Positions 1 to 64,000 of a stretch of DNA of 64,000 nucleotides are shown here, piece by piece. This stretch comes from Cloacimonetes bacterium UBA3541. Its GTDB lineage: Bacteria > Cloacimonadota > Cloacimonadia > Cloacimonadales > Cloacimonadaceae. The notes under the pieces were generated by a model that saw only the letters and a list, made by a program, of their open reading frames with translations, was not told the origin of the DNA and ran no database searches. Numbering within the stretch: position 1 is the first letter of the stretch; the number at the start of each line of letters is the position of its first letter. Where the stretch lies: assembly GCA_002376725.1 (NCBI GenBank), contig DFOM01000059.1, positions 25,113 through 89,112 of the forward strand, in the 5' to 3' direction. A program made the position numbers and the translations under genes.

Positions 1-1825
1 CAAATAACAAAAACACTCTGAGCGTATCTGCTCCATAGCGATCAATAATATAGTTAGGATCTACCACATTACCTCTTGATTTACTCATTTTAGCACCATC
101 TTTAAGCACCATTCCCTGAGTGAGCAAACGGAGAAAGGGTTCATCATATTTTATCCAACCAAGATCACGCATAAATTTACAGATGAAGCGGGAATAAAGC
201 AGATGCATACAAGCATGTTCTATTCCGCCAATATATTGGTCTACGGGAAGCCAGAAATTAGCTTTATCAGGGTCAAAAGGTTGTTTATCATTCTTAGGAT
301 CAGTATAACGAGCATAATACCAAGAACTATCTACAAAAGTATCCATTGTATCAGTTTCTCTTCTTGCATCAGCTCCACATTGAGGACACTTCACATTATA
401 CCATTCTGGAACTGAAAGAAGAGGATTGCGAGTGGTCTTGCCAATCTGCACATTATCGGGTAAAAGAACAGGAAGATCTTCATCAGGAACTAAAACTATA
501 CCACAGTTAGGGCAATAGATAACCGGAATGGGATTGCCCCAGTAACGCTGACGGGAAATGCACCAATCTTTCAATCTATAAGCACAAGTTATCTTACCAT
601 AGCCTTTTTCTTCCAGATATAGAGAAATGGCTTTTTTAGCTTCTTCGCTATTCATACCATCAAAAGGACCAGAATTGACCATTATCCCTGAATCTATATA
701 AGCTGTTTCCATTGTTTCTAAACTAAGTGTTTTTTCTGGATTCTGGATCACCAATTTTATAGGAATGCCATATTTTCGTGCAAATTCAAAATCTCTTTCA
801 TCGTGAGCAGGAACAGCCATCACGGCTCCAGTTCCATAATCCATAACCACATAGTTAGTTATCCAAATTTGAATCTTTTCTCCATTCAAAGGATTTAGAC
901 AGTAGCGACCACTAAACATTCCTTCTTTAATAGTATCTACAGCTTCTCTAGAAATTTTATCTTCGTTTATAACTCTATCGCAGAACTCTTTAAGAGCTAT
1001 ATTTTCTGGTGCTTCTTTCAGCCATTTTTGCACCAGAGGATGTTCCGGAGGAAGAGCCATAAAAGTTACGCCATAAATCGTATCAGGACGAGTAGTAAAG
1101 ACCTGAATTGAGTCAGCACCATCTTCTAAAGGAAAATCTATCAAAGTTCCTTCACTTTTACCTATCCAGTTTTTTTGCATAGTAATGACATTTTCGGGCC
1201 AATCAATCACCTGGCTAAAATCTAAAAGCTCTTCGGCATAGGCAGTAATTCGGAAAAACCATTGTTCCTGTTCTTTTTGAGTAACTGGCTTATGGCATCT
1301 CCAACAGGTTCCATTCACTACTTGTTCATTAGCTAGAATAGTCTGACAATTTTCGCACCAGTTTTGCCAAGATTTTTTACGATAGACCAATCCCTTCTCA
1401 TATAATTTCTTGAAAAGATACTGTCCCCAGACATAATAATCCGGACGACAGGTGCTTATTTCTCTTTCCCAATCAAGACCAAAACCCAGAGAATCAAACT
1501 GACGATGCATTGCTTCTATATTTTCTTCAGTAGTTATGCGAGGATGAGAATTGTGTTCTATGGCATAATTTTCCGCTGGCATACCGAAGGAATCAAATCC
1601 CATAGGCTGTAACACTGCATAACCATCCATCATTTTTAACCTTGCAATAGAATCACTTATCGCATAATTGGAAACATGACCGCAGTGTAAGATTCCTGAT
1701 GGATAGGGAAACATAGACAAAACATAATATTTAGGTTGGGAAGGAAAATCTTCCGGATGAAAGATTCCTTTCTCACGCCAGATTTTTTGCCACTTAGGTT
1801 CTATCCGAGAAAAGGGATATTCCAT
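1..1825 (-). CDS. leuS: Leucyl-tRNA synthetase, N-terminal ~608 codons (3' end runs off the window)
   Basis: Absent from the ORF track because it is open at the window edge. The reverse-strand frame from ATG at 1825-1823 reads MEYPFSRIEPKWQKIWREKGIFHPEDFP. Near position 1 the same frame reads GMVLKDGAKMSKSRGNVVDPNYIIDRYGADTLRVFLLF, which is the class I KMSKS loop with LeuRS-type flanks. Confidence 0.9.
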   Translation of the reverse strand, partial: MEYPFSRIEPKWQKIWREKGIFHPEDFPSQPKYYVLSMFPYPSGILHCGHVSNYAISDSIARLKMMDGYAVLQPMGFDSFGMPAENYAIEHNSHPRITTEENIEAMHRQFDSLGFGLDWEREISTCRPDYYVWGQYLFKKLYEKGLVYRKKSWQNWCENCQTILANEQVVNGTCWRCHKPVTQKEQEQWFFRITAYAEELLDFSQVIDWPENVITMQKNWIGKSEGTLIDFPLEDGADSIQVFTTRPDTIYGVTFMALPPEHPLVQKWLKEAPENIALKEFCDRVINEDKISREAVDTIKEGMFSGRYCLNPLNGEKIQIWITNYVVMDYGTGAVMAVPAHDERDFEFARKYGIPIKLVIQNPEKTLSLETMETAYIDSGIMVNSGPFDGMNSEEAKKAISLYLEEKGYGKITCAYRLKDWCISRQRYWGNPIPVIYCPNCGIVLVPDEDLPVLLPDNVQIGKTTRNPLLSVPEWYNVKCPQCGADARRETDTMDTFVDSSWYYARYTDPKNDKQPFDPDKANFWLPVDQYIGGIEHACMHLLYSRFICKFMRDLGWIKYDEPFLRLLTQGMVLKDGAKMSKSRGNVVDPNYIIDRYGADTLRVFLLF

Positions 1826-2498
1826 TAAGAGTCTCCATAATTCTAAAATAGATTAATATTTTAAGTCTTAAATAATTTTTCTTATCATTAATTTCTTCTA
1901 GGTTTAATCTGTCAAGTTCAAAACCTATATTGTGATTTTCTTCAATGATTGATAAGCTAATGGCATTGTTATAGTTAGAGAAAGAAAAGGGGAAATTATT
2001 TAGCACTTGATAAGACTCAATAAACAGATTTAAATATTATTATAAATAAGGTATAATATGATGATAAGTTTTAATATGCCTTGTTATTATATCAAATTGC
2101 AGGAAATAACCTTATCTAATCTCCTGGTAAAAAAAGTTTATTTCTTTAGAGATGTAGTGATAACCTCATTTTACAAAATATTTATGCTTTTCCTTTTTTA
2201 ATATGTGGATTAGTTAAAAAATTTACTTTATATTGTTCGCTTAGCTTATCATTTTGAGCTAGATATGGTATTGAACCAGCTTCTCCTGATTTTATAATAA
2301 TAAAAATCTACCACCTATTTTTGATACTAGCTCTCATAGAACTATAAAATGTGATAAAATTGATAGGCAATATATATTTACTGGTAAGAAAAACTAAACT
2401 CTTAAATTTCAATAAGCTGAAAAATAGTAAGTTCAAGCCACTGTTTATTATAATAATAAAGATGATGAACTACTTATAGGGAAGTAATGTCCGCTTTC

Positions 2499-2552
2499 GG
2501 ACATAAGCTGGACATAAGCTGGACATAAGCTGGACATAAGCTGGACATAAGT
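2499..2552. repeat. 11-bp tandem repeat GGACATAAGCT, 4 perfect copies plus one degenerate
   Basis: Read directly: ggacataagct at 2499, 2510, 2521 and 2532, then ggacataagtt at 2543. It is preceded by the hairpin ATGTCCG-cttt-CGGACAT (2487-2504), which shares the GGACAT core. Confidence 0.9.
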
Positions 2553-2810
2553 TATATATTATAAGGAAGTGGGAAAATGGGACATTACAGAATAGCGAAA
2601 AAGAAAAATATTTGTGAAGATAACCTATAACTAGTGCACCTATATAATATAAGAACTTAATAGATAAAACAACTGTAGGAACGACAAGAACTTATTCATT
2701 AGTCTCAGGTAATAAAAACAATCCCATCGTTTATTTATCAGAAAGAGATAAAATTTTCCTTGCCTTATTCAGCAAATTTAGAATAATGATTTTCTTATAA
2801 GAATAGATTC

Positions 2811-2840
2811 TTGTCAGAACAAAATAGGACAGAATATAAT
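2811..2840 (+). promoter_or_regulatory. Candidate sigma70-type promoter for the LTD/T9SS surface protein gene
   Basis: TTGTCA (2811-2816), an 18-nt spacer, then TATAAT (2835-2840). A GAAGGAG Shine-Dalgarno at 2856-2862 precedes the ATG at 2870. Confidence 0.45.
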
Positions 2841-2869
2841 TCGGTCCAAGAGAAAGAAGGAGTTTCAAA

Positions 2870-5731
2870 ATGAAACGATATCTCATACTTGCTGCATTAT
2901 TTTTATTGAGCACTATCATTCTTTATGCTCAACCTTATGCTCAGACCATTTTCATTAGCGAATATGTGGAGGGTTCATCCTATAATAAAGCACTGGAAAT
3001 TTTCAATGGCACCGGTGCACCTGTGGATCTTTCTCAATATACGATAAAACTTGCATCCAATGGTGGAACCTGGAGTACATCAAATATTTTAACTCCTACG
3101 GGAATTCTGCAAAACAATGAAGTTTTCGTTATTGCTCATCCACAGGCAAGTGCTGCTATTCTGAGCATTGCTGATGTAACTTCAACTGTTACTAACTATA
3201 ATGGTAACGACTGTGTAGGACTTTTTCACGGGACCACTATGATTGATATCATTGGCATATATCAGAATGATCCGGGAAATAATTCCGGCTGGAGTGTTGC
3301 TGGTGTCCCGGCTGCAACTTTGAATCATACTTTAATACGGAAACCTACTGTCATTCAAGGAAATATTGATTGGACTTCTTCTGCTGGAACTAATGCAGAC
3401 GATAGTGAATGGATAGTTCAAGCTCAAGATTATATAACCGACCTTGGAATGCATACTTTTACTCCTAATGGTGGCAATGTCACTGCTCCTCCTGTCTTCG
3501 ATCCTGCTGGTGGAATTTATACCGCTCCTGTCACTGTCACTATCACCTGTGCTACTCCTAATGCCAGTATTTATTATACCACTGATGGCAGCATACCTTC
3601 TTCCTCATCAACACTTTATACTGCTCCCCTCACCATCTCGGTTACTACAACTTTGAAAGCTATCGCTATTGCTCCTGAAATGACTAATAGCTCTGTTACT
3701 ACAGCAACATATACTTTCCCTTTAACAGTGGAAAACCTGAGCACTCTTCGTTCACAACCTGCTGATGGTGTAACTGTCTACCAGGTTACAGGAGAGGTAA
3801 TTTTAACTTTCCAACAAAGCTTCCGTCATCAGAAATATGTACAAGATGAAGATGCTGGAATCCTTATAGATGATAATAATGGAGTGATAACCACAACTTA
3901 TAATATAGGTGATGGAATAACCGGAATAACAGGAAAAATTAGTGAATATGGAGGTATGCTTCAATTTGTTCCTGTAATTAATTCTGGTCCTGCCACTTCA
4001 ACCGACAATATAATAACTCCAATAATTGTAACCTATCAAGCATTGCTTGATGATTTTGATACATATGAATCCAGAGTAGTAAAAGTTTTAAATGTTAATT
4101 TTACCAATCCGAGTGGTAACTTTGCTAATGGAACAGTATATCCAACCACCGATCCTACTGCAACTTACAATATCCGAACCACTTTTTACGATGTAGATTA
4201 CATAGGCACGCCCATTCCAACCACAACTAAAGATATTACTGGCATCCCTAACTCACGAACGGAAGGAGAATATTTCACCCCAAGAACTTTAAATGATTTT
4301 TCTGATCCAGCGGGACCAATTGATGCACCTGTCTTCAGTCACCCTTCAGGATACTATATACAGAGTTTTTCACTAACCATATCCTGCTCCACTCCGGATG
4401 TTAATATATATTATACTTTGGATGGAACCATTCCGGACCTCAACTCTACTTTGTATACAGCTCCTATAACTATTTCCACCACTACTACCGTTAAGGCTAT
4501 AGCTTATTTAAGTCCTGCTGAATATTCTACCGTTAGTTCTGCCACCTATACCTTCCCCGTAATGGTCAATAATCTTTCTGCCTTGCGTCAATCCCCTTTA
4601 GATGGATTTTATTGTTTGACAGGCGAAGTTTTAGTAAATTTTACTCAAAGTTATCGTCATCAAAAATTTGTGCAGGATGCAACTGCTGGTATTTTGATTG
4701 ATGACAACAATGGAATCATTACTACTGAATATCAGATTGGAGATGGAATAACTAATTTAACGGGAACTCTGACTGAATTTGGAGGGATGCTGGAATTAGT
4801 TCCTTTCGTAGATCCTGGAGTTCCCAGTTCTACAGGAAATACTATAACTCCGATAGACATTGATCTTGTTCAGTTTCTGGATGATTTTGAGACCTATGAA
4901 TCGCGATTAGTTAGAATTTCAGATATCAGATTCTTTGAGCCCACGGGGACTTTTGCCAATGGAAGTGTCTATATGATTATAGATGAGAGTGGCGATAATA
5001 CTGCCTATTTCCGCACTGTTTTTTATGATGTAGATTACATCGGCTTGCCTGTATATTCTTATCTACTAAATATTACTGGCATTCCCAATTCACGCACAGA
5101 TGGGAACTATTTCACGGCTCGTTTTAAATCTGATTTTCAGATATCAGAGCCCTTGCCACCTTTGGTATTTGAACATACAGTGCTAAACCTTAATAGTTTG
5201 GAGATAACGGTTGGATTTGAGACCGAAGCTAATGTTGTTCTTCCAGAAGGATTGACAGGATATAACATTTATCGTGATGATGTAGTAGTTCATAATGCTC
5301 CTTCTGCTATGACGATAACCTGGCAAGATGTTTCTATTCCTATGGGAACTCATCTATATTATGCTACAGCACTTTATGGAGATGTAGAAAGTGATACTAC
5401 TTCCTCCTTCTCTTTTACGGTTACTGGTATTGAAGATAATCCTCCTTCAGCACCTGTCACTTACCTGGGACAAAACTATCCCAATCCTTTCAATCCATCC
5501 ACCGAAATTCATTTCTCCCTTGCCTCACCTGGAAAAGTGATGATAGATATATATAATCAGAAAGGTGAATTAGTGAGGAATCTGGTAAATGGTTATTTTG
5601 CTGCTGGAACTAATAAAATCTCTTGGGATGGTTTAGATAATAAGGGGAAAATTGTAAGCAGTGGAGTATATTATTATAGAATGCGAAATGGTGCCTATTC
5701 ATACACGCGTAAAATGTTATTATTAAAATAA
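2870..5731 (+). CDS. Secreted surface protein: N-terminal lamin-tail-like (LTD) domain, two ~280-aa internal repeats, C-terminal T9SS/FlgD-like sorting domain
   Basis: Signal peptide MKRYLILAALFLLSTIILYA. LTD-like IFISEYVEGSSYNKALEIFNGTGAPVDLSQY. Repeats start at PPVFDPAGGIYTAPVTVTITCATPNASIYYTTDGSIP and APVFSHPSGYYIQSFSLTISCSTPDVNIYYTLDGTIP (chitobiase/FN3-associated-like). The C-terminus reads NYPNPFNPSTEIHFSL...GVYYYRM. Confidence 0.85.
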   Translation: MKRYLILAALFLLSTIILYAQPYAQTIFISEYVEGSSYNKALEIFNGTGAPVDLSQYTIKLASNGGTWSTSNILTPTGILQNNEVFVIAHPQASAAILSIADVTSTVTNYNGNDCVGLFHGTTMIDIIGIYQNDPGNNSGWSVAGVPAATLNHTLIRKPTVIQGNIDWTSSAGTNADDSEWIVQAQDYITDLGMHTFTPNGGNVTAPPVFDPAGGIYTAPVTVTITCATPNASIYYTTDGSIPSSSSTLYTAPLTISVTTTLKAIAIAPEMTNSSVTTATYTFPLTVENLSTLRSQPADGVTVYQVTGEVILTFQQSFRHQKYVQDEDAGILIDDNNGVITTTYNIGDGITGITGKISEYGGMLQFVPVINSGPATSTDNIITPIIVTYQALLDDFDTYESRVVKVLNVNFTNPSGNFANGTVYPTTDPTATYNIRTTFYDVDYIGTPIPTTTKDITGIPNSRTEGEYFTPRTLNDFSDPAGPIDAPVFSHPSGYYIQSFSLTISCSTPDVNIYYTLDGTIPDLNSTLYTAPITISTTTTVKAIAYLSPAEYSTVSSATYTFPVMVNNLSALRQSPLDGFYCLTGEVLVNFTQSYRHQKFVQDATAGILIDDNNGIITTEYQIGDGITNLTGTLTEFGGMLELVPFVDPGVPSSTGNTITPIDIDLVQFLDDFETYESRLVRISDIRFFEPTGTFANGSVYMIIDESGDNTAYFRTVFYDVDYIGLPVYSYLLNITGIPNSRTDGNYFTARFKSDFQISEPLPPLVFEHTVLNLNSLEITVGFETEANVVLPEGLTGYNIYRDDVVVHNAPSAMTITWQDVSIPMGTHLYYATALYGDVESDTTSSFSFTVTGIEDNPPSAPVTYLGQNYPNPFNPSTEIHFSLASPGKVMIDIYNQKGELVRNLVNGYFAAGTNKISWDGLDNKGKIVSSGVYYYRMRNGAYSYTRKMLLLK

Positions 5732-5746
5732 GGAGAGTTTAATTCA

Positions 5747-6613
5747 ATGAAAGCTATTTTAAAACGGTGGGGGTTATTTTTAACCGTTAACTTCCTGGTG
5801 CTGTTTGTATTAGGTATAATACTTCAGCTATTAAAAATTAAACCTAGTGATATAATATCACTATTGATTTATTGTGCCATCTTTGGTTTTGCTGGATCGT
5901 TTATCTCACTTTTTATGAGCAAACCTATGGCAAAAGCATCTTATAGAATAATTCCTATCACGCGAGAAAATGCTACAGGAAAAGCCCTTGCTCTATATGA
6001 AACGATAGAAGAGATGGCAGTTTATAAACATATAAAAATGCCTGAAATAGGAATTTATCCTTCTCCGGATAATAATGCTTTTGCCACTGGAGCAAATCGT
6101 AACAGCTCTCTAATCGCTTTTTCCAGCGGAATAATGGAAAATCTTAACCTTGATGAACTGGCTGCTGTTGCAGGCCACGAAATGACTCATATCACTGAAG
6201 GAGATATGGTCACTACAACTCTTCTGATGGGCACTTTAAATACCTTTGTCTTCTTCATCTCCAATCTTCTGGCTATATTACTTAGTGGAGGAAGAAGTAG
6301 AGAGGAAGGTTTTGGAAGAGGAACTCAGATCTTTTTTGCTATTATAATTCAAAATATCTTGATGATTTTTGCCAATATTGCCATCTGTGCCTATTCTCGT
6401 CATCGTGAATATGCTGCTGATGCTGGTTCAGCCCGATTAACCTCACCTGTTCAGATGATGATAGCTCTGGAAAAGATTAGCAATAAGTTCGTTCCACCCA
6501 CCAAAAAAGATGCTTATACCATCGCTAAAATTAACTATAGAGGTCCAGCTACCCTTTTTGCTACGCATCCTCCGGTTGAAAAAAGAATAGAAAGACTCCG
6601 TAAAATGATGTAA
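5747..6613 (+). CDS. htpX: Zinc metalloprotease HtpX (peptidase M48)
   Basis: Multi-pass membrane protein with AAVAGHEMTHITEGDMV (HExxH) and the distal REYAADAGSARLT typical of HtpX. Confidence 0.88.
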   Translation: MKAILKRWGLFLTVNFLVLFVLGIILQLLKIKPSDIISLLIYCAIFGFAGSFISLFMSKPMAKASYRIIPITRENATGKALALYETIEEMAVYKHIKMPEIGIYPSPDNNAFATGANRNSSLIAFSSGIMENLNLDELAAVAGHEMTHITEGDMVTTTLLMGTLNTFVFFISNLLAILLSGGRSREEGFGRGTQIFFAIIIQNILMIFANIAICAYSRHREYAADAGSARLTSPVQMMIALEKISNKFVPPTKKDAYTIAKINYRGPATLFATHPPVEKRIERLRKMM

Positions 6614-7979
6614 TAGGAAGGTTCTCGTTAAGCTAAACATAGAAAAAATTGCTTCAGGAGGCTTTGGAATAGGATATGCTGAAGGCAAAGCTATCTTTGT
6701 TCCCTATACTGCTATTGGAGATCAAGTAGAAGTTCAGATCGTATCCCCAAAAAAGGATGTAGCCTTCGCTAAAATCCAGAAATATATTAAAAGAGGACCA
6801 GGAACAATTGAGCCAGGCTGTCCTTCCTTTGGACCACCTCTTTTTTGTGGAGGTTGCGATTGGTTACATCTTTCCTATGAAACTCAGTTAAAATATAAAA
6901 CCAATTTGGTAAGAGAGTTAATCCAGCCTCTTGCTCCCGAAATTAATATTTTAGATACCATAGCTTCACCTGTTACTCAACATTATCGTAATAAATCCTT
7001 TATGCCAGTTGGAAAAGGAGAAACTGGTCTGGAATACGGTATTTACGAACGTTGGTCACATAAAATAGTGGCTCATCATACTTGTCTCTTACATCCTGCT
7101 GAATTTGACCTTATTGCTAATCGCTGTCTGGAATTGATGGATAACGCAAAGGTCCAACCTTATGATGAAATCAATCATACTGGAACTTTAAGACATATTG
7201 GATTTCGTTGTTCAAAAGATAGAAAACAGATACTTCTTATTCTGGTCACCCGAAGTGCTAAATTGCCTTTCAGTAATCTATTGGTGAAGAAATTGACCAG
7301 TGAATTTCCTAATCTTTCTGGAATTATTCAGAATATCAATCGGGAAAGTGGAAATGTTATTTTGGGTAATGAAGAAAAAATTCTATATGGGAGCCCTTGG
7401 ATTACAGAAGAATTAGATAATTTAAAATTTAGGATCCACTATAAGTCGTTCTGGCAGGTTAATTCTTATATACTGCAATTAATTATCAGAGATATAGCTG
7501 ATAAAGTGTTAGCTCAAGATACTGTTCTGGATACCTTTTCAGGCATTGGAGTTTTAGGATTATCCCTCGCAGCTAGAGCTAGAGAAGTTTTTTGTATAGA
7601 AGAATTAACTGATGCTGTTGAAGATGGAAGATACAACTGTCAATTAAATAATATCTCCAATGTTACTTTCCTTTGTGGAAAGACGGAAGATCTTCTACCA
7701 AAAATACTTAATCATCCGGATGTTTACCGCAACTATTCTCCCGAGGTGATAATTCTAGATCCACCCCGAACTGGAGTCCAAAAATCCGTTCTGGAAGAAA
7801 TTATCAAAGTTCAATTGCCCCATATTCTGTACCTTAGCTGTTCTCCCATCACTCTTCGGAGAGACTTAACTCTTTTATTGGATAGTGGTTTATATGAAAT
7901 TACCAGTATTCAACCGTTTGATATGTTTCCTCAAACCTGGCATATTGAGACATTAGTTGAGTTGAAGTTAAAGCGATGA
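6612..7979 (+). CDS. RumA/TrmA-family RNA (uracil-5)-methyltransferase with TRAM domain and Fe-S cysteines; 5' boundary uncertain
   Basis: The track ORF (TTG 6906) carries DTFSGIGVLGLSLA, VIILDPPRTG and LYLSCSPITLRRDL. The same frame is open back to 6609. There it encodes KLNIEKIASGGFGIGYAEGKAIFVPYTAIGDQVEVQIVSPKKDVAFAKI (TRAM-like) and CPSFGPPLFCGGCDWLH (cluster cysteines). There is no ATG/GTG/TTG before 6906. Confidence 0.8.
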   Translation, partial: NRKVLVKLNIEKIASGGFGIGYAEGKAIFVPYTAIGDQVEVQIVSPKKDVAFAKIQKYIKRGPGTIEPGCPSFGPPLFCGGCDWLHLSYETQLKYKTNLVRELIQPLAPEINILDTIASPVTQHYRNKSFMPVGKGETGLEYGIYERWSHKIVAHHTCLLHPAEFDLIANRCLELMDNAKVQPYDEINHTGTLRHIGFRCSKDRKQILLILVTRSAKLPFSNLLVKKLTSEFPNLSGIIQNINRESGNVILGNEEKILYGSPWITEELDNLKFRIHYKSFWQVNSYILQLIIRDIADKVLAQDTVLDTFSGIGVLGLSLAARAREVFCIEELTDAVEDGRYNCQLNNISNVTFLCGKTEDLLPKILNHPDVYRNYSPEVIILDPPRTGVQKSVLEEIIKVQLPHILYLSCSPITLRRDLTLLLDSGLYEITSIQPFDMFPQTWHIETLVELKLKR

Positions 7980-8410
7980 AAAAGATAGGAATATTACTGC
8001 TTTTAGTAATAATAGCTTTTTGTGCTTGTGATACTAATTCCGCAATTCTGGATGAAGAAGAGATAAGAAACATTATTTACGATATTTCTTATGATTTCAG
8101 CTGGAATGATATTAATGGTATAATGGAGTATGTACATAATGATTTCAGACATAATGGAATGTATCGTGATGAATTAAGATTTCTATGGAATGAACGCCGA
8201 AAAAGATATCAACTACTCTCCTGCGATATCTCACAGATATATATAGATAATGAATATGCAACGGTATTTATGACTATGACCTATCAGTCAGCTACTGAAA
8301 CTGTAAGTTTTTCAGAACCAGACACCTTTGGTGATGCTTCCTATTATTATTTTGACCAGGGAAGATGGCAAATATATGGCAATCAAGAATGGAGAATGAA
8401 CAAAAATTAG
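7976..8410 (+). CDS. Small lipoprotein, function unknown
   Basis: Lipobox-like N-terminus MKKIGILLLLVIIAFCACDTN. The start overlaps the preceding stop (ATGA at 7976-7979). Confidence 0.6.
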   Translation: MKKIGILLLLVIIAFCACDTNSAILDEEEIRNIIYDISYDFSWNDINGIMEYVHNDFRHNGMYRDELRFLWNERRKRYQLLSCDISQIYIDNEYATVFMTMTYQSATETVSFSEPDTFGDASYYYFDQGRWQIYGNQEWRMNKN

Positions 8411-8579
8411 AAGGTTATGAAAGTTAGAAGGAAAAAGATAGATATTTATAAATTTCTTTTTAATAATTAGTAAGAAGCTATATATTATGAAGGTTAAGTA
8501 GGTAAGAAAAGAAAATAACACTATTTTTGGCTTGACAATAGGATAATTTATAAATTTATGGATTAAAATATGTAGTTTC

Positions 8580-8654
8580 GGTCCAGTAACTCAGCGGTAG
8601 AGTATCTGCCTTTTAAGCAGAGAGTCGTTGGTTCGATTCCAACCTGGATCACCA
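8580..8654 (+). tRNA. tRNA-Lys (anticodon TTT)
   Basis: Acceptor stem GGTCCAG/CTGGATC. Anticodon stem TCTGC/GCAGA with loop CTTTTAA. T-loop GGTTCGATTCC. CCA is encoded. Confidence 0.9.
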
Positions 8655-8658
8655 TAGC

Positions 8659-8733
8659 GACCCCTTCGTCTATCGGTGAGGACACAAGATTTTCATTCTT
8701 GTAAGAGGGGTTCGATTCCCCTAGGGGTCGCCA
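8659..8733 (+). tRNA. tRNA-Glu (anticodon TTC)
   Basis: Acceptor stem GACCCCT/AGGGGTC. Anticodon stem CAAGA/TCTTG with loop TTTTCAT. T-arm AGGGG-TTCGATT-CCCCT. Discriminator G followed by CCA. Confidence 0.88.
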
Positions 8734-8756
8734 TTTAATTGTGTTTGAGATAGTTA

Positions 8757-8832
8757 GTCCCGTTCGTCTAGTGGCCTAGGACTCGTGATTCTCAGTCACG
8801 CAACAGGGGTTCGATCCCCCTACGGGACGCCA
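8757..8832 (+). tRNA. tRNA-Glu (anticodon CTC)
   Basis: Acceptor stem GTCCCGT/ACGGGAC. Anticodon stem CGTGA/TCACG with loop TTCTCAG. Overall very similar to canonical bacterial tRNA-Glu. CCA is encoded. Confidence 0.88.
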
Positions 8833-8902
8833 TTCAGATTTTAATGGTAAGAGAAAATAGCTGATGGATGAGATAATTATTTCTAACACGGTGAAGTAAA
8901 AA

Positions 8903-9835
8903 ATGAGAGACGATAATAAAATATCGGTTTGGGAACCGGAGATTTTTCCTGATCGGCGTATCAAAATCAGTTTTGAAAGCTTGGGTAATTCGCGCAGCTT
9001 TAAGGTACAACCCTGGCTTTTATATGCGATTTTACTGGTCATTATCGTTGGAATTATACTTCTTTGTATTGCTGCTTTCCGCGGTCCTGATAAGGAAAAC
9101 CTCAATAGAATTCACCGCTTAGAGACCGAAAATCAATACCTGCAAAGCGAACTGGAAAAATTCAATACTCAACTTGATTCAATTAATGCTTTACTGGATT
9201 CATTAAAGATAAAATCCGCCAGTAGGGAAATTAATTATCCTTCTTACAGCGAAAATCTTCAGCCAGTGAATAAACTTTTAGTTCATCCTGCTTTGGATAC
9301 AAAGCTTTCTGCCATAGAAATTAAATTGGAAGTGATAAAAAATCGTTTAACTTACCTGGATTCAAATGGAACTTCTTTAGGAAGCGACTATTTAAGTGAG
9401 GATGAATTGAAAAGTATACCTTCTATCCTACCTACTTTTGGTGAAATTTCCAGCAATTGGGGATTACGCATTCATCCCATTCTGGGTGGAGCAATATGGC
9501 ATCAGGGAATTGATATAGCCAATCAAACTGGCACTCCGGTCTATGCTACTGCAGAAGGCATAGTTTCCAGAGTGGAATCGGATGACGGTTGGGGAAATGT
9601 GATTACCATAGACCATAAAGATGGCTACAGAACCCTGTATGGACATCTCTATAGAAGTAAAGTTCAGCTTGGTGATATTGTTTGTAAGGGTCAAATAATT
9701 GGCTTGATTGGAAGCACAGGAATGTCTACGGGTCCTCATTTGCATTATGGAGTTTATCATAATGGAGCACCAGTAAATCCTGCTTACTATTTAAATAGAC
9801 AGGACCTCAGCTATTATAATATGGTTATAAGATGA
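8903..9835 (+). CDS. M23 (LytM-domain) peptidoglycan endopeptidase with N-terminal membrane anchor and coiled coil
   Basis: TM segment LLYAILLVIIVGIILLCIAAF. LytM motifs HQGIDIANQTGTPVYA and GSTGMSTGPHLHYGV. Confidence 0.88.
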   Translation: MRDDNKISVWEPEIFPDRRIKISFESLGNSRSFKVQPWLLYAILLVIIVGIILLCIAAFRGPDKENLNRIHRLETENQYLQSELEKFNTQLDSINALLDSLKIKSASREINYPSYSENLQPVNKLLVHPALDTKLSAIEIKLEVIKNRLTYLDSNGTSLGSDYLSEDELKSIPSILPTFGEISSNWGLRIHPILGGAIWHQGIDIANQTGTPVYATAEGIVSRVESDDGWGNVITIDHKDGYRTLYGHLYRSKVQLGDIVCKGQIIGLIGSTGMSTGPHLHYGVYHNGAPVNPAYYLNRQDLSYYNMVIR

Positions 9836-10476
9836 AGAAAGAAGCAGATACAGCCTGGCTTTTTACAACCACCAGTCCGAACGAGATATTTTCTTTCTAT
9901 AAGAACATAGATTATAATAGAGATTTTATAATTGCCGTAGATGCAGGATTAAATAGAGTAAATAAATTGGGAATTGAGCCAGACCTTATTGTAGGAGATA
10001 TGGATACGGTATCACCTGAGCTACTTGCAAAGTATCCGAATACCAAAAAAATTAATTATGAGATGCAAAAGAATCACACTGATACCGAACTGGCTGTTTT
10101 ATGGTGCCTGGAACATAATATCAAACAAGTCATTATTATAAATGGACTAACTAATCGTTTTGACCATTCTCTGGGATTGTTGCAGAACCTAGCTTTACTT
10201 AATAGTGAAAAGATACCAGCACGAATAGAGTCAGAAAAACAGGTTGTTTTATTTTTGGGGAAAAAATCCCAATTTAAAGGGTATGAAGGCAGCCTATTAT
10301 CTCTCTTTTCTTGGAGTGCAGAATCCACTATCAAAGATTCCGAAGGATTATTTTTCCCTTTGAAGAATTTGACGCTAAGTCAATTTCATACCAGAGGAAT
10401 AAGCAATATAGTGATTTCTTCTTCCCTAACCATTGAGCTTGACAAAGGATTGATTTTGGCTATATTTACTAAGTGA
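9832..10476 (+). CDS. thiN: Thiamine diphosphokinase
   Basis: LIVGDMDTVSPELL, KNHTDTELAV and NRFDHSLGLLQNL match the TPK catalytic domain. The start overlaps the upstream stop (ATGA). Confidence 0.8.
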   Translation: MKKEADTAWLFTTTSPNEIFSFYKNIDYNRDFIIAVDAGLNRVNKLGIEPDLIVGDMDTVSPELLAKYPNTKKINYEMQKNHTDTELAVLWCLEHNIKQVIIINGLTNRFDHSLGLLQNLALLNSEKIPARIESEKQVVLFLGKKSQFKGYEGSLLSLFSWSAESTIKDSEGLFFPLKNLTLSQFHTRGISNIVISSSLTIELDKGLILAIFTK

Positions 10477-10520
10477 TTATATATTATAGATTATTAGTCA
10501 ATAAATTGAGGAGAAAATAG

Positions 10521-10760
10521 ATGCAAACAGCTCAAATACAAGATGAATATTCATTAGAACAAGACCTGCAAAAAGTTGAAGAGATCATAGAGAGAATGAA
10601 AGGTGGACAGTTAAATTTGGAGGAAATGATAAAACTTTATGAAGAGGGAATTGCTTTATTAACCAGATGTAAACAAACTCTGGAACAAGCAGAGCTCAAA
10701 ATCCACCAACTTTCAGCAACTTTCAATCAACCTGAATCTGGGGGAAATAATAATGGATAA
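10521..10760 (+). CDS. xseB: Exodeoxyribonuclease VII small subunit
   Basis: A 79-aa helical protein, LEQDLQKVEEIIERMKGGQLNLEEMIKLYEEGIALLTRCKQTLEQAELKI, in the classical position upstream of ispA. Confidence 0.85.
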   Translation: MQTAQIQDEYSLEQDLQKVEEIIERMKGGQLNLEEMIKLYEEGIALLTRCKQTLEQAELKIHQLSATFNQPESGGNNNG

Positions 10761-11643
10761 AAAAGTGCGATTAAAAAAAGATATGAAAGAAAAGCAGGAA
10801 CTGGTCAATATTATCTTAGACCGTTATCTTCCACGCAAAGATGAATATCCTAAGACCATACATAAAGCAATGCGATATTCTATATTTGCAGGCGGGAAAA
10901 GAATTCGTCCTTATCTCACGATGACCACTTATGAAATGTATAGAAAAACAGTGGAAAAGATTGTTCCTGTAGCTGCTGCTATTGAGATGTTGCACACTTA
11001 TTCTTTAATCCATGATGACCTTCCGGATATTGACAATGATGATTTCCGAAGAGGCAAAAAATCCTGCCATATACTATTTGGTGAAGGACAAGCTCTTCTT
11101 GCAGGAGATGCACTTCTTGTAAGTTCCTTTGATTTAATCACTCTAGCAGAAATTAAGACAGAACATCGGGTCAGATTTGTTCGCGAACTAGCAGAAGTGG
11201 CTGGAGTTAATGGATTAATTGGTGGTCAAATGATGGATATTGTATCTGAAGGTAAAAAAGTAGATAAAAAAACCATAGATTATATCCATAAGAACAAGAC
11301 AGCTAAGCTTATTCAACTTTCCGTACATTTTGGTGCTATAGCTGGAGGTGCACCAGAATCCGAATTGAATGCTCTGGAAGATTATGGTGAAAAAATTGGT
11401 TTTGCTTTCCAAATTGCTGATGATTTACTGGATATTGAAGGGACTCCTGATGAATTAGGAAAAAGTGTAGGTAAAGATAAAATTGAGGGAAAAGCAACTT
11501 ATCCTTCTGTTTATGGTATAGCTGAATCAAAAAGTAAATTGCAGGAATTAATTAAAGAAGCTAGACAAAGCATTGCCGCTCTTGGTGAAAAAGCTGAACT
11601 GTTAGATGCCTTAGCTGAATATATGTTAACTCGTAAATCATGA
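10753..11643 (+). CDS. ispA: Farnesyl/geranylgeranyl diphosphate synthase (polyprenyl synthetase)
   Basis: First Asp-rich motif LIHDDLPDIDNDDFRRG and second motif FQIADDLLD. Confidence 0.9.
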   Translation: MDKKVRLKKDMKEKQELVNIILDRYLPRKDEYPKTIHKAMRYSIFAGGKRIRPYLTMTTYEMYRKTVEKIVPVAAAIEMLHTYSLIHDDLPDIDNDDFRRGKKSCHILFGEGQALLAGDALLVSSFDLITLAEIKTEHRVRFVRELAEVAGVNGLIGGQMMDIVSEGKKVDKKTIDYIHKNKTAKLIQLSVHFGAIAGGAPESELNALEDYGEKIGFAFQIADDLLDIEGTPDELGKSVGKDKIEGKATYPSVYGIAESKSKLQELIKEARQSIAALGEKAELLDALAEYMLTRKS

Positions 11644-12077
11644 ATATCCGCTATAAACGCCTCAATTCTGATGCTGTCCCACCCCAAAAAATGAGTAGTT
11701 CCAGCTCAGGATGGGACCTTTGTGCCACCATTTCTGAACCTATAATTTTAGCACCTGGTGCCAGAGCAGCTATACCAACAGGTTTGGCTCTGGAAATACC
11801 TCCTGGTTATGAAGGTCAAATTAGACCTCGTAGTGGATTAGCTTTAGATATAGGTTTGGGAATACTGAACAGTCCTGGCACTATTGATGCTGATTACCGA
11901 GGAGAAGTCAAAGTTATATTAATAAATTTATCCTCAGAAGCTATCACGATTAATCCCTTAATGCGCATAGCTCAATTAGTTATATGTCCGGTAATAAATG
12001 ATGTTTGCTTTCAAGAAAGTGAACAATTAAATGAAAGTTTGAGGGCAGATGGAGGCTTTGGCCACACAGGGTATTAA
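11640..12077 (+). CDS. dut: dUTP diphosphatase
   Basis: SSSSGWDLCA and RSGLALDIGLGILNSPGTIDADYRGEV, with C-terminal GGFGHTG. Confidence 0.92.
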   Translation: MNIRYKRLNSDAVPPQKMSSSSSGWDLCATISEPIILAPGARAAIPTGLALEIPPGYEGQIRPRSGLALDIGLGILNSPGTIDADYRGEVKVILINLSSEAITINPLMRIAQLVICPVINDVCFQESEQLNESLRADGGFGHTGY

Positions 12078-12088
12078 AAAGGCTGTAA

Positions 12089-12991
12089 ATGAAAATAGAA
12101 GAAAAGATTATAAAACTTAAAAAAGAAAAAAATGCGATTATTTTAGCTCATAACTATCAAATCGTACCAATTCAAGACCTGGCTGATTTTCGGGGTGATT
12201 CCTTACAACTTTCCATTCAAGCAAAAAATAGTCAGGCTCCATTGATTGTTTTTTGCGGTGTCCGCTTTATGGCTGAAACCGCAGCTATCCTCAATCCTGA
12301 AGCAAAGGTCATTCTTCCTGCAGAAGATGCTGGTTGTCCTTTAGCTGATATGATAAATGCTGAACAACTACGACAATTTAAGGCTCTTCATCCTGAAGCC
12401 AAAGTAGTTTGTTATATTAATTCCAGTGCTGAAGTAAAAGCAGAAAGCGATATCTGTTGCACTTCCGCTAACGCAGTTCAGATAATCAATTCTTTCCCAG
12501 AAAATGAAACTATTCTTTTTGTTCCGGATAAAAACTTAGGTAGCTGGGCAGCTAAACAAAGCAGTAGAAATGTTATTGTCTGGAATGGTTATTGTCCTGT
12601 TCATCAATGGGGTTTCACTCGCAGAGCCTATGACCGTTTAAAAAACCAGTATCCAGATTATAAGATGATTGCCCATCCGGAATGTGATGAAGATATTATT
12701 GCGGTTGCAGATGAAGTTCTTTCAACCAGCGGAATGGAAAAATATATTAAAGCTCACGACAAATTGATTATTGCTACCGATTCATCTTTTTCCGATTATA
12801 TGCAACATCTCTATCCAGAGAAAAAGCTCGTTTCTCTAAATACTAGAGCCTACTGTAATAATATGAGAAAAATTACTCTTAAGAATGTACTCAGATCTCT
12901 GGAAGAGGAAAACTACTTAGTACAAGTACCAGCAGAAACTACTAAAAAAGCCTTGTCCGCATTAAACAAAATGCTGGAGATATCTCACTGA
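12089..12991 (+). CDS. nadA: Quinolinate synthase
   Basis: ILAHNYQIVPIQDLADFRGDSLQLS, VFCGVRFMAETA and the length (300 aa) are typical of NadA. Confidence 0.9.
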   Translation: MKIEEKIIKLKKEKNAIILAHNYQIVPIQDLADFRGDSLQLSIQAKNSQAPLIVFCGVRFMAETAAILNPEAKVILPAEDAGCPLADMINAEQLRQFKALHPEAKVVCYINSSAEVKAESDICCTSANAVQIINSFPENETILFVPDKNLGSWAAKQSSRNVIVWNGYCPVHQWGFTRRAYDRLKNQYPDYKMIAHPECDEDIIAVADEVLSTSGMEKYIKAHDKLIIATDSSFSDYMQHLYPEKKLVSLNTRAYCNNMRKITLKNVLRSLEEENYLVQVPAETTKKALSALNKMLEISH

Positions 12992-13080
12992 AAAATTGCA
13001 CTGCCGTTATCCTTGATGAACAGGGAACTTACATCTATCAAGATAGAGAAGCTCAAGCTATATCTAATGCTGCTATCTGT

Positions 13081-13617
13081 TTGACAAATACGGCTTTAAG
13101 TCTTTTTGCTGACTGCCCTCCTCAACAAGTTTTAGACCTAGGAACAGGTTGTGGTATTATTGCTATCTCTCTAGCAATGGCAAGACCTACCTGGAAGATA
13201 ATGGGGCTGGATATACAGCCTCATCTTATAGAGCTGGCAAAATATAATGCTGAACTCTGTAGTCTGAAAACCGAATTTCAAGTTGCCGACCTTTGCACTT
13301 TTACCGCTGAAACTCCCTATACTCTAATTCTCTCCAATCCTCCCTGGCAACCATTAGGAAGAGGGAAAATTAGCCCTTATCCGGCAAAATATATCAGTCG
13401 TTTTGAAGTTATGTGTTCTATGACAGATATTTTATCTTTTCTAAAAAGAAATCTTGCTATTGAAGGAGATGCTTTACTGCTATATCCAGCTTTTAGAATT
13501 CCAGAACTACAAGCTTTGATTTCCAAGAGTTCACTTGACATAATGGACCTCATTGAGTGTGCTGGTTTTAGGAATCACTTTATTTGCCATATTCATTATA
13601 AAGGACACAAAAAATGA
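13081..13617 (+). CDS. Class I SAM-dependent methyltransferase with NPPW motif (TrmN6/YfiC-like); true start may lie upstream
   Basis: VLDLGTGCGIIAISLA (motif I) and LILSNPPWQP (motif IV). The frame is open back to 12946 but has no canonical start before TTG 13081. Confidence 0.7.
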   Translation: MTNTALSLFADCPPQQVLDLGTGCGIIAISLAMARPTWKIMGLDIQPHLIELAKYNAELCSLKTEFQVADLCTFTAETPYTLILSNPPWQPLGRGKISPYPAKYISRFEVMCSMTDILSFLKRNLAIEGDALLLYPAFRIPELQALISKSSLDIMDLIECAGFRNHFICHIHYKGHKK

Positions 13618-14462
13618 ACCGGAGCTTTTTCTTGATCCTCGTCTTAATAACTCTTGTCTTAATAGGTTGGAGTTATGTTCATTATCAATATTTAGAAAGT
13701 AGAGAATTTCGCTTGAATCATCTCTCTGAAATACCTATCTTTGTTTATATGGACGATCTTAACCATCTGGAACAATTAGCTAGAGAGCTTTTAGAGACCA
13801 TACCTGAAATTGATTCTTTATTCTTGGAATCTGGACTGCAAGCTGCTCAGGAAATGCTTTCTAACTATCCAGAGCTGGGAATTGAACCAAACACTTTAAC
13901 TGAATACCAATTTCCCAATATTTTGTCTATAACCTTCAAGCCCGAGCTTTCTTCTTTTTCTGCTCGAGAGTTGACATTGCAGTTTTTCCACGATAATAAT
14001 GTTCCTTCCAAAGATATAGATGACCAGGGTCCAGCCTGGGCTTTAGCTAAAAAGGAATTAGATTTTTTGAATTCTCGCTGGAGTCAAACCACCTTTTTTA
14101 TTGCCATAACTGTATTTTTAATGATTGTTTTTGCCAGACTTTATCTTTATCTACGGGAAGCTATTTATCGTCAGGGTAAATCTCAAACTCTATTAGAGAA
14201 AGTGCGAGCCAGTGAAATAAATCGTTTACATAATGCCCTTCTTTTAATTTTACCCATTCTCATAAATATAGCTCTATATTACATTTTAATTGCCTTAGAC
14301 AAGTTTTCTCCTTTAATTAACTGGAGTTTTTTCCTCGTTCAATTGATAACTCTAGTTGCTGCTGTAATAACGGCTATACTTATCAATAAACTATCTTCCC
14401 CGAGCAAGGAAAGTTCTAAAATAACCGTGGCAGTTCCTCTTGATTCAAGGATTGATGAGTAA
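13614..14462 (+). CDS. ftsX: FtsX-like membrane protein (TM1, periplasmic domain, three C-terminal TMs)
   Basis: Topology plus an ECD-like stretch IPIFVYMDDLNHLEQLARELLETIPEIDSLFLESGLQAAQEML...FPNILSITFKPE. No ftsE is adjacent, so the call is tentative. Confidence 0.45.
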   Translation: MNRSFFLILVLITLVLIGWSYVHYQYLESREFRLNHLSEIPIFVYMDDLNHLEQLARELLETIPEIDSLFLESGLQAAQEMLSNYPELGIEPNTLTEYQFPNILSITFKPELSSFSARELTLQFFHDNNVPSKDIDDQGPAWALAKKELDFLNSRWSQTTFFIAITVFLMIVFARLYLYLREAIYRQGKSQTLLEKVRASEINRLHNALLLILPILINIALYYILIALDKFSPLINWSFFLVQLITLVAAVITAILINKLSSPSKESSKITVAVPLDSRIDE

Positions 14463-15024
14463 AATTCCCAATCTTCTTACCTGTATAAGGTTAGCTCTGG
14501 TTCCTGTCTTTATAATATTAATCTTTTTTTGTCAGAGTGAAAATCATATTATCTGGGCTTTCTTTGTCTTTATTATTGCTACAATTACGGATTTTTTGGA
14601 TGGCTATCTGGCTCGGAAATGGAAAGTGATTTCCGATTTTGGTAAGATTGCTGACCCCTTAGCGGATAAACTTATTGTCCTCTCTGCTCTTGCAGCTCTA
14701 ACCTTTCTACCACCTTATAAATTATTTGTCCTTATCTTTATTGTAATAGCCCTCCGTGAAATAGTTATAACCATTATGCGTGAAATACTTAAAAAGCAGG
14801 GAATTGTAATGCCTGCAGATAAACTGGGTAAATGGAAAACATCGCTTCAAATGATAGGTATTATTCTTGCCCTATTCTTATGGGCTTGGTTCCCTGAAAT
14901 TGCCTTAAAATCTACAACTCGGCTTATTGCTAATATCTGGTTTTCTCTAGTTGCCTTGCTTACTGTTTATAGTGGATTAAATTATCTAAAGCTTTTACCA
15001 AAACTTCTTAAAAAAGGAGAATAA
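14455..15024 (+). CDS. pgsA: CDP-diacylglycerol--glycerol-3-phosphate 3-phosphatidyltransferase
   Basis: DFLDGYLARKWKVISDFGKIADPLADK (CDP-alcohol phosphatidyltransferase signature). ATG 14455 gives MSKIPNLLTCIRL. The track ORF starts at in-frame TTG 14440. Confidence 0.88.
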   Translation: MSKIPNLLTCIRLALVPVFIILIFFCQSENHIIWAFFVFIIATITDFLDGYLARKWKVISDFGKIADPLADKLIVLSALAALTFLPPYKLFVLIFIVIALREIVITIMREILKKQGIVMPADKLGKWKTSLQMIGIILALFLWAWFPEIALKSTTRLIANIWFSLVALLTVYSGLNYLKLLPKLLKKGE

Positions 15025-15026
15025 CA

Positions 15027-16115
15027 ATGAAAAAATGCTTTTATCTAACGCTTATCCTGATTTTGGTCTCCCTAGTTGCCTGCAAAAAACAGGAAACAAC
15101 GAAGGAGCCTCCTAAAAATTTCTATACTAAGTATCAAAATTTAGTTGATCTCTCCAAACCTCTTGCCTTTGGAGATGATAATGTTATCTATATCTTTGCT
15201 GAAGATAATAATCTTAAAAGTGTAGAAAGTAGTTTGAATGCATCTCTCACTCGCACTATTCAGATTATAATTGATGAGCCCTATTTTACTACTGAATTTA
15301 AAGACGGTTCTGAAATAAATGACTTTACTAACTATAAGAATCTTATATATTGTGGAACTTTAGATGGTAAAGATAGGGTCTCAACTTTTATAACCTCAAC
15401 ATTAGCTCCGAGTTATATTGATTTGGTGCGTAAAAACGGTTCAGAAATGTTTGTAGTAAATAACTTCTATGTGCGAGACCAGCTTATTATCTATTTAATA
15501 GCCAAAGATGCAACTTCTCTTAAAAATCTGGTAAAAGAGCGAAACGAACAAATCTTTAACTATTATCTGGATCGCTATAAACAGCGTCTTGCCTATCAAG
15601 TTTATTTTAATGAAGTTATTGCTGATGATTACTTTGCCGATTTGCCCTTCACTATTAAGATACCGGTGCTTTATATGGTTTTTAAAGAGGATAAACCAGG
15701 TCATTTCTTGTCCTTTATTTATCAACCTGCCAATCCTAACTCAAATCTTCCTGATAAATATGTATCCGTTTATTATGAATCTATGCCTGAAAACCAAATC
15801 TCCGAAGATTGGATTTATCGCACCCGTCAGATGTTAGGTAAAAAATACTTAGATGGCGATGAAATCTACGATAAAAAATACACTACCGAAAAAGTTAAGA
15901 TAGCAGAATATGATGGCTTAAAGATGTATGGGCACTGGATTAACAAGAAACTATCCGGAGGAGTAGGTGGAGCTTTCCAGAGCTTTGCTTTTTGGGATGC
16001 AAAAACAAAAACTGCCTACTTGGTTGATAATATCATCTATGCGCCAAATATTACCTATAAACTTCCCTATCTTCTTGAACTGGAAATGGTATCTCAATCT
16101 ATCACTATTAAATGA
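15027..16115 (+). CDS. Lipoprotein of unknown function
   Basis: Lipobox LILVSLVACKKQ. A long uninterrupted ORF in an operon-like array. No motif I can name. Confidence 0.6.
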   Translation: MKKCFYLTLILILVSLVACKKQETTKEPPKNFYTKYQNLVDLSKPLAFGDDNVIYIFAEDNNLKSVESSLNASLTRTIQIIIDEPYFTTEFKDGSEINDFTNYKNLIYCGTLDGKDRVSTFITSTLAPSYIDLVRKNGSEMFVVNNFYVRDQLIIYLIAKDATSLKNLVKERNEQIFNYYLDRYKQRLAYQVYFNEVIADDYFADLPFTIKIPVLYMVFKEDKPGHFLSFIYQPANPNSNLPDKYVSVYYESMPENQISEDWIYRTRQMLGKKYLDGDEIYDKKYTTEKVKIAEYDGLKMYGHWINKKLSGGVGGAFQSFAFWDAKTKTAYLVDNIIYAPNITYKLPYLLELEMVSQSITIK

Positions 16116-17842
16116 AATCCCCTTCTAAACATATACTACTTTTATGTATCTTCTTGCTGGCACTATCTTCTGGTGCCAGCAAGCATAATGATGAGGTTTC
16201 TTCAAATATAACATCAAATTATCGTGCCTTTTGGTCCTATACCTTAGCTTCCTATTACTATTTTGATGGGGACTATGTCTCTGCTAATAAATTTTTCAAG
16301 CAATCTTTAAAATATGAACCGCAATCTACTACTATCAGAAAACAATTTCTCTTAAATTCCTTTGAACTTTATCAAAATAAAGGCATATCAGCAAAAAAAC
16401 TCCAGAAACTAATAGATGATTATAGGAAACATACTCCTTTAGATGAAGATTTACTCTATGCAGCATATAACTTTTACGGACAGAAAAAAAATGAAGCGGA
16501 ACTTTTAAAGATAATTGATGAATTACAGAACAGGTATCCTTCTCCGCGTGCTTACATTCAGAGTTTTCTTTTTGAACTGCAATACCATAAAAAAGTTTCC
16601 CCTGAATATCTTACTCAAGCACAAGAACTGGCTGGTAATAACCCTAGCTATTACCCCCTATTGATTAGACTCTGGTCATTTTTCAATCCTGAAATGGAAA
16701 AACAGTCTATACTGCGCTATTATGAACTGGATAAAGGAGATCAAGCAAACTCCTTTCTGGCAGAATATATTGTTCGTAACCTTGATCTTGAACTTGCTCA
16801 TCAGTATCTTTCTTCTCTAAATTATCCTGAAGATAAAGATTATATGCTCTATTTTGCCTCTGCTCAATGGTCTGAACAACCTAATCCACTTTTACCTGAT
16901 TTAGCAGATTATTTTCTTAAAACTTCAGATTTAGAACTCATTTCAGAACTTGCTCTTTCTGCTCTAACTCAACATCGCTGGGATTTATTTCCTGAAATTG
17001 AAGCAGCAGTTGAATCTTCTTATGCACCAGAGGAAGAAAAACAATCTTTGTATTCTCTCTTGATTGCTTATGCTATCTATCTTTCTAAAGATATACCCTT
17101 ATCCCCTATTCTGAACAAACTCACTGAACTTAAATACTTTGATGCCATTTTTATTTATTATAGCTGCGCAGTTAACCAAAAAATAGACCCAGAGGTCAAA
17201 CTTCCTGCTGCTAAAGATTATGAGCATTTCATCAACGAGATTAAAAAGCGCTTACCAGATGAACCTCCAGCTCGTTATCTGCAAGTAATTGCTTCTCCAG
17301 AGGTAGAGAATTCCGAACCTCTGGTTTTAGATAGTAAATATGAACTGGCTCTCTGGCTTCGGGAAAATCATACCCTCTGTCCTGAAGATTATGAAGTTAT
17401 TATTTATTATTGTCACCTAAAAAAGAATTTTTCCGAAGAACGAAACTTTCTTGAAGAAGCCATAACTAATTGTCCTGACTATCCATCTTTCTATAATGAC
17501 CTTGGCTATTCTATGCTTATTAATGGAGAAAACTCTGAACAAGCTGCATCTTTGATTCGTAAAGCTCTCACTTATGAACCTGAAAATCCCTTTTTTCTGG
17601 ATAGCCTTGCCTGGTATTATTATCTAAATGGAAATTATTCCGAAGCTTTAAATCTTATGTCCATCCCTCAGAAAATGGAAAATATGCCTGCCGAAATTGC
17701 CTGGCATATGGGAGCAATTCATCTGGCTTTAAAGAACTATAAAGATGCTCAAACCTGGCTGCAAAAATGCCTCACTATAGATAACGACCCTGAATCTGAA
17801 GAATTAGCTGAAAAAGCCCTGAAACAAATACCCAAAAAATAA
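16112..17842 (+). CDS. Secreted TPR-repeat protein
   Basis: Signal peptide, then TPR-like repeats. Examples: YYYFDGDYVSANKFFKQSLKYEP, AWYYYLNGNYSEALNLM, HLALKNYKDAQTWLQKCLTIDN. Confidence 0.75.
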   Translation: MKSPSKHILLLCIFLLALSSGASKHNDEVSSNITSNYRAFWSYTLASYYYFDGDYVSANKFFKQSLKYEPQSTTIRKQFLLNSFELYQNKGISAKKLQKLIDDYRKHTPLDEDLLYAAYNFYGQKKNEAELLKIIDELQNRYPSPRAYIQSFLFELQYHKKVSPEYLTQAQELAGNNPSYYPLLIRLWSFFNPEMEKQSILRYYELDKGDQANSFLAEYIVRNLDLELAHQYLSSLNYPEDKDYMLYFASAQWSEQPNPLLPDLADYFLKTSDLELISELALSALTQHRWDLFPEIEAAVESSYAPEEEKQSLYSLLIAYAIYLSKDIPLSPILNKLTELKYFDAIFIYYSCAVNQKIDPEVKLPAAKDYEHFINEIKKRLPDEPPARYLQVIASPEVENSEPLVLDSKYELALWLRENHTLCPEDYEVIIYYCHLKKNFSEERNFLEEAITNCPDYPSFYNDLGYSMLINGENSEQAASLIRKALTYEPENPFFLDSLAWYYYLNGNYSEALNLMSIPQKMENMPAEIAWHMGAIHLALKNYKDAQTWLQKCLTIDNDPESEELAEKALKQIPKK

Positions 17843-17989
17843 ATCATATCATTTATCACTAGAACTTAACATAGACCTTTCCACTACTATCCGAAATAAT
17901 AATCTTTCCTTTTTATCTCTATTCTCCGAAAAATAGCATTATTCTATTGACAAATATAAGAACTATCTAATTTTGTTTTTGAAATGTGT

Positions 17990-18064
17990 TCCGGAATAGC
18001 TCAACGGTAGAGCAGGTGGCTGTTAACCACTTGGTTGGGGGTTCGAATCCCTCTTCCGGAGCCA
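17990..18064 (+). tRNA. tRNA-Asn (anticodon GTT)
   Basis: Acceptor stem TCCGGAA/TTCCGGA. Anticodon stem GGTGG/CCACT with loop CTGTTAA. T-loop GGTTCGAATCC. CCA is encoded and followed by a T7 run. Confidence 0.9.
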
Positions 18065-18953
18065 TTTTTTTGTAATTTTCACCTACAGCATTCACGATTT
18101 AATAATACTATAAATACAAAGAATTAGAAAAAACTATCAGACCTTCATAATAACTTATCATCGTTTCCATATTTAAAAAAACCTCAATATTAGATTTGAT
18201 ATTCTGAAAAATAATCTGAAAGATTTTTGTTTGAGTAATAAATATCTGCTACTAATTATCCTTAGTCGCCAATTGTTTTTTGGGGGGTCCTAATCTCATC
18301 CATTTTATTTAAATTCAGGTTTGACAATCCCTTTTTTTAGCTACTTCATATTCTCTTTCATTTTTTTGGGGTAAAATTATAACAAATTAGATAGACAGTA
18401 TCTTCTGTTTTGTTGTCCCACTTCCATCCATTTTTAACCTTAAATATATCACCATCTATACTGCACTTAATGTAAATTCTTAATTAGCTCTGAATGAATA
18501 TAAATAAAACTTGACTTTTCCCCTAAATTTTTTTTGTATATATAACATAAAATATAATATGGAAGTTCTATAAAGACGTGATGCTACGAAAAATAAGAAT
18601 GTACCAAATTTAATAAAGGAAATTAGGAATAAACATATCTTTACATATGAACAATACGCACAGTTGATAGCAGTGACATTATCAACGATAAAAGCTATGT
18701 GAAAGGTACTCAGATTCCTCACCCCTTGTATTTCAGAAACTTTTTGAAATGTAAGAGGAAGGAGGGATTGAAAAACTCATAATATAACTTATTATGAATT
18801 TATGAATTCTACAATAGTTGGACTGGAAATTAAAATTCCAAATTACTGGAGCGTTAATTTATCAGAAAAAGAAAGCTTTAATATAATGCCATTTATTGGA
18901 ATAATGCTTCTCATTCATAAACTTAATAAAAACTCAGAAAAAAGAGGAATGAT

Positions 18954-20087
18954 ATGCAAATAGAAAAAAATAAATACCAGGATTTTTTGATGCAAGTTAA
19001 AACCAGAATTCAAACATCTCAGGTGCGAGCTATTTTATCTGTAAATGCAGAGTTAATCTATCTTTACTGGGATATTGGACGAATGATAGATAAAAAACAA
19101 AAAGAGGAAGGGTGGGGTGCGGCTGTTATTCCGAATCTATCAAAAGATATTAGAAATGAATTGCCTGAGGTTAAGGGGTTTTCTGAAAGAAATATTGGTA
19201 GAATGATAGCATTTTTCAGGGAATATCCATGCTTAGACCAATTTTTGCCACAGCCTGTGGCAAAATTAGAAGAGAGAAACCATGCTCCAAAAATGCCACA
19301 AGCTGTGGCAAAAATGGCTGCAAAAACTATTATTGAAAAAATATACCCTATTATAACAAACATTCCCTGGGGACACAATATCATCCTTATGGAGAAGGTC
19401 AAGGATATGACTTCTCGCTTATGGTATATGCAAAAAACTATAGAAAATGGCTGGAGTCGTAATATGCTTCGTTCAATGATTGAAGGTAATGCTCATCAGC
19501 GGGAAGGCAAGGCGGTGACCAATTTTGATCTGCGTCTTCCATCTCCACAATCGGATTTAGCAAAACAATCTTTAAAAGACCCTTATATTTTTGATTTTCT
19601 CACTTTAGAGGAACCTTTTAGAGAGCGGGAATTAGAAGTTAGCCTTGTTCAACATTTAGAAAAATTTTTATTGGAATTAGGGCAGGGATTTTCATTTGTA
19701 GGACGGCAATATCATCTCAATGTTGGAGAAAATGATTTTTACATTGATCTTTTATTCTATCATCTTCGTTTAAGGTGTTTTATTGTAATTGAAATAAAAA
19801 AGGGAGAATTTAAGCCTGAATATGCAGGGAAAATTAACTTTTATTGTAATGTGGTTGATGATGTTCTAAAACACGAAACAGACAATCAAACCATAGGTTT
19901 GATCTTATGCCAAGATAAAAATACAGTTGTGGCAGAGTATGCATTGCGTGGATTCAACAAACCAATAGGTGTTTCTAAATATGAATTAACACGTGCATTA
20001 CCAGAGAGCTTAAAATCTTCATTGCCAACAGTAGAAGAAATTGAAGAGGAATTAAAGAATGAAAAAACAAGCAAGAAAGTTGAATGA
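18954..20087 (+). CDS. DUF1016/YhcG-family PD-(D/E)xK nuclease-domain protein (copy 1)
   Basis: N-terminal LIYLYWDIGRMI...GFSERNIGRMIAFF. C-terminal DFYIDLLFYHLRLRCFIVIEIKKGEFKPEYAGKINFY (D...E-x-K core). Confidence 0.85.
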   Translation: MQIEKNKYQDFLMQVKTRIQTSQVRAILSVNAELIYLYWDIGRMIDKKQKEEGWGAAVIPNLSKDIRNELPEVKGFSERNIGRMIAFFREYPCLDQFLPQPVAKLEERNHAPKMPQAVAKMAAKTIIEKIYPIITNIPWGHNIILMEKVKDMTSRLWYMQKTIENGWSRNMLRSMIEGNAHQREGKAVTNFDLRLPSPQSDLAKQSLKDPYIFDFLTLEEPFRERELEVSLVQHLEKFLLELGQGFSFVGRQYHLNVGENDFYIDLLFYHLRLRCFIVIEIKKGEFKPEYAGKINFYCNVVDDVLKHETDNQTIGLILCQDKNTVVAEYALRGFNKPIGVSKYELTRALPESLKSSLPTVEEIEEELKNEKTSKKVE

Positions 20088-20172
20088 GGAATTGCAGGTG
20101 CCTAATATAAAAGCAAAAGAGTTAGAAGAACAAATATCAGAAAATTTAGCAAAGATTATGGGGAAAAAATGA
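20059..20172 (+). CDS. 37-codon ORF translationally coupled to dcm (hypothetical)
   Basis: Below the ORF-track cutoff. It reads MKKQARKLNEELQVPNIKAKELEEQISENLAKIMGKK. Its TGA (20170-20172) overlaps the dcm ATG (20169-20171), and its 5' end overlaps the YhcG stop region. Confidence 0.25.
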   Translation: MKKQARKLNEELQVPNIKAKELEEQISENLAKIMGKK

Positions 20173-21419
20173 AAAATAAATTAACCTTTATTGAATTATT
20201 TGCGGGTGCAGGTGGACTTTCTGAAGGGTTTATAAGAACAGGATTTCAACCAGTGGCATATATTGAAATGGATAAATATTCATGTCTTACACTTAAAACT
20301 CGTATGGCTTACTATTATTTAAGAAGACAGGGTAAAAGTGCTTTATATTCTGGATATATAAAAGGAGATATAACCCGGGAACAATTATATTCTTATATCC
20401 CGCAAAATCTTTTTTGCTCTATTATAAACGAAGAAATAAAGCAGGATACCCTGAGTGAGCTTTTCGGAAAAGTTGAAACAAATATGGAAAAGAACAATAT
20501 AAAACAAATCAATATACTTTTAGGTGGGCCACCGTGTCAGTCTTATTCATTAATCGGGCGGGCTCGCGATCTATACAGGATGGAAAACGATACAAGAAAT
20601 TATCTATATAAATTATATACAGAATTTTTAAAAAAATTTAAGCCAGAGATATTTGTTTTTGAAAATGTTCCAGGCTTAATATCAGCTTATAAAGGTCAAT
20701 TATGGAAGGATATACAGGAATGTTTTTCTAAAGCGGGATATAAAATATCTTACAAAATACTCAATGCTTATGATTTTGGGGTTCTTCAGAATAGAAAGAG
20801 AATTATTGCTATTGGGTGGAGAACAGAATTAAACTTGAAATATCCAGAATTTAATAATGATTATATGGTTAAAAAATATAAAGTTGACGATATTTTATCT
20901 GATTTACCTCCAATAAAAGCAGGTGATAGATTAACAGCAGTTAAGTATGCTGGAAAAGCAACAGAATATCTTACAGAATATGGAATAAGAAATGATGAAG
21001 ATATTCTTACCCTTCATATAGCCCGCAGGCATAATAAACAGGACACAATGATTTATGAATTTTATATTAAAAGCTGGTTTGAGAAAAAGGAGCGCCCTGA
21101 ATATGACCAACTTCCAGAATATCTTAAAACACACAGAAACAGGACTTCATTTAAAGACCGCTTTAAAATTGTAGCACCTGACCTTCCATATTCTCAAACT
21201 GTTGTTTCACATCTTGGGAAAGATGGGCATTATTTCATACATCCTGATATCAATCAGTTAAGGTCAATCTCACCAAGAGAGGCGGCAAGGTTACAGTCAT
21301 TTCCTGATAATTTTTATTTTGAAGGGTCAATGACATCGGTATTCAGGCAAATCGGGAATGCCGTTCCCCCACTGATGGCTGAAAAAATAGCTTTAAAGAT
21401 CAGGGAGATGATAGGATGA
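20169..21419 (+). CDS. dcm: DNA (cytosine-5)-methyltransferase
   Basis: All diagnostic motifs are present: FAGAGGLSEGF (I), LLGGPPCQSYS (IV), FVFENVPGL (VI), QNRKRIIAIG (VIII), RQIGNAVPP (X). Confidence 0.95.
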   Translation: MKNKLTFIELFAGAGGLSEGFIRTGFQPVAYIEMDKYSCLTLKTRMAYYYLRRQGKSALYSGYIKGDITREQLYSYIPQNLFCSIINEEIKQDTLSELFGKVETNMEKNNIKQINILLGGPPCQSYSLIGRARDLYRMENDTRNYLYKLYTEFLKKFKPEIFVFENVPGLISAYKGQLWKDIQECFSKAGYKISYKILNAYDFGVLQNRKRIIAIGWRTELNLKYPEFNNDYMVKKYKVDDILSDLPPIKAGDRLTAVKYAGKATEYLTEYGIRNDEDILTLHIARRHNKQDTMIYEFYIKSWFEKKERPEYDQLPEYLKTHRNRTSFKDRFKIVAPDLPYSQTVVSHLGKDGHYFIHPDINQLRSISPREAARLQSFPDNFYFEGSMTSVFRQIGNAVPPLMAEKIALKIREMIG

Positions 21420-23509
21420 AAAAAGATCTAATATTTAAGCCCCGCGCAAGATTAATTCTTCAACTAGGAGACCAACTCATTAAAAATGAAAGTATTGCAT
21501 TTCTTGAACTCGTAAAAAATGCTTATGATGCAGATGCAACCAGAGTTAGTATTGTAATGGAAAAAGTTGATGACCCAGAGAATGGGAAAATAATTATAGA
21601 AGATGACGGATGTGGAATGACACCTGAAATTATAACAAATGTCTGGATGGAACCAGGAAGTGATTTTAAGGAAAAAATGTTCAGGGAAAACATCAGAACG
21701 CCAAAATTCAAAAGACTGCCACTCGGTGAGAAAGGGATAGGAAGATTTGCTGTTCATAAGTTAGGAAATCTAATTGAGGTTATAACCAGAGCTGAAAATA
21801 ATCCTGAGGTTGTTCTTTCTATAGACTGGAGTCTATTTAATAAATCTGATTACCTTGAAAACATTGGTATCAAGATGATTGAAAGAGAACCTGTTTATTT
21901 TAAAAACAAAACAGGCACAAGAATAAAAATAAAATTAAAAACTGTATTTTCAAGGGGTAGTGTAAGAACCATTTATAGATCTCTTAACTCATTCTGTACA
22001 CCGTTTAGTGATTCTCAACAATTTAAGATTGATTTCAAGATTGACAGGAAAGAATGGATTGAGGGACTCCTTTCCTGGGATGAGATAAAAAATTACTCTT
22101 TATTTAATTTTCTTTGTGAACTGAAAGGAGAAAAAATAATAAAATTCAGGTATGAGTTCACTCCATGGCCTGCAATGACAAAATTAAATGGAAGAATTGT
22201 TGATGAAAATAATGAATATATTAAGAAACAATTAATAATAACTGACAGTAAAGGCAATACAATTAATCTTGATAATTTTAAAATAGGACATATTAGATTT
22301 GAAGGTTTCATATTTGATAGAGATACCCGAATTCTTTCTCTTGGCGTTCATGATAAAAAGGGATTGAAAGAATATCTGGATATGAATGGAGGAGTTAAAG
22401 TATTCCGCGATGGGATAAGGATTTATGATTATGGTGAACCCGATAATGATTGGCTAAACCTTGATAGAAGAAGGGTAAATATTCCAGCAAAAAGAATAAG
22501 TAATAATATTATAATTTCTGCAGTTTATCTTGATAGAGAAAAAAGCATGGATTTAAGAGAAAAAACAAACAGAGAAGGTTTTATTGAAAATGAAGCATAC
22601 AATGAATTAAAAAAATCTTTGATTTATTGTCTGGAGAGAGTAGAAGAGTTACGATATGAAGATAAAAATAAAATAAGAACAAATTATGGTCTGGAAAACA
22701 AGAAAGAACCGGTTGTTTCCACTATAAAAGAATTAAAAACAGTGGTTGAAAGTAAAATAAAAGAAGAAACTGTCAAAAGAGAAATCAATAAACTCCTTGA
22801 TAGAATAGAAGGCGATTATGTGCAAATGAAAGAAGTCCTTCTTAAAAGTGCAGGGGCAGGTCTTACATTAAGTGTGGTTATCCACGAGATTGAGAAAATA
22901 ATTGATGAATTAGAAAAAGTTGTAAAATATGAAAAATCTTCTGAGAAAATTATTAACCTTGTTAAACATCTGGCAGACCTTATAGAAGGCTATACTCTCA
23001 TAATAAGAAAAACAGAAACTAAAAAATGGGATTTAAAGCAATTAATAAATCAAGCAATATTCAATATGGAATATCGCTTTAAAGTGCATAATATTGAAAT
23101 AAAAAAAGATTATGAGAATAAAACAGATAAATTTGAAGTTAATTGTGCAAGAAATCTTGTATTAAATTCTCTTATGAATATAATGGACAACTCAATCTGG
23201 TGGATGGAGTATTCAAAAATTCAACATAAGAAAATTTTCATAACTATTTCTGAAAATATAGAGAAGAGTATAACAATAGTTATAGCAGACAATGGACCGG
23301 GATTAACACTTTCCACTGAAGAAATAATAAAACCATTTGTATCTGCAAAACCTGATGGAATGGGTCTTGGATTGCATATCGTGGATGAAGTTATGAAGGC
23401 TCATAAAGGATTACTTTTATTTCCTCAACCAGATGAGTTTGATATACCAGAGGAATTTGAAAAAGGTGCCATTGTTGCACTTGCATTTCAAAAGGAGGTT
23501 GTAAAATGA
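21416..23509 (+). CDS. Cytoplasmic double-Bergerat ATPase: N-terminal MORC/MutL-like GHKL domain plus C-terminal histidine-kinase core (H, N, G1, F, G2 boxes)
   Basis: N-terminus: FLELVKNAYDADATRV, IIIEDDGCGMT, GEKGIGRFAVHKLG. C-terminus: LSVVIHEIEKII (H-box-like), LMNIMDNSIWW (N), IVIADNGPGL (G1), IIKPFVSAK (F), GMGLGLHIV (G2). No TM segments. ATGA overlaps at both ends. Confidence 0.75.
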   Translation: MKKDLIFKPRARLILQLGDQLIKNESIAFLELVKNAYDADATRVSIVMEKVDDPENGKIIIEDDGCGMTPEIITNVWMEPGSDFKEKMFRENIRTPKFKRLPLGEKGIGRFAVHKLGNLIEVITRAENNPEVVLSIDWSLFNKSDYLENIGIKMIEREPVYFKNKTGTRIKIKLKTVFSRGSVRTIYRSLNSFCTPFSDSQQFKIDFKIDRKEWIEGLLSWDEIKNYSLFNFLCELKGEKIIKFRYEFTPWPAMTKLNGRIVDENNEYIKKQLIITDSKGNTINLDNFKIGHIRFEGFIFDRDTRILSLGVHDKKGLKEYLDMNGGVKVFRDGIRIYDYGEPDNDWLNLDRRRVNIPAKRISNNIIISAVYLDREKSMDLREKTNREGFIENEAYNELKKSLIYCLERVEELRYEDKNKIRTNYGLENKKEPVVSTIKELKTVVESKIKEETVKREINKLLDRIEGDYVQMKEVLLKSAGAGLTLSVVIHEIEKIIDELEKVVKYEKSSEKIINLVKHLADLIEGYTLIIRKTETKKWDLKQLINQAIFNMEYRFKVHNIEIKKDYENKTDKFEVNCARNLVLNSLMNIMDNSIWWMEYSKIQHKKIFITISENIEKSITIVIADNGPGLTLSTEEIIKPFVSAKPDGMGLGLHIVDEVMKAHKGLLLFPQPDEFDIPEEFEKGAIVALAFQKEVVK

Positions 23510-24792
23510 GTTTACCAGAATATGGGAGGGTTGTTATTATAGATGATAATATAAAAGAAGTTGAAGCGTTGATTAAAGTATTATCTAAACATAGAACATC
23601 CATAACTTATTTTACTGGGGCTAATAATGAATTACCGGACACTCCATTTCCTGATGTAAGAATTGTTTTTCTTGATGTTGTTCTTGAAGGGCTTACAGGA
23701 AAAGATACAAAGACAATTGTGTCCACCCTGATTGGGATTCTTGGGAAAATTGTCGATAAAAACAATGGACCATTTGTTATAGTTTTATGGACAAAGCATC
23801 CTGAACATGTAAAGGGTCTTAAAAAAGCCCTTAAAACAGAAAAATATAAATATATTCTTATTGACCTTGAAAAAAAAGATTTTTTTGATCAGAATGGAGG
23901 TTTCAAGCTCGATTCTTATGATTCTCTTAGAAATAGATTAAATGAAAAAATTGCTGGGATTGATATTTTTGATATATTCATCATATGGGAAAATATTATG
24001 AATAATTCAGCAGGTATAACAGTTAATGATTTTTCACAACTGATTAAGTTTAATGATAACTGGAATAATGATATGAAAAATATTTTTTATAAAATGGCTG
24101 AAGCTTGGGCTGGTAAAACTCTTAAGGAACAAAATACACAGAAAATTTTAAAAAATGCCTTATTCACTTTTAATGGGATTTTTAATGATATTTTTGAAGG
24201 TTTGATACAGAATGAAAAATACTCAGCTTATCAAGGTACTTTTTCTTCTAACAACATAAATGAAAAAAACAAAGGCAGAATCAATATAAAATTGTTGCTA
24301 GATTTCAGCGATCTGGAAAAGTTTTATCCGGGAGATGTTTACAGAATAAATAAAAATGCAAAGAATAGTTCTGAACTACTGAAGGATATTTTGGATATTA
24401 ATAAGATTAATGATGAAAAATTTTTTAAAATAAAAAAGAAATCAATACAGGTATTTGCAGAAGTGACACCTTTATGTGATTTTCTACAGGAAAAAATAAA
24501 ACTATACAGGGTAATAGAAGGATTCATTATTCCAGAAAAATATAAAGATGAACAAAACATTGATCATTATGTAAAAATAAAAAAAGCCGAATTTATTTAT
24601 AAAACACCAGTTTTTACGTATAAAAATGAAATATATAGATTAATTCTGGACTTTAAATATTTTTCTTCTAAAACAAAAGATGAACTTAAAAACTTCTCCC
24701 CAATCTTCAGGTTGAGAAAAGAACTATTAAATGATATACAGATAAAACTTTCATCGCATATTAACAGAACAGGAATATTATTTATTGATTAA
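23506..24792 (+). CDS. Receiver (REC)-like N-terminal domain fused to an unassigned ~290-aa C-terminal domain
   Basis: RVVIIDDNIKE (acidic pair after beta1), VRIVFLDVVLEG (candidate phospho-acceptor Asp), FVIVLWTKH (beta4 Thr), YILIDLEKK (candidate Lys). I recognise no motif in the remainder. Confidence 0.6.
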   Translation: MSLPEYGRVVIIDDNIKEVEALIKVLSKHRTSITYFTGANNELPDTPFPDVRIVFLDVVLEGLTGKDTKTIVSTLIGILGKIVDKNNGPFVIVLWTKHPEHVKGLKKALKTEKYKYILIDLEKKDFFDQNGGFKLDSYDSLRNRLNEKIAGIDIFDIFIIWENIMNNSAGITVNDFSQLIKFNDNWNNDMKNIFYKMAEAWAGKTLKEQNTQKILKNALFTFNGIFNDIFEGLIQNEKYSAYQGTFSSNNINEKNKGRINIKLLLDFSDLEKFYPGDVYRINKNAKNSSELLKDILDINKINDEKFFKIKKKSIQVFAEVTPLCDFLQEKIKLYRVIEGFIIPEKYKDEQNIDHYVKIKKAEFIYKTPVFTYKNEIYRLILDFKYFSSKTKDELKNFSPIFRLRKELLNDIQIKLSSHINRTGILFID

Positions 24793-25513
24793 TATGGTAA
24801 GAATACAACCCAACATTGTCAAATGGTATCGGATAAATGGACGTGATTTTCCGTGGAGACATACAAAAGACCCTTACAAAATAATGATTGCTGAATTTAT
24901 GCTTCATAGAACAAAAGCAGAACAGGTGGTACCGGTATATTCTAAATTTATAGAAAAATACCCTTGCGTTAAATCTCTTTTCATGGCAAAAGGAAATGAT
25001 ATTAAAAAATTTACTGCTCATCTTGGATTACATTGGAGAAGCAGGCATTTTATTGAATCCGTCAGATATATCATAAAAAAGTTTGATGGGAAATTCCCTG
25101 ATGATTATGATGAACTAAGAAAGATACCTGGAATTGGAGAATATATTGCAGGGGCAATAATGACAGTATCTTTTAATAAACCTGCTCCTGTGGTTGATAG
25201 CAACATAGCCAGATTTATAAATAGATATTACGGATTGAATCTTGATGGAGAACTTAGAAGAAAAAGAGAAATTATAAGAATTGCTTATGAACTTTTTAAA
25301 TACAAAAATCCAGGGTTATTTCTCTTTGCTATTATAGATTTTACAGCAGTTATCTGCAAACCACGAATACCTTTATGTCAGAATTGTCCCCTGGAAAAAG
25401 AATGTGAAAATACGGAGATTACACTATGTAAGAATAAGATCACCAGGCCAAATCAGCAGCAAAAAAAGCAGGAAGGTAAAAAATATCAGAAATTGGAGAT
25501 GGATAGTGAATAA
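24785..25513 (+). CDS. HhH-GPD DNA glycosylase with Fe-S cluster loop, MutY/EndoIII/Mig-like, lacking the MutY C-terminal domain
   Basis: DFPWRHTKDPYKIMIAEFMLHRTKAEQV, HhH LRKIPGIGEYIAGAIM, catalytic-Asp region VVDSNIARF, cluster CKPRIPLCQNCPLEKEC. Only 242 aa. 8-nt overlap with the upstream gene. Confidence 0.85.
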   Translation: MINMVRIQPNIVKWYRINGRDFPWRHTKDPYKIMIAEFMLHRTKAEQVVPVYSKFIEKYPCVKSLFMAKGNDIKKFTAHLGLHWRSRHFIESVRYIIKKFDGKFPDDYDELRKIPGIGEYIAGAIMTVSFNKPAPVVDSNIARFINRYYGLNLDGELRRKREIIRIAYELFKYKNPGLFLFAIIDFTAVICKPRIPLCQNCPLEKECENTEITLCKNKITRPNQQQKKQEGKKYQKLEMDSE

Positions 25514-25645
25514 GAACAAGACAAATCCGTGGATACTAAGAAAAATTTTTGCAATATGTCAGATTTAAGCTGGACGACGGTCTTTAAAAAGAGTAACACA
25601 CAATATAAAGTCATCACCGAAGAAAAAAGCAGAGATAAATAATTT

Positions 25646-26350
25646 ATGGGTAAAGAAAAGAAATATCCAAAGGCAATTATAAACTGGCCTGAAGATGAAA
25701 GACCACGGGAACGTCTTTTGAAATTAGGTGCTGAAAATCTTTCTAATACAGAACTTTTAGCAATTATTTTAAGAGTCGGCTCAAATGGTAAAAGTGCTAT
25801 TGATATGGCAAGGGAATTGATGAATGAATATCAAACTTTTAGAAATATTGACTCTAAGAGTTTTGCCGAACTTAAAAGAAAAGGCTTAGGTATTGCTAAA
25901 ATTGCTCAAATAAAAGCAGCTATAGAAATTGGCAAAAGATTTCTTAATGACAAAAGTTTGACTAAAGTCAAGGTTGAAACCAGCAAGGATATAGTTGATT
26001 ATTTTAAGCCTTCCTTGAGGGATATGAAAAAAGAAATTTTTAAAGCAGTTCTGCTTGACGGAAAAAATAAAATAATTAAAGAAGTAACTATATCAGAAGG
26101 AACTCTTACAAAAAGCATTGTCCATCCGAGAGAGGTTATAAAAGAAGCAGTTATAGAATCTTCAGCGGCTTTGGTACTTATTCATAACCACCCAAGCGGT
26201 GAGCCTGAACCAAGTCAAGATGATATAGAAATAACTAATCGTATAATCTCTGCCTGTGACCTTGTGGGTATAAAAGTTTTAGACCATATTATCATTGGCG
26301 ATGACAACTATTTTAGTTTTTTCAATGAAGGACTGATAAAGGAGGAGTAA
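25646..26350 (+). CDS. radC: RadC-family JAB/MPN domain protein
   Basis: N-terminal ERPRERLLKLGAENLSNTELLAIILRVG and JAMM motif LVLIHNHPSGEPEPSQDD. Confidence 0.92.
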   Translation: MGKEKKYPKAIINWPEDERPRERLLKLGAENLSNTELLAIILRVGSNGKSAIDMARELMNEYQTFRNIDSKSFAELKRKGLGIAKIAQIKAAIEIGKRFLNDKSLTKVKVETSKDIVDYFKPSLRDMKKEIFKAVLLDGKNKIIKEVTISEGTLTKSIVHPREVIKEAVIESSAALVLIHNHPSGEPEPSQDDIEITNRIISACDLVGIKVLDHIIIGDDNYFSFFNEGLIKEE

Positions 26351-26352
26351 TA

Positions 26353-27249
26353 ATGCCCAAAACCCTTTTTATTGAGGCTGCATACCAAGTGTTAAAGGAA
26401 AAAGGAGAACCATTAAGTGCAGAAGAAATAACTAAAATTGCCCTTGATAAAGGATTAATGAAGACTACTGGCAAAACTCCAGTGGCAACTATGGGAGCAA
26501 GAATTTATATGGATATGAAAACAAAGGGCAATAATTCTTTATTCACAAAAGTTAAACGAGGTGAGTTTGGTTTGAAAGAATGGCAAGAATTTGCTCAAAA
26601 GCAGGAAGTCTATGGATATAGAAAAGGTAGTTTTAAAGATGCAGCATATCAAGTTTTAAAATTAGAAAATAAGCCTTTAAGCATTCAAAAAATTACCGAA
26701 ATTGCTATGAAGAGAAATCTGTTTACATCCTCTGGCAAAACTCCCGAGGCAACAATGGGAGCACAATTATATACAGATATCAAAAGATTGGGGGACCAAT
26801 CCCCTTTTGTTCAATTGGGCAAAAACAAATTTGGATTACGAGAGTGGGATATTAGCGTTCTTAAAAATGAAATTAAAATTCAGGAAAAAGAAACAATAAT
26901 TTCTGAGAAAAAGCGCTCTATTGTTGGAGACCCGATTAACTTTGAAGGATTGATTTATGGACCTTTAAATGAAAATGGAGTTATATTTTTATTTAGCAAG
27001 ATTCACGATAAGTTGGAAATAAATATTGAAGCAATTCAGGCAACATTTCCTGACGCTAAAGGTCGGAGGAAAACTACTAAAGGCTGGGAGGATGTTTGGA
27101 TTGAATTTGAATATAAGAGTTCACATTTTAAGATTCATAAACACGATCCAAGTGAATGTGACCTTATTGTTTGCTGGGAACATGATTGGAAAGAATGTCC
27201 TATTGATGTTATTGAGTTAAAATCCGTGATACAAAAATTAAAGGGGTAA
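26353..27249 (+). CDS. Tandem HARE-HTH domains fused to a small PD-(D/E)xK-like C-terminal domain
   Basis: Two paralogous wHTH units: EAAYQVLKEKGEPLSAEEITKIALDKGLMKTTGKTPVATMGARIYMDMK...GEFGLKEW and DAAYQVLKLENKPLSIQKITEIAMKRNLFTSSGKTPEATMGAQLYTDIK...NKFGLREW. The C-terminus reads TFPDAKG...VWIEFEYKSSHFKIHKHDPSECDLIVCWEHDW. Confidence 0.7.
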   Translation: MPKTLFIEAAYQVLKEKGEPLSAEEITKIALDKGLMKTTGKTPVATMGARIYMDMKTKGNNSLFTKVKRGEFGLKEWQEFAQKQEVYGYRKGSFKDAAYQVLKLENKPLSIQKITEIAMKRNLFTSSGKTPEATMGAQLYTDIKRLGDQSPFVQLGKNKFGLREWDISVLKNEIKIQEKETIISEKKRSIVGDPINFEGLIYGPLNENGVIFLFSKIHDKLEINIEAIQATFPDAKGRRKTTKGWEDVWIEFEYKSSHFKIHKHDPSECDLIVCWEHDWKECPIDVIELKSVIQKLKG

Positions 27250-27252
27250 CCT

Positions 27253-29142
27253 ATGCCTGAAAAAGAATATAAACCAACTGAGGAACTTGAAGCAAAAGAA
27301 GGGTATGTAAAGGATTTTTTAACTAACCGATTAATCCGCTCTACCCCGGAGGAACAAGTTAGGCAAATTATGTTGATGAGATTGGTACAAGAATACGAAT
27401 ATCCTATAGAATGTATAAAAACAGAGTTTGAAATACAAAAAGGAAGTAAAAGAATTGGTCCCGCAGATATTGTAGTTTTTAAAGATGCAAAAAGCAAAGA
27501 CCAGGAGAATATTTGGATTATTGTAGAAACCAAACGCAAAGAACGTTCTGACGGTATTGAACAATTAAAAAGTTATTTGGCTCCCTGCCTCAACGCTAAG
27601 TTTGGGATATGGTTTAATGGTAATAATATTGCCTATATTGAAGTAGTTAGAAACAGGGATAAATTTGAATTCAAAGATGTTCTTAGAATACCTAAATGTG
27701 GGGAAACTACAATTCATCTTCCAGAAAAGAAAGATTTAAAACCAGCACCAGAATTAAAAAGCATTTTTGAAACATGTCATAATTATATTTATGCAAATGA
27801 AGGATTGCTTAAGGAAAAAGTTTTTAATGAAGTTTTAAAACTTATTTTTATAAAAATGGTTGATGAAAAAAGAAGTTCTGCAAAATGTGAATTTGGAATA
27901 ACATCAGAAGAGGAAGAAGAAATAAAAGAGGGTAAGTCAAGTGTTTTTACAGAAAGAATTATAAATCTTTTTAAAGAAGTAAAGTCAATGTATAGTGATG
28001 TCTTTGAACAGAATGAAAGGATAAATTTAAAGCCAATTACTCTTGCCTTTGTTGTAAGCCAACTTCAAGAATATAGCCTTATAGAAACAAAAGCAGATGT
28101 TAAAGGGACTGCCTTTCAGACATTTGTCTCTGCTCACCAAAGGGGAGAGCGAGGTGAATTCTTTACTCCACACCCCATAGTTGAATTAGCTGTTGAAATG
28201 CTTGACCCAAAAGATAATGAAAAATTTATTGACCCTGCATGTGGCTCAGGAGGTTTTCTTGTTAATGGGATGAACTATGTTAAGGAAAAATTTATCAAGG
28301 AAAGACCTGACAAAAAATCTAAAGCAAACGAAATCCTCAAAGAATATACTCATTTTCATATATCAGGTATAGATATTAATCCAGATTTATCAAAGGTCGC
28401 CAAGATGCATATGATTTTATACGATGATGGGCATACAGGAATATTTTCTGCAAACAGTCTTTCATCATTTGAAGAACTAATGGACTTGGCGTCAAGGGCA
28501 CGAGTTCCACTTTCTCTTACTCCTTCGCCTAATGCTTTTGATGTTTTGATGACAAATCCTCCTTTTGGAAGTAAAGGCAAGGTAACAGATAAAAGAATCT
28601 TAAAGCAGTTTGAACTTGGTTATAAATGGAGACAAGACAAAACCACTGGAAAATGGATAAAAACAGATGAACTACAAAATGGACAAGTCCCAGATATTTT
28701 GTTCATTGAAAGGTGTCTGCAACTTCTCAAAGATGGTGGTAGGATGGCAATCGTCTTACCAGATGGTAATCTAAATAATTCATCTTTAGGTTATGTTAGG
28801 GAATTTATACAGCAGAATGCAAGGATTTTAGCAGTTGTTTCAATGCCTGTTGGAACTTTTATGCAAGCAGGAGTAAACCCCAAGACAAGCGTTTTATTCT
28901 TACAAAAACTCAATGAAGAAAAATTAAATGAACTCAAAAAAGCTAATTATCCAATTTTTATGGCAGTAGTTGAAAAGATTGGCTATGACTTAAATTCAAA
29001 AACACCAAAAGTTATGTATAAGAAAGATGAAAAAGGAGAGGTTCTAAAAGATGATGATGGCGAGCCAATTATAGATACAGATATTCCAAAAATTATTGAG
29101 GCATTTAAAGACTTTAAAAGAAAATATCAATTAGGATTTTAA
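27253..29142 (+). CDS. N6-adenine DNA methyltransferase (HsdM/gamma class) with N-terminal HSDR_N-type PD-(D/E)xK module; BcgI-A-like
   Basis: N-terminus: PEEQVRQIMLMRLVQEYEYP...IGPADIVVF...IWIIVETKRK. MTase motifs: EFFTPHPIVELAVEMLDP (X), FIDPACGSGGFLV (I), VLMTNPPFGSKG (IV). Confidence 0.85.
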   Translation: MPEKEYKPTEELEAKEGYVKDFLTNRLIRSTPEEQVRQIMLMRLVQEYEYPIECIKTEFEIQKGSKRIGPADIVVFKDAKSKDQENIWIIVETKRKERSDGIEQLKSYLAPCLNAKFGIWFNGNNIAYIEVVRNRDKFEFKDVLRIPKCGETTIHLPEKKDLKPAPELKSIFETCHNYIYANEGLLKEKVFNEVLKLIFIKMVDEKRSSAKCEFGITSEEEEEIKEGKSSVFTERIINLFKEVKSMYSDVFEQNERINLKPITLAFVVSQLQEYSLIETKADVKGTAFQTFVSAHQRGERGEFFTPHPIVELAVEMLDPKDNEKFIDPACGSGGFLVNGMNYVKEKFIKERPDKKSKANEILKEYTHFHISGIDINPDLSKVAKMHMILYDDGHTGIFSANSLSSFEELMDLASRARVPLSLTPSPNAFDVLMTNPPFGSKGKVTDKRILKQFELGYKWRQDKTTGKWIKTDELQNGQVPDILFIERCLQLLKDGGRMAIVLPDGNLNNSSLGYVREFIQQNARILAVVSMPVGTFMQAGVNPKTSVLFLQKLNEEKLNELKKANYPIFMAVVEKIGYDLNSKTPKVMYKKDEKGEVLKDDDGEPIIDTDIPKIIEAFKDFKRKYQLGF

Positions 29143-29143
29143 G

Positions 29144-30250
29144 ATGGAGAATAAAAAAATAACCACTAGAAATTATACAAGCCTGCTTGATAGAATTGCA
29201 GAAATTTTAGTAGAGGGAAGAACAAAGGTAGTGCGAGAAATAAACAGGGCTCAAGTATTAACTTACTGGGAGATTGGAAGAGAAATTGTTGAGTTTGAAC
29301 AGAAAGGTAAGGCAAGAGCAAAATACGGAAAAGAACTTATTGCAAAATTAGCAAAAGATATGACACAAAAATTTGGTAGAGGATTTTCGGAGAGAAACTT
29401 GTGGAATATGAGAGCTTTTTATCTCAATTTTCCAATTCCGCAGACACTGTCTGCAGAATTTTTAGAAGGTAAAAAATCCGAGACACTGTCTAGTAAATCT
29501 TTAATTAGTCAGACTTCGTCTGACCAATTTGAACCTATGTTATCCTGGTCTCATTACTGCGAATTGCTAAAAGTAGAAGAACTTCTTGCCCGTTCTTTTT
29601 ATGAACAAGAAGCAATCCAGAATAACTGGTCTGTGAGAGAATTAAAAAGGCAAATTAACTCAATGCTTTTTGAAAGAATTGCTTTAAGTAAGGATACAAA
29701 TGCAGTAATGGAAATGGCTAAAAAAGGACAGATTGTAGAAAAACCAGAAGATGCAATTAAAGATCCATACATCCTTGAGTTTCTTAATCTTAAAGAAGAG
29801 ACATCTTATACTGAATCTCAACTTGAGCAAGCACTCATTGATAAACTCCAATATTTCTTATTAGAACTTGGTAAAGGTTTTACTTTTGTTGCCCGTCAGA
29901 AAAGAATTACGATTGCGAATCGTCATTATTATGTGGATTTGGTTTTCTATAATCGGCTGTTAAAGTGTTTTGTTTTAATTGATTTGAAAACAGACGAACT
30001 TGACCATTCAGATATTGGTCAGATGAATTTCTACCTGAACTATTTCAAAGAGAATGAAAAACAAGCAGATGAAAACGATCCAATTGGGCTTATACTCTGT
30101 GCAATGAAAGACGATATTTTTGCAAAGTATGTTTTAGGTGGATTAAACAATAAAGTTTTCGCTTCAAAATATAAATTAGCACTACCATCAGAAGAAGAGC
30201 TATGCCTCAAGCTTAAATCAATACCAAAAATATTGGAGGAAAAGAAATGA
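29144..30250 (+). CDS. DUF1016/YhcG-family PD-(D/E)xK nuclease-domain protein (copy 2), inserted between the M and S genes
   Basis: VLTYWEIGREIVEFEQ...GFSERNLWNMRAFY and HYYVDLVFYNRLLKCFVLIDLKTDELDHSDIGQMNFY. Same architecture as 18954-20087. Confidence 0.85.
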   Translation: MENKKITTRNYTSLLDRIAEILVEGRTKVVREINRAQVLTYWEIGREIVEFEQKGKARAKYGKELIAKLAKDMTQKFGRGFSERNLWNMRAFYLNFPIPQTLSAEFLEGKKSETLSSKSLISQTSSDQFEPMLSWSHYCELLKVEELLARSFYEQEAIQNNWSVRELKRQINSMLFERIALSKDTNAVMEMAKKGQIVEKPEDAIKDPYILEFLNLKEETSYTESQLEQALIDKLQYFLLELGKGFTFVARQKRITIANRHYYVDLVFYNRLLKCFVLIDLKTDELDHSDIGQMNFYLNYFKENEKQADENDPIGLILCAMKDDIFAKYVLGGLNNKVFASKYKLALPSEEELCLKLKSIPKILEEKK

Positions 30251-31623
30251 TTATTTCAGAAATAAGATATAATCAGGCAATTAAAAGGTTGAGATTTGAT
30301 GCTGAGTTTTATAACCCTTTCAAACTTGAGTCGATGCGAACATTAAATGCAATTACTAGTAATACAATAGGGGAGAAATTTAATTCAATTAGAGATGTAT
30401 TTGATCCAAATAAATATTACCAAAAGAATGAAACTGCTAATATTGTTGAACTTGCTGATATATCCAATAAATTTGTGTCAAACAAACGGACATGTAAAAT
30501 TTACGAAGTCGGTAGCCAGAAGAAAAAATTTAACAAGAATGACGTGTTAATATCAAGACTACGCTCTTACCTTGAAGAAATTTTTTATGCTATAGATTTT
30601 CCAGAAAATAAAATAAACTTGTGTTCAACCGAATTTATTGTTTTACGAAGGAAGGAAAAAGAAAATGTCACACCTGAGTTTCTGTATATACTGCTTCAAA
30701 CATCATTTATACAGGAGATTTTAAAATGGAGTCAAGATGGAACAAATCACCCACGATTTGACGAAGATTACTTATTAGACTTACCATTTCCTATACCTTC
30801 TATCGTTTTCCAGCAAAAAATAGAATTAATTGTTAAAGAAGCATATAAAAAGCGAAAAGAAGCAGATGAAAAATATAAACAGGCAGAAGTTTTGTTGAAT
30901 AAAGCATTAGGGATTGAAAAATTAGAATTAAAAGATGAAAAGATTTTTGAAACAGGATTTGATGAAGTTGAAAGTGTATTGCGTTTTGATGCAGAGCATT
31001 ATCAACCAAAATATAAGGAAGTGAGAAAATTTATCGGCACGGCAGGATATGAAGTTAGAAAACTAAGAGATGCTGTTGAAATCTCCGATAATAAGATAAG
31101 TCCTTTATCTAAACCCACTGAATTATTTAGTTATATTGAACTTGCTAACATAAATTCCTCCACTGGTGAAATAGAAGAAGTCAATCAAATAAAAGGATAT
31201 AATGCACCAAGCCGGGCAAGGATGCTTGTGAGAAAAGGGGATGTATTAGTTTCTTCGCTTCTGGGATCTCTTGATAATATTGGTTTGGTTCCCGAAAAAT
31301 TAGATGGTTCAATAGCAAGCACTGGATTTTTTGTGATAAGGTCTAAATTTTTCTTGCCTGAATTTTTATTTTTACTATTCAAGTCAAACTTGATGAGATT
31401 GCAACTTGAAGAAAAAACAGCAGGAGCAATCATGAGTGCAGTCCCAAAAAATACTTTTGGCGATTTGCTTGTTCCTATGATTCCTGAAGAAACACAAAAA
31501 CAAATCTCAAACCTTATCAGACAATCATTTTCTCTTCGCAAAGAATCAAAAGAACTTTTAGAAAAGGCAAAAAAAGAAGTTGAAGAATTTATTGAGAAAA
31601 ATACTAATTACAACCGCCCCTGA
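30247..31623 (+). CDS. hsdS: Restriction-modification specificity (S) subunit with two target-recognition halves
   Basis: Two half-repeats, each beginning LRFDAEFYNPFK / LRFDAEHYQPKYK, followed by variable TRD sequence and helical spacers (KEADEKYKQAEVLLNKAL, KESKELLEKAKKEVEEFI). Confidence 0.88.
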   Translation: MIISEIRYNQAIKRLRFDAEFYNPFKLESMRTLNAITSNTIGEKFNSIRDVFDPNKYYQKNETANIVELADISNKFVSNKRTCKIYEVGSQKKKFNKNDVLISRLRSYLEEIFYAIDFPENKINLCSTEFIVLRRKEKENVTPEFLYILLQTSFIQEILKWSQDGTNHPRFDEDYLLDLPFPIPSIVFQQKIELIVKEAYKKRKEADEKYKQAEVLLNKALGIEKLELKDEKIFETGFDEVESVLRFDAEHYQPKYKEVRKFIGTAGYEVRKLRDAVEISDNKISPLSKPTELFSYIELANINSSTGEIEEVNQIKGYNAPSRARMLVRKGDVLVSSLLGSLDNIGLVPEKLDGSIASTGFFVIRSKFFLPEFLFLLFKSNLMRLQLEEKTAGAIMSAVPKNTFGDLLVPMIPEETQKQISNLIRQSFSLRKESKELLEKAKKEVEEFIEKNTNYNRP

Positions 31624-31966
31624 ACAGCGATTTTTTAGAGAAGGGATAATACATTAACATATCATATTCATCGTCATTAAGCGATATAACATACAAACTA
31701 TTAATAAGGTTAATAAAAGCTACAAAAGTCTTAGAACGAGATTATAGATATTTTCTGGTAATAGTTAACATAGAAGAACAAGATATCCTAGTCTCGTAAA
31801 GCCAATAAGCTTTGTTTTCTTCATAAGATAGCAAAAACAATAAATTTTATATCACACCATACTTTAAAATAAAATGCTTCTTCAAAGATTCATAGATGAA
31901 GACATCTATGACCCTTTTTGGAAAGTGTCACATATATTGGTAGATAACGAACTACTGGTTCAGTTA

Positions 31967-32280
31967 ATGAAAGCTTCTCCGAAGCTTGGAACGATGAGGA
32001 CATCGTTCCACCACTGGTTTTCTCTCTTGCAAAGCCGTCAGGTTTTGGTCTTCTTAAAAGGTGGATATAACTATAAAATCTGTCTTACACATCACTTATA
32101 AATGAAAGCTCCTCCGGAGCTTGAAACGATGAGGACATCGTTCCACCATTAGTTCCCATCTTGCAAAGCCGTCAGGTTTTGGTCTTCTTAAAAGGTGGAT
32201 ATAACTATAAAATCTATCTTACACATCACTTATAAATGAAAGCTCCTGCAGAGCTTGAAACGATGAGGACATCGTTTCAC
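31967..32280. repeat. 134-135-bp direct repeat, 2.3 copies, each starting with two adjacent hairpins
   Basis: Units start at 31967, 32102 and 32236, each with ATGAAAGCT. Hairpin 1 is AAGCTTC-tcc-GAAGCTT. Hairpin 2 is GGAACGATG-agga-CATCGTTCC. The last, truncated copy abuts the stop codon of the minus-strand SagB-type gene. Confidence 0.9.
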
Positions 32281-33174
32281 CTATTTTTTCCCTACCGCAG
32301 CAATGTATATTACGAACTCTTCTTTCCCATCTATGCCCAAACAATGGTTCATTGCTTCATCCACAAAAGCTCCTATCATACAGGCACCAGCTTGAATAGC
32401 TTCAGCGGCAAGATGGACATTTTGTCCTATATGTCCAACATCAACATAGAGATAGCGATAAGCTCTTTGCTGATATCTCCAGCTGGCACGATAAGGAACG
32501 GCAGTAAAGATAAAAGTTACAGCATCCTCTATAACCATTGATTGTTCCAGGCAAGCTTGATAAATTTCCTGGGTTATTTCAGATGTGGTATTGATTTTAA
32601 TCAGAGTATGTTCCAGTGGATGATAATAATAAAGTCCTGGTTGCACACTTTCAACTTTATTGATGAGCAGGTAACATTCCATTGGATGACGGCTTCCTGC
32701 AGAAGGGACATTGCGTCTTGTAAACTCATTATATATAGTGCTATGGTATTCTTTCACCCAGCAGGTTGCCCATAACATAAAGGAAAGTTCCTGAAGAAAA
32801 AGAGGTTTATTAGAGTATTTTCTCAGACTTTTTCTCTGATTAATAGCTTGAGCAAGTGTAATTTCTGGCATAGTTAAACTATCTGGAGCTGGAAGTACAA
32901 TTTTTTCTCCGGTTCTTGCTTTTATTGCAGGAGGATGAGGCAAACCCTTTTGCTGGTCACTGATATCTTCATAGAGATAGCTGGTTAATCGGACAAAATC
33001 CGGTCCGATAGTTTTTGCTCTATCTCTTTCTTGTAAAATCTGTTGCAATGTTTCGGACAAACTTTCTTCCATCTCTTGATATTCTTCTTCTGTAAGAGCA
33101 AGTTCTTTCATTATCTCTTTTTTAGTAGATCCGTGGACTTTACCATAGAGAAAGCTGAAGCTTTTCAAATCCAT
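32281..33174 (-). CDS. SagB/ThcOx-type nitroreductase-family dehydrogenase
   Basis: RKSLRKYSNKPL, RRNVPSAGSRHPMECYLL, PGLYYYHPLEHTL and C-terminal GACMIGAFVDEAMN. Confidence 0.8.
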   Translation of the reverse strand: MDLKSFSFLYGKVHGSTKKEIMKELALTEEEYQEMEESLSETLQQILQERDRAKTIGPDFVRLTSYLYEDISDQQKGLPHPPAIKARTGEKIVLPAPDSLTMPEITLAQAINQRKSLRKYSNKPLFLQELSFMLWATCWVKEYHSTIYNEFTRRNVPSAGSRHPMECYLLINKVESVQPGLYYYHPLEHTLIKINTTSEITQEIYQACLEQSMVIEDAVTFIFTAVPYRASWRYQQRAYRYLYVDVGHIGQNVHLAAEAIQAGACMIGAFVDEAMNHCLGIDGKEEFVIYIAAVGKK

Positions 33175-33189
33175 TGTTACTCCTTTATT

Positions 33190-34284
33190 TCAATCTCCCA
33201 GACAGATTCCTAAACCACGAGCAGTATGCACCAGATCGGAATCTGGGCTAATATAATTATATTCTTTTATAGCATCTATAATTGGCACAGCAACGATATT
33301 GGGATGTCTATAAGAAACCATATATCCCCATTTTTCTTCCAGAACCAGCTCAAAAGCTCTAACTCCAAATTGAGAGGCAAGAATGCGGTCAAAAGCATTA
33401 GGACGACCACCTCGTTGTAGATGACCAAGTATGGATGTCCTGATTTCAATCTCACAACCTGCTTCTTTCAATTCTTGTTCCAGCCTTAATCCTGCACCAT
33501 AAAGTCTTTTCATTCCAGCAGGTTCCTGTTCATCAAGATAACTTAAAGAGCCACCTTTCGGTTTTGCTCCTTCTGCAATGACGATATTGGCAAACTCTTT
33601 CCCGGAAGCTATGCGACGATTCAGTGATTCTATTACTGAATGTATATCATAATCAATCTCTGGAATAAGGCAGACTTCTGCCCCACCAGCAATAGCAGAA
33701 TGAAGAGCAATCCAGCCAGCATAGCGTCCCATAACTTCTAAAATAAGGATTCTGTGGTGACTGGCTGCGGTTGTCACAAGTTTATCTACTGCATCAGTGG
33801 CAATATCTACCGCGGTTTGAAAGCCAAAGGTAAAATCTGTTGCAGAAAGGTCATTATCAATAGTTTTGGGCACTCCGATAATATGACAACCCAGTTCAAA
33901 CAATCCTTGAGAGATTTTTTGCGAGCCATCACCTCCAATATTGATAATAGCTTCTATATTTTGATTACGGATTCTTTCCATAAAATCAGCGGAACGGTCT
34001 ATTACTGTCCAGGTTCCATCGGGATTTTTAACGGGCCAGGAAAAAGGACCACCTCTGTTAGTAGTTCCAAGAATAGTCCCACCTTGAATATGAATTCCAG
34101 CAACTTTTTCTGGTGTTAGTTCTACCAGATGGATAGGGTCCAGCAGAATGCCATTGAAAGCATCAATACTTCCCAGGATTTCCCATTCCGGTTCCTTTTG
34201 TGCTCTTTTAACGATAGCACGGATAACCGCATTCAATCCGGGACAATCCCCTCCTCCAGTAGCAATTAAAAGTCTTTTCTTCAT
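33190..34284 (-). CDS. pfkA: 6-phosphofructokinase
   Basis: GGGDCPGLNAVIRA, IGGDGSQ, GVPKTIDNDL, EVMGRYAGW, LGHLQRGG. Confidence 0.92.
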   Translation of the reverse strand: MKKRLLIATGGGDCPGLNAVIRAIVKRAQKEPEWEILGSIDAFNGILLDPIHLVELTPEKVAGIHIQGGTILGTTNRGGPFSWPVKNPDGTWTVIDRSADFMERIRNQNIEAIINIGGDGSQKISQGLFELGCHIIGVPKTIDNDLSATDFTFGFQTAVDIATDAVDKLVTTAASHHRILILEVMGRYAGWIALHSAIAGGAEVCLIPEIDYDIHSVIESLNRRIASGKEFANIVIAEGAKPKGGSLSYLDEQEPAGMKRLYGAGLRLEQELKEAGCEIEIRTSILGHLQRGGRPNAFDRILASQFGVRAFELVLEEKWGYMVSYRHPNIVAVPIIDAIKEYNYISPDSDLVHTARGLGICLGD

Positions 34285-35447
34285 TGTATATCTCCAAAAT
34301 TATATTCTCTGAGGATACGCTGACAGACCTGTTCATTAACCGTTAAAATCTCCTCCAGCGAGGGTTCTGGCTCATTTATACTGTTCTGTACTGCTTCCTG
34401 ACAAATCCGATATATATCAGCATATCTAATTACCCCAGCCTGAAATAAACGCAAAGCAGCTTCATTAGCACTATTAAGCACCGTCGGTAAAATGCCTCCC
34501 GCATAAGCCACCTGTAAACCTAGAACAAAAAGAGGATAGCGTTCTGTGGGAATGGGAGAAAACTCCAGCTTTCCCAGATGCTTCAAATCGGTCTGCACTA
34601 ATTTTGAGGGTAAACGCTCTGGATAGGATAAAGCATAGAGAATAGGCAATTTCATATCCGGTTGACTCATTTGAGCAAAAATCGCACCATCAATGAATTC
34701 AACCAGTGAATGCACCACGGATTGAGGATGCAGCACGCAATCTATCTGCTCAAAATCCAGATTAAAAAGCCAATGCGCTTCCATAACTTCCAATGCTTTA
34801 TTGAACATCGTTGCAGAATCAAGCGTAACTTTCGTCCCCATAGACCAATTAGGATGTTGCAATGCCCTTTCTAAGGTTATGTTTTCCAGCTCATTTAAAG
34901 GGATATCTCTAAGAGCACCTCCTGAAGCTGTTAAATAAACTTTTTTTATTTCATTATGTGGATGCCCCTCTATTAATTGAAAAATTGCACTATGTTCACT
35001 ATCCACTGGCAAAATTTTACTCCCTTGTGACTTTATGAGTGGCATCAAAAGATGTCCTGCCATAGCCAGTGATTCTTTATTTGCCAGAGCCAGATTTTTC
35101 CCGCGTTGAGCAATGGCAAAACTGCTTTTCAAACCTGCAGAACCGCTGATAGCATTCAAAGCAAGGTCATAATCCTCATTCTTTAGCAAATTTAGTAGCT
35201 CTGATATGCCAAAATATATATTTATATCAGGATATTGATTTCTGATAAATACTTGCTGAACAGTATCTTCTATACCAGTGAGAACAAGCTGAGGTATGGA
35301 TAGTTCACAAGCTATTTCGCAGAGCTTATGCCAGTTTAGATGAGCAGAAGCAAGGGAGATAGCAAAATGTTCAACTTGCTCTTTTACTACTTCAATTGTG
35401 GAAGAGCCGACGGAACCTGTTGCTCCAAGCAGAGCAAGTTTTACCAT
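34281..35447 (-). CDS. dxr: 1-deoxy-D-xylulose-5-phosphate reductoisomerase
   Basis: LLGATGSVGSSTIEVV, LANKESL, PVDSEHSAIFQ, NKALEVMEAHWLF. Confidence 0.93.
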   Translation of the reverse strand: MVKLALLGATGSVGSSTIEVVKEQVEHFAISLASAHLNWHKLCEIACELSIPQLVLTGIEDTVQQVFIRNQYPDINIYFGISELLNLLKNEDYDLALNAISGSAGLKSSFAIAQRGKNLALANKESLAMAGHLLMPLIKSQGSKILPVDSEHSAIFQLIEGHPHNEIKKVYLTASGGALRDIPLNELENITLERALQHPNWSMGTKVTLDSATMFNKALEVMEAHWLFNLDFEQIDCVLHPQSVVHSLVEFIDGAIFAQMSQPDMKLPILYALSYPERLPSKLVQTDLKHLGKLEFSPIPTERYPLFVLGLQVAYAGGILPTVLNSANEAALRLFQAGVIRYADIYRICQEAVQNSINEPEPSLEEILTVNEQVCQRILREYNFGDIQ

Positions 35448-36394
35448 TTATAGTTCAGGCTCAACCTTTGAGAGGAACCCAAGGCATCAGGTGAGCCATT
35501 AACCCAGGCATAGTCAATTCCGATATTTTTATAGTTAATTCCCAGGCCTGCGGTAAAGCAATCAATATCCCATCCTGTCATAATTTTCAGTGCTGGAATA
35601 GGTTGAGCCATCATTCCGAAATGAAAATCAGCACTTATGGGTCCAGCTGATACTGTGGAAGCATCACCTCTGTCTTCAGCATAAATTTGAGTGCGTAATG
35701 CCGTGTGGAAAGGAATCTTATGCGTAAAAAGAGAGAAATCATAACCCGCTTCCAGATCCAGATTGGGCAAAGCTATCTCATAGGTTCCATTTTCCCATAT
35801 AACCTGAGTGGAAAAGCAATCCCTGAGGTTAACTCCGATTTTAAAACCATTTAAAGGTTCCCAGAGCATTCCCAGATCTGCTCCAATGCCAAAACCATTA
35901 TTTTCTGCTAAACTGCGATATGCCAGCTTAGGACTCAGTCCTAAATGCAGATTATTTTTAATAGAGCGTCCCAGACCAAGAGAGAGGATAAAATCATTAT
36001 TACTAACTGTTTTCCATATTTGCGGGCGATTATCATTACTTAACTCCTCATCCGGATTTTCCAGTTCCGTAAGTTTTATCTTATCTATTCCCAAATGATT
36101 AAGTTGCAAAGAAGTTCGGGTTTGGGAACCAAATATAACAGAAAACTGGTTTTGTTGCATCAACCCTTCAAAATGCTCCACTCTCATCACTTCAACCCCA
36201 TTTTCTTCAGCTAGAGCAAGTAGAGCTGGATTCCACCATCCTTCAGCTAATGATGAGCTATAAGTCAGACCAGTATTCCCCATAGCTTGATTTTGCACTC
36301 CGGGACTAATCTGGAATATCTCACCAGCATATTTGGTTGCATTTAGAGACATCATAGCTGCCATAAATAGCATTATTATAATGAGCTTCTTCAT
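35441..36394 (-). CDS. Outer-membrane beta-barrel protein, PorV/PorQ-like (possibly T9SS-associated)
   Basis: Signal peptide, then KYAGEIFQISPGVQNQAMGNTGL...WWNPALLA, which resembles the PorV/PorQ N-terminal signature. Alternating beta-strand pattern ending in LSLNYKW. Confidence 0.45.
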   Translation of the reverse strand: MKKLIIIMLFMAAMMSLNATKYAGEIFQISPGVQNQAMGNTGLTYSSSLAEGWWNPALLALAEENGVEVMRVEHFEGLMQQNQFSVIFGSQTRTSLQLNHLGIDKIKLTELENPDEELSNDNRPQIWKTVSNNDFILSLGLGRSIKNNLHLGLSPKLAYRSLAENNGFGIGADLGMLWEPLNGFKIGVNLRDCFSTQVIWENGTYEIALPNLDLEAGYDFSLFTHKIPFHTALRTQIYAEDRGDASTVSAGPISADFHFGMMAQPIPALKIMTGWDIDCFTAGLGINYKNIGIDYAWVNGSPDALGSSQRLSLNYKW

Positions 36395-36510
36395 AATTTT
36401 ACTCTAAAAGTCAATCTCTAAAAAGAAAGAAATTAGTAAAGCTTTTTTATGTTACCCTGAAAATAAAAATAGATTCAGCGATAATAGAGGAATTATCCCG
36501 TAAAAATACT

Positions 36511-37485
36511 TCACTGGAAAAGAGCAGGATTTTCCTCTATAAATACATCTCTCATATGGAAAAAGTTGTTTGTCCGGTTACTAAAAGAGGTTAAACTATA
36601 ATAACCGAAAGCACTAACCAAAAGAGAGCCCAAAGCATCTACAATTAAATCCTCCATTGTGTCCAACACGCCTAATCTAGTGTCAAAATAGCCATAGACA
36701 AGCTCTAAATTTCTCGCTTTTTGCATATTAGAACCTAAAATCACATCCACCCCATATTCAAAAAATTCCCAAGCCACACATATCATCATTGAAAAACAAA
36801 AAGCATAAAGAGCAATAAAAAATGGACTTAGTTTGTTATGTATATTGACATCTTTATTTTTAGTGTACACCATTAAGAAACCAGCATATCCCAGAAAGGG
36901 TGTAGAAATAAAATGTACGATGATATCCCACACACTGAATAAATAATAAAAATGCAAAACTTCACCACAAAACATTGAGGCAAAGATAAATAGATAGATA
37001 AAAATCATAAATTCAGGGGGAAAATAGACCTTCCCCTGCGAAGGAAGAACAAAAGTTAAAATCAAAAGAACTATCCCCAGCATTGAATTGGCAAAAATAT
37101 CCCAGGTTGAATTGAATATCGCTATTACCATAGCTATTATCGCAAAGGCAATAACCAGCAAACGAATAAAAGCCGGAACTTTGTTCTCCATATTCTTGGA
37201 TAATCTTGTAATAAAAATAAATATAGAAAGGGTAACCAATGACATCACAGTTTGAGCCCAATCTATACCTTCTGACTGGTAATAAACTTGCTTTATTGCA
37301 GCAGGAATCATATTCTCATCTAGATAAAGATGTTTGGTAATATGAAATAATGCCCCCAAAACAATAAAAAACACACAGATATACCAAATTATAGCTTCTG
37401 TTCTATCAATTCCAGTTTTTTTCTGATTAATCTGCTTGATTCCGCTTTTTTGCATATTTATTCTCTGCACTTCCTCTGTTTTCAT
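36511..37485 (-). CDS. Polytopic membrane protein (C-terminal half YjdF/DUF2238-like)
   Basis: About 8 hydrophobic segments. VAWEFFEYGVDVILG...LDTMEDLIVDALGSLL is reminiscent of DUF2238. Weak call. Confidence 0.4.
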   Translation of the reverse strand: MKTEEVQRINMQKSGIKQINQKKTGIDRTEAIIWYICVFFIVLGALFHITKHLYLDENMIPAAIKQVYYQSEGIDWAQTVMSLVTLSIFIFITRLSKNMENKVPAFIRLLVIAFAIIAMVIAIFNSTWDIFANSMLGIVLLILTFVLPSQGKVYFPPEFMIFIYLFIFASMFCGEVLHFYYLFSVWDIIVHFISTPFLGYAGFLMVYTKNKDVNIHNKLSPFFIALYAFCFSMMICVAWEFFEYGVDVILGSNMQKARNLELVYGYFDTRLGVLDTMEDLIVDALGSLLVSAFGYYSLTSFSNRTNNFFHMRDVFIEENPALFQ

Positions 37486-37560
37486 CTAATAAATTTTACT
37501 TTTCCTTTATTAAGCTTATATGTCAAGGGAATTATGCCCTCTCGCTTTAAAAAACCTTTT

Positions 37561-37980
37561 TCTCCTGCATTTTTTATCAGTTAGCCTCAAATCTCTTCCT
37601 TATATAATTATTTTTTAATTTCCTTTAAAATAATGCCTCTGCTCTTTTTAATCAAATAACCTTTTCTTTAGAATAATACCTCACCTCTTTTTAATCAATC
37701 AATTCAACCTTTTTTCTACCTTTGCCTGTTCTCTATCATTCCCTACCTACCTTTTAATTCCTCCTCCTATTCTATTTCTTTATCTCATCTATACCCTCTG
37801 ATTCTCTCTCTTATTTTATTTCTTCCTTTAATCTATAATCCCTATTTCCTTATCTTATTCTATTTCTTACTTTCTTATCCAGACAATAATATAACCTTAC
37901 ACCTTGATAACATATTTCTTATCAATTACATTTACCCCTAATCCTTAATTTTCTACCTACCCTTTCTTTTCACCATATTC
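37561..37980. repeat. G-depleted (plus strand) pyrimidine/A tract with degenerate 43-44-nt periodicity
   Basis: By hand count, 11 G in 420 nt. TATT(C/T)TATTTCTT occurs at 37768, 37812 and 37856 (exact 44-nt spacing). AATAAT(G/A)CCTC..CTCTTTTTAATCAA occurs at ~37630 and ~37673 (43 nt apart). Confidence 0.8.
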
Positions 37981-38201
37981 TCCCTTGGCTCTCTCCTGTC
38001 TCTTTCGCTTGTAAAGTGCTAAGAGACAGACAAGTAGGAGCCTGGAGACAAAATTAATGGTTTATTCTCTGAAAACAAATAAGATAGAAGATTGACTACA
38101 TAATTAAATGGGATACAAATTATTTACTACTATAATATAATTTAATTAACCGATTCAGTTCTATTTCGTGTTTTAATATTTTGACCTGGATTCAAGCACT
38201 G

Positions 38202-38678
38202 TTAAATTGTATTTTCTTGTTTTTTAATCAATTGATAAGTCTTTTCAATATTTTGTATGCTCTGGTAAATCTTTTTTATAGGTTTAAATTCTTTTATGGA
38301 GTAAGTATATATAATATCTTGAATTAAATCCTCTAATAAATTTAGAGAAAAAAGAGCATATCTGGTTTCTTCTAGAGGACTCTCTTTTAAAGATGACCTA
38401 TATGTTCCATCATTTTGATAGTATTTATCAATTATTTCACCTAATTGTTTAATTTTACCGATTAACTGATTAAGTTCATTTATTTTAAGTTCTATTTTAG
38501 AATACAGGAAATCTATACTATACATAATCTTAGCTATTTCATTTAAAGAAATTTCCTCTTTTATATAGCTTAAAAGATAAATTAACCATAAATTGGTATT
38601 ATGTGGCACTTTATTAAAATTATCCAATATGAAACATACTTCAAAAAAGCTTTCTAAATTATTAGGTATGATGTTCAT
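38202..38678 (-). CDS. Hypothetical protein; same reading frame as 38742-39338, separated by a single TAA
   Basis: The ORF is in frame with the upstream ORF. The 21 codons between the TAA (38744-38742) and the ATG (38678) are all sense codons (IDIYKDKLSALLEDVIDEDKI). Confidence 0.5.
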   Translation of the reverse strand: MNIIPNNLESFFEVCFILDNFNKVPHNTNLWLIYLLSYIKEEISLNEIAKIMYSIDFLYSKIELKINELNQLIGKIKQLGEIIDKYYQNDGTYRSSLKESPLEETRYALFSLNLLEDLIQDIIYTYSIKEFKPIKKIYQSIQNIEKTYQLIKKQENTI

Positions 38679-38741
38679 TATTTTATCTTCATCTATTACA
38701 TCTTCAAGAAGAGCAGAAAGTTTATCTTTATAAATATCAAT

Positions 38742-39338
38742 TTAATAATGCTGAAAATTAAGAATATAATTCTTTGCATCGATCTGTTTACATATTTGTT
38801 TTAACCCAGTATCATATTTTAATATTTCCTCAAATTTAGCCTTAGGCACCCTAAATGCAGAAGTTCTCCATGCTTCAACCATATCAATTTTGCTATTTTT
38901 AAAAATCCATTCTGTTTCAATAATAGCATATTTTCTTTGGGGTTTATAAATATAGATAACTGATTTATTCTTAATCGGTTCCAGACTTTTATCCTTATTT
39001 CTCCTGGCTACTTTTGAGACCTTAAAATCATAAAACTCAAGACCTTCTTTTTCTGCATATTGAAATTCAAATTCCTTTTTTTCTCCATTTATATCCGCTA
39101 CAAAATCAGGTTTACGAGAGATGCCTCCCTTTCGTAAGAACCATAAGAACTCATCTCCACCTGATTTATTAACTTTAATGGATTTATTTTTATATAACTC
39201 TTTCAATTTATTTTCAAGCCAGTCCATTATCTCTAATTCTGCTATCGCCTTCTTTTTCATATCCTTGCGATATTCTAAATAGGTTCTAGATTTTATATCA
39301 CTACTCTGGGCATAAACCGTTTTACTATCAATTGCCAT
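38742..39338 (-). CDS. Candidate restriction endonuclease partner of the adjacent methyltransferase (possibly truncated by a nonsense codon)
   Basis: Lies immediately downstream (8-nt gap) of the MTase on the same strand. RKPDFVADINGEKKEFEFQYAEK resembles a PD...ExE/ExK nuclease core. No other recognisable motif. Confidence 0.4.
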   Translation of the reverse strand: MAIDSKTVYAQSSDIKSRTYLEYRKDMKKKAIAELEIMDWLENKLKELYKNKSIKVNKSGGDEFLWFLRKGGISRKPDFVADINGEKKEFEFQYAEKEGLEFYDFKVSKVARRNKDKSLEPIKNKSVIYIYKPQRKYAIIETEWIFKNSKIDMVEAWRTSAFRVPKAKFEEILKYDTGLKQICKQIDAKNYILNFQHY

Positions 39339-39345
39339 AATATTA

Positions 39346-40440
39346 TTACCATATCTTAGATTGATAATTATTTAAACTCTCTATCGCCACTCCGGCAATT
39401 TCTGGATTAATTTCATATCCTATTCCATTTCTTTTTAGATCGGCAGCGGCTATAAGTGTTACTCCAGAACCAACAAAAGGATCAAGAATAGTTTCTCCAA
39501 TATAACTAAACGCCTTAATCAAACGATAAGGAAGTTCATAAGGAAAAGGTGCAATATGATTTCTATTATCACCACTAGCTTGTGGTTTCATAACCCAGAC
39601 ATCACTTTTCTTAATAGAGAGCCAGAATTCTTTATCTAACTTAGATTGTTCTTTTTGTTCTTTTGATAAATGAGCATATTTATTATAGCCCTTCTTTTCG
39701 GGTTTATCAAACTCTAAAATGAATTCATGCATATTATTTATTAAAATTCCACCGGGATAAGGATAAGTTCCAAAATGTGCTCTAACCGCATTAGTTTTTT
39801 GCCAGATTATATCCCTTTTAAATACAAAACCTATCTCTTCACATAAGTCAATGGTCTTTCCAGATAAATTCAATGTCTTGAATTTCCCATTATCCAAACG
39901 AATAGGAAGATTCATTATATTGATGAATAATTTTCTCCCAGGTTGTAAAACTCTATAACATTCTCGCCATACCAAACCTATTTTTTCAAACCATTCATCA
40001 ATATCGTGGATATTTCCAAGGTCATCAAGTATTGGTTCCTTAGAATACATCTTAGCATCAAAATAAGGAGGAGATGTTATTATTAAGTGAATGCTATTTT
40101 CTGTTAAATCGTACATATTCATAGCATTTTTTATGTAAATGGTCTGTTGTGTATTGTTTATTGCTATTGTCTCAACTTCAGGTAAATTTTCATTATCAAT
40201 TTGATTATGAGGTGTTGATATAAATTTTTTAAGCTCATTCAATTCAAATCGCATTTGACCACTAGTAGAAATTTTAGCAGAAATAATCTTTTGCTTTACC
40301 AGCCAATGTAACCTGTCCACTGTTGTTCCTAAATACTTAGCTGCTTCTATTGCAGAAAGATAGGAACGATTTTTATAATCTTTGGGTTCGCATTTTATGA
40401 TATCTTCTGAAGACATAATAAACTCTCTATAATTATTCAC
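39346..40440 (-). CDS. Beta-class N4-cytosine/N6-adenine DNA methyltransferase (SPPY) with N-terminal HTH
   Basis: HTH LSAIEAAKYLGTTVDRLHWLVKQKII. Motif IV LIITSPPYFDAKMY precedes motif I ILDPFVGSGVTLIAA (beta order). SPPY favours m4C. Confidence 0.85.
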   Translation of the reverse strand: MNNYREFIMSSEDIIKCEPKDYKNRSYLSAIEAAKYLGTTVDRLHWLVKQKIISAKISTSGQMRFELNELKKFISTPHNQIDNENLPEVETIAINNTQQTIYIKNAMNMYDLTENSIHLIITSPPYFDAKMYSKEPILDDLGNIHDIDEWFEKIGLVWRECYRVLQPGRKLFINIMNLPIRLDNGKFKTLNLSGKTIDLCEEIGFVFKRDIIWQKTNAVRAHFGTYPYPGGILINNMHEFILEFDKPEKKGYNKYAHLSKEQKEQSKLDKEFWLSIKKSDVWVMKPQASGDNRNHIAPFPYELPYRLIKAFSYIGETILDPFVGSGVTLIAAADLKRNGIGYEINPEIAGVAIESLNNYQSKIW

Positions 40441-41320
40441 TTTTTAAAGGTCTTTTACTGATTAGCTTAATTTACTTTCCTTCTATTTTAATTAAAATAC
40501 TATTTGCATTGCCTTATTACACTGTCAAGTGCAAATATCTGTTAACTTTTTGTAATAAATTATTATAAATATATAACAGCTTCTATTGAATGGATTATTC
40601 TAAAAACAATTATTTAATCACTCTAATTATTTAATATTAAGTTGTGTCCAGGATTGCGGTGTAAAAATCTAACAATTCATAATATTCTTTTAACATTCTA
40701 TAAAATTATCAAGAAAATTCTCATTATATTAGGAATCCGTTCATTTTGGGGCAAAAAGTATAGATAATTGTTGGGATTAGCACCAAAGACCTTCATAAGG
40801 ATGTTTTCATTGCCTTACAAAAGGAGCAAAACCTTCTTTAATTAGTTGAGACAGCTTATAATAGACAAAACCTTTAATCTTTTTATCTGTGTGTTTACCA
40901 GGGGATATTAAATAAGGGCATACCAAAAAAAAGATAGTCGTATACTTTGTCAGTGAATAGACAAAACACCTGGTCCGCAGAAATAATTGATTCATATTCT
41001 TCAAACGGAACTAAGAAATGTGCTGGATTTTAATTATTGCACCTATTAAGTAGTAGCAACATTTTAATTAATTAATAGAAGAACAGGATGTAAATGAATT
41101 AGGGCACTTCCCCATATAAGTTTGATTTTATCTTTGTCTATTATCTGTTTTTTCGTTACCTTAAAATAGCCAGGGTTATGATATCCCTATTTTTATTGTT
41201 TAAAATGAATCTCTCTTGAACTTCTCACTATTTTGAAAGGTGAAGAATCCTTAGATTTTATATAGTTGCTTGTTTAAAATATATAAACGGAAGTATTATT
41301 TCAGCTATCTTTTCATATGC

Positions 41321-41965
41321 TTACATATGTTCCAGAGTAACAAAGAAATCTCTTCCTATATTTTCTATGGTACAATGCCAGGATGGGATATTAGAAAAAA
41401 GTTCTTGTAATTGTTTTTCGTTATAAAGATATAAAGGACATTTTAATTTATAACGGATTTTTCGTTGCCAAGCCAAAAAACCCTTGTCTGAAGGAAAACT
41501 AAATAAGATTTTATCAGTAGCTAGTTTCAAAGTCTTCTCAATAACTTTATGCGGGTTTTCCATATAATCCATAACACCCATTAAAATCAGGTAGTTATAC
41601 TTAATATTCTCAGGTAAGACAAAAAAATCTGCAACTTCAAATTTACAAATATGTTCCACACCCGCTTTTATTGCTTCTTTTCTGGCTATATCTATCATTG
41701 AGGGAGCAAAATCAATGCCATAAACCAAAGAAGGTGAACCTTTAGCTAAAGATATTGCATACATTCCAGGACCACACCCTAGATCCAGAATTGTTTTCCC
41801 TTCCAGAGGCTTACAGGCTTCCATAGTTTTTTGGAACCGGATAAACATAGATTGCCGAAACCATCTATTTATAAAGCGCTGGATAAATCCATTCCCCTTT
41901 CCATAAATAGCATTAAAATTACGGGCATATTTATTAAAAAAGGATTCCGTTTTATTTTTTTGCAT
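41321..41965 (-). CDS. Class I SAM-dependent methyltransferase (small-molecule type)
   Basis: ILDLGCGPGMYAISLA motif I; 214 aa. Abuts the deacetylase gene with no gap. Confidence 0.75.
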   Translation of the reverse strand: MQKNKTESFFNKYARNFNAIYGKGNGFIQRFINRWFRQSMFIRFQKTMEACKPLEGKTILDLGCGPGMYAISLAKGSPSLVYGIDFAPSMIDIARKEAIKAGVEHICKFEVADFFVLPENIKYNYLILMGVMDYMENPHKVIEKTLKLATDKILFSFPSDKGFLAWQRKIRYKLKCPLYLYNEKQLQELFSNIPSWHCTIENIGRDFFVTLEHM

Positions 41966-42814
41966 TTAGCTATTCTTCATTTCCTTTAAATACTGACGAC
42001 AGGTAACAAATTCGCTACTGGAAAGAATTGCTTCCAGCTTAGGTTTGACCGTTTTCAAATTTACATAACATTTAAAATATGAAGTTTTATTCAAATTTAA
42101 ACGAGGATGTTGAGGTTCCATTTCTCGCGGATGAATATAATAAAGAGTAGGTATCCCTTTTTTAGCTAATTTCTTATGCATATACAAAATAACCCATTTC
42201 GGGAAAAATCTCAAATAACCGCCTCCAAAGAAACAAATTTCTTTACCTAATAACGATGCTACCGAGATGGGAAATTCACATATATTTCCCTTATCGGTTT
42301 TTATCCAGTACGGCTTTTTCTGTTCTATTTGATAACCACCATAATCGCGCTTTACAGGAAAAACTGAAGAATCGGCTATATAACCAGTTTCTGCCAGTGA
42401 TTCAAAAAACCAGGGTGTAGCTTCCGTTACAGAAAAACTGGGACTTCTAAAGGCAGTAATCTCTTCTGAACAAATATCTTCCAGTAAGCTTTTGGAGTTA
42501 TGAAAATCAGCTATTAATTCCTCTCTGCTCATATGAGCAATAACTTTATGAAACATTCCATGGGAAGCAATTTCATGACCTCTTTTCCGGGCTTCTTTCA
42601 CCAGATAAGGGTATTTTTTTGCTATGTAACCCAAAAAGAAACAGGTTGCTTTAACTTCATAAACATCAAGCAAATCCAGTAACCTTAAAAAACCACTTTC
42701 TGCAATACTCGGTAAGGAGTCCCATTCAGAAATTGGAGGTACTCCCCGGTCACTGACAATATGATAATAATCTTCCACATCTATTGTGAAGATAGATTTT
42801 GGATATTCATTCAT
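41966..42814 (-). CDS. Polysaccharide deacetylase family protein (DUF3473-type)
   Basis: IFTIDVEDYYH N-terminus, ATCFFLGYIAKKYP, HEIASHGMFH. Confidence 0.8.
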   Translation of the reverse strand: MNEYPKSIFTIDVEDYYHIVSDRGVPPISEWDSLPSIAESGFLRLLDLLDVYEVKATCFFLGYIAKKYPYLVKEARKRGHEIASHGMFHKVIAHMSREELIADFHNSKSLLEDICSEEITAFRSPSFSVTEATPWFFESLAETGYIADSSVFPVKRDYGGYQIEQKKPYWIKTDKGNICEFPISVASLLGKEICFFGGGYLRFFPKWVILYMHKKLAKKGIPTLYYIHPREMEPQHPRLNLNKTSYFKCYVNLKTVKPKLEAILSSSEFVTCRQYLKEMKNS

Positions 42815-43044
42815 ATTTTTTTTACCTGATTCTTACTAAGTTACGAAATCTTTTACATTAAAGTGTTATCTAAATGTCAATGAAAATTTTGTTCTTAGCC
42901 TACTACTTTCTTTTGATAATGGACACAATCAGCAATCTATATATTACCTTTCTTATTAAAGGATACAGCCTCCATACTTTTTATAATAGACTTTTTTAAC
43001 AACGGATTTATAAATAAGGTGTGGATTGAAAATAATAAATTTTC

Positions 43045-43073
43045 TTGACATAGCAAAGCTATTAAAGTATAAG
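43045..43073 (+). promoter_or_regulatory. Candidate sigma70 promoter for the 43115 methyltransferase/endonuclease pair
   Basis: TTGACA (43045-43050), a 17-nt spacer, then TATAAG (43068-43073), about 40 nt upstream of the ATG. Confidence 0.45.
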
Positions 43074-43114
43074 TAAAGTATAGGATAAAAGAATATATCA
43101 ATGAGAGATAAGAG

Positions 43115-44368
43115 ATGAATGAGCATAATAGTTTCCTTGAGAAGGTTAAGAATAATCAATATTATAATGATATGAATCTTGATCTATTTGTAGAAGAACA
43201 GCTTATCATCTCGGAAAAGTTATATCAGAATAAAACAAAAATAATAATAATTGAAGGAGAATTCTGGACATCCAAGCAAAGAAAAGCTAATAGCATTCAT
43301 GAAATCTCCTATAGAGCTTGTTTCAAACCTCAGTTACCATACTTTTTTATCAGTAATTTCACTCAAAAAGGTAATGTAGTTTATGACCCTTTTAGTGGTA
43401 GGGGGACTACAATTATTGAAGCTGCTTTGAATAATCGTCGCATAGTTGCTAACGATATTAATCCTCTGAGTAAAATACTGACTCAACCTCGCATTGAAAT
43501 TCCGCGATATTCAGAAATAAATGAAAGAATAGAAACTATTCCTTATTATAAGAATTTAAAATCAGATATAGATTTGAGTATGTTTTATCAGGAAGAAACC
43601 TTAAGCGAGATATTATCATTAAAAAATTATTTAATCAATAGATATGAATCTAATAAAGAGGACCACATTGATAGATGGATAAGAATGGTTGCTACAAATA
43701 GACTTACAGGTCATTCAACTAATTTCTTTTCAGTTTATACATTACCCCCTAATCAAGCCATATCACCTCAAAAGCAAAAGCAATTAAACGAGAATTTTAA
43801 TCGTTATCCGGTTTATAAAAACACCAAAAATATTATCTTAATAAAAACCCAAAGCTTGCTCCGAGATATAGATAATATAAAGAGAAGGACCCTGCATTCC
43901 GTTGCAAAAGAAGCTGTATTTTTAACAGAAGATGCTCGTAGTACACCTCAAATAGCAGATAATTCCATTTCATTGATTGTAACCTCACCTCCATTTCTTG
44001 ATGTAATTGATTATGCAAGTGATAATTGGTTAAGATGCTGGTTTAATAATATTAATACAGATGAAATCACAAAAAAAATTACCGTGACCAAATCATTAGA
44101 GGAATGGGAATCATTTATCTATGATACTTTTATAGAATTTAAAAGAATACTAAAGCCTGATGGAATGATAGCTTTTGAAGTTGGAGAGATTAAAAAAGGA
44201 AAGATCAAACTTGAAGATAATGTTATATCCATAGCACAGAAAGTTGGATTTAATATAGAAGCAGTAATGATCAATAAGCAAAAATTCACTAAAACAGCCA
44301 ATATATGGGGAGTTACTAATAATTTAAAAGGTGTTAATACTAATCGGATTGTTATTTTAAGAAAATAA
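43115..44368 (+). CDS. Alpha-class N4-cytosine/N6-adenine DNA methyltransferase (SPPF)
   Basis: Motif I VYDPFSGRGTTIIEAA sits about 190 aa upstream of motif IV LIVTSPPFLDVIDY. Confidence 0.85.
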   Translation: MNEHNSFLEKVKNNQYYNDMNLDLFVEEQLIISEKLYQNKTKIIIIEGEFWTSKQRKANSIHEISYRACFKPQLPYFFISNFTQKGNVVYDPFSGRGTTIIEAALNNRRIVANDINPLSKILTQPRIEIPRYSEINERIETIPYYKNLKSDIDLSMFYQEETLSEILSLKNYLINRYESNKEDHIDRWIRMVATNRLTGHSTNFFSVYTLPPNQAISPQKQKQLNENFNRYPVYKNTKNIILIKTQSLLRDIDNIKRRTLHSVAKEAVFLTEDARSTPQIADNSISLIVTSPPFLDVIDYASDNWLRCWFNNINTDEITKKITVTKSLEEWESFIYDTFIEFKRILKPDGMIAFEVGEIKKGKIKLEDNVISIAQKVGFNIEAVMINKQKFTKTANIWGVTNNLKGVNTNRIVILRK

Positions 44369-44424
44369 AACAGATAATATGATAGCATTTTGTCATAATA
44401 TCTATTTTTGGAGAAAAAATAGCT

Positions 44425-45090
44425 ATGGGAAACGATGAATATACCAGGAAACTTGAAATGGCAATTCAAGAATTCATAAGACCTCTAAAAAATTTACCTT
44501 TTCATTTAGTTATAAACATTTTATCTGGTTATGAAGTAGAGAAATTTAATCCAGATGATTCAAATCATAAAAAAACCTTAGAAGCTCTAAAAGCAATAGC
44601 TAGGCTTTCTTGCCAACTAATTAATAAAAAGGGAATAAAGAGAAAGAGAGCCAATGAAGTTGGTAATGATATAGAAAAGTATGTAATTCAAGCTTTCCGA
44701 AAATGCAATTACAAGGCAGATAAACCTTCTACATCCCAAGGAAAGAAAAAAAGTACCGGTTATCCTGACTTAGAGTTTTGCGTTCTTGATAATAAATGGC
44801 ATTATCTAGAGTGTAAAAGTTACAATATTAAAAATAAAGATACCTCTATGAGAACTTTCTATCTGTCACCTTCTAAGGATTTTAAGATAACTCATTCTGG
44901 AATTCATTTTATATTGTGTTTTGAAATATATCAAGACCATAGAGAAGATGATTTCAATGTCTATAAAACTAAAGGATGGAAAATATTAGATGCCTATAAC
45001 CTGGATATAGATTTGAAATATGAATTTAATTCAGATAATCGTAGACTTTATAAACCAGAATTGATACTTGCGGAAGAGAATATACAATAA
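44425..45090 (+). CDS. Candidate type II restriction endonuclease (PD-(D/E)xK)
   Basis: GYPDLEFCVLDNKWHYLECKSY gives PD-x14-E-C-K. Lies directly downstream of the SPPF methyltransferase. Confidence 0.55.
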   Translation: MGNDEYTRKLEMAIQEFIRPLKNLPFHLVINILSGYEVEKFNPDDSNHKKTLEALKAIARLSCQLINKKGIKRKRANEVGNDIEKYVIQAFRKCNYKADKPSTSQGKKKSTGYPDLEFCVLDNKWHYLECKSYNIKNKDTSMRTFYLSPSKDFKITHSGIHFILCFEIYQDHREDDFNVYKTKGWKILDAYNLDIDLKYEFNSDNRRLYKPELILAEENIQ

Positions 45091-45520
45091 TTTATTTCTT
45101 GGCACTACATAAATGCGGCAAAATTAGAAATTCAAATAAAGAACATTAAATCTATTTTAATTCTTTGTTTCAATGAAGATAGAGATTTAATAAGCAAATT
45201 AAGACTCATCAGAAGTTGTTCCATAAAATTTAAATTATAATTAAATAATAAATATCTTTTCAACCCTCAAAATATTAACCTCCAACTTTTATTTCAAATC
45301 TTTATGAAATCATAACAGCAAAAGGGAACAGGAGATTAACCTTATCTACATACAAATATCTACTCTCAAAGATAATATAGAAATAACTGGCTTTTTTTTA
45401 TTAATATTTTTATTATAAATTTTACAGCTTCTTCTCAATGAGTTTGCATTCACTTTCTTACCAAATTTGATTGACGGATAAAGAATTTTTTAAAAATATG
45501 ATTATTTATAGGAATAAAAT

Positions 45521-48070
45521 ATGGAAGAACTGAATTCTAAATACCGGGGACTTTCTCAAGCTGAGGCAGAAGCCAGATTGAAAAAAGATGGGTATAATGA
45601 GTTACCCACTTCTAAACCTCGGACTATATTCAATATAATCTGGGGTGTATTAAGTGAACCTATGTTCATCCTTCTGGTTTCCTGTGCAGTATTGTATTTA
45701 CTATTAGGCAATCTGGAAGATGCTTTAGTGCTGATAGTTTCAGTAATCATTGTAATGGTAATTGATATAGTGCAAGAAGGGAAAACAGATAAGGCATTAG
45801 AAGCTCTGAAAAATCTATCCAGTCCACGAGCTTTAGTCATAAGAGATGGAGAACAGAAACGAATTCCAGGAAGAGAAGTAGTAGTAGGAGATTTGATAAT
45901 ATTAGCAGAAGGAGATAGAGTTCCGGCAGATGCTTTTATACTGAAAAATGAACAGCTAAATGTAGATGAATCGTTATTAACTGGAGAATCGGTACCTGTT
46001 CGCAAAAGAGTTTGGGATGGTAAAGAAAGTGCACCTCAACCTGGAGGAGAAGATTTACCCTGTGTTTATTCTGGAACTTTAGTAGTAAGTGGCAGATGTA
46101 TAGCTCAAGTTTATGCTACAGGTGCAAAAACAGAATTAGGTAAAATTGGGAAATCATTAGAAGGCTTACAAGAAGAGAAAACCAAACTAAGTCGTGATAC
46201 TAATAAACTGGTAAAGAATTTTGCTCTTTTCGGGTTATTTATTTGTGCCCTAGTAATAATTACCTTTTATTTCACCCGAAAAGATTTAATTCAAGCTTTT
46301 CTTAGTGGCATAACTTTAGCTATGTCTGTATTACCGGAAGAATTTCCCGTTATTCTTACCGTATTTCTGGCTTTAGGAGCTCTGCGTTTATCTAAAAAGA
46401 ATGTATTAGCCAGAAGAGCTCAATCTATAGAAAATCTTGGTGCTATAACTGTTTTATGTACAGATAAGACCGGCACTCTAACTTATAACAAAATGAGTTT
46501 ACAGAAGATTTGGGGGAAAGAAAGCTCTCATTCTATTTCTCTCAAAAAGATACAGAGAGACCAAGAAAAGGATATAGACCTATTATTTTATAGTGTTCTG
46601 GCTAGTATGAAGAATCCTTTTGACCCTATGGAACGAGCTATTCATAAAGCATTAAAAGATTTTGATTCTTCTATCTATGAGAAATATGAAGAATTGCAAC
46701 TGATTAAGGAATATCCGCTAACAGATAGTTGTAGAGCTATGACTAATGTTTGGAAAGATGGTAATTCAGATAATCTAATAGCTGCTATAAAAGGTTCACC
46801 TGAGACGGTAATGGATTTATGTAAATTAGACCATATTTCCAGAGAAAAAGAGATGCAAAAGATGTCTCAAATGGCAGAAGAAGGTTTGCGAGTTTTAGGT
46901 GTAGGATTATCAAAAGTTAAATCAGCTGATTTACCTGAAGAACAAGCTGGCTTTGATTTTCAATATCTTGGACTCATTGGTTTAGCAGATCCAATCAGAG
47001 AAAATGTTCCTGCTGCTGTAAAAGAATGTTACAGAGCAGGGATAAGGATTATTATGATAACGGGAGATTATATTGGTACTGCAAAAGCAATAGGAAGACA
47101 GATTGGTTTAAAAAATGTGGATAATGTAATAACTGGCTCAGAACTGGATACTATGACAGATGAAGAATTAAAAGAGAGAGTGCAAAATGTTACTATATTT
47201 GCCCGAGTAGTTCCAGCTCATAAATTAAGGATAGTTCAAGCATTGAAAGCCAATAATGAAGTAGTTGCAATGACGGGTGATGGTGTTAATGATGCACCGG
47301 CTCTTAAAGCTGCAAATATAGGAATAGCTATGGGACAAAGAGGAACTGATGTTGCTCGTGAAGCTGCAGATCTTGTTCTCACTGATGATGATTTTTCTTC
47401 TATTGTAAGTGGTATACGCATGGGAAGACGAATATATGATAATTTACGAAAATCTTTCACTTATGTATTTTCTCTGCATGTACCCATATCTGGAATGTCT
47501 CTTATACCAGCAATGTTTGCTGACTTTCCGCTAATCTTCTATCCGGTTCATATAGCTTTTTTAGAACTAATAATTGATCCTGCCTGCTCTATAGTGTTTG
47601 AAATGGAAAAAGAAGAAGAAGATATAATGGACAGACCTCCTCGTGATCCTAATGCTCCTCTTTTTGGGAAAAAAATGGTTATTATAGGTATGCTACAGGG
47701 TTTAGCCGTACTGGTTGTTTTGGCATTAATTTATTTCTGGAATCTGAATAATGGTGTAGTTCCCGCTAAAAATCGAGCTATGGTTTTTACCACGATGGTT
47801 TTTTCTAATCTAATGCTTATTACTACCAATCGCTCTTGGGAAAAGAATCTCATCCAAATCCTTAAAACACCCAATCCATCAATGATTTATCTTCTACTAG
47901 GGGTTTTTGTTGTCGTGATATTAGCCACAAATATTCCCGCCGTTATTAATATATTCCATCTCGCTAATTTAAATTTAATTGAATTTATTGTATGTCTTTT
48001 CGCTGGTAATATCAGTGTGCTCTGGTTTGAAATTTACAAGGCAATCAATGGTAAGAAAGCTCTAATATAA
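45521..48070 (+). CDS. Cation-translocating P-type ATPase (type II, Ca2+/Mg2+-like)
   Basis: TGES, CTDKTGTLTYN (phosphorylation site), MITGDYIGTA, MTGDGVNDAPALK, about 10 TM segments. Confidence 0.92.
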   Translation: MEELNSKYRGLSQAEAEARLKKDGYNELPTSKPRTIFNIIWGVLSEPMFILLVSCAVLYLLLGNLEDALVLIVSVIIVMVIDIVQEGKTDKALEALKNLSSPRALVIRDGEQKRIPGREVVVGDLIILAEGDRVPADAFILKNEQLNVDESLLTGESVPVRKRVWDGKESAPQPGGEDLPCVYSGTLVVSGRCIAQVYATGAKTELGKIGKSLEGLQEEKTKLSRDTNKLVKNFALFGLFICALVIITFYFTRKDLIQAFLSGITLAMSVLPEEFPVILTVFLALGALRLSKKNVLARRAQSIENLGAITVLCTDKTGTLTYNKMSLQKIWGKESSHSISLKKIQRDQEKDIDLLFYSVLASMKNPFDPMERAIHKALKDFDSSIYEKYEELQLIKEYPLTDSCRAMTNVWKDGNSDNLIAAIKGSPETVMDLCKLDHISREKEMQKMSQMAEEGLRVLGVGLSKVKSADLPEEQAGFDFQYLGLIGLADPIRENVPAAVKECYRAGIRIIMITGDYIGTAKAIGRQIGLKNVDNVITGSELDTMTDEELKERVQNVTIFARVVPAHKLRIVQALKANNEVVAMTGDGVNDAPALKAANIGIAMGQRGTDVAREAADLVLTDDDFSSIVSGIRMGRRIYDNLRKSFTYVFSLHVPISGMSLIPAMFADFPLIFYPVHIAFLELIIDPACSIVFEMEKEEEDIMDRPPRDPNAPLFGKKMVIIGMLQGLAVLVVLALIYFWNLNNGVVPAKNRAMVFTTMVFSNLMLITTNRSWEKNLIQILKTPNPSMIYLLLGVFVVVILATNIPAVINIFHLANLNLIEFIVCLFAGNISVLWFEIYKAINGKKALI

Positions 48071-48160
48071 GATTTACTAAATCATTCTTACTAGGTACAA
48101 TAGAAGGAATTAAAATCCTCACCTATAAGCAATCTCTTTATCTTAATATAAGGTTCTATA

Positions 48161-49636
48161 TCAGTGAATCTTATTCAAGGCAATGCTATACTTTCCTGTT
48201 CTAATAAGGGTTTTGAACTTACCGAAACGTTTTGTGCTATTGAAGAGAGATGAGGCATTTGTTGGATTATACTTACTATATATATCCTGAGCTTCAGCCC
48301 AGGTTATTTCGTCTAAAGGAGAGGTTGCAGGTGCAAAGAGTTCCTGTTCCCAGTTTTCTGCATTGAGAGTAGAATTGCCTGAAGATCTCGCAATAGCTAT
48401 AGCAAGAAGAGCTTCAATCTGTTCTTGATTTAGATTATAGCCTGCTTTAGTGCTTAGAAGTTCATAGGCAAGATAAATGGTTTGCCCAGGCAGGATGTAG
48501 ATAACGGTATTATCTCTGGTTCGCGAGAAGAATTTAAGATTCTTTGCCTGGTTCTTTTTATCGCTCATTTTAGAAAACGCTTCCTGAAAATGTGCATTTG
48601 CTGAGCTTGCACCAAGTTTTTCATCTATAATTCTCTCATCTAAGGGAAGATATGAAACTTCTGCGTTCTCTTCATTCTGTTTAATCTTTTCTGGTAAAGT
48701 TGAAACTGTATTTTGTTCTTCTTTTAAAGTATCTGCAGAGATTGCAGTTTGAGCTTCGGGGATTTTTTTCAAGGATTGAGTATAGAAGAAAAGAGCTACC
48801 AGAAATACTACAATTGTTAAAATAAGAGCAATAGAGGGATAAAAATGTTTGGGATGAGAAGCAGAAACTTCTTCTTGAATAACTACCGGTTTGCTGATAA
48901 GCACTTCTACTACCTGTACGGTAATATCATCTAGACCTCCACGATGAAGAGCCAGATCAATCAGATTATGAGCTGCTATTAGCGGTTCTTCCGATAATTG
49001 TTGTAAAATCTCATCATCTTTCACATATTCAGTTAAGCCATCAGAACAGAGCAAAAATACATCTCCTTCCTGCAAATGATGAGGACCAGCTATATCTGGT
49101 TTATAATTGGAGGATCCTAGAGCACGCGTTATGATATTTCTTAAAGGATGGATAGCAGCTTCTTCTCTGGTAATCAAGCCTTGTTCCACCATTCTCTGGA
49201 CTTCGGAATGGTCAGTAGTAAGTTGCATTAAAGCACCATTTCTAAGAAGATAGATACGACTATCACCCACATTGGCAAAATAGTATTTATTATCCTTAAT
49301 CAGCAAAAGTACAAGAGTGGTGCCCATTCCAGCCATATCTGGCTGTAGTTTTGTATATTCTATTAACTTATATTGAGCATATTCCACACTCTGAGCAATG
49401 GTAGTGTTTTCTTCTCCTTCAATATAATGTGTTTCAAAATATTCGTGAATACTTTCCACCACCATTCGGGAAGCGATTTCCCCACCTACTTCTCCACCCA
49501 TACCATCACAGAGTAAAAACAGGTCACCATATTTGCCCTGATAATGGCAGGAATAATCTTCATTATTAACTTTTGCAGGATTTTTACCCTGAACGGTTAA
49601 ACTGGTAAATCGTAAACGAACTGAGTTATTAGCCAT
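48161..49636 (-). CDS. PP2C-family Ser/Thr phosphatase with TM segment and extracytoplasmic C-terminal domain
   Basis: LLCDGMGGEVGGEIAS, GMGTTLV, FLLCSDGLTEYV, GGLDDITVQVVEV. TM segment FYPSIALILTIVVFLVALFFY. Confidence 0.88.
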   Translation of the reverse strand: MANNSVRLRFTSLTVQGKNPAKVNNEDYSCHYQGKYGDLFLLCDGMGGEVGGEIASRMVVESIHEYFETHYIEGEENTTIAQSVEYAQYKLIEYTKLQPDMAGMGTTLVLLLIKDNKYYFANVGDSRIYLLRNGALMQLTTDHSEVQRMVEQGLITREEAAIHPLRNIITRALGSSNYKPDIAGPHHLQEGDVFLLCSDGLTEYVKDDEILQQLSEEPLIAAHNLIDLALHRGGLDDITVQVVEVLISKPVVIQEEVSASHPKHFYPSIALILTIVVFLVALFFYTQSLKKIPEAQTAISADTLKEEQNTVSTLPEKIKQNEENAEVSYLPLDERIIDEKLGASSANAHFQEAFSKMSDKKNQAKNLKFFSRTRDNTVIYILPGQTIYLAYELLSTKAGYNLNQEQIEALLAIAIARSSGNSTLNAENWEQELFAPATSPLDEITWAEAQDIYSKYNPTNASSLFNSTKRFGKFKTLIRTGKYSIALNKIH

Positions 49637-49817
49637 AATTAAAACTCCTGTTCTTTAGACTACTATTTATTTCAGCGAAATAAAATACTCTATATCCTTA
49701 AAAAGCCTAAACCATAAAGAATTTCTTCTTTTCTTTATTCAGGTGTATAGAAAGATGACAGTAGGTATACAACGATGACACTGCTATTTTTACTTTCTTT
49801 ACATCTCAAAGTATAGT

Positions 49818-50465
49818 TTACTTAAGCTTATCAGGTACAATTAATTCAGCCTCCGTTGCTGTAAGTACTTCCTGAAGGGTATATCCTTCTGTAATTTCTT
49901 TGAGCAATAAACCCTGAGGCGTGACCTCTATCACAGCCATATCAGTTATAATAAGATTTACACAATGAGGAGCAGTTAAAGGAAGCGAACAATGTTTCAG
50001 AATCTTAGGATTGCCGTGTTTATCACAATGTTCCATAGCAACAATGACTTTTTTAGCTCCTGTCACAAGGTCCATAGCTCCTCCCATACCAGGAATAAGT
50101 TTTCCAGGAATCATCCAGTTAGCAAGATTGCCTTCTTGGTCAACCTGTAAAGCTCCCAGTACTGTAACATCAATATGTTTACCCCGGATAATGGCAAAGC
50201 TGGTAGCAGAATCAAAGAAAGAAGCTCCCGGAAGAGCAGTAATATACCCGCCGCCAGCATTAATCATATCCTTATCTTCCTGTCCTTCTACTGGTGCAGG
50301 ACCTACTCCCATAATGCCATTTTCCGATTGAAATACCACTTTCCTACCTTCTGGAATATGATTAGCTGCTTCAGTAGGCAAACCTATGCCAAGATTTACA
50401 TAATCTCCGTCCTGAAGTTCTTGAGCCACACGTTTTCCGATTTGAGTGCGTTTATCGTTAGTCAT
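49818..50465 (-). CDS. 3-oxoacid/acetate CoA-transferase subunit B
   Basis: ENGIMGVGPAP, FDSATSFAIIRGKHIDVTVLGALQVD, GMGGAMDLVTGAKKVIV. Confidence 0.9.
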   Translation of the reverse strand: MTNDKRTQIGKRVAQELQDGDYVNLGIGLPTEAANHIPEGRKVVFQSENGIMGVGPAPVEGQEDKDMINAGGGYITALPGASFFDSATSFAIIRGKHIDVTVLGALQVDQEGNLANWMIPGKLIPGMGGAMDLVTGAKKVIVAMEHCDKHGNPKILKHCSLPLTAPHCVNLIITDMAVIEVTPQGLLLKEITEGYTLQEVLTATEAELIVPDKLK

Positions 50466-51124
50466 TTTCCCCTCTCTTCGTTTATAACAATGTAATTTAC
50501 GAATACTCCAGGAGTAACCACTGCTTCCGGATCAATATATTCATCTTCTAAAATCTCATCTACTTCAGCAATAGTAATTCTTCCTGCCATAGCCATAATA
50601 GGATTTCCGTTACGAGCAGTTTTACGATAAATAAGATTTCCTGCCATATCTGCTTTATATGCTCTAATCAGTGCAAAATCGCTTGGAATAGCAGGCTCTA
50701 ATAGGTAATCTTGCCCGTCTAAAGTAATGATTTGTTTCCCTTCTTCTACCACAGTGCCTAATCCAGTAGGAGTGAGAACACCTCCCAATCCTGCACCAAA
50801 AGCACGAACTCTTTCCATTAAAGTTCCCTGTGGAATTAGTTCCGACTGAATTTCTCCTGAATTAACCTGGTCTTGGATATTTTTATTAGTGCCCATATGA
50901 GAAACCTGCACACTTTTTACCAGGTGAGCATCCACTAGTTTACCAATGCCTTTACCAATATAATCAGAAGTGATAGCAATAATATGCAGATTATTGACAC
51001 CTGCTTTAACAATAGCATCAATGATGGTTTCGGGAGTTCCAACCGCTAAAAATCCACCTAATGCAATACGACTATGAGGTTTAATAATCGCAGCTGCTTC
51101 TTCTGCACTAATGATTTGAAACAT
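50462..51124 (-). CDS. 3-oxoacid/acetate CoA-transferase subunit A
   Basis: IALGGFLAVGTPE, ELIPQGTLMERVRAFGAGLGG, IRAYKADMAGNL. Overlaps subunit B by 4 nt. Confidence 0.9.
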   Translation of the reverse strand: MFQIISAEEAAAIIKPHSRIALGGFLAVGTPETIIDAIVKAGVNNLHIIAITSDYIGKGIGKLVDAHLVKSVQVSHMGTNKNIQDQVNSGEIQSELIPQGTLMERVRAFGAGLGGVLTPTGLGTVVEEGKQIITLDGQDYLLEPAIPSDFALIRAYKADMAGNLIYRKTARNGNPIMAMAGRITIAEVDEILEDEYIDPEAVVTPGVFVNYIVINEERGK

Positions 51125-51183
51125 TCTTTTCTCCTTTAGTAGTATGAATAATAAATTAAAGACTGCTTAATAATAATTAAGTT

Positions 51184-52512
51184 TTATGTCAATAGATAGT
51201 CCTGAAAGTAATGTATATCATCCTGACTGATAATAGCTTCAAGATAGATGCCATCAGCTTGATATTCTTCTTTTTGGATATCGCCAATCTGATGCAAAAG
51301 CGAAGTCAGAGAACCCTTATCATAGGGTAAAAATACTTTGTAAAGTCTGTTACGAAATAGAGTTTCCTCTACCTTTTGCAGAAGGTCTTCAGTGTGGCTT
51401 CCATTCAAAGCAGAGACAAAAACTGCATCTGGATATCGCTTTTTTGCAAGACTTAAGCGGACAGTATCAACCAAATCTATCTTATTAAAAACCTGTATCT
51501 GAGGAATGTTATCTGCACCAAGTTCTTTAAGCACTGATTGCACCTGTTCAATATGATACTCATAACGGTCATCGGAAAGGTCTACTATATGAAGTAAGAG
51601 ATCTGCGTCCTGCACTTCCATCAAGGTTGCAGTAAACGAAGCAACCAATTGATGAGGAAGCCTAGAGATGAAACCTACTGTATCTGAGATGACAACTGGA
51701 AAAGAAGTGGAAAGTTTTAATTGACGTGTAGTGGAATCCAGAGTGGCAAATAACTTATCTTCCACCAGAACTCCTGCTTCGGTCAGTGTATTAAATAGGG
51801 TTGATTTTCCCGCGTTAGTATAACCTACTAGGCAGATTTTCTTACTTTTTTCTCTTTGTTTTCGCTGAGTTTCTTTGTTTTTGGATATCTCTGCTATAGC
51901 TTTTTTTATTTTGCTAATCCTATCTTTAATAACCCTTTTGTCTACTTCAATCTGTTTTTCTCCCATACCACGAGACGCTGAACCCCCACGAGAACGAACT
52001 GTTCCATGTTCCTGATCATAATTTTCTGATTGCCTGCGTAAACGAGGAAGCTGGTATTGCAATTCTGCTAAGCGAACTTGCAATCTTGCTTCTTTGGTAT
52101 GGGCATGCTGATGGAAAATGGAAAGAATAACCTCTGTTCTATCCAGTACTTTTATTCCATAATCATTTTCTATGTTTCTGGCTTGAACGGGAGTTAATTC
52201 GTCATTTACTATGAGAAAATCAGCATTATTCTGATGCATTTTTCGGCTCAATTCTTCCAGAAAACCTTTCCCAAAATAGGTGCTACTTTCGGGATTCTCT
52301 CGTTTTTGGATATATTTACCCAAAACAGCGATATTAGCAGTTTCGGCAAGTTTTTCCAGTTCATTTAAGCTGGCTTCTGTATCAGAATCCTTTTCACCTC
52401 GGAAAGCAAGAGAAGCCAAAAAAGCGGTCTTTTCTTCTTCCTCTCCTTTATCCCAGTAAACTGGTTCATTATCAAATTCTTCTACCAGATAATCTTTTTC
52501 TTCATCCAACAT
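51184..52512 (-). CDS. hflX: GTPase HflX
   Basis: HflX N-domain LTPVQARNIENDYGIKVLDRTEVILSIF. G-motifs LVGYTNAGKSTLFNTL, DTVGFI, NKIDL. Confidence 0.92.
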   Translation of the reverse strand: MLDEEKDYLVEEFDNEPVYWDKGEEEEKTAFLASLAFRGEKDSDTEASLNELEKLAETANIAVLGKYIQKRENPESSTYFGKGFLEELSRKMHQNNADFLIVNDELTPVQARNIENDYGIKVLDRTEVILSIFHQHAHTKEARLQVRLAELQYQLPRLRRQSENYDQEHGTVRSRGGSASRGMGEKQIEVDKRVIKDRISKIKKAIAEISKNKETQRKQREKSKKICLVGYTNAGKSTLFNTLTEAGVLVEDKLFATLDSTTRQLKLSTSFPVVISDTVGFISRLPHQLVASFTATLMEVQDADLLLHIVDLSDDRYEYHIEQVQSVLKELGADNIPQIQVFNKIDLVDTVRLSLAKKRYPDAVFVSALNGSHTEDLLQKVEETLFRNRLYKVFLPYDKGSLTSLLHQIGDIQKEEYQADGIYLEAIISQDDIHYFQDYLLT

Positions 52513-52568
52513 ATTTTTAACTCCCGCTGGACATTAGCTCAAATCTTAATTTTGTGTCAATAGGACAG

Positions 52569-53866
52569 TTACTTATTTTGTAAGAAATCTTGCAAAGCTT
52601 TAATGCTCCTTTCCACCAGAGCTAACTTCTTTTGTTTTTTATCGCGTATGGGCTTATTGAGAGCAGGAAGCAAGCCAAAATTAGCGTTAACTGGCTGAAA
52701 ATTCTGAATATTGGTATCAATTAACCGACGCCAGATTTGTCCCATTATCGTCTCCGGAGGTAGTAAAGACATATCTTCTGAGATAACCTTAGCTACCAAA
52801 AGACCAGAAGCAATGCATTCCACATAACCTTCTACTCCACTTAGTTGTCCTGCTACGAAAACATTGGGAGCATTTTTAAGACTGAGATTGTCAGATAATA
52901 CTTCAGGAGCATTAAGATAACTATTACGATGTAGAGAACCATAGCGTAAAAATTCTGCCTTTTCCAAACCAGGGATTAGTCTGAAGATTCTTTTTTGTTC
53001 TGAATAACGAAGCATGGTTTGGCAACCGACTAAATTATAAGCAGTATGTTCATGATTTTCGGGACGTAGTTGCAGGACAGCAAAAGGTGTTTCACCTTTT
53101 CTTTCCAATCCTATAGGTCTCATAACTCCAAATCGCAAGGTATCTTTTCCTCTCTTGGCAAGTTCTTCAATGGGCATACAATTTTGATAAAACTTCATTT
53201 TTTCATCGGTCATATCATTTTCAAAGGAATGCGGTTGATGTTTTTCACCAGTTAGTAAAGTTTCCACAAAATGGTAGTACTCTTCTTTTGTAAAAGGGCA
53301 ATTCAAATAATCCGGCTCTCCCTTGTCATATCGGTCTTTAAAGTAAATTTTATCCATATTCAGACTATCGGTTGAAACAATAGGAGCAATGGCATCATAA
53401 AAATAAAGATGAGCTGAACCTACAACAGATATAAGTGCCTGAATGAGATTATCAGAAGTTAAAGGTCCGGTGGCAATAATAGTTAAGCCTGTGGGAATAT
53501 AGTTATCTCTTCATTTATAAACTCTATATTCGGATGCTGAATGATATTATTAGTAACATATTCGGCAAAGATTTTACGGTCTACCGTCAGAGAATGTCCA
53601 GCTGAGATATTACAGCTTTCAGCAATAGGCAAAAGCTTTGAACCTAGCAGATGCAACTCCTCTTTTAGTAATCCTGAAGGACTGTCTAATAGAGTAGATT
53701 TGAAGGAATTACTGCAGACTAGTTCAGCTAGATATCCGGTTTGATGAGCAGGAGTCATTTTCTTCGGTCTCATCTCATAGAGCTGCACTTTCCATCCCTT
53801 GTCAGCCAGGTATAAAGCAGCTTCACTGCCAGCTAATCCTGCTCCAATTATTTTAATCTCGGGCAT
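52569..53866 (-). pseudogene. trmFO: tRNA (uracil54-C5)-methyltransferase TrmFO, interrupted by a 1-nt frameshift
   Basis: ORF 53866-53483 reads MPEIKIIGAGLAGSEAALYLA...ELVCSNSFKS...HPNIEFINEEITIFPQA*. The adjacent frame (one nt back) continues ...PTGLTIIATGPLTSDNLIQALISVVGSAHLYFYDAIAPIVSTDSLNMDKIYFKDRYDKG into ORF 53357-52569. The shift must lie within 53486-53510. Confidence 0.85.
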
Positions 53867-53876
53867 ATGACACTAT

Positions 53877-54764
53877 TTATTTTGTCCTTTTAACTTTTAA
53901 AAATATAGCAGCTCCAATCAGGGCAGCAGCAACATCCTGAATTATAAAAATGATGAGAGTAGTACTGACAATATGTTCTGACATATAACCGATATCAGAA
54001 AGTAACGGAATAGCCAGTTTTTCTTTTATTCCTAAACCGGCAAAAGTGATGGGAATGCCATAGGCAAGATGACTTAAAGACATTCTATTCATAATTTCCC
54101 AGAAACTAACTGATTGCACTTGATCTAATAAAATCCAGTATTGAACATAATTCAGAAGAGTAATAACAATCTGTGCTACTACCATTGCAGGAGCTAATTT
54201 TAGGTATCCTGGTTGTAGTTTTTTTAAACGACGGTCCACAGAAAGTAAAAAATAGGTCCAGAAGGGCATCGTTATAAATATCAAAAATAAAAGCCAGCTA
54301 ATCCAGGAAGGCAGACCTATATCTACAAATACAAGAGCCAATCCAGTAAAAAATAATAAAGCCCAGATTACAAAGATTCGTTCTAAAATAAATGAATAAA
54401 GAGAATTTATCCGACTATCATTATGTATAAAGGCTATCTTACCTATCATTCCAAAACTGCCTGGAATGGCAAAGCGAAGAGCCTGCCCTATCATATAAGA
54501 ATTAAAAATTTCATATTTGGCAGGATGATAATTGGGATTAATCATTAAAGCCCATTTCCAGGTGAGATATTGTCCCCAGTGTCTTAGCACGGTAAGTCCT
54601 ATCAAAACCAATATAACCCATACCGGTTGAGTGACAAATTCCCTTCCTACTTCTTTTAAATCTAACTTACTGAATATACTCCACATAATTAAGATAGTAA
54701 TACCCAGCTTTAGAATAAAAGAAATGACCCCCCGCAGGTTGCTCTTATTCTTTTCCGTTTGCAT
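53877..54764 (-). CDS. Polytopic membrane protein (UPF0104/lysyl-PG-synthase TM-region-like flippase family)
   Basis: About 8 TM segments, with an N-terminal basic stretch followed by FSKLDLKEV, typical of this family. Weak call. Confidence 0.45.
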   Translation of the reverse strand: MQTEKNKSNLRGVISFILKLGITILIMWSIFSKLDLKEVGREFVTQPVWVILVLIGLTVLRHWGQYLTWKWALMINPNYHPAKYEIFNSYMIGQALRFAIPGSFGMIGKIAFIHNDSRINSLYSFILERIFVIWALLFFTGLALVFVDIGLPSWISWLLFLIFITMPFWTYFLLSVDRRLKKLQPGYLKLAPAMVVAQIVITLLNYVQYWILLDQVQSVSFWEIMNRMSLSHLAYGIPITFAGLGIKEKLAIPLLSDIGYMSEHIVSTTLIIFIIQDVAAALIGAAIFLKVKRTK

Positions 54765-54765
54765 C

Positions 54766-56223
54766 TTATTTAGAGATTAAATTATTAGTATATTGTAAAG
54801 CTTCTTCAATCAGTTTTCGGGAAACAGGAAGAATACTCCCATCATTCATCATTTTGTGACAGGTTTCTCGGGCTTGTTGAATATCATCTCTAGCTTGATT
54901 ATATAAATAATCATAACTATAAACTTTCCTTGCAACTCCTTCCTTTATCGCTTGAGTGGCAACCTCTGCCGCTTCATAAGAAAAGACATCTGCTTCATCC
55001 ATCCTAGGAATAATGCTATCAGGTGATATACCTCTTTTTTCTGCAAAATCTGCTAGAGAATAAGCAGCTTTAATAGCCATAGCATCTGTAATTTGACGAG
55101 CACGAACAAGTAAAGCTCCTTTCAGGATACCTGGAAAACCTAAAGAGTTGTTTATCTGATTAGGAAAATCTCCTCTTCCTGTAGCAACAATGAAAGCTCC
55201 AGCTTTTTTAGCAGCATAAGGATAGATTTCGGGAACTGGATTGGCACAGGCAAAAACAATAGGTTTATCTGCCATTAATCTAATCCATTCTGGCTTAATA
55301 ATATCCGGTCCTGGGGTGGAAAGAGAGATGAGAACATCAGCATCTTTCATTGCTTCTTCCATTGTATTAAAATGCTTGGGATTAGTCTTCTGAGCAAATT
55401 CCCACTGCCTAAATTTAGCTGGATTATTTGCTAAATCCACTCTTTCTGAATGTAGTGCACCTTTGCTATCAAACATAACCAAATTTATCGGTTCTAACCC
55501 TTCCTGCAACAAAAAACGAGCTATAGTTGTATTAGAAGCACCCGCACCATATAGCACCACTCTAATTTCCGACATCTTCTTATCGGTTAATTTTAATGCA
55601 TTAATCAACCCAGCAAGAGTTACGCAGGCTGTGCCTTGAGCATCATCATGCCAGACAGGAATTTCACAGGAAAAACGCAAATCATCCAGAACATAGTAAC
55701 AATTAGGTTGGGAAATATCTTCCAGATTAACCGCTCCAACGCTGGGTTCCAACATCTTAACAAAATCTATAAGCTTTTCTGGGACAGGTTTACCTTCTGG
55801 ATTACGGTCATTAACACAGAGAGCAATAGCATCTAAACCACCCAGATATTTCATCAACATTGCCTTTCCTTCCATAACACCTAAACCGCCATAGATTCCA
55901 CAATCTCCATCTCCTAAAACCCTAGTGCTATCAGTTACAATCGCTACTAAATTGCCACGATTGCTCAATTCAAAGGATTCTCCAGGATTATCACGAATTG
56001 TAGTAGAGACAGATGAAACTCCAGGTGTATACCATACATTGAACCAATTGAAATTCCAAATTCCAGCTTTGGGCAAAGTTTGCATCTTTCCCTGATAATA
56101 ACGATGCATCAATTCAGCTAACTTTTTCAGAAAAATAGTTTGAGCTAAAGCTCTATTCTCTACTAAATAATTGCAATTAAAAAAATCTTCTAGATTTGAA
56201 AGGTCAGTTTTCAATACTTCCAT
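54766..56223 (-). CDS. NAD(P)-dependent malic enzyme
   Basis: GVMEGKAMLMKYLGGLDAIALCV, DISQPNCY, VVLYGAGASNTTIARFL, FACANPVPE. Confidence 0.9.
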   Translation of the reverse strand: MEVLKTDLSNLEDFFNCNYLVENRALAQTIFLKKLAELMHRYYQGKMQTLPKAGIWNFNWFNVWYTPGVSSVSTTIRDNPGESFELSNRGNLVAIVTDSTRVLGDGDCGIYGGLGVMEGKAMLMKYLGGLDAIALCVNDRNPEGKPVPEKLIDFVKMLEPSVGAVNLEDISQPNCYYVLDDLRFSCEIPVWHDDAQGTACVTLAGLINALKLTDKKMSEIRVVLYGAGASNTTIARFLLQEGLEPINLVMFDSKGALHSERVDLANNPAKFRQWEFAQKTNPKHFNTMEEAMKDADVLISLSTPGPDIIKPEWIRLMADKPIVFACANPVPEIYPYAAKKAGAFIVATGRGDFPNQINNSLGFPGILKGALLVRARQITDAMAIKAAYSLADFAEKRGISPDSIIPRMDEADVFSYEAAEVATQAIKEGVARKVYSYDYLYNQARDDIQQARETCHKMMNDGSILPVSRKLIEEALQYTNNLISK

Positions 56224-56250
56224 TTATATATCCAAAAATTTAATAAATTC

Positions 56251-56292
56251 ATAATCGGAAAAATAGTAAATATTGTCAATTAAATTGACAAT
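56251..56292 (-). promoter_or_regulatory. Candidate promoter overlapped by a perfect 9-3-9 palindrome upstream of the malic enzyme operon
   Basis: ATTGTCAAT-TAA-ATTGACAAT at 56272-56292. On the minus strand: TTGACA (56279-56274), a 17-nt spacer, then GATTAT (56256-56251). The start codon is at 56223. Confidence 0.35.
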
Positions 56293-56483
56293 CATTCCTC
56301 TCTATTTAACATTTAAACAGTAAATTAACAAACTCTTTTTAAGGGAAAGAAAAACCCTTTAAACACCTATTCAAGCATCCAAAAAAAGCCATTAGCATTT
56401 ATTTTGTAATCCCTAGCTAAATTATAAGACACTTTTTCATTATAATAATATTTTATTCTGCATTGAACTCTTAACTCCATCCT

Positions 56484-56564
56484 GACTCTTTCTTGACTCT
56501 TTCTTGACTCTTTCTTGACTCTTTCTTGACTCTTTCTTGACTCTTTCTTGACTCTTTCTTGACT
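56484..56564. repeat. 11-bp tandem repeat GACTCTTTCTT, 7 perfect copies plus a partial
   Basis: Units start at 56484, 56495, 56506, 56517, 56528, 56539 and 56550, with a partial GACT at 56561. Confidence 0.92.
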
Positions 56565-56726
56565 AAAGAGCTAAGAAACAGACAAGAGCGAGGCAAGTAT
56601 AAATAAACCTCATTGCATATATTTTATCAGATAAATTTTTAGAATTTCTTACTCTATATTTTTCCATATCATTCATATATTCAATATTTTTTTGAATTTC
56701 ATAGGTTAAGTAAGAAAAAGTCAAAA

Positions 56727-56754
56727 ATGAAAAAAGCCCTGCCAAAACAGGGCT
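56727..56754 (-). terminator. Rho-independent terminator of the PPIase gene
   Basis: Minus strand: AGCCCTG-ttttgg-CAGGGCT followed by TTTTT, about 20 nt after the stop at 56774. Confidence 0.7.
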
Positions 56755-56773
56755 TTAAAATTGAGATTTCTAT

Positions 56774-58798
56774 TTATTCTTCAAATTCCAGTTTAATTTT
56801 GCCTTCCAGGGAATCAATCATAAATTGAGCTGATTCATTGAGGTCTCCCTGAGGATATTTTTTTAAGAAATCCTTAAACAACTGGAGAGCGTAGTCCTCA
56901 TCTTTAAGCTCTTCGGCAATGATAAAAGCCTTCATAAAAGAAGCACGATAATCATCCGAACCATTGGGATAATGCTGAATTATTTGGTCATAGATAGCAA
57001 TAGCATCATTGAAATTGCGACTTTTGGCAGCATTATCTGCCATCTTGAAGAATTCATCCGCAGTCACCTGAAGAGTGATTCGCTCTGGATGAAGAACCAT
57101 ATTAAACTCTTCGTACAGTTCCTGAATCACTTTTTCTTGTTGAGCCATCTGTCTCTCTTTTCTAAGGATATTATATATACTGGGTTCAACTTCAGTAAAG
57201 GATTTAACTTGAGCTGGGGTTTCCGATATAATCTGGAAAAAGACAATATCACCTCTAGCCGTTTTGAACACAGGACTGATATATCCCACAGGATTATTCC
57301 AGACCATATCACAAAAATCTTTATCCGGTCCTATGCCAGTAATTATACCATTATTATATATATGGTCTAAAATAGATAAGTTAGGTCTAGTGGATTTGGT
57401 TTCAATTAGGTTATTAATTCTAGTAGTATCATCAAAAGCAGTGTAAAGTGCATATAGTTTACGAACTGATTCAGCTGTTTGTTCATCGTTAAACCAGAGA
57501 ACTTGAATAGTTCTATAACTGGGATTGGTAAAATCCTGAATATGAGCTTCAAAATAGGCACGAGTATCTTCGCTACTTATATTTATGGAATCAACAACCA
57601 AAATTTTATAAGCTTTTTGGAGCAAATAATAGCGTTGCATCTGCTGGTAATTTTCGTCATCTTTTATATACTCTTCATAATTTTGGTTTTTAGCTTCAAG
57701 ATAGAGAAGGTTACGAATAAGTTCTTGGTCAAGAAATTGTTTGGCTCCACCACCTTTACTATAAAATAGTTGTTCCTGAGGAGAAAGTTTTGAAAAGCTA
57801 TCCAGTAAAGTTTTAACAGTAATGGTCAACTCAGGTGCAGATGCAGTAACCAGGACTTGCTCTTCTATATCTTTATTTTGGGAAGGGTTTCTCAGGTCAA
57901 TCTGAGTAACGATAGTAGAATCCACTATTACAGCATATTTAGCCTTTAAATTGGTCATAAGATCATTAAGTAAACGAGCTTCCACTACTGGTTTAACACG
58001 CTGTTCTAGCTCAGAATAAACTTCTTCATAGGTTTTTTGATAGCCAGGTTGATGATCAACGACGCGGAAAACATACCATCCAGTAGTTGTTTTATAAGGA
58101 CCAAGGATGGCAGTAGTATCCGGTTGTGCTTTAGCAATGAGGTCTTCCAGTTCATAATCATTACCTATTCCAGGAATATTTCCATTTAGCCGGATATTTC
58201 TAACTACACTTTTCAGGCTCTTTATATAGTTATTGATATTATAAAGGTTAGAGACCTCTTCAAAACTTTTACCGGAGCGGAGTTCCTGAACTGCTTGTTG
58301 AGCCGTTTCCTCATCTGACAATTGAATAATATTTGCGGTAATGTTAGGATTAATGTAGAAAATCTTTTTATTTTCCTCATAATATTGTTGTTTGTCCTCA
58401 TCAGTGACTACAACCAAATCGGTTATATTCCTTTTATAAAATTCCTGGATAAGAAATTGCTTTTTGGCTGTTTCTATATTAGCCACGACTTCAGGATCTT
58501 CATTCAGCTTTAATTGCATGGCTTTAGCAGCAAATACTTCTTCCATCGCAATAGCATCTAAAACCTGTTTTTGTCCTTCAATAGTCTTATATCTTCCTTG
58601 CATATTGGGAGGAAGATGGGAGATTCTTTTTTCCAAGTCAGCCCGGGTAATAACACCTCCATCAAATTCCGCTAAGATATCGGATTCATTTATTCTGTTA
58701 TTATTAGAAACTTCTGTAGTTGTTAAATTATCGGCAAAATTAGTAGTTAGAGCTAACAGAGCTATCGTAATGACAGTGAACCATTTTTTTAGATGCAT
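56774..58798 (-). CDS. Periplasmic peptidyl-prolyl isomerase/chaperone (SurA/PpiD-like, two parvulin-type domains, TPR-like C-terminus)
   Basis: Signal peptide. Parvulin-like stretches SGKSFEEVSNLYN...GPYKTTTGWYVFRVVD and GYISPVFKTARGDIVFFQIIS. C-terminal FNDAIAIYDQIIQHYP. Confidence 0.8.
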   Translation of the reverse strand: MHLKKWFTVITIALLALTTNFADNLTTTEVSNNNRINESDILAEFDGGVITRADLEKRISHLPPNMQGRYKTIEGQKQVLDAIAMEEVFAAKAMQLKLNEDPEVVANIETAKKQFLIQEFYKRNITDLVVVTDEDKQQYYEENKKIFYINPNITANIIQLSDEETAQQAVQELRSGKSFEEVSNLYNINNYIKSLKSVVRNIRLNGNIPGIGNDYELEDLIAKAQPDTTAILGPYKTTTGWYVFRVVDHQPGYQKTYEEVYSELEQRVKPVVEARLLNDLMTNLKAKYAVIVDSTIVTQIDLRNPSQNKDIEEQVLVTASAPELTITVKTLLDSFSKLSPQEQLFYSKGGGAKQFLDQELIRNLLYLEAKNQNYEEYIKDDENYQQMQRYYLLQKAYKILVVDSINISSEDTRAYFEAHIQDFTNPSYRTIQVLWFNDEQTAESVRKLYALYTAFDDTTRINNLIETKSTRPNLSILDHIYNNGIITGIGPDKDFCDMVWNNPVGYISPVFKTARGDIVFFQIISETPAQVKSFTEVEPSIYNILRKERQMAQQEKVIQELYEEFNMVLHPERITLQVTADEFFKMADNAAKSRNFNDAIAIYDQIIQHYPNGSDDYRASFMKAFIIAEELKDEDYALQLFKDFLKKYPQGDLNESAQFMIDSLEGKIKLEFEE

Positions 58799-58905
58799 TA
58801 TTTTCTCCTAATTTTAGTATTATATATAAAGCTAAAAAAAGTATGGACAAAAAAGCGTCAAGATATTTATATAGACCTATGAGTTTGTAAATAAAATTTA
58901 ATAAT

Positions 58906-58921
58906 TGGCACGCATTGTGCA
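58906..58921 (+). promoter_or_regulatory. Sigma54 (-24/-12) promoter upstream of the pilin gene
   Basis: TGGCAC-gcatt-GTGCA, with GG (58907-58908) and GC (58919-58920) separated by exactly 10 nt. AAAGGAGG is the RBS and the ATG at 58965 follows. Confidence 0.6.
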
Positions 58922-58964
58922 TATATATAAAATATAAGAAAAAATCCGAAAGGAGGAAATTACA

Positions 58965-59411
58965 ATGCTCAGAAAACTTCAAGGACAAAAGGGATTTACC
59001 CTTATTGAAGTGTTAGTGGTGGTTATTATTGTTGCCATTCTTGCTGCATTAGCAGTTCCCATATACTTGAGATATGTGGAAAAGTCTCGTTCCACTGAGG
59101 CTCAAACGGCAATAGCTGCCATACGTAAAACTTATGATGTATACCGTCAAACCACGGGAACAACTCAAGACTACACTATAGAAAAAGCAATGAAGGATGC
59201 TAATTTAGGTGAAAGCACGCTAAAAAACTGGAAATTTGAAGTAGTAGGCAATCCTCCAAAGAAATTCATTGCTACTTCCACGGAAGAGTTTCCTGGTGGT
59301 CCTGATAAACAAGTGTGGTATGATGTCCAGGAAGCTAAATTTCATGGTTACGGTATTGATGAGTTTACGAACCCCGAGACGGAGGCAATGGAAACCGAAA
59401 CTGGCAAATAA
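58965..59411 (+). CDS. Type IV pilin / pseudopilin with prepilin N-terminal methylation motif
   Basis: QKGFTLIEVLVVVIIVAILAALAVP (G/F cleavage site, Glu+5). Confidence 0.88.
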   Translation: MLRKLQGQKGFTLIEVLVVVIIVAILAALAVPIYLRYVEKSRSTEAQTAIAAIRKTYDVYRQTTGTTQDYTIEKAMKDANLGESTLKNWKFEVVGNPPKKFIATSTEEFPGGPDKQVWYDVQEAKFHGYGIDEFTNPETEAMETETGK

Positions 59412-59428
59412 AAAGTGGAGGCAGTAAG

Positions 59429-60487
59429 TTGACTATCTATGAATTGTTGCAATTCACTGCGGAAGCGGGTGCGTCTGATCTGCATATCGCTGCAGGAGCG
59501 CACCCAATGGTTCGTGTGAATGGTAAAATGAAACGTCTTAATCTACCCATCTTATCCCCTGAGGAAGTTGAAGCTCTGGTTTTAGGTGTGATGACTGAAG
59601 TTCAGCAGGATATGTTCAAAGAACAACTTGAAATTGACTTTTCTACCAAACTTAGCAATGATGTTCGTTTCAGAGTAAATGCCTTCCATCAGATTAATGG
59701 CGTATCCTGTGCTTTTCGGGTTATCCCGAATGAGATTAAAAGTTATGAAGAGCTTCATTTACCTGATATTCTAAAGCGATTAACTCAGAAAGAAAAAGGA
59801 TTCGTTCTGGTAACTGGTCCAACCGGAAGTGGTAAGTCTACCACTCTGGCTACTATGATTGATTCTATCAATGAATCTCGTTATTGTCATATTATCACTA
59901 TTGAAGACCCTATTGAATTTGTTCATCATAGTAAAAATAGTCTTATAAATCAAAGAGAACTAGGACATGACACCCGTAGTTTTACTGCAGCACTAAGAAG
60001 CGCATTGCGTGAGGACCCAGATGTCATATTAGTGGGAGAAATGCGTGATTTAGAGACAGTGTCATTAGCATTGACAGCAGCTGAAACTGGACACCTGGTT
60101 TTCGCAACTTTGCATACTGGAAGCTGTACTAAATCCATAGACCGTATTATAGATATGTTTCCTAAGGAACAACAACAACAAGTAAGATCTATGCTCTCTG
60201 AATCGCTGGAAGCGGTTATATCACAGACTCTTTTACCTACTAAAGACGGCACAGGACGTGTGCCTGCAGTAGAAATTATGATTGCCAATACCGCCGTCCG
60301 AAATCTTATCCGCGAAGAGAAGACCTACCAGATCCCTTCTGTAATACAAGCCAGCACAAAAGAAGGAATGCAAACGCGAGATCAATCTTTATATAATCTG
60401 GTGATGAATAATTTAATAGAAAGAACCGTTGCAGAACAATTTGCCGACAATCCTAAACAGTTTGCTTCAGGAGCTGGATTTGTGTGA
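59429..60487 (+). CDS. pilT: Type IV pilus retraction ATPase PilT
   Basis: ASDLHIAAGAHPMVRVNG, Walker A VTGPTGSGKSTTLATMI, ILVGEMRDLET, AVISQTLLP. TTG start with a GGAGG RBS. Confidence 0.9.
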   Translation: MTIYELLQFTAEAGASDLHIAAGAHPMVRVNGKMKRLNLPILSPEEVEALVLGVMTEVQQDMFKEQLEIDFSTKLSNDVRFRVNAFHQINGVSCAFRVIPNEIKSYEELHLPDILKRLTQKEKGFVLVTGPTGSGKSTTLATMIDSINESRYCHIITIEDPIEFVHHSKNSLINQRELGHDTRSFTAALRSALREDPDVILVGEMRDLETVSLALTAAETGHLVFATLHTGSCTKSIDRIIDMFPKEQQQQVRSMLSESLEAVISQTLLPTKDGTGRVPAVEIMIANTAVRNLIREEKTYQIPSVIQASTKEGMQTRDQSLYNLVMNNLIERTVAEQFADNPKQFASGAGFV

Positions 60488-60942
60488 TGAATAGCAGAAA
60501 TTCTGCTCAATCCTTTTCGGCTACAAAACTATTACGACAAGAAAGCGGGATGACTTTGCTAGAAATCCTAGCCGTAATGGTTATTATTGTAGTTATGGTT
60601 CTGGCAATCTATATTGGAATACTTTATGCCGAAAAACAATTATTAATTAATTACCGTGACAGAGTGGCGACACTTTTAGTTACTGGTGAATTGGAAATGG
60701 AGTATTATCGGCATGTTCATGATAAACCTTTTGAATTGCAAGTTAATCGGGAATATATCATTGATGATAGAGATCCGGAACATATTGTAGTTGGATATAT
60801 GACTATAGAACAGAAATCAGCACAGGAAAGCTCAAATGAACAGTTGTTAAATTATATCTATCTGGAAGCTACATTAAGTTGGATAGATCCAGACACGAAA
60901 AAAGAAAGATTTATTAGAATGAGAGAAGATTACTTTATCTAA
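60484..60942 (+). CDS. Prepilin-type N-terminal domain protein (minor pilin)
   Basis: SGMTLLEILAVMVIIVVM. Confidence 0.7.
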   Translation: MMNSRNSAQSFSATKLLRQESGMTLLEILAVMVIIVVMVLAIYIGILYAEKQLLINYRDRVATLLVTGELEMEYYRHVHDKPFELQVNREYIIDDRDPEHIVVGYMTIEQKSAQESSNEQLLNYIYLEATLSWIDPDTKKERFIRMREDYFI

Positions 60943-60946
60943 AAAT

Positions 60947-61546
60947 ATGAAGAAACATAAAGCATCAATATTAGCACAACAAAGTGGTTTTACCTTAATT
61001 GAATTAATCGTAGTAATGGTGATTTCAGTATTATTGTTATTGATTTCGGGTTTAGGTATTGGAACTTTCTTCCGGACTTATAAGGAATTGACTGCTTGGA
61101 CTAAATTGCAACAAGATGCGCTAAATTGCCTTAACCTAATAAAAAATGGAGTTCCTGTAGGTCCGGGATCTCAAATGGAATACATAGGTGTGACTAATGC
61201 AGTAACAATGGAGTTGACTAATACTACAACTAATGTCTCTACTGGCTTAAAGATAACTCCTCCCTCATCCTATGATATTTATAAAAACGATTATGCCCAT
61301 TTTTATTTATATGATGGTGCAGTTCGTTGTACTTATATTTATCATGGCGTTCAAGCGGCTTCTCCTCTTTATATCTTCCCTGCAAAGGAAGATCTAGATG
61401 ATATAATAATAGATAAATTTAAATTTACTAAGGTCAATCCTGAGCAGAATGTTTATGTAGTTCAGGTAGAATTAGATGCCCGAGTAAAAACAGGTGCTGA
61501 TAGATATCGTATGGTAAAGTTTAAAACTAAGATGGCTAAAAAATGA
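60947..61546 (+). CDS. Prepilin-type N-terminal domain protein (minor pilin)
   Basis: QSGFTLIELIVVMVISVLLLLI. Confidence 0.75.
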   Translation: MKKHKASILAQQSGFTLIELIVVMVISVLLLLISGLGIGTFFRTYKELTAWTKLQQDALNCLNLIKNGVPVGPGSQMEYIGVTNAVTMELTNTTTNVSTGLKITPPSSYDIYKNDYAHFYLYDGAVRCTYIYHGVQAASPLYIFPAKEDLDDIIIDKFKFTKVNPEQNVYVVQVELDARVKTGADRYRMVKFKTKMAKK

Positions 61547-61576
61547 AAGAAAGTATCCCATTTATTAGGAGATTTT

Positions 61577-63454
61577 ATGTTTAATATGTTCAAACATCCT
61601 AGTGGAAATATTGCTATTGCTTTACTATTAAGCGTGATAGCGATAATGTCCGGTTTTAGCTTATCCAGTTTGGCTATGAACGATGTAGTAACTTTTCAGT
61701 ACGATTTTGAGAATTTCCAGAGTATACTTTTTCTTCGCAGTGAAGCGTATAGAGGACAAAAAATCGCTCAGAAACTAGGAACTATTTTAGTTCCGGTCAG
61801 AACTTCCGAACGTAGTATTGAATTGACGAATTCTGCCCTTAAAAAGACTTTTAAGATTCAATCCCTTCTTAGCAAGGGACGTTTACTTACTTCGGAAGAG
61901 GTAATGATGGGCGATCAGAAACAGCAAACCATTGTTGAATCACTGGTTAAATCTAAATCCGGTGTAGGACAAGTAGCAACAATGAATTCTAAATTCTCTA
62001 TGATTCGCAAATATGGAGTGTATACTTTAGAGACTGAGACTTTTGCCAAATTTATGTATTTCACGGATACGGATGAATCACCTAATGGAACTAATGTCTA
62101 TTTCCATGGTCCAGATATGCTATACGGACGTGTCCATAGCAACACCGATATCTGGATTAAGCAGACTTACGGTGGTGTTAATGGTGGCTGGCCTATTTTT
62201 TATGGTTGGGTTTCCACCGCTGGTGAAATCCAATCTCACTCAGGAAGTTATTCAGAAAGTCAGGTTTTCCCTGGTGGGCTTTCTGAGGGCTATGACTATG
62301 TTGTTTTCCCGGAAAATGCCTACCTTATTAGACGAAATGGACAAAAAGTTGGACCAGATAATTATAATTCTGATGTGATTATTTTTGTAGAAGTTGATGG
62401 AGCATCTTTTACCTATTATAAAGGAGAAATTCAATCTCCTCGTTTAGAATATGCTGATGTATATAATCCATATCCACCTCCAACTCCAACTGAACCTTTA
62501 TTTACCAATACTTATCAAGTGAGAGATACTATATGGACTTTCGGAGCACATGGTACTTCTAATAATAGGTCTAATTGGGTAAACAACCGTCTCTGGATTC
62601 GTGGAACCTTTGCTACCTATCAGACCTGGGGATCTGCTGATACAATGTTCCTAGTTGATGATATACTACTTGAAAATACACCCGTAGGAACAGACCCTAT
62701 TAATAATAATACTGATGTTGTCGGTTTAGTATCCGAAAAATCAATTGTAATTAAGTATGGTTATAGAGGCCCAATTGATTCCTTACGCCATCACGATACT
62801 TGCGGACCGGACATCGGTTATGGTGGGATCTGGATTTATGCAGCAATGGCAGCATTGGGAAATGGTCATGGTAACACTCACGCAGATGGAGTATTTACTT
62901 TTGAGTATCAACATCCTCACCCTTCAGTTCCAGACTATAGATACAATAATATTCTCTATACAAAAATAGACCTCCATCGTTATCATTTTCCTCAGACCAA
63001 TGCCTATAAATGGGCAACCTGCAATGGTCCACGCAATCTGAAAATTGATTATCCCTGGTATAATCCTTTGTGGCCCGAAAGAACACCCTATTTAGAAAGA
63101 GGTTATATTAATATTTACGGTTCAGTTTCTCAAAGACGAAGGGGATTTGTCCATCGTAGTTATTACGATGAAGAATGGCCTTCTGGTGATGAATGGAATC
63201 AACCCATAGATTACTGTGGTCCCAGTAGTTCACCCGTTAGTGTGCAACATAATGACCCCGTCTTTGGTTTTCAATTGACTAACATTGATTATCCAGGCAC
63301 ATCTGGTTCCGGGACAGGTTACGAAAAGAATTATCATTATGATAATAGGTTTTATCGTACCTCACCTATAGATTTTCCTGAAGTCAATCGTAAAGACGAG
63401 ACCCCTTTTGCTGCTGTGAACTGGATAATTAAACGTCCCCCAGAATACTTATAA
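61577..63454 (+). CDS. Large pilus-cluster protein with N-terminal hydrophobic anchor (PilX/PilY-like role possible), function unknown
   Basis: N-terminal GNIAIALLLSVIAIMSGFSLSSLA. A 625-aa ORF rich in aromatic residues and Gly, between the minor pilins and pilM. Confidence 0.6.
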   Translation: MFNMFKHPSGNIAIALLLSVIAIMSGFSLSSLAMNDVVTFQYDFENFQSILFLRSEAYRGQKIAQKLGTILVPVRTSERSIELTNSALKKTFKIQSLLSKGRLLTSEEVMMGDQKQQTIVESLVKSKSGVGQVATMNSKFSMIRKYGVYTLETETFAKFMYFTDTDESPNGTNVYFHGPDMLYGRVHSNTDIWIKQTYGGVNGGWPIFYGWVSTAGEIQSHSGSYSESQVFPGGLSEGYDYVVFPENAYLIRRNGQKVGPDNYNSDVIIFVEVDGASFTYYKGEIQSPRLEYADVYNPYPPPTPTEPLFTNTYQVRDTIWTFGAHGTSNNRSNWVNNRLWIRGTFATYQTWGSADTMFLVDDILLENTPVGTDPINNNTDVVGLVSEKSIVIKYGYRGPIDSLRHHDTCGPDIGYGGIWIYAAMAALGNGHGNTHADGVFTFEYQHPHPSVPDYRYNNILYTKIDLHRYHFPQTNAYKWATCNGPRNLKIDYPWYNPLWPERTPYLERGYINIYGSVSQRRRGFVHRSYYDEEWPSGDEWNQPIDYCGPSSSPVSVQHNDPVFGFQLTNIDYPGTSGSGTGYEKNYHYDNRFYRTSPIDFPEVNRKDETPFAAVNWIIKRPPEYL

Positions 63455-63482
63455 ATATAATGTCAATAAATATAGAGGAACA

Positions 63483-64000
63483 ATGAAGAAAACAAAAGCA
63501 ATCAAGTTCAAAGAATCTGTGGGTATTGATATTGGTAGTCATAGTGTGAAGGTAGTGCATCTGAAAAGATTGCACGAAGGCTTCAAACTATTAAACTATG
63601 AAATCAGGCCCACCATCCCTATTGATATAGAATATGTGCCCAGTGATCTGCGTCCTGATCGTTTTGCTCCTATTATAGTGGAAATAATGAAAACGCTGCA
63701 TATCAATCCTAAGAAAATTCAACACTTGGTCACTTCCGTAGGTGGTGATAATACTAGTATCAAACAGATAAAAACTATCTTCCTCCCTGATGATGAGCTG
63801 GAATCTGCTTTGTTCTTTGAAGCAAAAAAACATATCCCTATCAGTGGAACCGATATGGTGCTGGATTATCAAGTTATTAGCGTAGAAGAAAAAACTAACA
63901 ATATGAATATCTTATTAGCTGCTACTTCAAAAGAATTGCTCAACGAACATACTAATATTTTGACCACCGCCGGGTTATCACCTAATATTGTGGATGTTGA
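63483..64000 (+). CDS. pilM: Type IV pilus assembly protein PilM, N-terminal part (runs off the window)
   Basis: Not in the ORF track (open at the edge). ATG 63483 gives MKKTKAIKFKESVGIDIGSHSVKVVHLKR...ALFFEAKKHIPISGTDMVLDYQV, an actin-like ATPase PilM signature. Confidence 0.85.
   Translation, partial: MKKTKAIKFKESVGIDIGSHSVKVVHLKRLHEGFKLLNYEIRPTIPIDIEYVPSDLRPDRFAPIIVEIMKTLHINPKKIQHLVTSVGGDNTSIKQIKTIFLPDDELESALFFEAKKHIPISGTDMVLDYQVISVEEKTNNMNILLAATSKELLNEHTNILTTAGLSPNIVDV

Follow-up and report, generated by a model that had tools for sequence, protein, structure and literature searches.

A stretch of 64,000 nucleotides of Cloacimonetes bacterium UBA3541, referred to below as the window, encodes a cassette that is a divergent branch of a cassette type already described computationally. 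Four tightly coupled open reading frames (ORFs) on the + strand (20169-25513) specify a Dcm-type cytosine methyltransferase, a 697-aa kinase-like protein, a 428-aa protein with a receiver (REC) domain and a DNA glycosylase (Table 1). Cassettes of this class are widespread and horizontally mobile. The two middle genes almost always occur together in related loci of bacteria and archaea, and their products retain the catalytic residues of a kinase and a receiver.

Four coupled genes in a low-GC island

The cassette lies in a low-GC, tRNA-flanked island at about 18.1-32 kb of the window (GC profile) together with modification genes and candidate defence genes. A YhcG homologue is found in only 1 of 79 related loci, and the YhcG gene upstream is regarded as island context rather than as a demonstrated member of the cassette. 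The earlier note had read the region as an operon of five coupled ORFs. Four of them were recovered in the ORF and family scans, while the first, of 37 aa, found no support. It overlaps the 3' end of YhcG by 29 nt, profile scans returned no family match, and tblastn against 85 related loci revealed no significant counterpart upstream of Dcm. The ATGA couplings proposed at 21416-21419 and 23506-23509 are real. At the kinase/REC junction, nearly all of the 68 related loci have either this -4 overlap or a spacing of 1-6 nt, and the stop/start overlap is kept across phyla. The 8-nt overlap claimed at 24785-24792 is correct as far as tight coupling is concerned, but the overlap itself hinges on a TTG start at 24785. 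An ATG at 24794, one base past the TAA stop of the REC gene (24790-24792), is more likely, or at least as likely, to be used. The REC and glycosylase genes are tightly coupled with either start.

Table 1. Features of the cassette and its island (window coordinates).
Feature	Position	Strand	Basis or remark
tRNA-Asn	17990..18064	+	left edge of low-GC island
YhcG/DUF1016 PD-(D/E)xK protein	18954..20087	+	PF06250, PF17761; PADLOC PDC-S02; directly upstream of cassette
37-aa ORF	20059..20172	+	first gene of the earlier note; not supported as a gene
C5 cytosine DNA methyltransferase (Dcm-type), 416 aa	20169..21419	+	PF00145, E 3.6e-64; TIGR00675, 192 bits
Soluble kinase-like protein, 697 aa	21416..23509	+	Pfam HATPase_c_3 and HATPase_c
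His490 codon, candidate phospho-acceptor (H-box VIHEIEK)	22883..22885	+	translation
REC-effector protein (putative), 428 aa	23506..24792	+	AF2 model, pLDDT 86.9; Foldseek
Asp57 codon, candidate REC phospho-acceptor (FLD)	23674..23676	+	translation
Cys324-Asp325 dyad codons, C-terminal domain	24475..24480	+	translation
Mig/MutY-core HhH-GPD [4Fe-4S] DNA glycosylase, 242 aa	24785..25513	+	PF00730, PF00633
RadC	25646-26350	+	island, downstream of cassette
HARE-HTH protein	26353-27249	+	island, downstream of cassette
N6-adenine methylase with HSDR_N_2 N-terminus	27253-29142	+	MAD2-like, below cut-off
Second YhcG	29144-30250	+	island, downstream of cassette
HsdS-like specificity subunit	30247-31623	+	island, downstream of cassette

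The outer genes had been called textbook enzymes, and this description holds for both. The translation of Dcm contains motifs I, IV, VI, VIII and X (FAGAGG, PPCQ, ENVPG, QNRKR and GNAVPP), in agreement with the PF00145 match, and its full length is covered by the MTase_II and DrmMII-type models of PADLOC. The glycosylase, expected to be an HhH-GPD/Fe-S enzyme, matches PDB 1kea (Mig.MthI) over its full length with an E of 7e-40. It has an HhH-GPD core, the catalytic Asp and a [4Fe-4S] loop, contains the sequence VVDSN and a C-x6-C-x2-C-x5-C cluster, lacks the MutY C-terminal domain and stands in a locus with an m5C methylase, which is characteristic of the Mig type. The PADLOC model PDLC03398, named "Type II nicking endonuclease", also matches it over the full length. 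Because MutY catalytic cores score equally well (E 1e-43), we infer its action on T:G mismatches from its size and context.

Architecture of the two middle proteins

Pfam places HATPase_c_3 at residues 27-156 of the 697-aa protein and HATPase_c at residues 586-688. Residues 1-175 correspond to a MORC/paraMORC-like GHKL ATPase, about 176-390 to an S5-like middle domain, about 391-532 to long helices that include the DHp region, and 533-697 to the CA domain of a histidine kinase. The AF2 model (pLDDT 75.6) contains no membrane helices in its secondary structure. In Foldseek, the N-terminal half matched MORC2, SMCHD1 and TRAP1/Hsp90 over approximately 460-500 columns, and the DHp+CA core of the C-terminal half matched HK853 and ZraS over approximately 255 columns. 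The MORC-like GHKL domain and the full histidine-kinase core, both predicted earlier, were thus confirmed with Pfam and Foldseek, and the matches support a fusion of two units, a GHKL+S5 module like those of MORC and Hsp90 and the core of a class-I histidine kinase. Neither ATP site varies among 78 relatives. The N, G1 and G2 motifs of the GHKL part are intact, with Glu31, Asn35, Asp63-x-Gly-x-Gly and Gly104-Glu-Lys-Gly-x-Gly unchanged in the same relatives. A Bergerat fold of the GHKL type with intact motifs, followed by an S5-fold domain, is what defines MORC and paraMORC proteins. The H-box His to which the earlier note had pointed is His490. It is His in 78/78 relatives, and the next residue is Glu in 74/78.

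The 428-aa protein consists of a REC domain (residues 1-135), a helical linker (136-245) with a WEN motif and a C-terminal domain (246-428). Searches of Pfam, NCBIfam, PADLOC and the PDB sequences returned nothing for it, and the full model retrieved receiver domains only in Foldseek. The "receiver-like" protein of the earlier reading therefore has a true REC fold at its N-terminus, and the alignment contains all of the catalytic residues. The candidate phospho-acceptor within FLD is Asp57, which is invariant among 123 diverse relatives, as is Lys123 (123/123 each); Asp13 and Ser/Thr96 are each present in 115/123, and the Asp13/Asp14 acidic pair is conserved. Since both ATP sites of the kinase-like protein, His490, Asp57, Lys123 and Ser/Thr96 are conserved, phosphotransfer from His490 to Asp57 is likely.

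The C-terminal domain is marked by the motifs PGNVY ... E-x-[TS]-P-x-C-D-x-x-Q-x-K ... H-x-x-R-x-G, of which Cys324 and Asp325 each occur in all 123 relatives. Its profile found at least 1494 clusters at 50% identity and no PDB sequence. In the full-length matches among the 150 listed, the domain is always C-terminal and stands behind at least about 240 residues. Comparison by hhalign revealed no relation to Vsr, HNH_2, NOV_C or DUF4420, and ties to nuclease or toxin families were not detectable. Nor does the invariant Cys-Asp dyad correspond to a signature that is classic for nucleases.

Scans with Pfam, NCBIfam and PADLOC found no nuclease domain in either middle protein, which agrees with the earlier statement that PD-(D/E)xK, HNH, GIY-YIG and PLD motifs are missing. 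The recognisable restriction endonuclease that accompanies the methylase in a type II restriction-modification (R-M) system is not present in the cassette; a likeness to REase_II models is confined to the GHKL N-terminus. This domain matches PADLOC REase_II models and, with residues 16-173, the N-terminus of the BbrUII/HgiDII family (NF050001, E 4e-23), the latter at profile positions 1-165 of 659 only and with 82 bits against a cut-off of 550 bits. Like the window protein, the BbrUII/HgiDII restriction enzymes have m5C methylases as partners. Their N-terminus is homologous, but past this domain the window protein continues as the core of a histidine kinase and not as the C-terminal region of that family.

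Related loci and known systems

The hypothesis of the earlier note depended on the co-occurrence of the middle genes, and this was observed. In 68 of the 71 testable loci (79 related loci in all), the REC gene lies directly 3' of the kinase gene. Dcm lies directly 5' of the kinase gene in 54/73 loci, and a further 11 encode it at another place in the locus; in 8/73, none was found within 10 kb. Vsr is present in 38/79 loci, where it takes the slot of the window glycosylase, and a Mig-type glycosylase in 5/79. One or the other is thus found within a few genes in 43/79 loci, often straight after the REC gene, and 36/79 have neither. HNH_2 or NOV_C nuclease genes occur in 13 loci, and a recognisable nuclease is absent from most of the cassettes. 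More than 7000 kinase-like matches were scored; among the relatives listed, identity of the kinase-like protein is 55-76% across bacteria and archaea. The relatives belong to many phyla, and some were found on conjugative plasmids beside toxin-antitoxin genes.

Pairwise distances of the kinase and the REC protein are strongly correlated (r = 0.84, partial 0.82), in contrast to those of the kinase and Dcm (r = 0.29). The REC protein evolves much faster, with a mean pairwise distance of 0.73 versus 0.54 for the kinase. Such fast divergence is a frequent pattern for effectors in conflict systems. Divergence of neither protein tracks the target-recognition region of the methylase (partial r = 0.06 for the C-terminal domain), which makes a classical cognate restriction enzyme in the pair unlikely. 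Kinase and REC protein evolve together, whereas Dcm is exchanged; for this reason, Dcm or the modification status is the probable source of any sequence specificity, by analogy with Mod in type III systems.

The earlier note knew of no described system with this combination of genes. The claim of novelty fails because the methylase/kinase/REC layout with Vsr downstream was published by Bellieny-Rabelo, Pretorius and Moleleki in 2021 (PMC8011034); Mig in place of Vsr is a minor variant. Their study, which was computational only, described HEF_HK/Response_reg_2 two-component-like pairs linked to R-M, arranged as a C5-methylase, a HATPase_c_3-DHp-HATPase_c kinase-like protein and a REC-like partner, often with Vsr next. 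Association with R-M was reported for 644 regions, and the kinase and REC genes were adjacent in 91.6%. Common to HEF_HK and the window kinase are HATPase_c_3, a DHp region with His-Glu, HATPase_c and solubility. The REC-like partner adjoins the kinase and has no other known domain in both cases, and in the window it displays the (beta-alpha)5 fold with acidic pair, phospho-Asp, Thr/Ser and Lys expected of Response_reg_2. The upstream C5-methylase and the T:G repair gene directly 3' of the REC gene are shared, and HNH_2 is the commonest nearby nuclease there, as in the related loci here. The differences are that the repair gene is Vsr there and a Mig-type glycosylase in the window, that the C-terminal Cys-Asp domain is not described in PMC8011034, and that the window branch reaches archaea and many phyla absent from those named.

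The corresponding Pfam models do not recognise this branch. PF19191 (HEF_HK) gave no match to the window kinase even at E up to 10, and precomputed Pfam annotation does not assign it to any of the 120 kinase relatives listed. The model is present in the library, since A. baumannii L083 reaches 18.8 bits with it, below the cut-off of 24.1. An end-to-end alignment (E 1e-32) links the window kinase to an A. baumannii protein with a weak PF19191 match. PF19192 (Response_reg_2) does not match the window REC protein, provided that the model is in the searched library copy. Neither model matched any of 176 REC-type relatives (68 locus relatives and 108 representatives at 50% identity), and the full-length REC relatives listed carry no Pfam domain in the precomputed annotation.

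The paraMORC families of Iyer, Abhiman and Aravind (2008, PMC2292703) share with the window a GHKL+S5 ATPase in operons with cytosine methylases. These operons also hold Vsr, HNH or PD-(D/E)xK nucleases and have a sporadic, laterally mobile distribution. Unlike the window protein, the five families have RE-fold, TIR or uncharacterised C-terminal extensions, or SF-II helicase partners. The word "receiver" is absent from that paper, and "histidine kinase" appears only when GHKL is spelled out. The cassette matches no named PADLOC v2 system; PADLOC has no model for the kinase/REC pair, and no Detocs-named model matched the kinase-like protein. Detocs, which Rousset et al. reportedly described in 2023, is said to be a phosphorelay-gated abortive defence made of the kinase DtcA, the buffer receiver DtcB and the REC-effector DtcC. 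Common to both is the logic of a soluble kinase that passes phosphate to a REC domain joined to an effector (transfer and effector being putative here) inside a defence island. The window cassette differs in that it has no buffer receiver, bears a MORC-like ATPase as its candidate sensor and includes a methylase and a mismatch-repair gene as integral parts. In the M.MthTI/Mig.MthI pair of the Methanothermobacter plasmid pFV1, too, an m5C methylase gene neighbours one for a short HhH-GPD [4Fe-4S] glycosylase that lacks the MutY C-terminal domain; there, the partner is a classical restriction enzyme.

Proposed working and rival explanations

The cassette may be a restriction-like module gated by ATP and a phosphorelay, in which Dcm protects the host's own DNA and Mig repairs T:G mismatches; we give this explanation somewhat less than an even chance. 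Dcm would methylate the host DNA, and the glycosylase would repair T:G mismatches that arise from deamination of 5-methylcytosine, which would be the job of Vsr in most relatives. The MORC-like GHKL+S5 module would act as an ATP-driven DNA clamp or sensor. Upon a trigger, the kinase core would phosphorylate His490, the phosphoryl group would pass to Asp57 of the partner, and the C-terminal Cys-Asp domain would be switched on as an effector against unmodified or foreign DNA or the infected cell. DNA sensing, effector activity and a defence phenotype are the speculative elements. No evidence was found that the effector is a nuclease, and the HNH_2 and NOV_C genes in related loci could indicate that the kinase/REC pair itself is not the nuclease.

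The intact kinase and receiver hallmarks would also suit a regulatory two-component system that senses the nucleotide pool or the state of the DNA and controls the linked methylase or R-M genes, with the C-terminal domain as a new DNA- or protein-binding output domain and not a toxic effector. The authors of PMC8011034 speculated on such a role for kinase/REC pairs, neither protein carries a nuclease signature, and 10 related loci have HTH_3 controller-like genes close by. Regulation is nevertheless unlikely: scans of the window REC protein and its relatives detected neither an HTH nor another known output domain that binds DNA, and most cassettes lack a separate restriction gene to control. 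The invariant Cys-Asp and the conserved Asn, Gln, Lys, His and Arg suggest an active site over a binding surface, and cross-phylum mobility together with the conservation of the kinase better fits a self-contained selfish or defence module.

Somewhat less probable than regulation is addiction or abortive infection, in which the MORC-like domain would sense loss of methylation or phage interference with it, and phosphorylation would activate a toxic, Cys-dependent, non-nuclease enzyme within the REC protein to kill or arrest the cell, so that a mobile element is stabilised. The relatives on conjugative plasmids, the tRNA-adjacent island, the invariant Cys-Asp, which suggests thiol chemistry, and Detocs as the reported precedent are consistent with it. 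However, the C-terminal domain resembles no known toxin, and the idea overlaps heavily with the restriction-like module, from which it differs only in the target of the effector. The least probable account combines methylation with repair, the GHKL+S5 part being a MutL surrogate that boosts Vsr or Mig in very-short-patch repair, tuned by the kinase and REC parts. It would explain the repair genes of the 43 loci and accords with the GHKL+S5 architecture common to MutL and MORC and with the functional interaction of MutL and Vsr in E. coli cited in PMC2292703. It fits poorly with the 36 loci that have neither repair gene, does not account for the complete kinase core, the receiver or the large additional conserved domain, and is disfavoured by the HNH_2 and NOV_C nucleases, which favour DNA cleavage over repair. 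Ordinary Dcm-Vsr pairs, moreover, function without such proteins.

Returning to the restriction-like module, it is rather doubtful that it represents a new type of restriction or defence, in which a MORC-like clamp would read modification, signal by a His-to-Asp relay and let a Cys-Asp enzyme disable or destroy unmodified DNA, with Dcm as an exchangeable part. If the cassette does restrict DNA, it would be the first phosphorelay-gated R-M-like system and would bring a new effector domain. The cassette type is common and tightly tied to m5C methylation, and existing Pfam models miss the large branch that holds the window cassette. Its pair should not be annotated as if it were an ordinary signalling "sensor histidine kinase / response regulator".

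Cassette genes and junctions

The cassette consists of four genes on the + strand, which are listed below with their surroundings. The earlier note had identified both outer genes correctly. The FAGAGG, PPCQ, ENVPG, QNRKR and GNAVPP motifs are all present in the translation of Dcm, alongside the PF00145 match, and the HhH-GPD/Fe-S glycosylase is confirmed by its match to Mig.MthI. In the PDB sequence comparison, Mig.MthI and the catalytic cores of MutY score equally for this protein, and the C-terminal domain of MutY is missing from it. At 21416 and 23506 the ATGA overlaps proved genuine when checked on the sequence. The 8-nt overlap noted before the glycosylase gene holds given a TTG start at 24785, but the ATG at 24794, one base past the stop, is the more likely start. 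An operon of five ORFs had also been described, and four of them stand. The fifth, of 37 aa, runs over the 3' end of the upstream YhcG gene and has neither a family match nor a counterpart across the related loci. For this reason, four genes are counted, not five.

Features of the cassette and its surroundings (window positions)
Feature	Position	Strand	Remarks
tRNA-Asn	17990-18064		low-GC island begins after it
YhcG/DUF1016 gene	18954-20087		PD-(D/E)xK; PADLOC candidate PDC-S02; directly upstream of Dcm
37-aa ORF	20059-20172	+	not counted as a gene
Dcm	20169-21419	+	416 aa; PF00145 E 3.6e-64
Kinase-like protein	21416-23509	+	697 aa; HATPase_c_3 N-terminal, HATPase_c C-terminal
REC protein	23506-24792	+	428 aa; receiver fold in AlphaFold model
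HhH-GPD [4Fe-4S] glycosylase	24785-25513	+	242 aa; 1kea (Mig.MthI) E 7e-40
RadC (JAB), then HARE-HTH protein	25646-27249		298-aa protein with two HARE-HTH repeats, its C-terminal half unassigned; between cassette and N6-methylase
N6-adenine methylase and HsdS-like gene	27253-31623		methylase with N-terminal HSDR_N_2
YhcG/DUF1016 gene	29144-30250		PD-(D/E)xK; PADLOC candidate PDC-S02; inserted between N6-methylase and its HsdS-like specificity gene
134-nt tandem repeat	31966-32281		2.3 copies, 92% matches, hairpin-forming segments

The kinase-like protein and the REC protein

The anatomy of the two middle proteins had been read well, and models support both the GHKL domain with its kinase core and the receiver fold. 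In the AlphaFold model of the 697-aa protein (pLDDT 75.6), the N-terminal half resembles the solved structures of MORC2, SMCHD1 and Hsp90/TRAP1 over about 470 columns, and the C-terminal half resembles the DHp+CA cores of HK853 and ZraS over about 255 columns. Both nucleotide sites are unvaried in 78 relatives, the N-terminal one with Glu31, Asn35, Asp63-x-Gly-x-Gly and Gly-Glu-Lys-Gly-x-Gly, and the C-terminal one with Asn588, Asn592, Asp625-x-Gly-x-Gly and Gly-x-Gly-x-Gly; the same is true of His490 in the H-box VIHEIEK. The GHKL domain is also tied to real restriction enzymes, through matches to two PADLOC REase_II models and to the N-terminal part of the BbrUII/HgiDII family.

The 428-aa protein gave no matches in Pfam, NCBIfam, PADLOC or PDB sequences. 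In its model (pLDDT 86.9), residues 1-135 form the receiver fold, and a helical linker leads to a C-terminal Cys-Asp domain (C-domain) of about 185 residues. Conservation was assessed in 123 sequences drawn from clusters at 50% identity or less. In the receiver, Asp57, Lys123 and Trp95 are unvaried, and Asp13 and Ser/Thr96 are conserved at ~93%. In the C-domain, Cys324-Asp325 is unvaried, and Asn260, Gly276, Pro322, Gln328, Lys330, Arg335, His418, Arg421 and Gly423 are near-invariant. The residues for ATP binding at both sites of the kinase and for His-to-Asp transfer are all present, and phosphotransfer from His490 to Asp57 is predicted.

A profile of the C-domain found no sequence relatives in the PDB, and hhalign did not relate it to any of the neighbouring nuclease families. 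When 1.84 billion representatives were searched exhaustively with the profile, the domain turned up in 1494 clusters. Other architectures were looked for and not seen among the best 150 matches; every full-length protein there has the one layout, with the C-domain C-terminal, behind about 240 or more residues. On Campylobacter conjugative plasmids, a 340-aa "response regulator" carries it behind a more canonical REC domain.

Related loci and the published class

A scan taking one genome per species gave 79 related loci from many bacterial phyla and archaea, on which the neighbourhood check proposed in the earlier note was run. The REC gene directly follows the kinase gene in 68 of the 71 loci with downstream room, usually overlapping it by 4 nt or separated from it by a few bases. 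Dcm lies directly before the kinase gene in 54 of the 73 loci with upstream room, elsewhere in the locus in 11, and is absent from 8. HTH_3 genes occur in 10 of the 79 loci, and the REC gene is followed by an HNH_2 endonuclease in 10 loci and by a NOV_C (PD-(D/E)xK) protein in 3. Pairwise distances show co-evolution of kinase and REC protein (r = 0.84, partial 0.82). Of the two, the REC protein diverges much faster (mean distance 0.73 versus 0.54). The coupling of Dcm to the pair is loose, with r about 0.3. The idea that either protein of the pair follows the target-recognition region of the methylase was considered and rejected (partial r = 0.06 to 0.21). Nor does the C-domain track it (partial r = 0.06).

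In L082, a locus of Burkholderia sp. IDO3 plasmid p1, a variant cassette at 4607-13965 comprises a type I M subunit and the kinase-like protein, together with a "response regulator" of just 228 aa and genes for an MBL-fold hydrolase and a DEAD/DEAH helicase, so the MORC-kinase can pair with other receivers and effectors. An archaeal locus, L022 (Cenarchaeum MAG, about 7044-13503), has the kinase/REC pair twice in tandem, with one REC-type ORF of 923 aa and no Dcm within 10 kb. In A. baumannii DETAB-P16 (L083), a HEF_HK-like gene adjoins ribonucleotide reductase genes, and its 646-aa partner is unrelated to the REC protein of the window; this record, NZ_CP077849.1, is labelled a plasmid but at 3.66 Mb is evidently a chromosome.

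The earlier note was largely right in its observations, above all on anatomy, but its claim that the combination was undescribed is wrong, as the layout had already been reported in 2021. Bellieny-Rabelo, Pretorius and Moleleki (Genome Biol Evol 2021, PMC8011034) described, computationally and without experiments, soluble proteins in which a new DHp ("HEF_HK", PF19191) lies between HATPase_c_3 and HATPase_c. Across 644 regions, their linkage to REC-like partners ("Response_reg_2", PF19192) reached 91.6%; C5-methylase genes lay upstream, Vsr lay directly downstream most often, and HNH_2 was the commonest of the nearby nucleases. The authors proposed that these proteins descend from the paraMORCs of Iyer et al. 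2008. A literature search found no experimental follow-up of this class. The class and the window cassette are alike in anatomy and context, whereas the window has Mig in place of Vsr.

PF19191 and PF19192 recognise neither the window proteins nor 68 locus relatives and 108 representatives. In the precomputed Pfam annotation of a large database search, PF19191 is on none of the 120 listed kinase matches, and the full-length REC-type matches carry no Pfam domain. A weak match to an A. baumannii protein indicates that PF19191 is present in the profile library. An alignment of this protein with the window kinase runs from end to end (E 1e-32), and for this reason the window pair is filed within the published class, as a divergent branch of very large size, and not as new in kind.

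Island surroundings and possible function

The cassette lies inside a low-GC island, together with two YhcG nucleases, which are paralogous, RadC, the HARE-HTH protein and the N6-methylase/HsdS pair. Going by the name given to an identical protein, the source is a Candidatus Syntrophosphaera (Cloacimonadota). The tandem repeat, for which Rfam gives nothing, occupies the gap between the HsdS-like and nitroreductase genes at the right edge of the island. The cassette is not a named PADLOC system; the PADLOC v2 scan gave no model for the pair, and a literature search on GHKL, kinase or receiver defence systems found none bearing on it. DISARM was considered because Dcm matches the DrmMII model, and was rejected, as DrmA, DrmB and DrmC were unmatched in the proteins scanned (18954-31623). 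MADS was considered because the downstream N6-methylase is MAD2-like. It was likewise rejected; in the same proteins there are only MAD2- and MAD5-like matches, the former at 512 bits against a cut-off of 720 and the latter from the HsdS-like protein (PADLOC mad5 model), and neither other MADS components nor HsdR were seen around the methylase.

The MORC-type ATPase-kinase fusion and the receiver with its C-domain form a conserved, translationally coupled unit, linked to an exchangeable m5C methylase and T:G repair. A tentative reading, though the favoured one, is that of a DNA clamp or sensor with a phosphorylation-activated effector. Speculatively, the MORC-like module would clamp or sense DNA, the Cys-Asp domain would be turned against DNA lacking modification or against the infected cell, and, as in type III systems, Dcm or the methylation status would supply the specificity. 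The 2021 authors speculated about a regulatory role (PMC8011034), and a pair that regulates methylation or R-M is rather unlikely here. Less probable still is a toxin module for addiction or abortive infection. Relatives of the cassette occur on conjugative plasmids, beside toxin-antitoxin genes, and phage genomes essentially lack them. Of the 79 loci, 38 contain Vsr and 5 a Mig-type glycosylase. The least probable proposal makes the pair a MutL-like helper of very-short-patch repair.

Whichever function applies, a conserved C-domain without a family match is carried by a kinase/REC family that is large.

Follow-up and report, generated by a model that had tools for sequence, protein, structure and literature searches.

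A MORC-type ATPase joined to a histidine-kinase core, and its receiver-effector partner, in a methylase-linked cassette of a Cloacimonadota bacterium

Introduction

The HEF_HK / Response_reg_2 elements were described computationally by Bellieny-Rabelo, Pretorius and Moleleki (2021, Genome Biol Evol 13:evab024; PMC8011034) from 222 unique sequences, mostly of Proteobacteria. These elements combine a HATPase_c_3 domain, a DHp-like region and a HATPase_c domain in one protein, with a receiver-like partner and a C5-methylase/Vsr context. An origin from paraMORC proteins was proposed, and signalling control of restriction-modification (R-M) systems, with NTP sensing by HATPase_c_3, was suggested. 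We found no experimental follow-up of that study, nor experiments on any member, in the literature.

Two further groups of systems provide points of comparison. Prokaryotic MORC and paraMORC GHKL ATPases of R-M systems were described by Iyer, Abhiman and Aravind (2008; PMC2292703), who drew a parallel between paraMORC/methylase/Vsr neighbourhoods and the action of MutL in mismatch and very-short-patch repair. In one such protein, VcSduA, a paraMORC3-type Shedu with a GHKL-nuclease fusion, anti-phage defence needs both the ATPase Glu and the nuclease Lys (PMC12137116). Phosphorelay signalling in defence is known from Detocs, in which a His-to-Asp relay activates a toxic effector (Rousset et al. 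2023; bioRxiv 10.1101/2023.01.24.525353).

Here we analyse a kinase gene and its neighbours in a stretch of 64,000 nucleotides (the window) from Cloacimonetes bacterium UBA3541. An earlier note on this DNA had taken the gene in isolation and judged its signalling logic unusual. The same architecture, partner and context had, however, been published in 2021 (PMC8011034), and the note overlooked both the receiver-effector gene directly downstream and the R-M context, which together alter the purpose to be assigned to the kinase. The architecture is not new; what is new here is a testable mechanism only.

Results and Discussion

Domain organisation of the kinase protein

The open reading frame is intact from ATG to stop and encodes, in one protein, a MORC/MutL-type ATPase in front and a complete histidine-kinase core behind (Table 1). 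From the N-terminus, a GHKL domain of the HATPase_c_3 family is followed by a middle domain, by a helical hairpin in which a His490-Glu491 pair is conserved, and by a C-terminal HATPase_c domain. Both Pfam ATPase matches are far beyond chance, at 70 bits against a cut-off of 25 for HATPase_c_3 (residues 27-156) and 67 bits against 26.4 for HATPase_c (residues 586-688). Two Bergerat-fold ATPase domains in a single polypeptide is what the earlier note had read from the sequence, and each of the N- and C-terminal motifs that it quoted was found in its place. Its view that transmembrane and classical sensor domains are missing also held, since the Pfam search returned no PAS, GAF, HAMP or other sensor domain and the highest 19-residue Kyte-Doolittle hydropathy was 1.41, giving no transmembrane segment. 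The architecture is HATPase_c_3, DHp-like and HATPase_c in a soluble protein. To regard the GHKL module as taking the place of a sensor is reasonable, and the same proposal is found in the literature (PMC8011034).

Table 1. Positions in the window of the cassette genes and of the domains of the kinase and its partner.
Feature	Residues	Position	Strand	Basis or remarks
C5 cytosine DNA methyltransferase, first cassette gene		20169..21419	+	Pfam DNA_methylase 3.6e-64; NCBIfam dcm 1.6e-56
paraMORC-type GHKL / histidine-kinase fusion protein		21416..23509	+	697 aa
GHKL domain 1, HATPase_c_3	1-175	21416..21940	+	PF13589 2.7e-19; E31, N35, D63, G67
Beta-rich middle (transducer-like) domain	~180-390	21953..22585	+	AF2 model, Foldseek, conservation
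Long helical linker	393-481	22592..22858	+	AF2 secondary structure
Predicted DHp-like hairpin, two helices	485-505 and 509-532	22868..23011	+	AF2 model, Foldseek, H-(E/D) conservation
CA domain	536-692	23021..23491	+	Pfam HATPase_c 2.4e-18
Cognate receiver-effector protein		23506..24792	+	428 aa; start overlaps kinase stop (ATGA)
REC domain	8-125	23527..23880	+	AF2 (beta-alpha)5 fold, pLDDT 86
Output (CT) domain	131-428	23896..24792	+	Conservation over 70 sequences
HhH-GPD DNA glycosylase (MutY/Mig-like)		24785..25513	+	Pfam HhH-GPD/HHH; NCBIfam mutY 2.6e-52 (below cut-off)

Throughout a very large family, the ATP-binding motifs of the two ATPase domains are all conserved. Among 30 homologues with 53-76 % identity, residues E31, N35, D38, D63, G67, G104-F111, H490, E491, N588, N592, D625-N-G627, F641, G648, G650 and G652 are all invariant. 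In a set of 35 more divergent sequences (28-44 % identity; mean column identity 27 %), the residues of the two ATP sites are invariant or nearly so, and 34 of the 35 retain the H-(E/D) pair.

Motifs I-IV of the N-terminal GHKL domain are intact and of MORC/paraMORC type, with the lid G104-EKGIGRF-111 invariant among homologues. Sequence searches with this domain gave matches to MORC2 in the PDB and to the PADLOC REase_II models. The closest named relative, over residues 16-173, is the GHKL domain of the BbrUII/HgiDII restriction enzymes (NCBIfam NF050001), although the match reached only 82 bits against a full-length cut-off of 550 and covered positions 12-165 of the 659 in the model; the rest of that enzyme is replaced in the window protein by linker, DHp-like hairpin and CA domain. 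The BbrUII/HgiDII enzymes also partner with C5 methylases.

Foldseek alignments of the N-terminal half to Hsp90, TRAP1, GRP94 and MORC2 span about 450-490 columns, so that the similarity to Hsp90, TRAP1 and MORC2 extends past the GHKL domain. As modelled, the N-terminal half combines a GHKL domain of GHL/MORC type with a middle domain. Conserved residues of the middle domain include R331/R335, Y339, D345-W-L, R353 and K383-TNREGF, with the basic residues K383, R335 and R353 kept among homologues. The linker ends in a small-residue motif, A479-G-A-G-L483, that close homologues share without change and that can still be recognised in divergent ones; AF2 pLDDT is low here, at residues 470-487.

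An intact N-terminal GHKL followed by a middle domain, with output borne by a C-terminal extension, is shared with the paraMORC ATPases, as are the link to cytosine methylases and Vsr and a sporadic, lateral distribution. The difference lies in the extension, which in paraMORC systems is a fused nuclease, or a TIR domain or helicase partner, and here is a histidine-kinase core with a separate receiver-effector protein.

The histidine-kinase core

The CA domain contains a full set of boxes, with N588/N592 in the N box, D625-N-G627 in G1, F641 in the F box and G648-x-G650-x-G652-L in G2. It matched the CA domains of HK853, ZraS, FixL and NtrB in PDB sequence and profile searches, and AtoS, CpxA, PgtB and others among the NCBIfam models. 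A degenerate C-terminal domain unable to bind ATP, which the earlier note had allowed for, was looked for, and conserved CA motifs were found across the homologues instead; judged by these motifs, the domain is not degenerate.

Directly N-terminal to the CA domain lies the hairpin with the proposed phospho-acceptor His490 (codon 22883-22885, with codons checked), followed by Glu491. From its motif and predicted structure this hairpin would be of DHp type. In Foldseek comparisons, the C-terminal ~250 residues matched the whole DHp plus CA core of HK853 and ZraS (TMt 0.52-0.58), so the structural check proposed in the earlier note favoured a kinase core. The profile searches that it had also proposed were divided, recovering HATPase_c_3 and HATPase_c and no HisKA. 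Neither HisKA nor HisKA_2, HisKA_3 or HWE_HK matched the H-box region, even at E <= 10 with the isolated segment, and hhalign against one canonical HisKA kinase aligned the CA domain alone (probability 95.6 %) and not the H-box region. As no HisKA-type model matches, support for the H-box assignment, which the note had made first, comes from the conserved motif, its spacing, the structure prediction and the partner gene. A Gly-rich break, conserved among homologues, precedes His490 by 7-11 residues and falls in a segment of low confidence in the AF2 monomer model; as modelled, it is atypical for DHp helix 1.

The protein is therefore like canonical class-I kinases such as HK853, ZraS, AtoS and NtrB in having all CA boxes, a His-Glu hairpin about 100 residues before the N box and a downstream receiver gene, and unlike them in lacking a membrane anchor or PAS, HAMP or GAF domain, in an H-box too divergent for the HisKA models, and in the Gly-rich break.

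The receiver domain and phosphotransfer

The partner gene has its AAGGAGG Shine-Dalgarno sequence inside the 3' end of the kinase gene and is translationally coupled to it. Every significant Foldseek match to its REC domain was a response regulator (PorX, FixJ, StyR, DctD, PhoP). The domain has D13-D14, the phospho-acceptor D57 (codon 23674-23676), W95-T96 and K123, and among 70-76 partners D57 is kept in 100 %, D13 in 97 %, W95 in 98 % and K123 in 97 %. By sequence and model alike, the receiver domain is genuine, with all phosphotransfer residues present.

These data bear on the possibility that there is no phosphorelay at all, and that the C-terminal core is a second ATPase and dimerisation module to which a pseudo-receiver binds constitutively, forming an ATP-driven nuclease complex. 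The failure of the HisKA models, the hhalign result and the low model confidence before His490 would fit such a complex, as would the fused or associated nucleases, acting without kinase chemistry, of most paraMORC families (PMC2292703). Pseudo-receivers, however, typically lose the acceptor Asp or its partner residues, which here are kept in 97-100 % of partners, and the retention of the His-acidic pair in all but one of the 35 divergent kinases, together with the superposition of the C-terminal half on the complete core of HK853, a kinase crystallised with its regulator, also argues against it. We regard an assembly of this kind as highly improbable.

The cassette and its genomic context

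Flanking the kinase-receiver pair are the genes of a C5 cytosine methyltransferase and of a probable T:G-mismatch glycosylase, each of the four genes overlapping or abutting the next. The methyltransferase, whose stop overlaps the kinase start (ATGA), also matches the PADLOC DrmMII/MTase_II models. The glycosylase, which starts at either TTG 24785 or ATG 24794, matches the PADLOC 'Type II nicking endonuclease' (1.6e-40) and probably provides a T:G repair function accompanying 5mC methylation.

Comparison of related loci showed the receiver protein directly downstream of the kinase in 76 of 78, with the same CT domain in 70 of the 78, and the pairing is nearly universal across phyla. Of 76 loci, 45 have a C5-methyltransferase homologue directly upstream of the kinase; within 6 kb, one was found in 70 of 83 loci and none in the other 13. 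Vsr accounted for 15 of the 38 second-downstream ORFs scanned in other loci, and an HhH-GPD protein holds Vsr's position in this window and in at least four other loci. Some pairs have neither a mismatch enzyme nor a methylase nearby. Neither in the window nor in most loci examined did a recognisable nuclease gene adjoin the cassette; ordinary restriction nucleases (MvaI_BcnI, EcoRII-C, HNH_2) are present in a few loci, where the pair may be accessory rather than the restriction enzyme. Surroundings in the window and in Caldithrix have the character of defence islands. None of the known-system models in PADLOC recurred among the 76 partners, and none matched the kinase beyond its N-terminal GHKL domain.

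The family comprises 2,642 clusters at 50 % identity (E <= 1e-30) and occurs in no fewer than 587 species-representative genomes. Its distribution across phyla is sporadic and takes in Cloacimonadota, Bacteroidota, Planctomycetota, Firmicutes and archaea. Members are carried by 64 plasmids, of which 52 are conjugative; the conjugative carriers include about 40 Campylobacter plasmids. The NCBI pipeline already labels the plasmid copies 'sensor histidine kinase' and 'response regulator'.

The window pair has the domain order of the HEF_HK systems and, as there, a DHp-like pair of helices in which an acidic residue comes after the His, in a soluble kinase whose adjoining partner has the REC catalytic residues and an otherwise uncharacterised C-terminus. 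HEF_HK systems have a C5-methylase upstream and a Vsr-type gene downstream, and in the window the HhH-GPD glycosylase has the Vsr role. Although architecture and context were thus published computationally in 2021, the Pfam models miss the present branch. PF19191 (HEF_HK) matched neither the window kinase nor any of 10 proteobacterial relatives, and was matched weakly by 2 of 35 relatives (best E 6.7e-4); PF19192 (Response_reg_2) matched none of the 76 partners at E <= 0.01, the presence of this model in our Pfam copy being unconfirmed.

MutL stimulates Vsr in E. coli. The cassette always includes a GHL-clade ATPase, and downstream of the receiver there is commonly a gene for T:G repair. The system could be dedicated to repair of deaminated 5mC, in which the MutL-like GHKL, Vsr or HhH-GPD and the methylase process T:G mismatches and the kinase-receiver pair coordinates the steps. 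The parallel drawn with MutL for paraMORC/methylase/Vsr neighbourhoods (PMC2292703) points the same way. Such a role is nevertheless quite improbable, given that the pair also occurs where neither mismatch enzyme nor methylase is nearby. Vsr-type genes accompany many ordinary C5-methylase R-M systems that have no kinase, and there Vsr needs none. Defence islands, conjugative plasmids and sporadic spread across phyla, together with the effector exchanges described below, point to conflict and not to housekeeping.

The output domain and its replacements

The CT domain consists of a helical bundle (residues 137-264) and an alpha/beta core. Its invariants are N260, G276 (PGxVY), C324-D325 (TPxCD, codons 24475-24480) and R421-x-G423. 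Mean identity over the 70 sequences is 16 %, and the polar residues C324-D325, N260 and R421 are absolutely invariant at this divergence, a pattern that is typical of an active site. Searches gave no PDB sequence match at E <= 10, no fold match in PDB or BFVD with Foldseek, no sign of a nuclease fold or motif, no assignment to a Pfam or PADLOC family, and no HTH or other familiar DNA-binding output. The domain was seen solely as a fusion to REC.

Alternative effectors were found in a few loci. In 2 of the 76 partners (L041 and L055), and in no others, CT gives way to a helical domain with a HEPN-type RNxxAH motif, by sequence a probable HEPN RNase, which fits the isolated HEPN_Swt1 and CARF_HEPN matches among the partners. 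Two other loci, L065 and L074, encode a short receiver protein, and the ORF that comes next, overlapping or abutting it, contains HxHxDH and gives a weak match to the ComEC/Rec2 metallo-beta-lactamase domain. That CT can be swapped for a probable HEPN RNase, or joined by a ComEC-like hydrolase, suggests a receiver-gated toxic effector. The conserved CT domain and the alternative effectors were found here and are not described in PMC8011034.

A regulatory two-component system, rather than a weapon, has to be weighed against this. Its cue would be cytoplasmic, for example the NTP level, damage to DNA or the state of methylation, and in response it would tune the activity or expression of the neighbouring methylase and repair genes or of a distant restriction system; CT would serve in binding or regulation. 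The R-M signalling control and NTP sensing proposed in PMC8011034 come near to this view, and both the conventional restriction nucleases that some loci hold besides the pair and the lack of a recognisable catalytic fold in CT are in its favour. We consider it rather unlikely: CT has no familiar DNA-binding output, its invariant residues resemble an active site, the probable HEPN RNase and the metallo-beta-lactamase-fold hydrolase are both of effector type, and the methylase would be an orphan, since no recognisable nuclease gene stands beside the cassette in the window or in most loci examined.

Proposed function

The reading that we favour, as on balance probable, is that the kinase is the sensor of a cytoplasmic two-component pair, and that this pair makes up the 'restriction' half of a mobile defence cassette with a linked methylase, in which a phosphorelay releases the effector. 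A restriction-like defence role is supported by the conserved ATP sites and H490, the receiver residues, the gene overlaps and the near-constant pairing, and further by effector modularity, defence islands, conjugative plasmids and the precedents of VcSduA, Detocs and the HgiDII/BbrUII GHKL domain.

The cassette would comprise four units: C5-methyltransferase, kinase, receiver-effector and T:G repair enzyme. The kinase would be a constitutive dimer held by the DHp hairpin, which would stand in for the C-terminal dimerisation domain of MutL, Hsp90 and MORC clamps. Its N-terminal GHKL domains would close on ATP, probably upon DNA without the 5mC mark of the cassette or some other infection cue, and closure would be relayed down the long helical linker to switch the CA domain to phosphorylation of His490. 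The phosphoryl group would then pass from His490 to Asp57 of the partner, releasing the C-terminal effector activity. This is most likely a nuclease using the invariant Cys324-Asp325; the word 'nuclease' is guesswork based on context and the alternative effectors, since neither the fold nor a motif of a nuclease was recognised in CT. The methylase would shield self DNA, and the glycosylase would mend T:G mismatches from 5mC deamination. No sequence- or methylation-reading domain was evident in the kinase or the partner. We put forward more tentatively, as a possibility rather than an expectation, that this is restriction by a new principle, in which a MORC-like ATP-gated clamp reads foreign or unmethylated DNA and sends a His-to-Asp signal to a separate Cys-Asp effector of unseen fold.

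The proposed relay resembles Detocs in its cytoplasmic sensor kinase, its receiver fused to an effector and its modular effector swaps. Detocs, unlike the window system, has a TPR sensor, a third 'buffer' receiver (DtcB), mostly a PNP ATP-nucleosidase effector and no methylase link. None of DtcA, DtcB and DtcC was matched by PADLOC at the cassette, where the sole matches to the kinase were REase_II on its N-terminal GHKL domain, and the cassette has no third receiver gene.

If the mechanism is true, this would be, after Detocs, the second bacterial immunity based on a two-component phosphorelay, and the first with a link to DNA methylation as the mark of self and non-self. Its output domain is a conserved protein domain without known relatives. 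Signal transduction by MORC-type ATPases is poorly understood in bacteria and eukaryotes, and is here joined to an easily measured phosphorylation output. Should a clamp feed the phosphorelay as outlined above, kinase output would be a direct biochemical read-out of MORC-type clamp closure, and restriction would be a signalled, amplifiable and reversible decision. Through its carriage on conjugative plasmids, including those of Campylobacter, the family may affect plasmid as well as phage traffic in pathogens.

Domain organisation of the kinase

All of the motifs quoted for the kinase in the earlier note lie where it placed them. Its central claim, that one polypeptide carries two Bergerat-fold ATPase domains, is confirmed by Pfam matches well over the curated cut-offs, to HATPase_c_3 at residues 27-156 (E 2.7e-19) and to HATPase_c at residues 586-688 (E 2.4e-18). 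A HisKA match, which the note had proposed to look for, was not obtained: no HisKA-type Pfam model matched the isolated linker/DHp segment, even at E <= 10. As claimed, the protein has neither a transmembrane segment (19-residue hydropathy maximum 1.41) nor a classical sensor domain, the Pfam scan giving no PAS, GAF or HAMP match. The nearest relatives of the N-terminal GHKL domain are those of the BbrUII/HgiDII restriction enzymes (NF050001) and MORC2, the NF050001 match covering residues 16-173 with 82 bits, far under the 550-bit cut-off. The C-terminal domain resembles the CA domains of AtoS, CpxA, PgtB, HK853, ZraS and NtrB.

Features of the window and segments of the kinase model
Feature	Position	Remarks
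YhcG/DUF1016 PD-(D/E)xK nuclease (PADLOC PDC-S02)	18954-20087	80 nt 5' of C5-methylase
C5 cytosine methyltransferase	20169-21419	stop overlapped by kinase start
Kinase	21416-23509 (+)	intact, 697 aa
Partner	23506-24792 (+)	428 aa; 4-nt overlap with kinase stop codon
HhH-GPD glycosylase	24785-25513	start ambiguous: TTG 24785 (8-nt overlap with partner stop) or in-frame ATG 24794 (2 nt past stop)
RadC (JAB) and protein with two HARE-HTH stretches	25646-27249	3' of cassette
HSDR_N_2+N6_Mtase gene	27253-29142	
YhcG/DUF1016 PD-(D/E)xK nuclease (PADLOC PDC-S02)	29144-30250	
Type I S-subunit gene	30247-31623	
GHKL domain	kinase residues 1-175	AlphaFold2
Middle domain, beta-rich	kinase residues about 180-390	AlphaFold2
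Long helices	kinase residues 393-481	AlphaFold2
Helix-turn-helix hairpin	kinase residues 485-505 (with His490) and 509-532	AlphaFold2
CA domain, alpha/beta	kinase residues 536-692	AlphaFold2

An AlphaFold2 model of the kinase was built from 30 homologues (mean pLDDT 78.6). Its top Foldseek matches in the PDB fall into two classes: Hsp90, GRP94, TRAP1 and MORC2, over about 450-490 columns corresponding to the N-terminal half, and the complete DHp+CA cytoplasmic core of HK853 and ZraS, over about 250 columns (target-normalised TM-score 0.52-0.58). The model thus supports a two-module reading, with a C-terminal part that resembles a whole histidine-kinase core, as had been proposed. Model confidence is low for residues 470-487, directly before the His helix, and lowest (pLDDT 33-44) around A479-G-A-G-L483 (window 22850-22864), a conserved Gly-rich/small-residue motif 7-11 residues ahead of the proposed phospho-His. 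Close homologues all keep this motif, and a looser form, (A/S)(A/G)xxG(L/M/I), can be made out in divergent ones. A helix break so near the His, as the model suggests, would be unusual for DHp helix 1. Canonical kinases for a residue-by-residue H-box alignment were sought in 1.1 Mb of fetched flanks; the search gave one weak HisKA kinase (L080:82-1314, in a related locus), and its hhalign alignment to the kinase covered the CA domain only.

Conservation and spread of the kinase family

More than 120 full-length homologues, 54-76 % identical, occur in Caldithrix, Methanosarcina, Ignavibacteria, Nitrospirota and others. At E <= 1e-30 the family comprises 2,642 clusters (50 % identity), and a relative occurs in at least 587 species-representative genomes. 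Conservation was assessed over a divergent set of 35 members, 28-44 % identical to the window kinase (mean column identity 27 %). Invariant or nearly so in this set are E31, N35, D38, D63, G65, G67, G104, K106, G107, G109 and R110 of the first GHKL domain, and N588, N592, D625, G627, F641, G648, G650 and G652 of the CA domain. Judged from these residues, both ATP sites are non-degenerate, which speaks against the degenerate CA fold that the earlier note had considered as a possible refutation. The His-(Glu/Asp) pair is retained in 34 of the 35. That the protein instead works in an ATPase complex with no phosphorelay, a reading to be weighed beside the missing HisKA match and the low model confidence before His490 on one side and this retained pair on the other, seems to us highly improbable.

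Some kinase homologues (P0185, P0187, P0191, P0195, P0207, P0214, P0258 and P0264) are longer by 130-240 residues at the N-terminus; the members scanned gave no convincing Pfam family for this extension, only isolated weak matches.

The receiver partner and its CT domain

The adjacent partner gene, overlooked in the earlier note, has an AAGGAGG Shine-Dalgarno sequence inside the kinase gene. The N-terminus of its product reads VVIIDD(13,14) ... VFLD(57)VVL ... LWT(96) ... K123, and every significant Foldseek match of its model (pLDDT 86.2) among PDB and viral predicted structures is a receiver domain (PorX, FixJ, StyR, DctD, PhoP). Across 70-76 partners from other genomes, with a mean identity of only 14-16 %, D57 is kept in 100 %, W95 in 98 %, and D13 and K123 each in 97 %. 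Conservation and model together identify the N-terminal domain as a predicted true receiver, not a pseudo-receiver.

The CT domain (residues 131-428) is modelled as a helical bundle with an alpha/beta core. In the sets examined, conservation is complete or almost so (>= 90 %) at N260, G276, C324-D325 and R421-x-G423. A sequence-profile search of the PDB gave no match to it at E <= 10, and Foldseek against the PDB and BFVD returned receiver matches only. Over the 76 partners, Pfam and PADLOC gave scattered single matches and no family, and among 5.8 billion proteins searched by profile the domain occurred only in REC fusions, all unnamed. Three assignments of the TPxCD motif were rejected by eye: as PD-(D/E)xK, with the spacing from D325 to Q328-x-K330 too short and D382-x-K384 unconserved; as the sortase TLxTC, with no conserved His and an Arg 97 residues off; and as the PTP C-x5-R, with a poorly conserved Lys at the Arg position. 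Separately, three database proteins of 378-380 aa with GHKL Pfam matches (P0128, P0129 and P0132) also align to 54 % of the partner, with which they are 87-97 % identical. Read-through or a frameshift may have joined the 3' end of the kinase to the partner here; the proteins may also be artefacts of gene calling.

Six loci encode short receiver proteins that lack CT. In two (L041:8109-8864 and L055:8156-8908) a helical C-terminal part replaces it, carrying the HEPN RNase signature Rx4H as RNKFAH or RNYFAH, found only in these 2 of 76 partners; this motif plausibly accounts for isolated HEPN_Swt1 and CARF_HEPN library matches. In two others (L065:8937-9893 and L074:8916-9890) an ORF with LSHPH(E/R)DH (HxHxDH), weakly matching the ComEC/Rec2 metallo-beta-lactamase domain (E about 1e-3 to 8e-3), abuts or overlaps the short receiver gene. 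Module swapping behind a constant receiver is also seen in Detocs, which requires its kinase His, receiver Asp and effector active site (bioRxiv 10.1101/2023.01.24.525353). Since toxic or nuclease modules are swapped in this way, the comparison argues that the CT domain would be an effector rather than a regulator. The pair might still be a purely regulatory two-component system; with these swaps in view, we consider that unlikely.

Gene neighbourhood and plasmid copies

The survey of gene context, for which ORFs were called and profile-scored, covered 84 related sequences: the window region and 83 fetched loci. A receiver protein lies directly 3' of the kinase in 76 of 78 loci, and carries a CT domain as well in 70 of the 78. 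The C5-methyltransferase is immediately 5' of the kinase in 45/76 loci and within 6 kb of it in 70/83. The second downstream ORF is Vsr in 15 and HNH_2 in 3 of the 38 scanned, and HhH-GPD in the window and at least four loci; PADLOC groups the window glycosylase with REBASE 'nicking endonuclease' V-genes. A dedicated machine for repairing 5mC deamination would use these methylase, glycosylase and Vsr genes; we think this reading quite improbable.

A cassette of the same four genes is present in Caldithrix abyssi, where RadC is also nearby (L001 1456-2139). In an archaeal locus (L011, Cenarchaeum MAG, OY282369.1, 5737-11820) a single shortened receiver-CT gene (336 aa) lies between two kinase paralogues. 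The window cassette is slightly lower in G+C than the window (30.7 % against 34.7 %). Promoters and terminators scanned for over 17800-27400 did not stand out clearly from shuffled expectation, and no usable operon boundary emerged.

Window positions 18954-31623 are a defence island, containing two YhcG/DUF1016 nucleases, RadC, a HARE-HTH protein, and a type-I-like methylase with its S subunit. Both YhcG/DUF1016 copies adjoin methylases, the downstream one being inserted between the HSDR_N_2+N6_Mtase and S-subunit genes with ends that nearly abut or overlap them. The upstream copy was rejected as a conserved part of the system because homologues were seen in the window only, and none beside the kinase elsewhere.

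Members of the family also occur on 64 plasmids, of which 52 are conjugative and 41 come from Campylobacter; PGAP already labels the plasmid genes 'sensor histidine kinase', 'response regulator' and dcm. In Campylobacter, about 40 conjugative plasmids, 50-60 kb in size (for example C. coli pCC21NB01-51K, NZ_CP109818.1 20735-31876; L084) carry the kinase with a 340-aa 'response regulator' that retains the PGxxY, TPSCD and RQG motifs. The dcm gene is convergent, not upstream, and the pair adjoins VapD, recombinase and HicAB genes.

Relation to known systems and proposed mechanism

Prokaryotic MORC/paraMORC ATPases are components of restriction-modification systems with cytosine methylases and Vsr (Iyer et al. 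2008; PMC2292703), and VcSduA (paraMORC3, GHKL with a PD-(D/E)xK nuclease) is an anti-phage protein requiring its ATPase Glu and nuclease Lys (PMC12137116). The order HATPase_c_3, HEF_HK, HATPase_c with a receiver-like partner (Response_reg_2) was described in 2021 in a purely computational study, which put the linkage at 91.6 % over 644 regions, found a C5-methylase upstream and a Vsr downstream, and proposed descent from paraMORC and a sensor role for GHKL (Bellieny-Rabelo et al. 2021; PMC8011034). The earlier interpretation holds for the two-module structure, but not for its supposed unusualness, since both the exact domain order and the partner are in that paper. Our literature search found no experimental follow-up of the system. 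In the accessible part of the DefensePredictor paper, we found no tie between its predicted 'HATPase/REC' system and the kinase family. Neither window protein is matched by the models of the 2021 paper, PF19191 and PF19192, which find 2 of 35 kinase relatives, none of 76 partners and none of 10 proteobacterial kinases; architecture and context are therefore the grounds for membership. By these, the window system is of the same kind, from a much broader radiation than the 222 published sequences, and the kinase is a divergent member of an already described system.

ATPases of the GHL clade (MutL, Hsp90, GyrB, MORC) are C-terminally held dimers in which ATP binding closes the N-terminal GHKL domains, and the DHp domain is an obligate dimer. 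The DHp at the C-terminal end could serve as the constant dimer interface of a GHL-type clamp, so that the whole kinase would be a clamp reporting its closure through the helical linker to CA/DHp. Closure on DNA without cassette methylation, or on another infection cue, would lead to autophosphorylation of His490 and phosphoryl transfer to Asp57 of the partner, and the released CT domain would then attack nucleic acid. Self DNA would be guarded by the methylase, and deaminated 5mC repaired by the glycosylase or Vsr. On the observed domains, conserved catalytic residues, pairing and context, we lean somewhat towards a kinase-receiver relay acting in methylase-linked defence, for which we infer what the signal is, which way regulation runs and what chemistry the effector performs. 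With its uncharacterised Cys-Asp output domain, the family would then represent a candidate defence system that is widespread and carried on plasmids.

Follow-up and report, generated by a model that had tools for sequence, protein, structure and literature searches.

The 428-aa protein encoded at positions 23506..24792 on the forward strand of the window (the whole stretch of 64,000 nucleotides that was analysed, from Cloacimonetes bacterium UBA3541) is best explained as one half, the response regulator, of a dedicated two-component pair in the cytoplasm, its partner being the histidine kinase encoded by the adjoining gene. It makes a good candidate, as yet unproven, for an effector of restriction or abortive infection that is gated by phosphorylation. 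Its open reading frame starts with ATG and has exact boundaries. The protein joins a receiver (REC) domain (aa 1-128, 23506..23889, forward strand) to an output domain that, as the initial annotation had held for the C-terminal ~290 aa, carries no assignable motif: aa 129-428 had no match in Pfam, NCBIfam, PADLOC, PHROGs or PDB sequences.

The N-terminal domain is a genuine receiver with an intact phospho-acceptor pocket. All four of the receiver hallmarks that had been named from the sequence are present and fall on conserved positions of the family: among 94 full-length homologues, D13 is retained in 96%, D14 in 87%, D57 in 99%, Ser or Thr at position 96 in 97% and K123 in 98%, and the same five positions are also invariant in two family alignments. 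In an AlphaFold2 model (mean pLDDT 86), aa 8-121 take up a five-strand beta/alpha receiver layout, for which DSSP assigned five strands and three helices, and the top Foldseek matches in the PDB are all receiver domains (PorX, AmiR, FixJ and PmrA; E-values of 1e-5 to 1e-3), so that the concern that the N-terminus might not fold as a receiver falls away. The Pfam Response_reg profile (PF00072) gave 14-18 bits, below its gathering cut-off of 30.2, and we therefore describe the receiver as divergent. Asp57 (codon 23674-23676, forward strand) is the predicted phospho-acceptor by its conserved position.

The upstream gene (21416..23509, forward strand) encodes a soluble 697-aa hybrid kinase, laid out as an N-terminal MORC/paraMORC-like GHKL ATPase (HATPase_c_3, aa 27-156, E-value 2.7e-19), a DHp helix bearing an H-box and, at the C-terminus, a kinase ATP-binding domain (HATPase_c, aa 586-688, E-value 2.4e-18). 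The N-terminus matches that of the BbrUII/HgiDII restriction enzymes (NCBIfam) and human MORC2 (PDB), and the C-terminal half matches sensor kinases, among them AtoS (NCBIfam) and ZraS (PDB). The predicted autophosphorylation site, His490 (codon 22883..22885, forward strand), lies in the H-box VVIHEIEK, which has Lys and not Thr or Asn at position +4, and is invariant with the following Glu in all 73 kinase homologues. Residues conserved at 99-100% in these homologues are E31, N35, D63xGxG67, H490-E491, N592, D625xGxG629 and G648xGxG652; as judged from sequence conservation, the kinase has two intact GHKL ATP sites and an invariant His-Glu H-box. Searches with Pfam, PADLOC and NCBIfam gave no recognised nuclease domain in either the kinase or the regulator.

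ParaMORC ATPases have been described in restriction-modification operons together with nucleases (Iyer, Abhiman and Aravind 2008, PMC2292703) and as fusions to HEPN RNases in restriction-modification neighbourhoods (Anantharaman et al. 2013). The kinase begins with the same GHKL module as the paraMORC and MORC ATPases of such operons, including the GHKL-nuclease fusions BbrUII/HgiDII, and likewise lies beside Dcm, Vsr and sometimes HNH genes. However, in those systems a nuclease or helicase is directly part of the ATPase protein or recruited by it, whereas the ATPase in the window is joined to a histidine-kinase core and accompanied by a separate receiver-effector.

Two further genes complete the operon. 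Upstream of the kinase, a C5 cytosine DNA methyltransferase (Dcm) is encoded at 20169..21419 on the forward strand (Pfam DNA_methylase, E-value 3.6e-64; NCBIfam dcm, 192 bits), whose best PADLOC model is DrmMII (E-value 2e-167). Downstream of the regulator, at 24785..25513 on the same strand, lies a MutY/Nth-type HhH-GPD glycosylase that lacks the C-terminal domain of MutY (Pfam HhH-GPD and HHH), which scored 178 bits against NCBIfam mutY, below the cut-off of 286.5, and matched the PADLOC model "Type II nicking endonuclease" (E-value 1.6e-40). It probably acts on T:G mismatches and so offsets the deamination of 5mC, a role taken by Vsr in other loci. Methylase and kinase overlap by 4 nt, kinase and regulator by 4 nt, and regulator and glycosylase by 8 nt; the regulator is translationally coupled to the kinase. 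Scans for promoters and terminators returned signals no better than shuffles, and a search for an att-like repeat of tRNA-Asn found none. The make-up of the operon supports its description as a restriction-modification-like module consisting of a C5 methylase, a MORC-like kinase, a receiver-effector and a mismatch glycosylase.

Related loci were located using a hand-made degenerate DNA pattern. The kinase lies directly upstream of the regulator in 77 of 84 loci, with a kinase match upstream in the other 7 as well, and the gaps between the two genes are mostly -4 to +8 nt. The pair spans at least 12 phyla. Among the 46 related loci with enough flanking sequence, 36 have Dcm upstream in the same orientation. 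No methylase is within reach in about a fifth of loci, and a copy on an Enterobacter plasmid has none nearby; both observations speak against the reading favoured below. For the 73 loci in which the next gene downstream of the regulator was recorded, this gene encodes the glycosylase described above in 10, Vsr in 11, an HNH_2 nuclease in 11 and other proteins in 41, so that one of the three named types follows in 32. Loci from metagenomes and plasmids repeat the same neighbourhood pattern, in which gene content varies around a constant kinase-regulator core.

The same neighbourhoods would also fit a DNA-repair or epigenetic-maintenance device without a defence role, in which the MutL/MORC-like ATPase signals 5mC-related lesions or hemimethylated DNA to a factor cooperating with Vsr or the glycosylase. 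The GHKL module is indeed related to MutL and MORC, and Vsr or a mismatch glycosylase lies directly downstream in 21 of the 73 loci; we nevertheless hold this to be very improbable.

The family is large. A profile of the output domain retrieved 1,665 cluster representatives at 50% identity, and members occur on conjugative plasmids of Campylobacter jejuni and C. coli. A profile search against a large protein collection returned only close relatives, every match in a search from the Agrobacterium regulator protein was unannotated, a cluster look-up gave a single name (Poribacteria), and the precomputed Pfam annotation is empty for the family proteins. The regulator matched no defence model in PADLOC, and the family is not listed in catalogues of defence systems. 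Searches of E. coli genomes with blastn gave no match, and a tblastn search of a 540-aa subtype against plasmids gave one partial match. It had been proposed to look for the output domain on other sensor modules; none was found. The architecture of receiver plus output is fixed, with the same receiver in 176 of 191 family proteins and the remaining 15 being short, fragment-like or deletion fusions.

A kinase/regulator/methylase arrangement of this kind has been described computationally by Bellieny-Rabelo et al. 2021 (PMC8011034), who proposed a signalling role in the control of restriction-modification systems and did not describe the output domain or the function. Their pair resembles ours in having a receiver-like protein that contains no further known domain next to a soluble protein composed of HATPase_c_3, a DHp His-Glu motif and HATPase_c, in the C5 methylase upstream and the Vsr or HNH_2 gene downstream in relatives, and in its spread over many phyla. 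The H-box of their family PF19191 lacks Thr or Asn at +4 (PMC8011034), as does that of the kinase in the window. The profiles PF19192 and PF19191 gave no match to the window proteins at E-values up to 10, none in 60 relatives at E-values up to 0.01, and none in the Agrobacterium, Burkholderia, Campylobacter and Enterobacter versions; these models may be narrow, absent from the Pfam copy used, or built on a sister lineage. The C-terminal 300 aa were not analysed in that study, and the role proposed there is regulatory and not that of an effector.

A regulatory reading after Bellieny-Rabelo et al. 2021 would have the C-terminal domain bind DNA or a partner and control the adjacent methylase or restriction genes. 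In its favour, response regulators are for the most part transcription factors, signalling control of restriction-modification systems is what PMC8011034 proposes, and a variable locus around a constant kinase-regulator core would suit such a role. Against this, Pfam and Foldseek revealed no helix-turn-helix or other known output domain in the regulator, the genes are co-transcribed with the methylase and not divergent from it, many loci offer only a methylase and a repair gene to regulate, and the invariant cluster of Cys, Asp, Gln, Lys and Arg is more suggestive of an active site than of a surface that reads DNA. We regard this regulatory role as quite unlikely.

The output domain falls into two parts. 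A helical bundle of five helices in the AlphaFold2 structure (aa 129-266, 23890..24303, forward strand) conserves W161-E162, G203, D228 and N260 and had no match in any library scanned. It is followed by a basic, beta-rich subdomain (aa 267-428, pI 9.3, 24304..24789, forward strand), delimited by secondary structure and its invariant residues, which contains an invariant TPxCDxxQxK signature (24466-24495, forward strand) and ends in a conserved, predicted-disordered HxNRxG tail (24757-24789, forward strand). The conserved blocks of the subdomain comprise G276 within PG(D/N)VY, P322, C324 and D325 within TPxCD, followed by Q328 and K330, and a C-terminal block with F401/R402, H418, R421 and G423, giving the output domain an invariant P-x-C-D...K...R signature; the three patches singled out in the initial annotation are these same conserved blocks. 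The beta subdomain recurs in a 340-aa regulator of Campylobacter plasmids (hhalign probability 89%, E-value 2.4e-6). The C-terminal domain showed no signature of a nuclease, TIR, SIR2 or PNP, and its assignment to a known non-defence family failed, in that no known transcriptional output domain was matched.

Several enzymatic or DNA-binding readings of the beta subdomain were considered and rejected. A PD-(D/E)xK nuclease was discarded because D325, Q328 and K330, all within six positions of a short helix and loop, are too closely spaced. A Cys-His peptidase of the papain type was discarded because the sole candidate His, H418, is not kept in 16% of homologues, and the Campylobacter type has Tyr in its place. 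Readers of modified bases were discarded because no SRA, PUA or EVE domain is among the 50 top Foldseek PDB matches listed.

The only structural likeness seen for the beta subdomain, and one below significance, is to the MazF/PemK/ToxN endoribonuclease toxins; its basic pI of 9.3 is a further toxin-like hint. Foldseek aligned it with ~20 MazF/PemK structures from at least 7 species, at E-values of 0.02-0.5, which are below significance, with TM-scores by target of 0.54-0.62 and Foldseek probabilities of 0.75-0.99 for most MazF-family chains and 0.51 for one. A search of BFVD gave weak PemK-like and endoribonuclease matches to the same subdomain, and AbiQ was its only PDB profile match, at an E-value of 8.3. 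Using hhalign, no alignment was obtained with MazF, and the comparison with a ToxN/AbiQ alignment was not significant (P 0.04, probability 1%); Pfam PemK did not match the regulator even at an E-value of 10. ToxN and AbiQ have the MazF/Kid fold, and the beta subdomain is collinear with these toxins in the order of its elements: a Gly motif in the first strand, a Pro-containing motif closing a central strand, then a long bent strand and finally a C-terminal helix. By contrast, the regulator has large helical insertions and no antitoxin, and an invariant Cys-Asp takes the place of the active-site Arg/Thr of MazF and Tyr/Lys/Thr/Ser/Lys of ToxN. As modelled, the output domain is thus possibly toxin-like, its resemblance to these toxins being below significance in every comparison. 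Of the original proposal of a candidate effector, the genuine receiver, the dedicated kinase upstream, the restriction-modification-like operon and the lack of a known transcriptional output domain stand, and the C-terminal domain is at most a candidate for a killing or interference module.

The C-terminal domain could instead be a novel endonuclease acting on DNA, or a novel restriction subunit that binds it; the pair would then be a classical DNA-cleaving restriction enzyme licensed by phosphotransfer from the kinase and not an RNase or Abi toxin. The C5 methylase is tightly linked, the N-terminus of the kinase is like that of GHKL-containing type II restriction enzymes, the output domain is basic with invariant Asp, Gln, Lys and Arg, and most loci have no other nuclease, so that any restriction function would reside in the regulator. 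Yet the domain carries none of the PD-(D/E)xK, HNH, GIY-YIG and PLD signatures, its Foldseek matches include no nuclease structure, the arrangement of D325, Q328 and K330 on a helix and loop is unlike a PD-(D/E)xK core, and a separate HNH_2 nuclease is encoded downstream in 11 of the 73 loci. A DNA endonuclease is, in our estimation, unlikely.

A precedent for phosphorelay-gated killing, and a working model for the pair in the window, is Detocs, in which a histidine kinase passes phosphate to a regulator that carries a cell-killing effector in place of a DNA-binding output, and in which the His and Asp residues are needed for defence (Rousset et al. 2023, 10.1101/2023.01.24.525353). The two differ in several respects. 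Detocs senses through the TPR repeats of DtcA, whereas no TPR was found in the window kinase, which has the MORC-like GHKL ATPase at the sensor position; Detocs has a stand-alone receiver, DtcB, as a buffer, and no stand-alone receiver is encoded in the operon; the effector DtcC is a receiver-PNP ATP nucleosidase, and the regulator has no PNP domain; and Detocs is without a methylase, unlike the operon.

The reading that we favour, to which we assign somewhat less than an even chance, is a methylation-guarded phosphorelay that switches on a toxin targeting nucleic acid, the pair serving as the "restriction-like" arm within a restriction-modification-like module built on Dcm. The methylase would mark host DNA, and the MORC-like ATPase module of the kinase would engage DNA and report unmodified or foreign DNA. 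This signal would lead to autophosphorylation at His490 and transfer to Asp57, and phosphorylation would relieve inhibition of the C-terminal domain or dimerise it. The activated domain would attack nucleic acid, for which the fold hints favour RNA cleavage as in MazF/ToxN toxins, and the outcome would be growth arrest, abortive infection or restriction. The role of the glycosylase or Vsr would be confined to repair of T:G mismatches caused by the methylase. A more specific version, in which self and non-self are discriminated by methylation through a His-to-Asp relay and a MORC-like clamp activates a P-x-C-D...K...R toxin, previously unrecognised, that is either a very divergent MazF/ToxN-fold nuclease or one using a new Cys-nucleophile chemistry, is tentative and on balance doubtful. 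If this version is true, the pair would represent a class of restriction or abortive infection not known before, with well over 1,000 protein clusters throughout bacteria and with members on conjugative plasmids of Campylobacter. The phosphorelay model, if right, would join restriction-modification, MORC-type ATPases and two-component signalling, themes so far separate, and would offer a testable case of a MORC-like ATPase reporting the epigenetic state of DNA.

A comparison of sister strains revealed a 2,240-bp deletion that takes the kinase core and the receiver and spares the methylase, a loss of the kind to be expected when a restriction arm is costly. The resulting fusion keeps the beta subdomain in frame, and therefore the subdomain is either not lethally toxic without the receiver or needs activation. 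Records of the identical 428-aa regulator exist for 33 contigs, where it is listed as a hypothetical protein from a MAG of Candidatus Syntrophosphaera.

The open reading frame at 23506..24792 (+) is real: it begins with an ATG, comprises 428 codons and shares its first 4 nt with the end of the ORF before it. An identical protein, from a Candidatus Syntrophosphaera (Cloacimonadota) MAG, is recorded as hypothetical on 33 contigs. The initial annotation had read this protein, hereafter the regulator, as a CheY-like receiver joined to a candidate effector domain. All the receiver motifs that it named are present and conserved across 94 full-length homologues (D13 96%, D14 87%, D57 99%, Ser/Thr96 97%, K123 98%), and these positions vary little or not at all in A1 and A3, two independently built alignments of regulator homologues; the acceptor pocket is intact. 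In an AlphaFold2 model (mean pLDDT 86, pTM 0.74), residues 8-121 adopt the five-strand beta/alpha layout of a receiver, and the top Foldseek matches in the PDB are response-regulator receiver domains only (PorX, AmiR, FixJ, PmrA). The Pfam Response_reg profile scores the regulator at only 14-18 bits for a cut-off of 30.2, and the receiver is divergent.

A word-index search with the regulator retrieved only 49 clusters. Using a profile of residues 130-428 scored against 1.84 billion representatives (E <= 0.001), we retrieved 1,665 proteins; in all of the best 150 of these the output domain is C-terminal, with some 95-210 residues before it in most (full-length 396-556 aa). A receiver is carried by 176 of 191 family proteins, the other 15 being short, fragment-like or deletion fusions, and the output domain was nowhere shuffled onto other sensor modules in these 191 proteins, an arrangement that the initial annotation had suggested looking for. 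We also searched contigs from one genome per species with a degenerate DNA pattern encoding P-x-C-D-[FY]-x-x-Q-x-K-x4-R-x3-G, yielding 98 loci of which at least 93 are true homologues. Residues inside the pattern are conserved by construction in this set, and the case for their conservation therefore rests on A1 and A3. Judged by record names, these loci belong to Bacteroidota, Planctomycetota, Cloacimonadota, Ignavibacteriota, Verrucomicrobiota, Acidobacteriota, Myxococcota, Spirochaetota, Fusobacteriota, Campylobacterota, Pseudomonadota and Bacillota (including Streptococcus suis, Paenibacillus and Neobacillus), and one contig is labelled archaeal.

The regulator belongs to a run of four closely spaced + strand genes, in which it comes after a C5 cytosine methylase (20169-21419) and a 697-aa soluble hybrid kinase (21416-23509) and before a MutY/Nth-type HhH-GPD glycosylase (24785-25513). 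Of the 84 loci with enough flank, 77 have the kinase as the immediately preceding gene in the same orientation, mostly at an intergenic distance of -4 to +8 nt, and the remaining 7 have a kinase tblastn match upstream. A co-oriented C5 methylase lies upstream in 36 of 46 loci, and the gene downstream of the regulator (n=73) encodes Vsr (11), an HNH_2 nuclease (11), an HhH-GPD glycosylase (10) or another product (41). The methylase in the window has DrmMII, the DISARM class 2 methylase, as its best defence-database match (E 2e-167, full length), with no other DISARM genes beside it; the glycosylase lacks the MutY C-terminal domain and is grouped by PADLOC with the "nicking" V-proteins known from type II systems.

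The N-terminal HATPase_c_3 module of the kinase is similar to MORC2 and to the start of the BbrUII/HgiDII restriction enzymes; towards the C-terminus the protein can be aligned with sensor-kinase DHp and ATP-binding domains, with VVIHEIEK as H-box (His490). Conservation across 73 kinase homologues reaches 99-100% at His490-Glu491, in the N, G1 and G2 boxes, and at the catalytic residues of the N-terminal ATPase (Glu31, Asn35 and DxGxG), so that strong selection acts on both ATP sites and on the phosphorylatable His. The H-box lacks the Thr/Asn at +4 to which phosphatase activity is linked, and the operon contains no buffer receiver.

This arrangement matches an RR-like/HK-like pair known from comparative genomics (Bellieny-Rabelo et al. 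2021, PMC8011034), for which that study gives 91.6% linkage, with a C5 methylase lying upstream and Vsr and HNH_2 in the neighbourhood. The Pfam models of that pair (PF19192 and PF19191) score none of the proteins tested from the window, its relatives or the plasmid versions. By its arrangement the locus is the same in kind. It is a Cloacimonadota member of a known, experimentally untouched restriction-modification-associated two-component pair, for which our literature search found no later experimental work. New here are the size of the output-domain family, its fixed architecture and invariant signature, a weak toxin-fold lead, a Campylobacter plasmid subtype and a natural deletion variant.

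The output domain, the remaining 300 residues, has no match in Pfam, NCBIfam, PADLOC, PHROGs or PDB sequences. Its three "conserved-looking patches" singled out by the initial annotation proved to be conserved blocks of the family in homologue alignments, and its invariant residues form an active-site-like cluster. Predicted models divide it into a five-helix bundle (aa 135-264; conserved W161-E162, G203, D228 and N260) and a basic (pI 9.3), beta-rich subdomain (aa 277-420) ending in a helix. The C-terminal block HxNRxG(I/V) (aa 418-428, window 24757-24789) is among the best-conserved stretches of the family, and the last 8-10 residues have a pLDDT of ~40, with the tail predicted disordered in both models; this suggests a tail that would become ordered only within a complex and that might serve in docking or autoinhibition.

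With the isolated output domain, no Foldseek match reached E <= 0.001. The 50 best matches contain a single coherent set, some 20 MazF/PemK/MoxT toxins from E. coli, B. subtilis, S. aureus, M. tuberculosis, D. radiodurans, B. cereus and B. anthracis (E 0.02-1, TM-score by target 0.49-0.62, probability mostly 0.75-0.99, one 0.51), and a viral structure library gave weak "PemK-like" and "endoribonuclease" matches. The beta-subdomain profile has a single match among all PDB sequences, AbiQ (E 8.3); the fold of the ToxN/AbiQ toxins is that of MazF/Kid/CcdB (PMC5086642). Using hhalign, the beta subdomain gave no alignment with five MazF sequences and a collinear one with an 11-member ToxN/AbiQ alignment (P 0.04, probability 1%); Pfam PemK matches no member of the regulator family. 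These signals agree with one another and none is significant, and the chemistry of MazF/ToxN-type RNases differs from what the invariant Cys324-Asp325 of the regulator would imply. We therefore keep a MazF/ToxN-like fold of the beta subdomain as a lead about equally likely to hold or to fail, and rate the predicted RNase activity below it. What the initial annotation observed is confirmed, and its effector interpretation has partial support.

A short form of the system occurs on pTet-type conjugative plasmids of Campylobacter jejuni/coli (41 records), as on C. jejuni plasmid p15597A-2 (L110 5001-9454), where a kinase of 732 aa and a "response regulator" of 340 aa are encoded together with a convergent dcm. 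The C-terminus of the 340-aa protein is homologous to the regulator (hhalign 89%, E 2.4e-6) and retains P-G, T-P-x-C-D, K and R-x-G, with a shorter linker and without Q328 and H418. A type resembling it, 357 aa long, occurs on an Enterobacter mori plasmid (L111), there with no methylase in the vicinity. Sister Syntrophosphaera strains have a 2,240-bp in-frame deletion (window 21862..24101; related loci L108 3193-4335 and L109 3253-4395), with a few bases of microhomology at the junction, that takes out the kinase core and the receiver, leaving kinase aa 1-148 joined to regulator aa ~199-428 (P0008, P0009, P0012; at least 9 contigs). The methylase, glycosylase and rest of the island are kept at 95-98% identity, the pattern by which restriction arms decay and leave orphan methylases.

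In BbrUII/HgiDII, GHKL proteins of restriction-modification operons, a nuclease occupies the position after the ATPase, as in related GHKL proteins of such operons (Iyer et al. 2008, PMC2292703), and paraMORC-HEPN has an RNase in that place (Anantharaman et al. 2013). A killing domain can also be gated by a kinase-receiver relay, as in Detocs (Rousset et al. 2023, bioRxiv 10.1101/2023.01.24.525353), which has a similar working principle, but the window system shows none of the features of Detocs membership. Given the nuclease or RNase position, the Detocs precedent and the deletion decay pattern, the best reading is a methylation-guarded phosphorelay: the methylase would mark self DNA, the MORC-like module would monitor DNA, phosphate would pass from His490 to Asp57, and the phosphorylated receiver would release or dimerise the output domain, which would then attack nucleic acid. 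Its rivals, each of them unlikely, are in falling order of probability a DNA-cleaving restriction subunit, the transcriptional or regulatory role proposed in 2021, and a repair or epigenetic role of the locus. That a relay responding to methylation state gates a new toxin is possible, and we consider it rather unlikely.

The operon lies within a 12.7-kb defence-type island (18954-31623) directly after tRNA-Asn (17990-18064); neither an integrase nor an att repeat was found. The island also contains two DUF1016/YhcG genes (PADLOC PDC-S02), RadC, a HARE-HTH protein, an N6 methylase carrying an HSDR_N_2 domain and an HsdS-like gene, and lacks HsdR. In L108, an AbiJ/Abi_C gene occupies the second DUF1016 slot. 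The protein at 26353-27249 has two HARE-HTH domains and ends in "...IEFEYKSSHFKIHKHDPSECDLIVCWEHDW", which on visual inspection resembles the core of a PD-(D/E)xK nuclease; the protein is a possible restriction partner for the adjoining N6 methylase.
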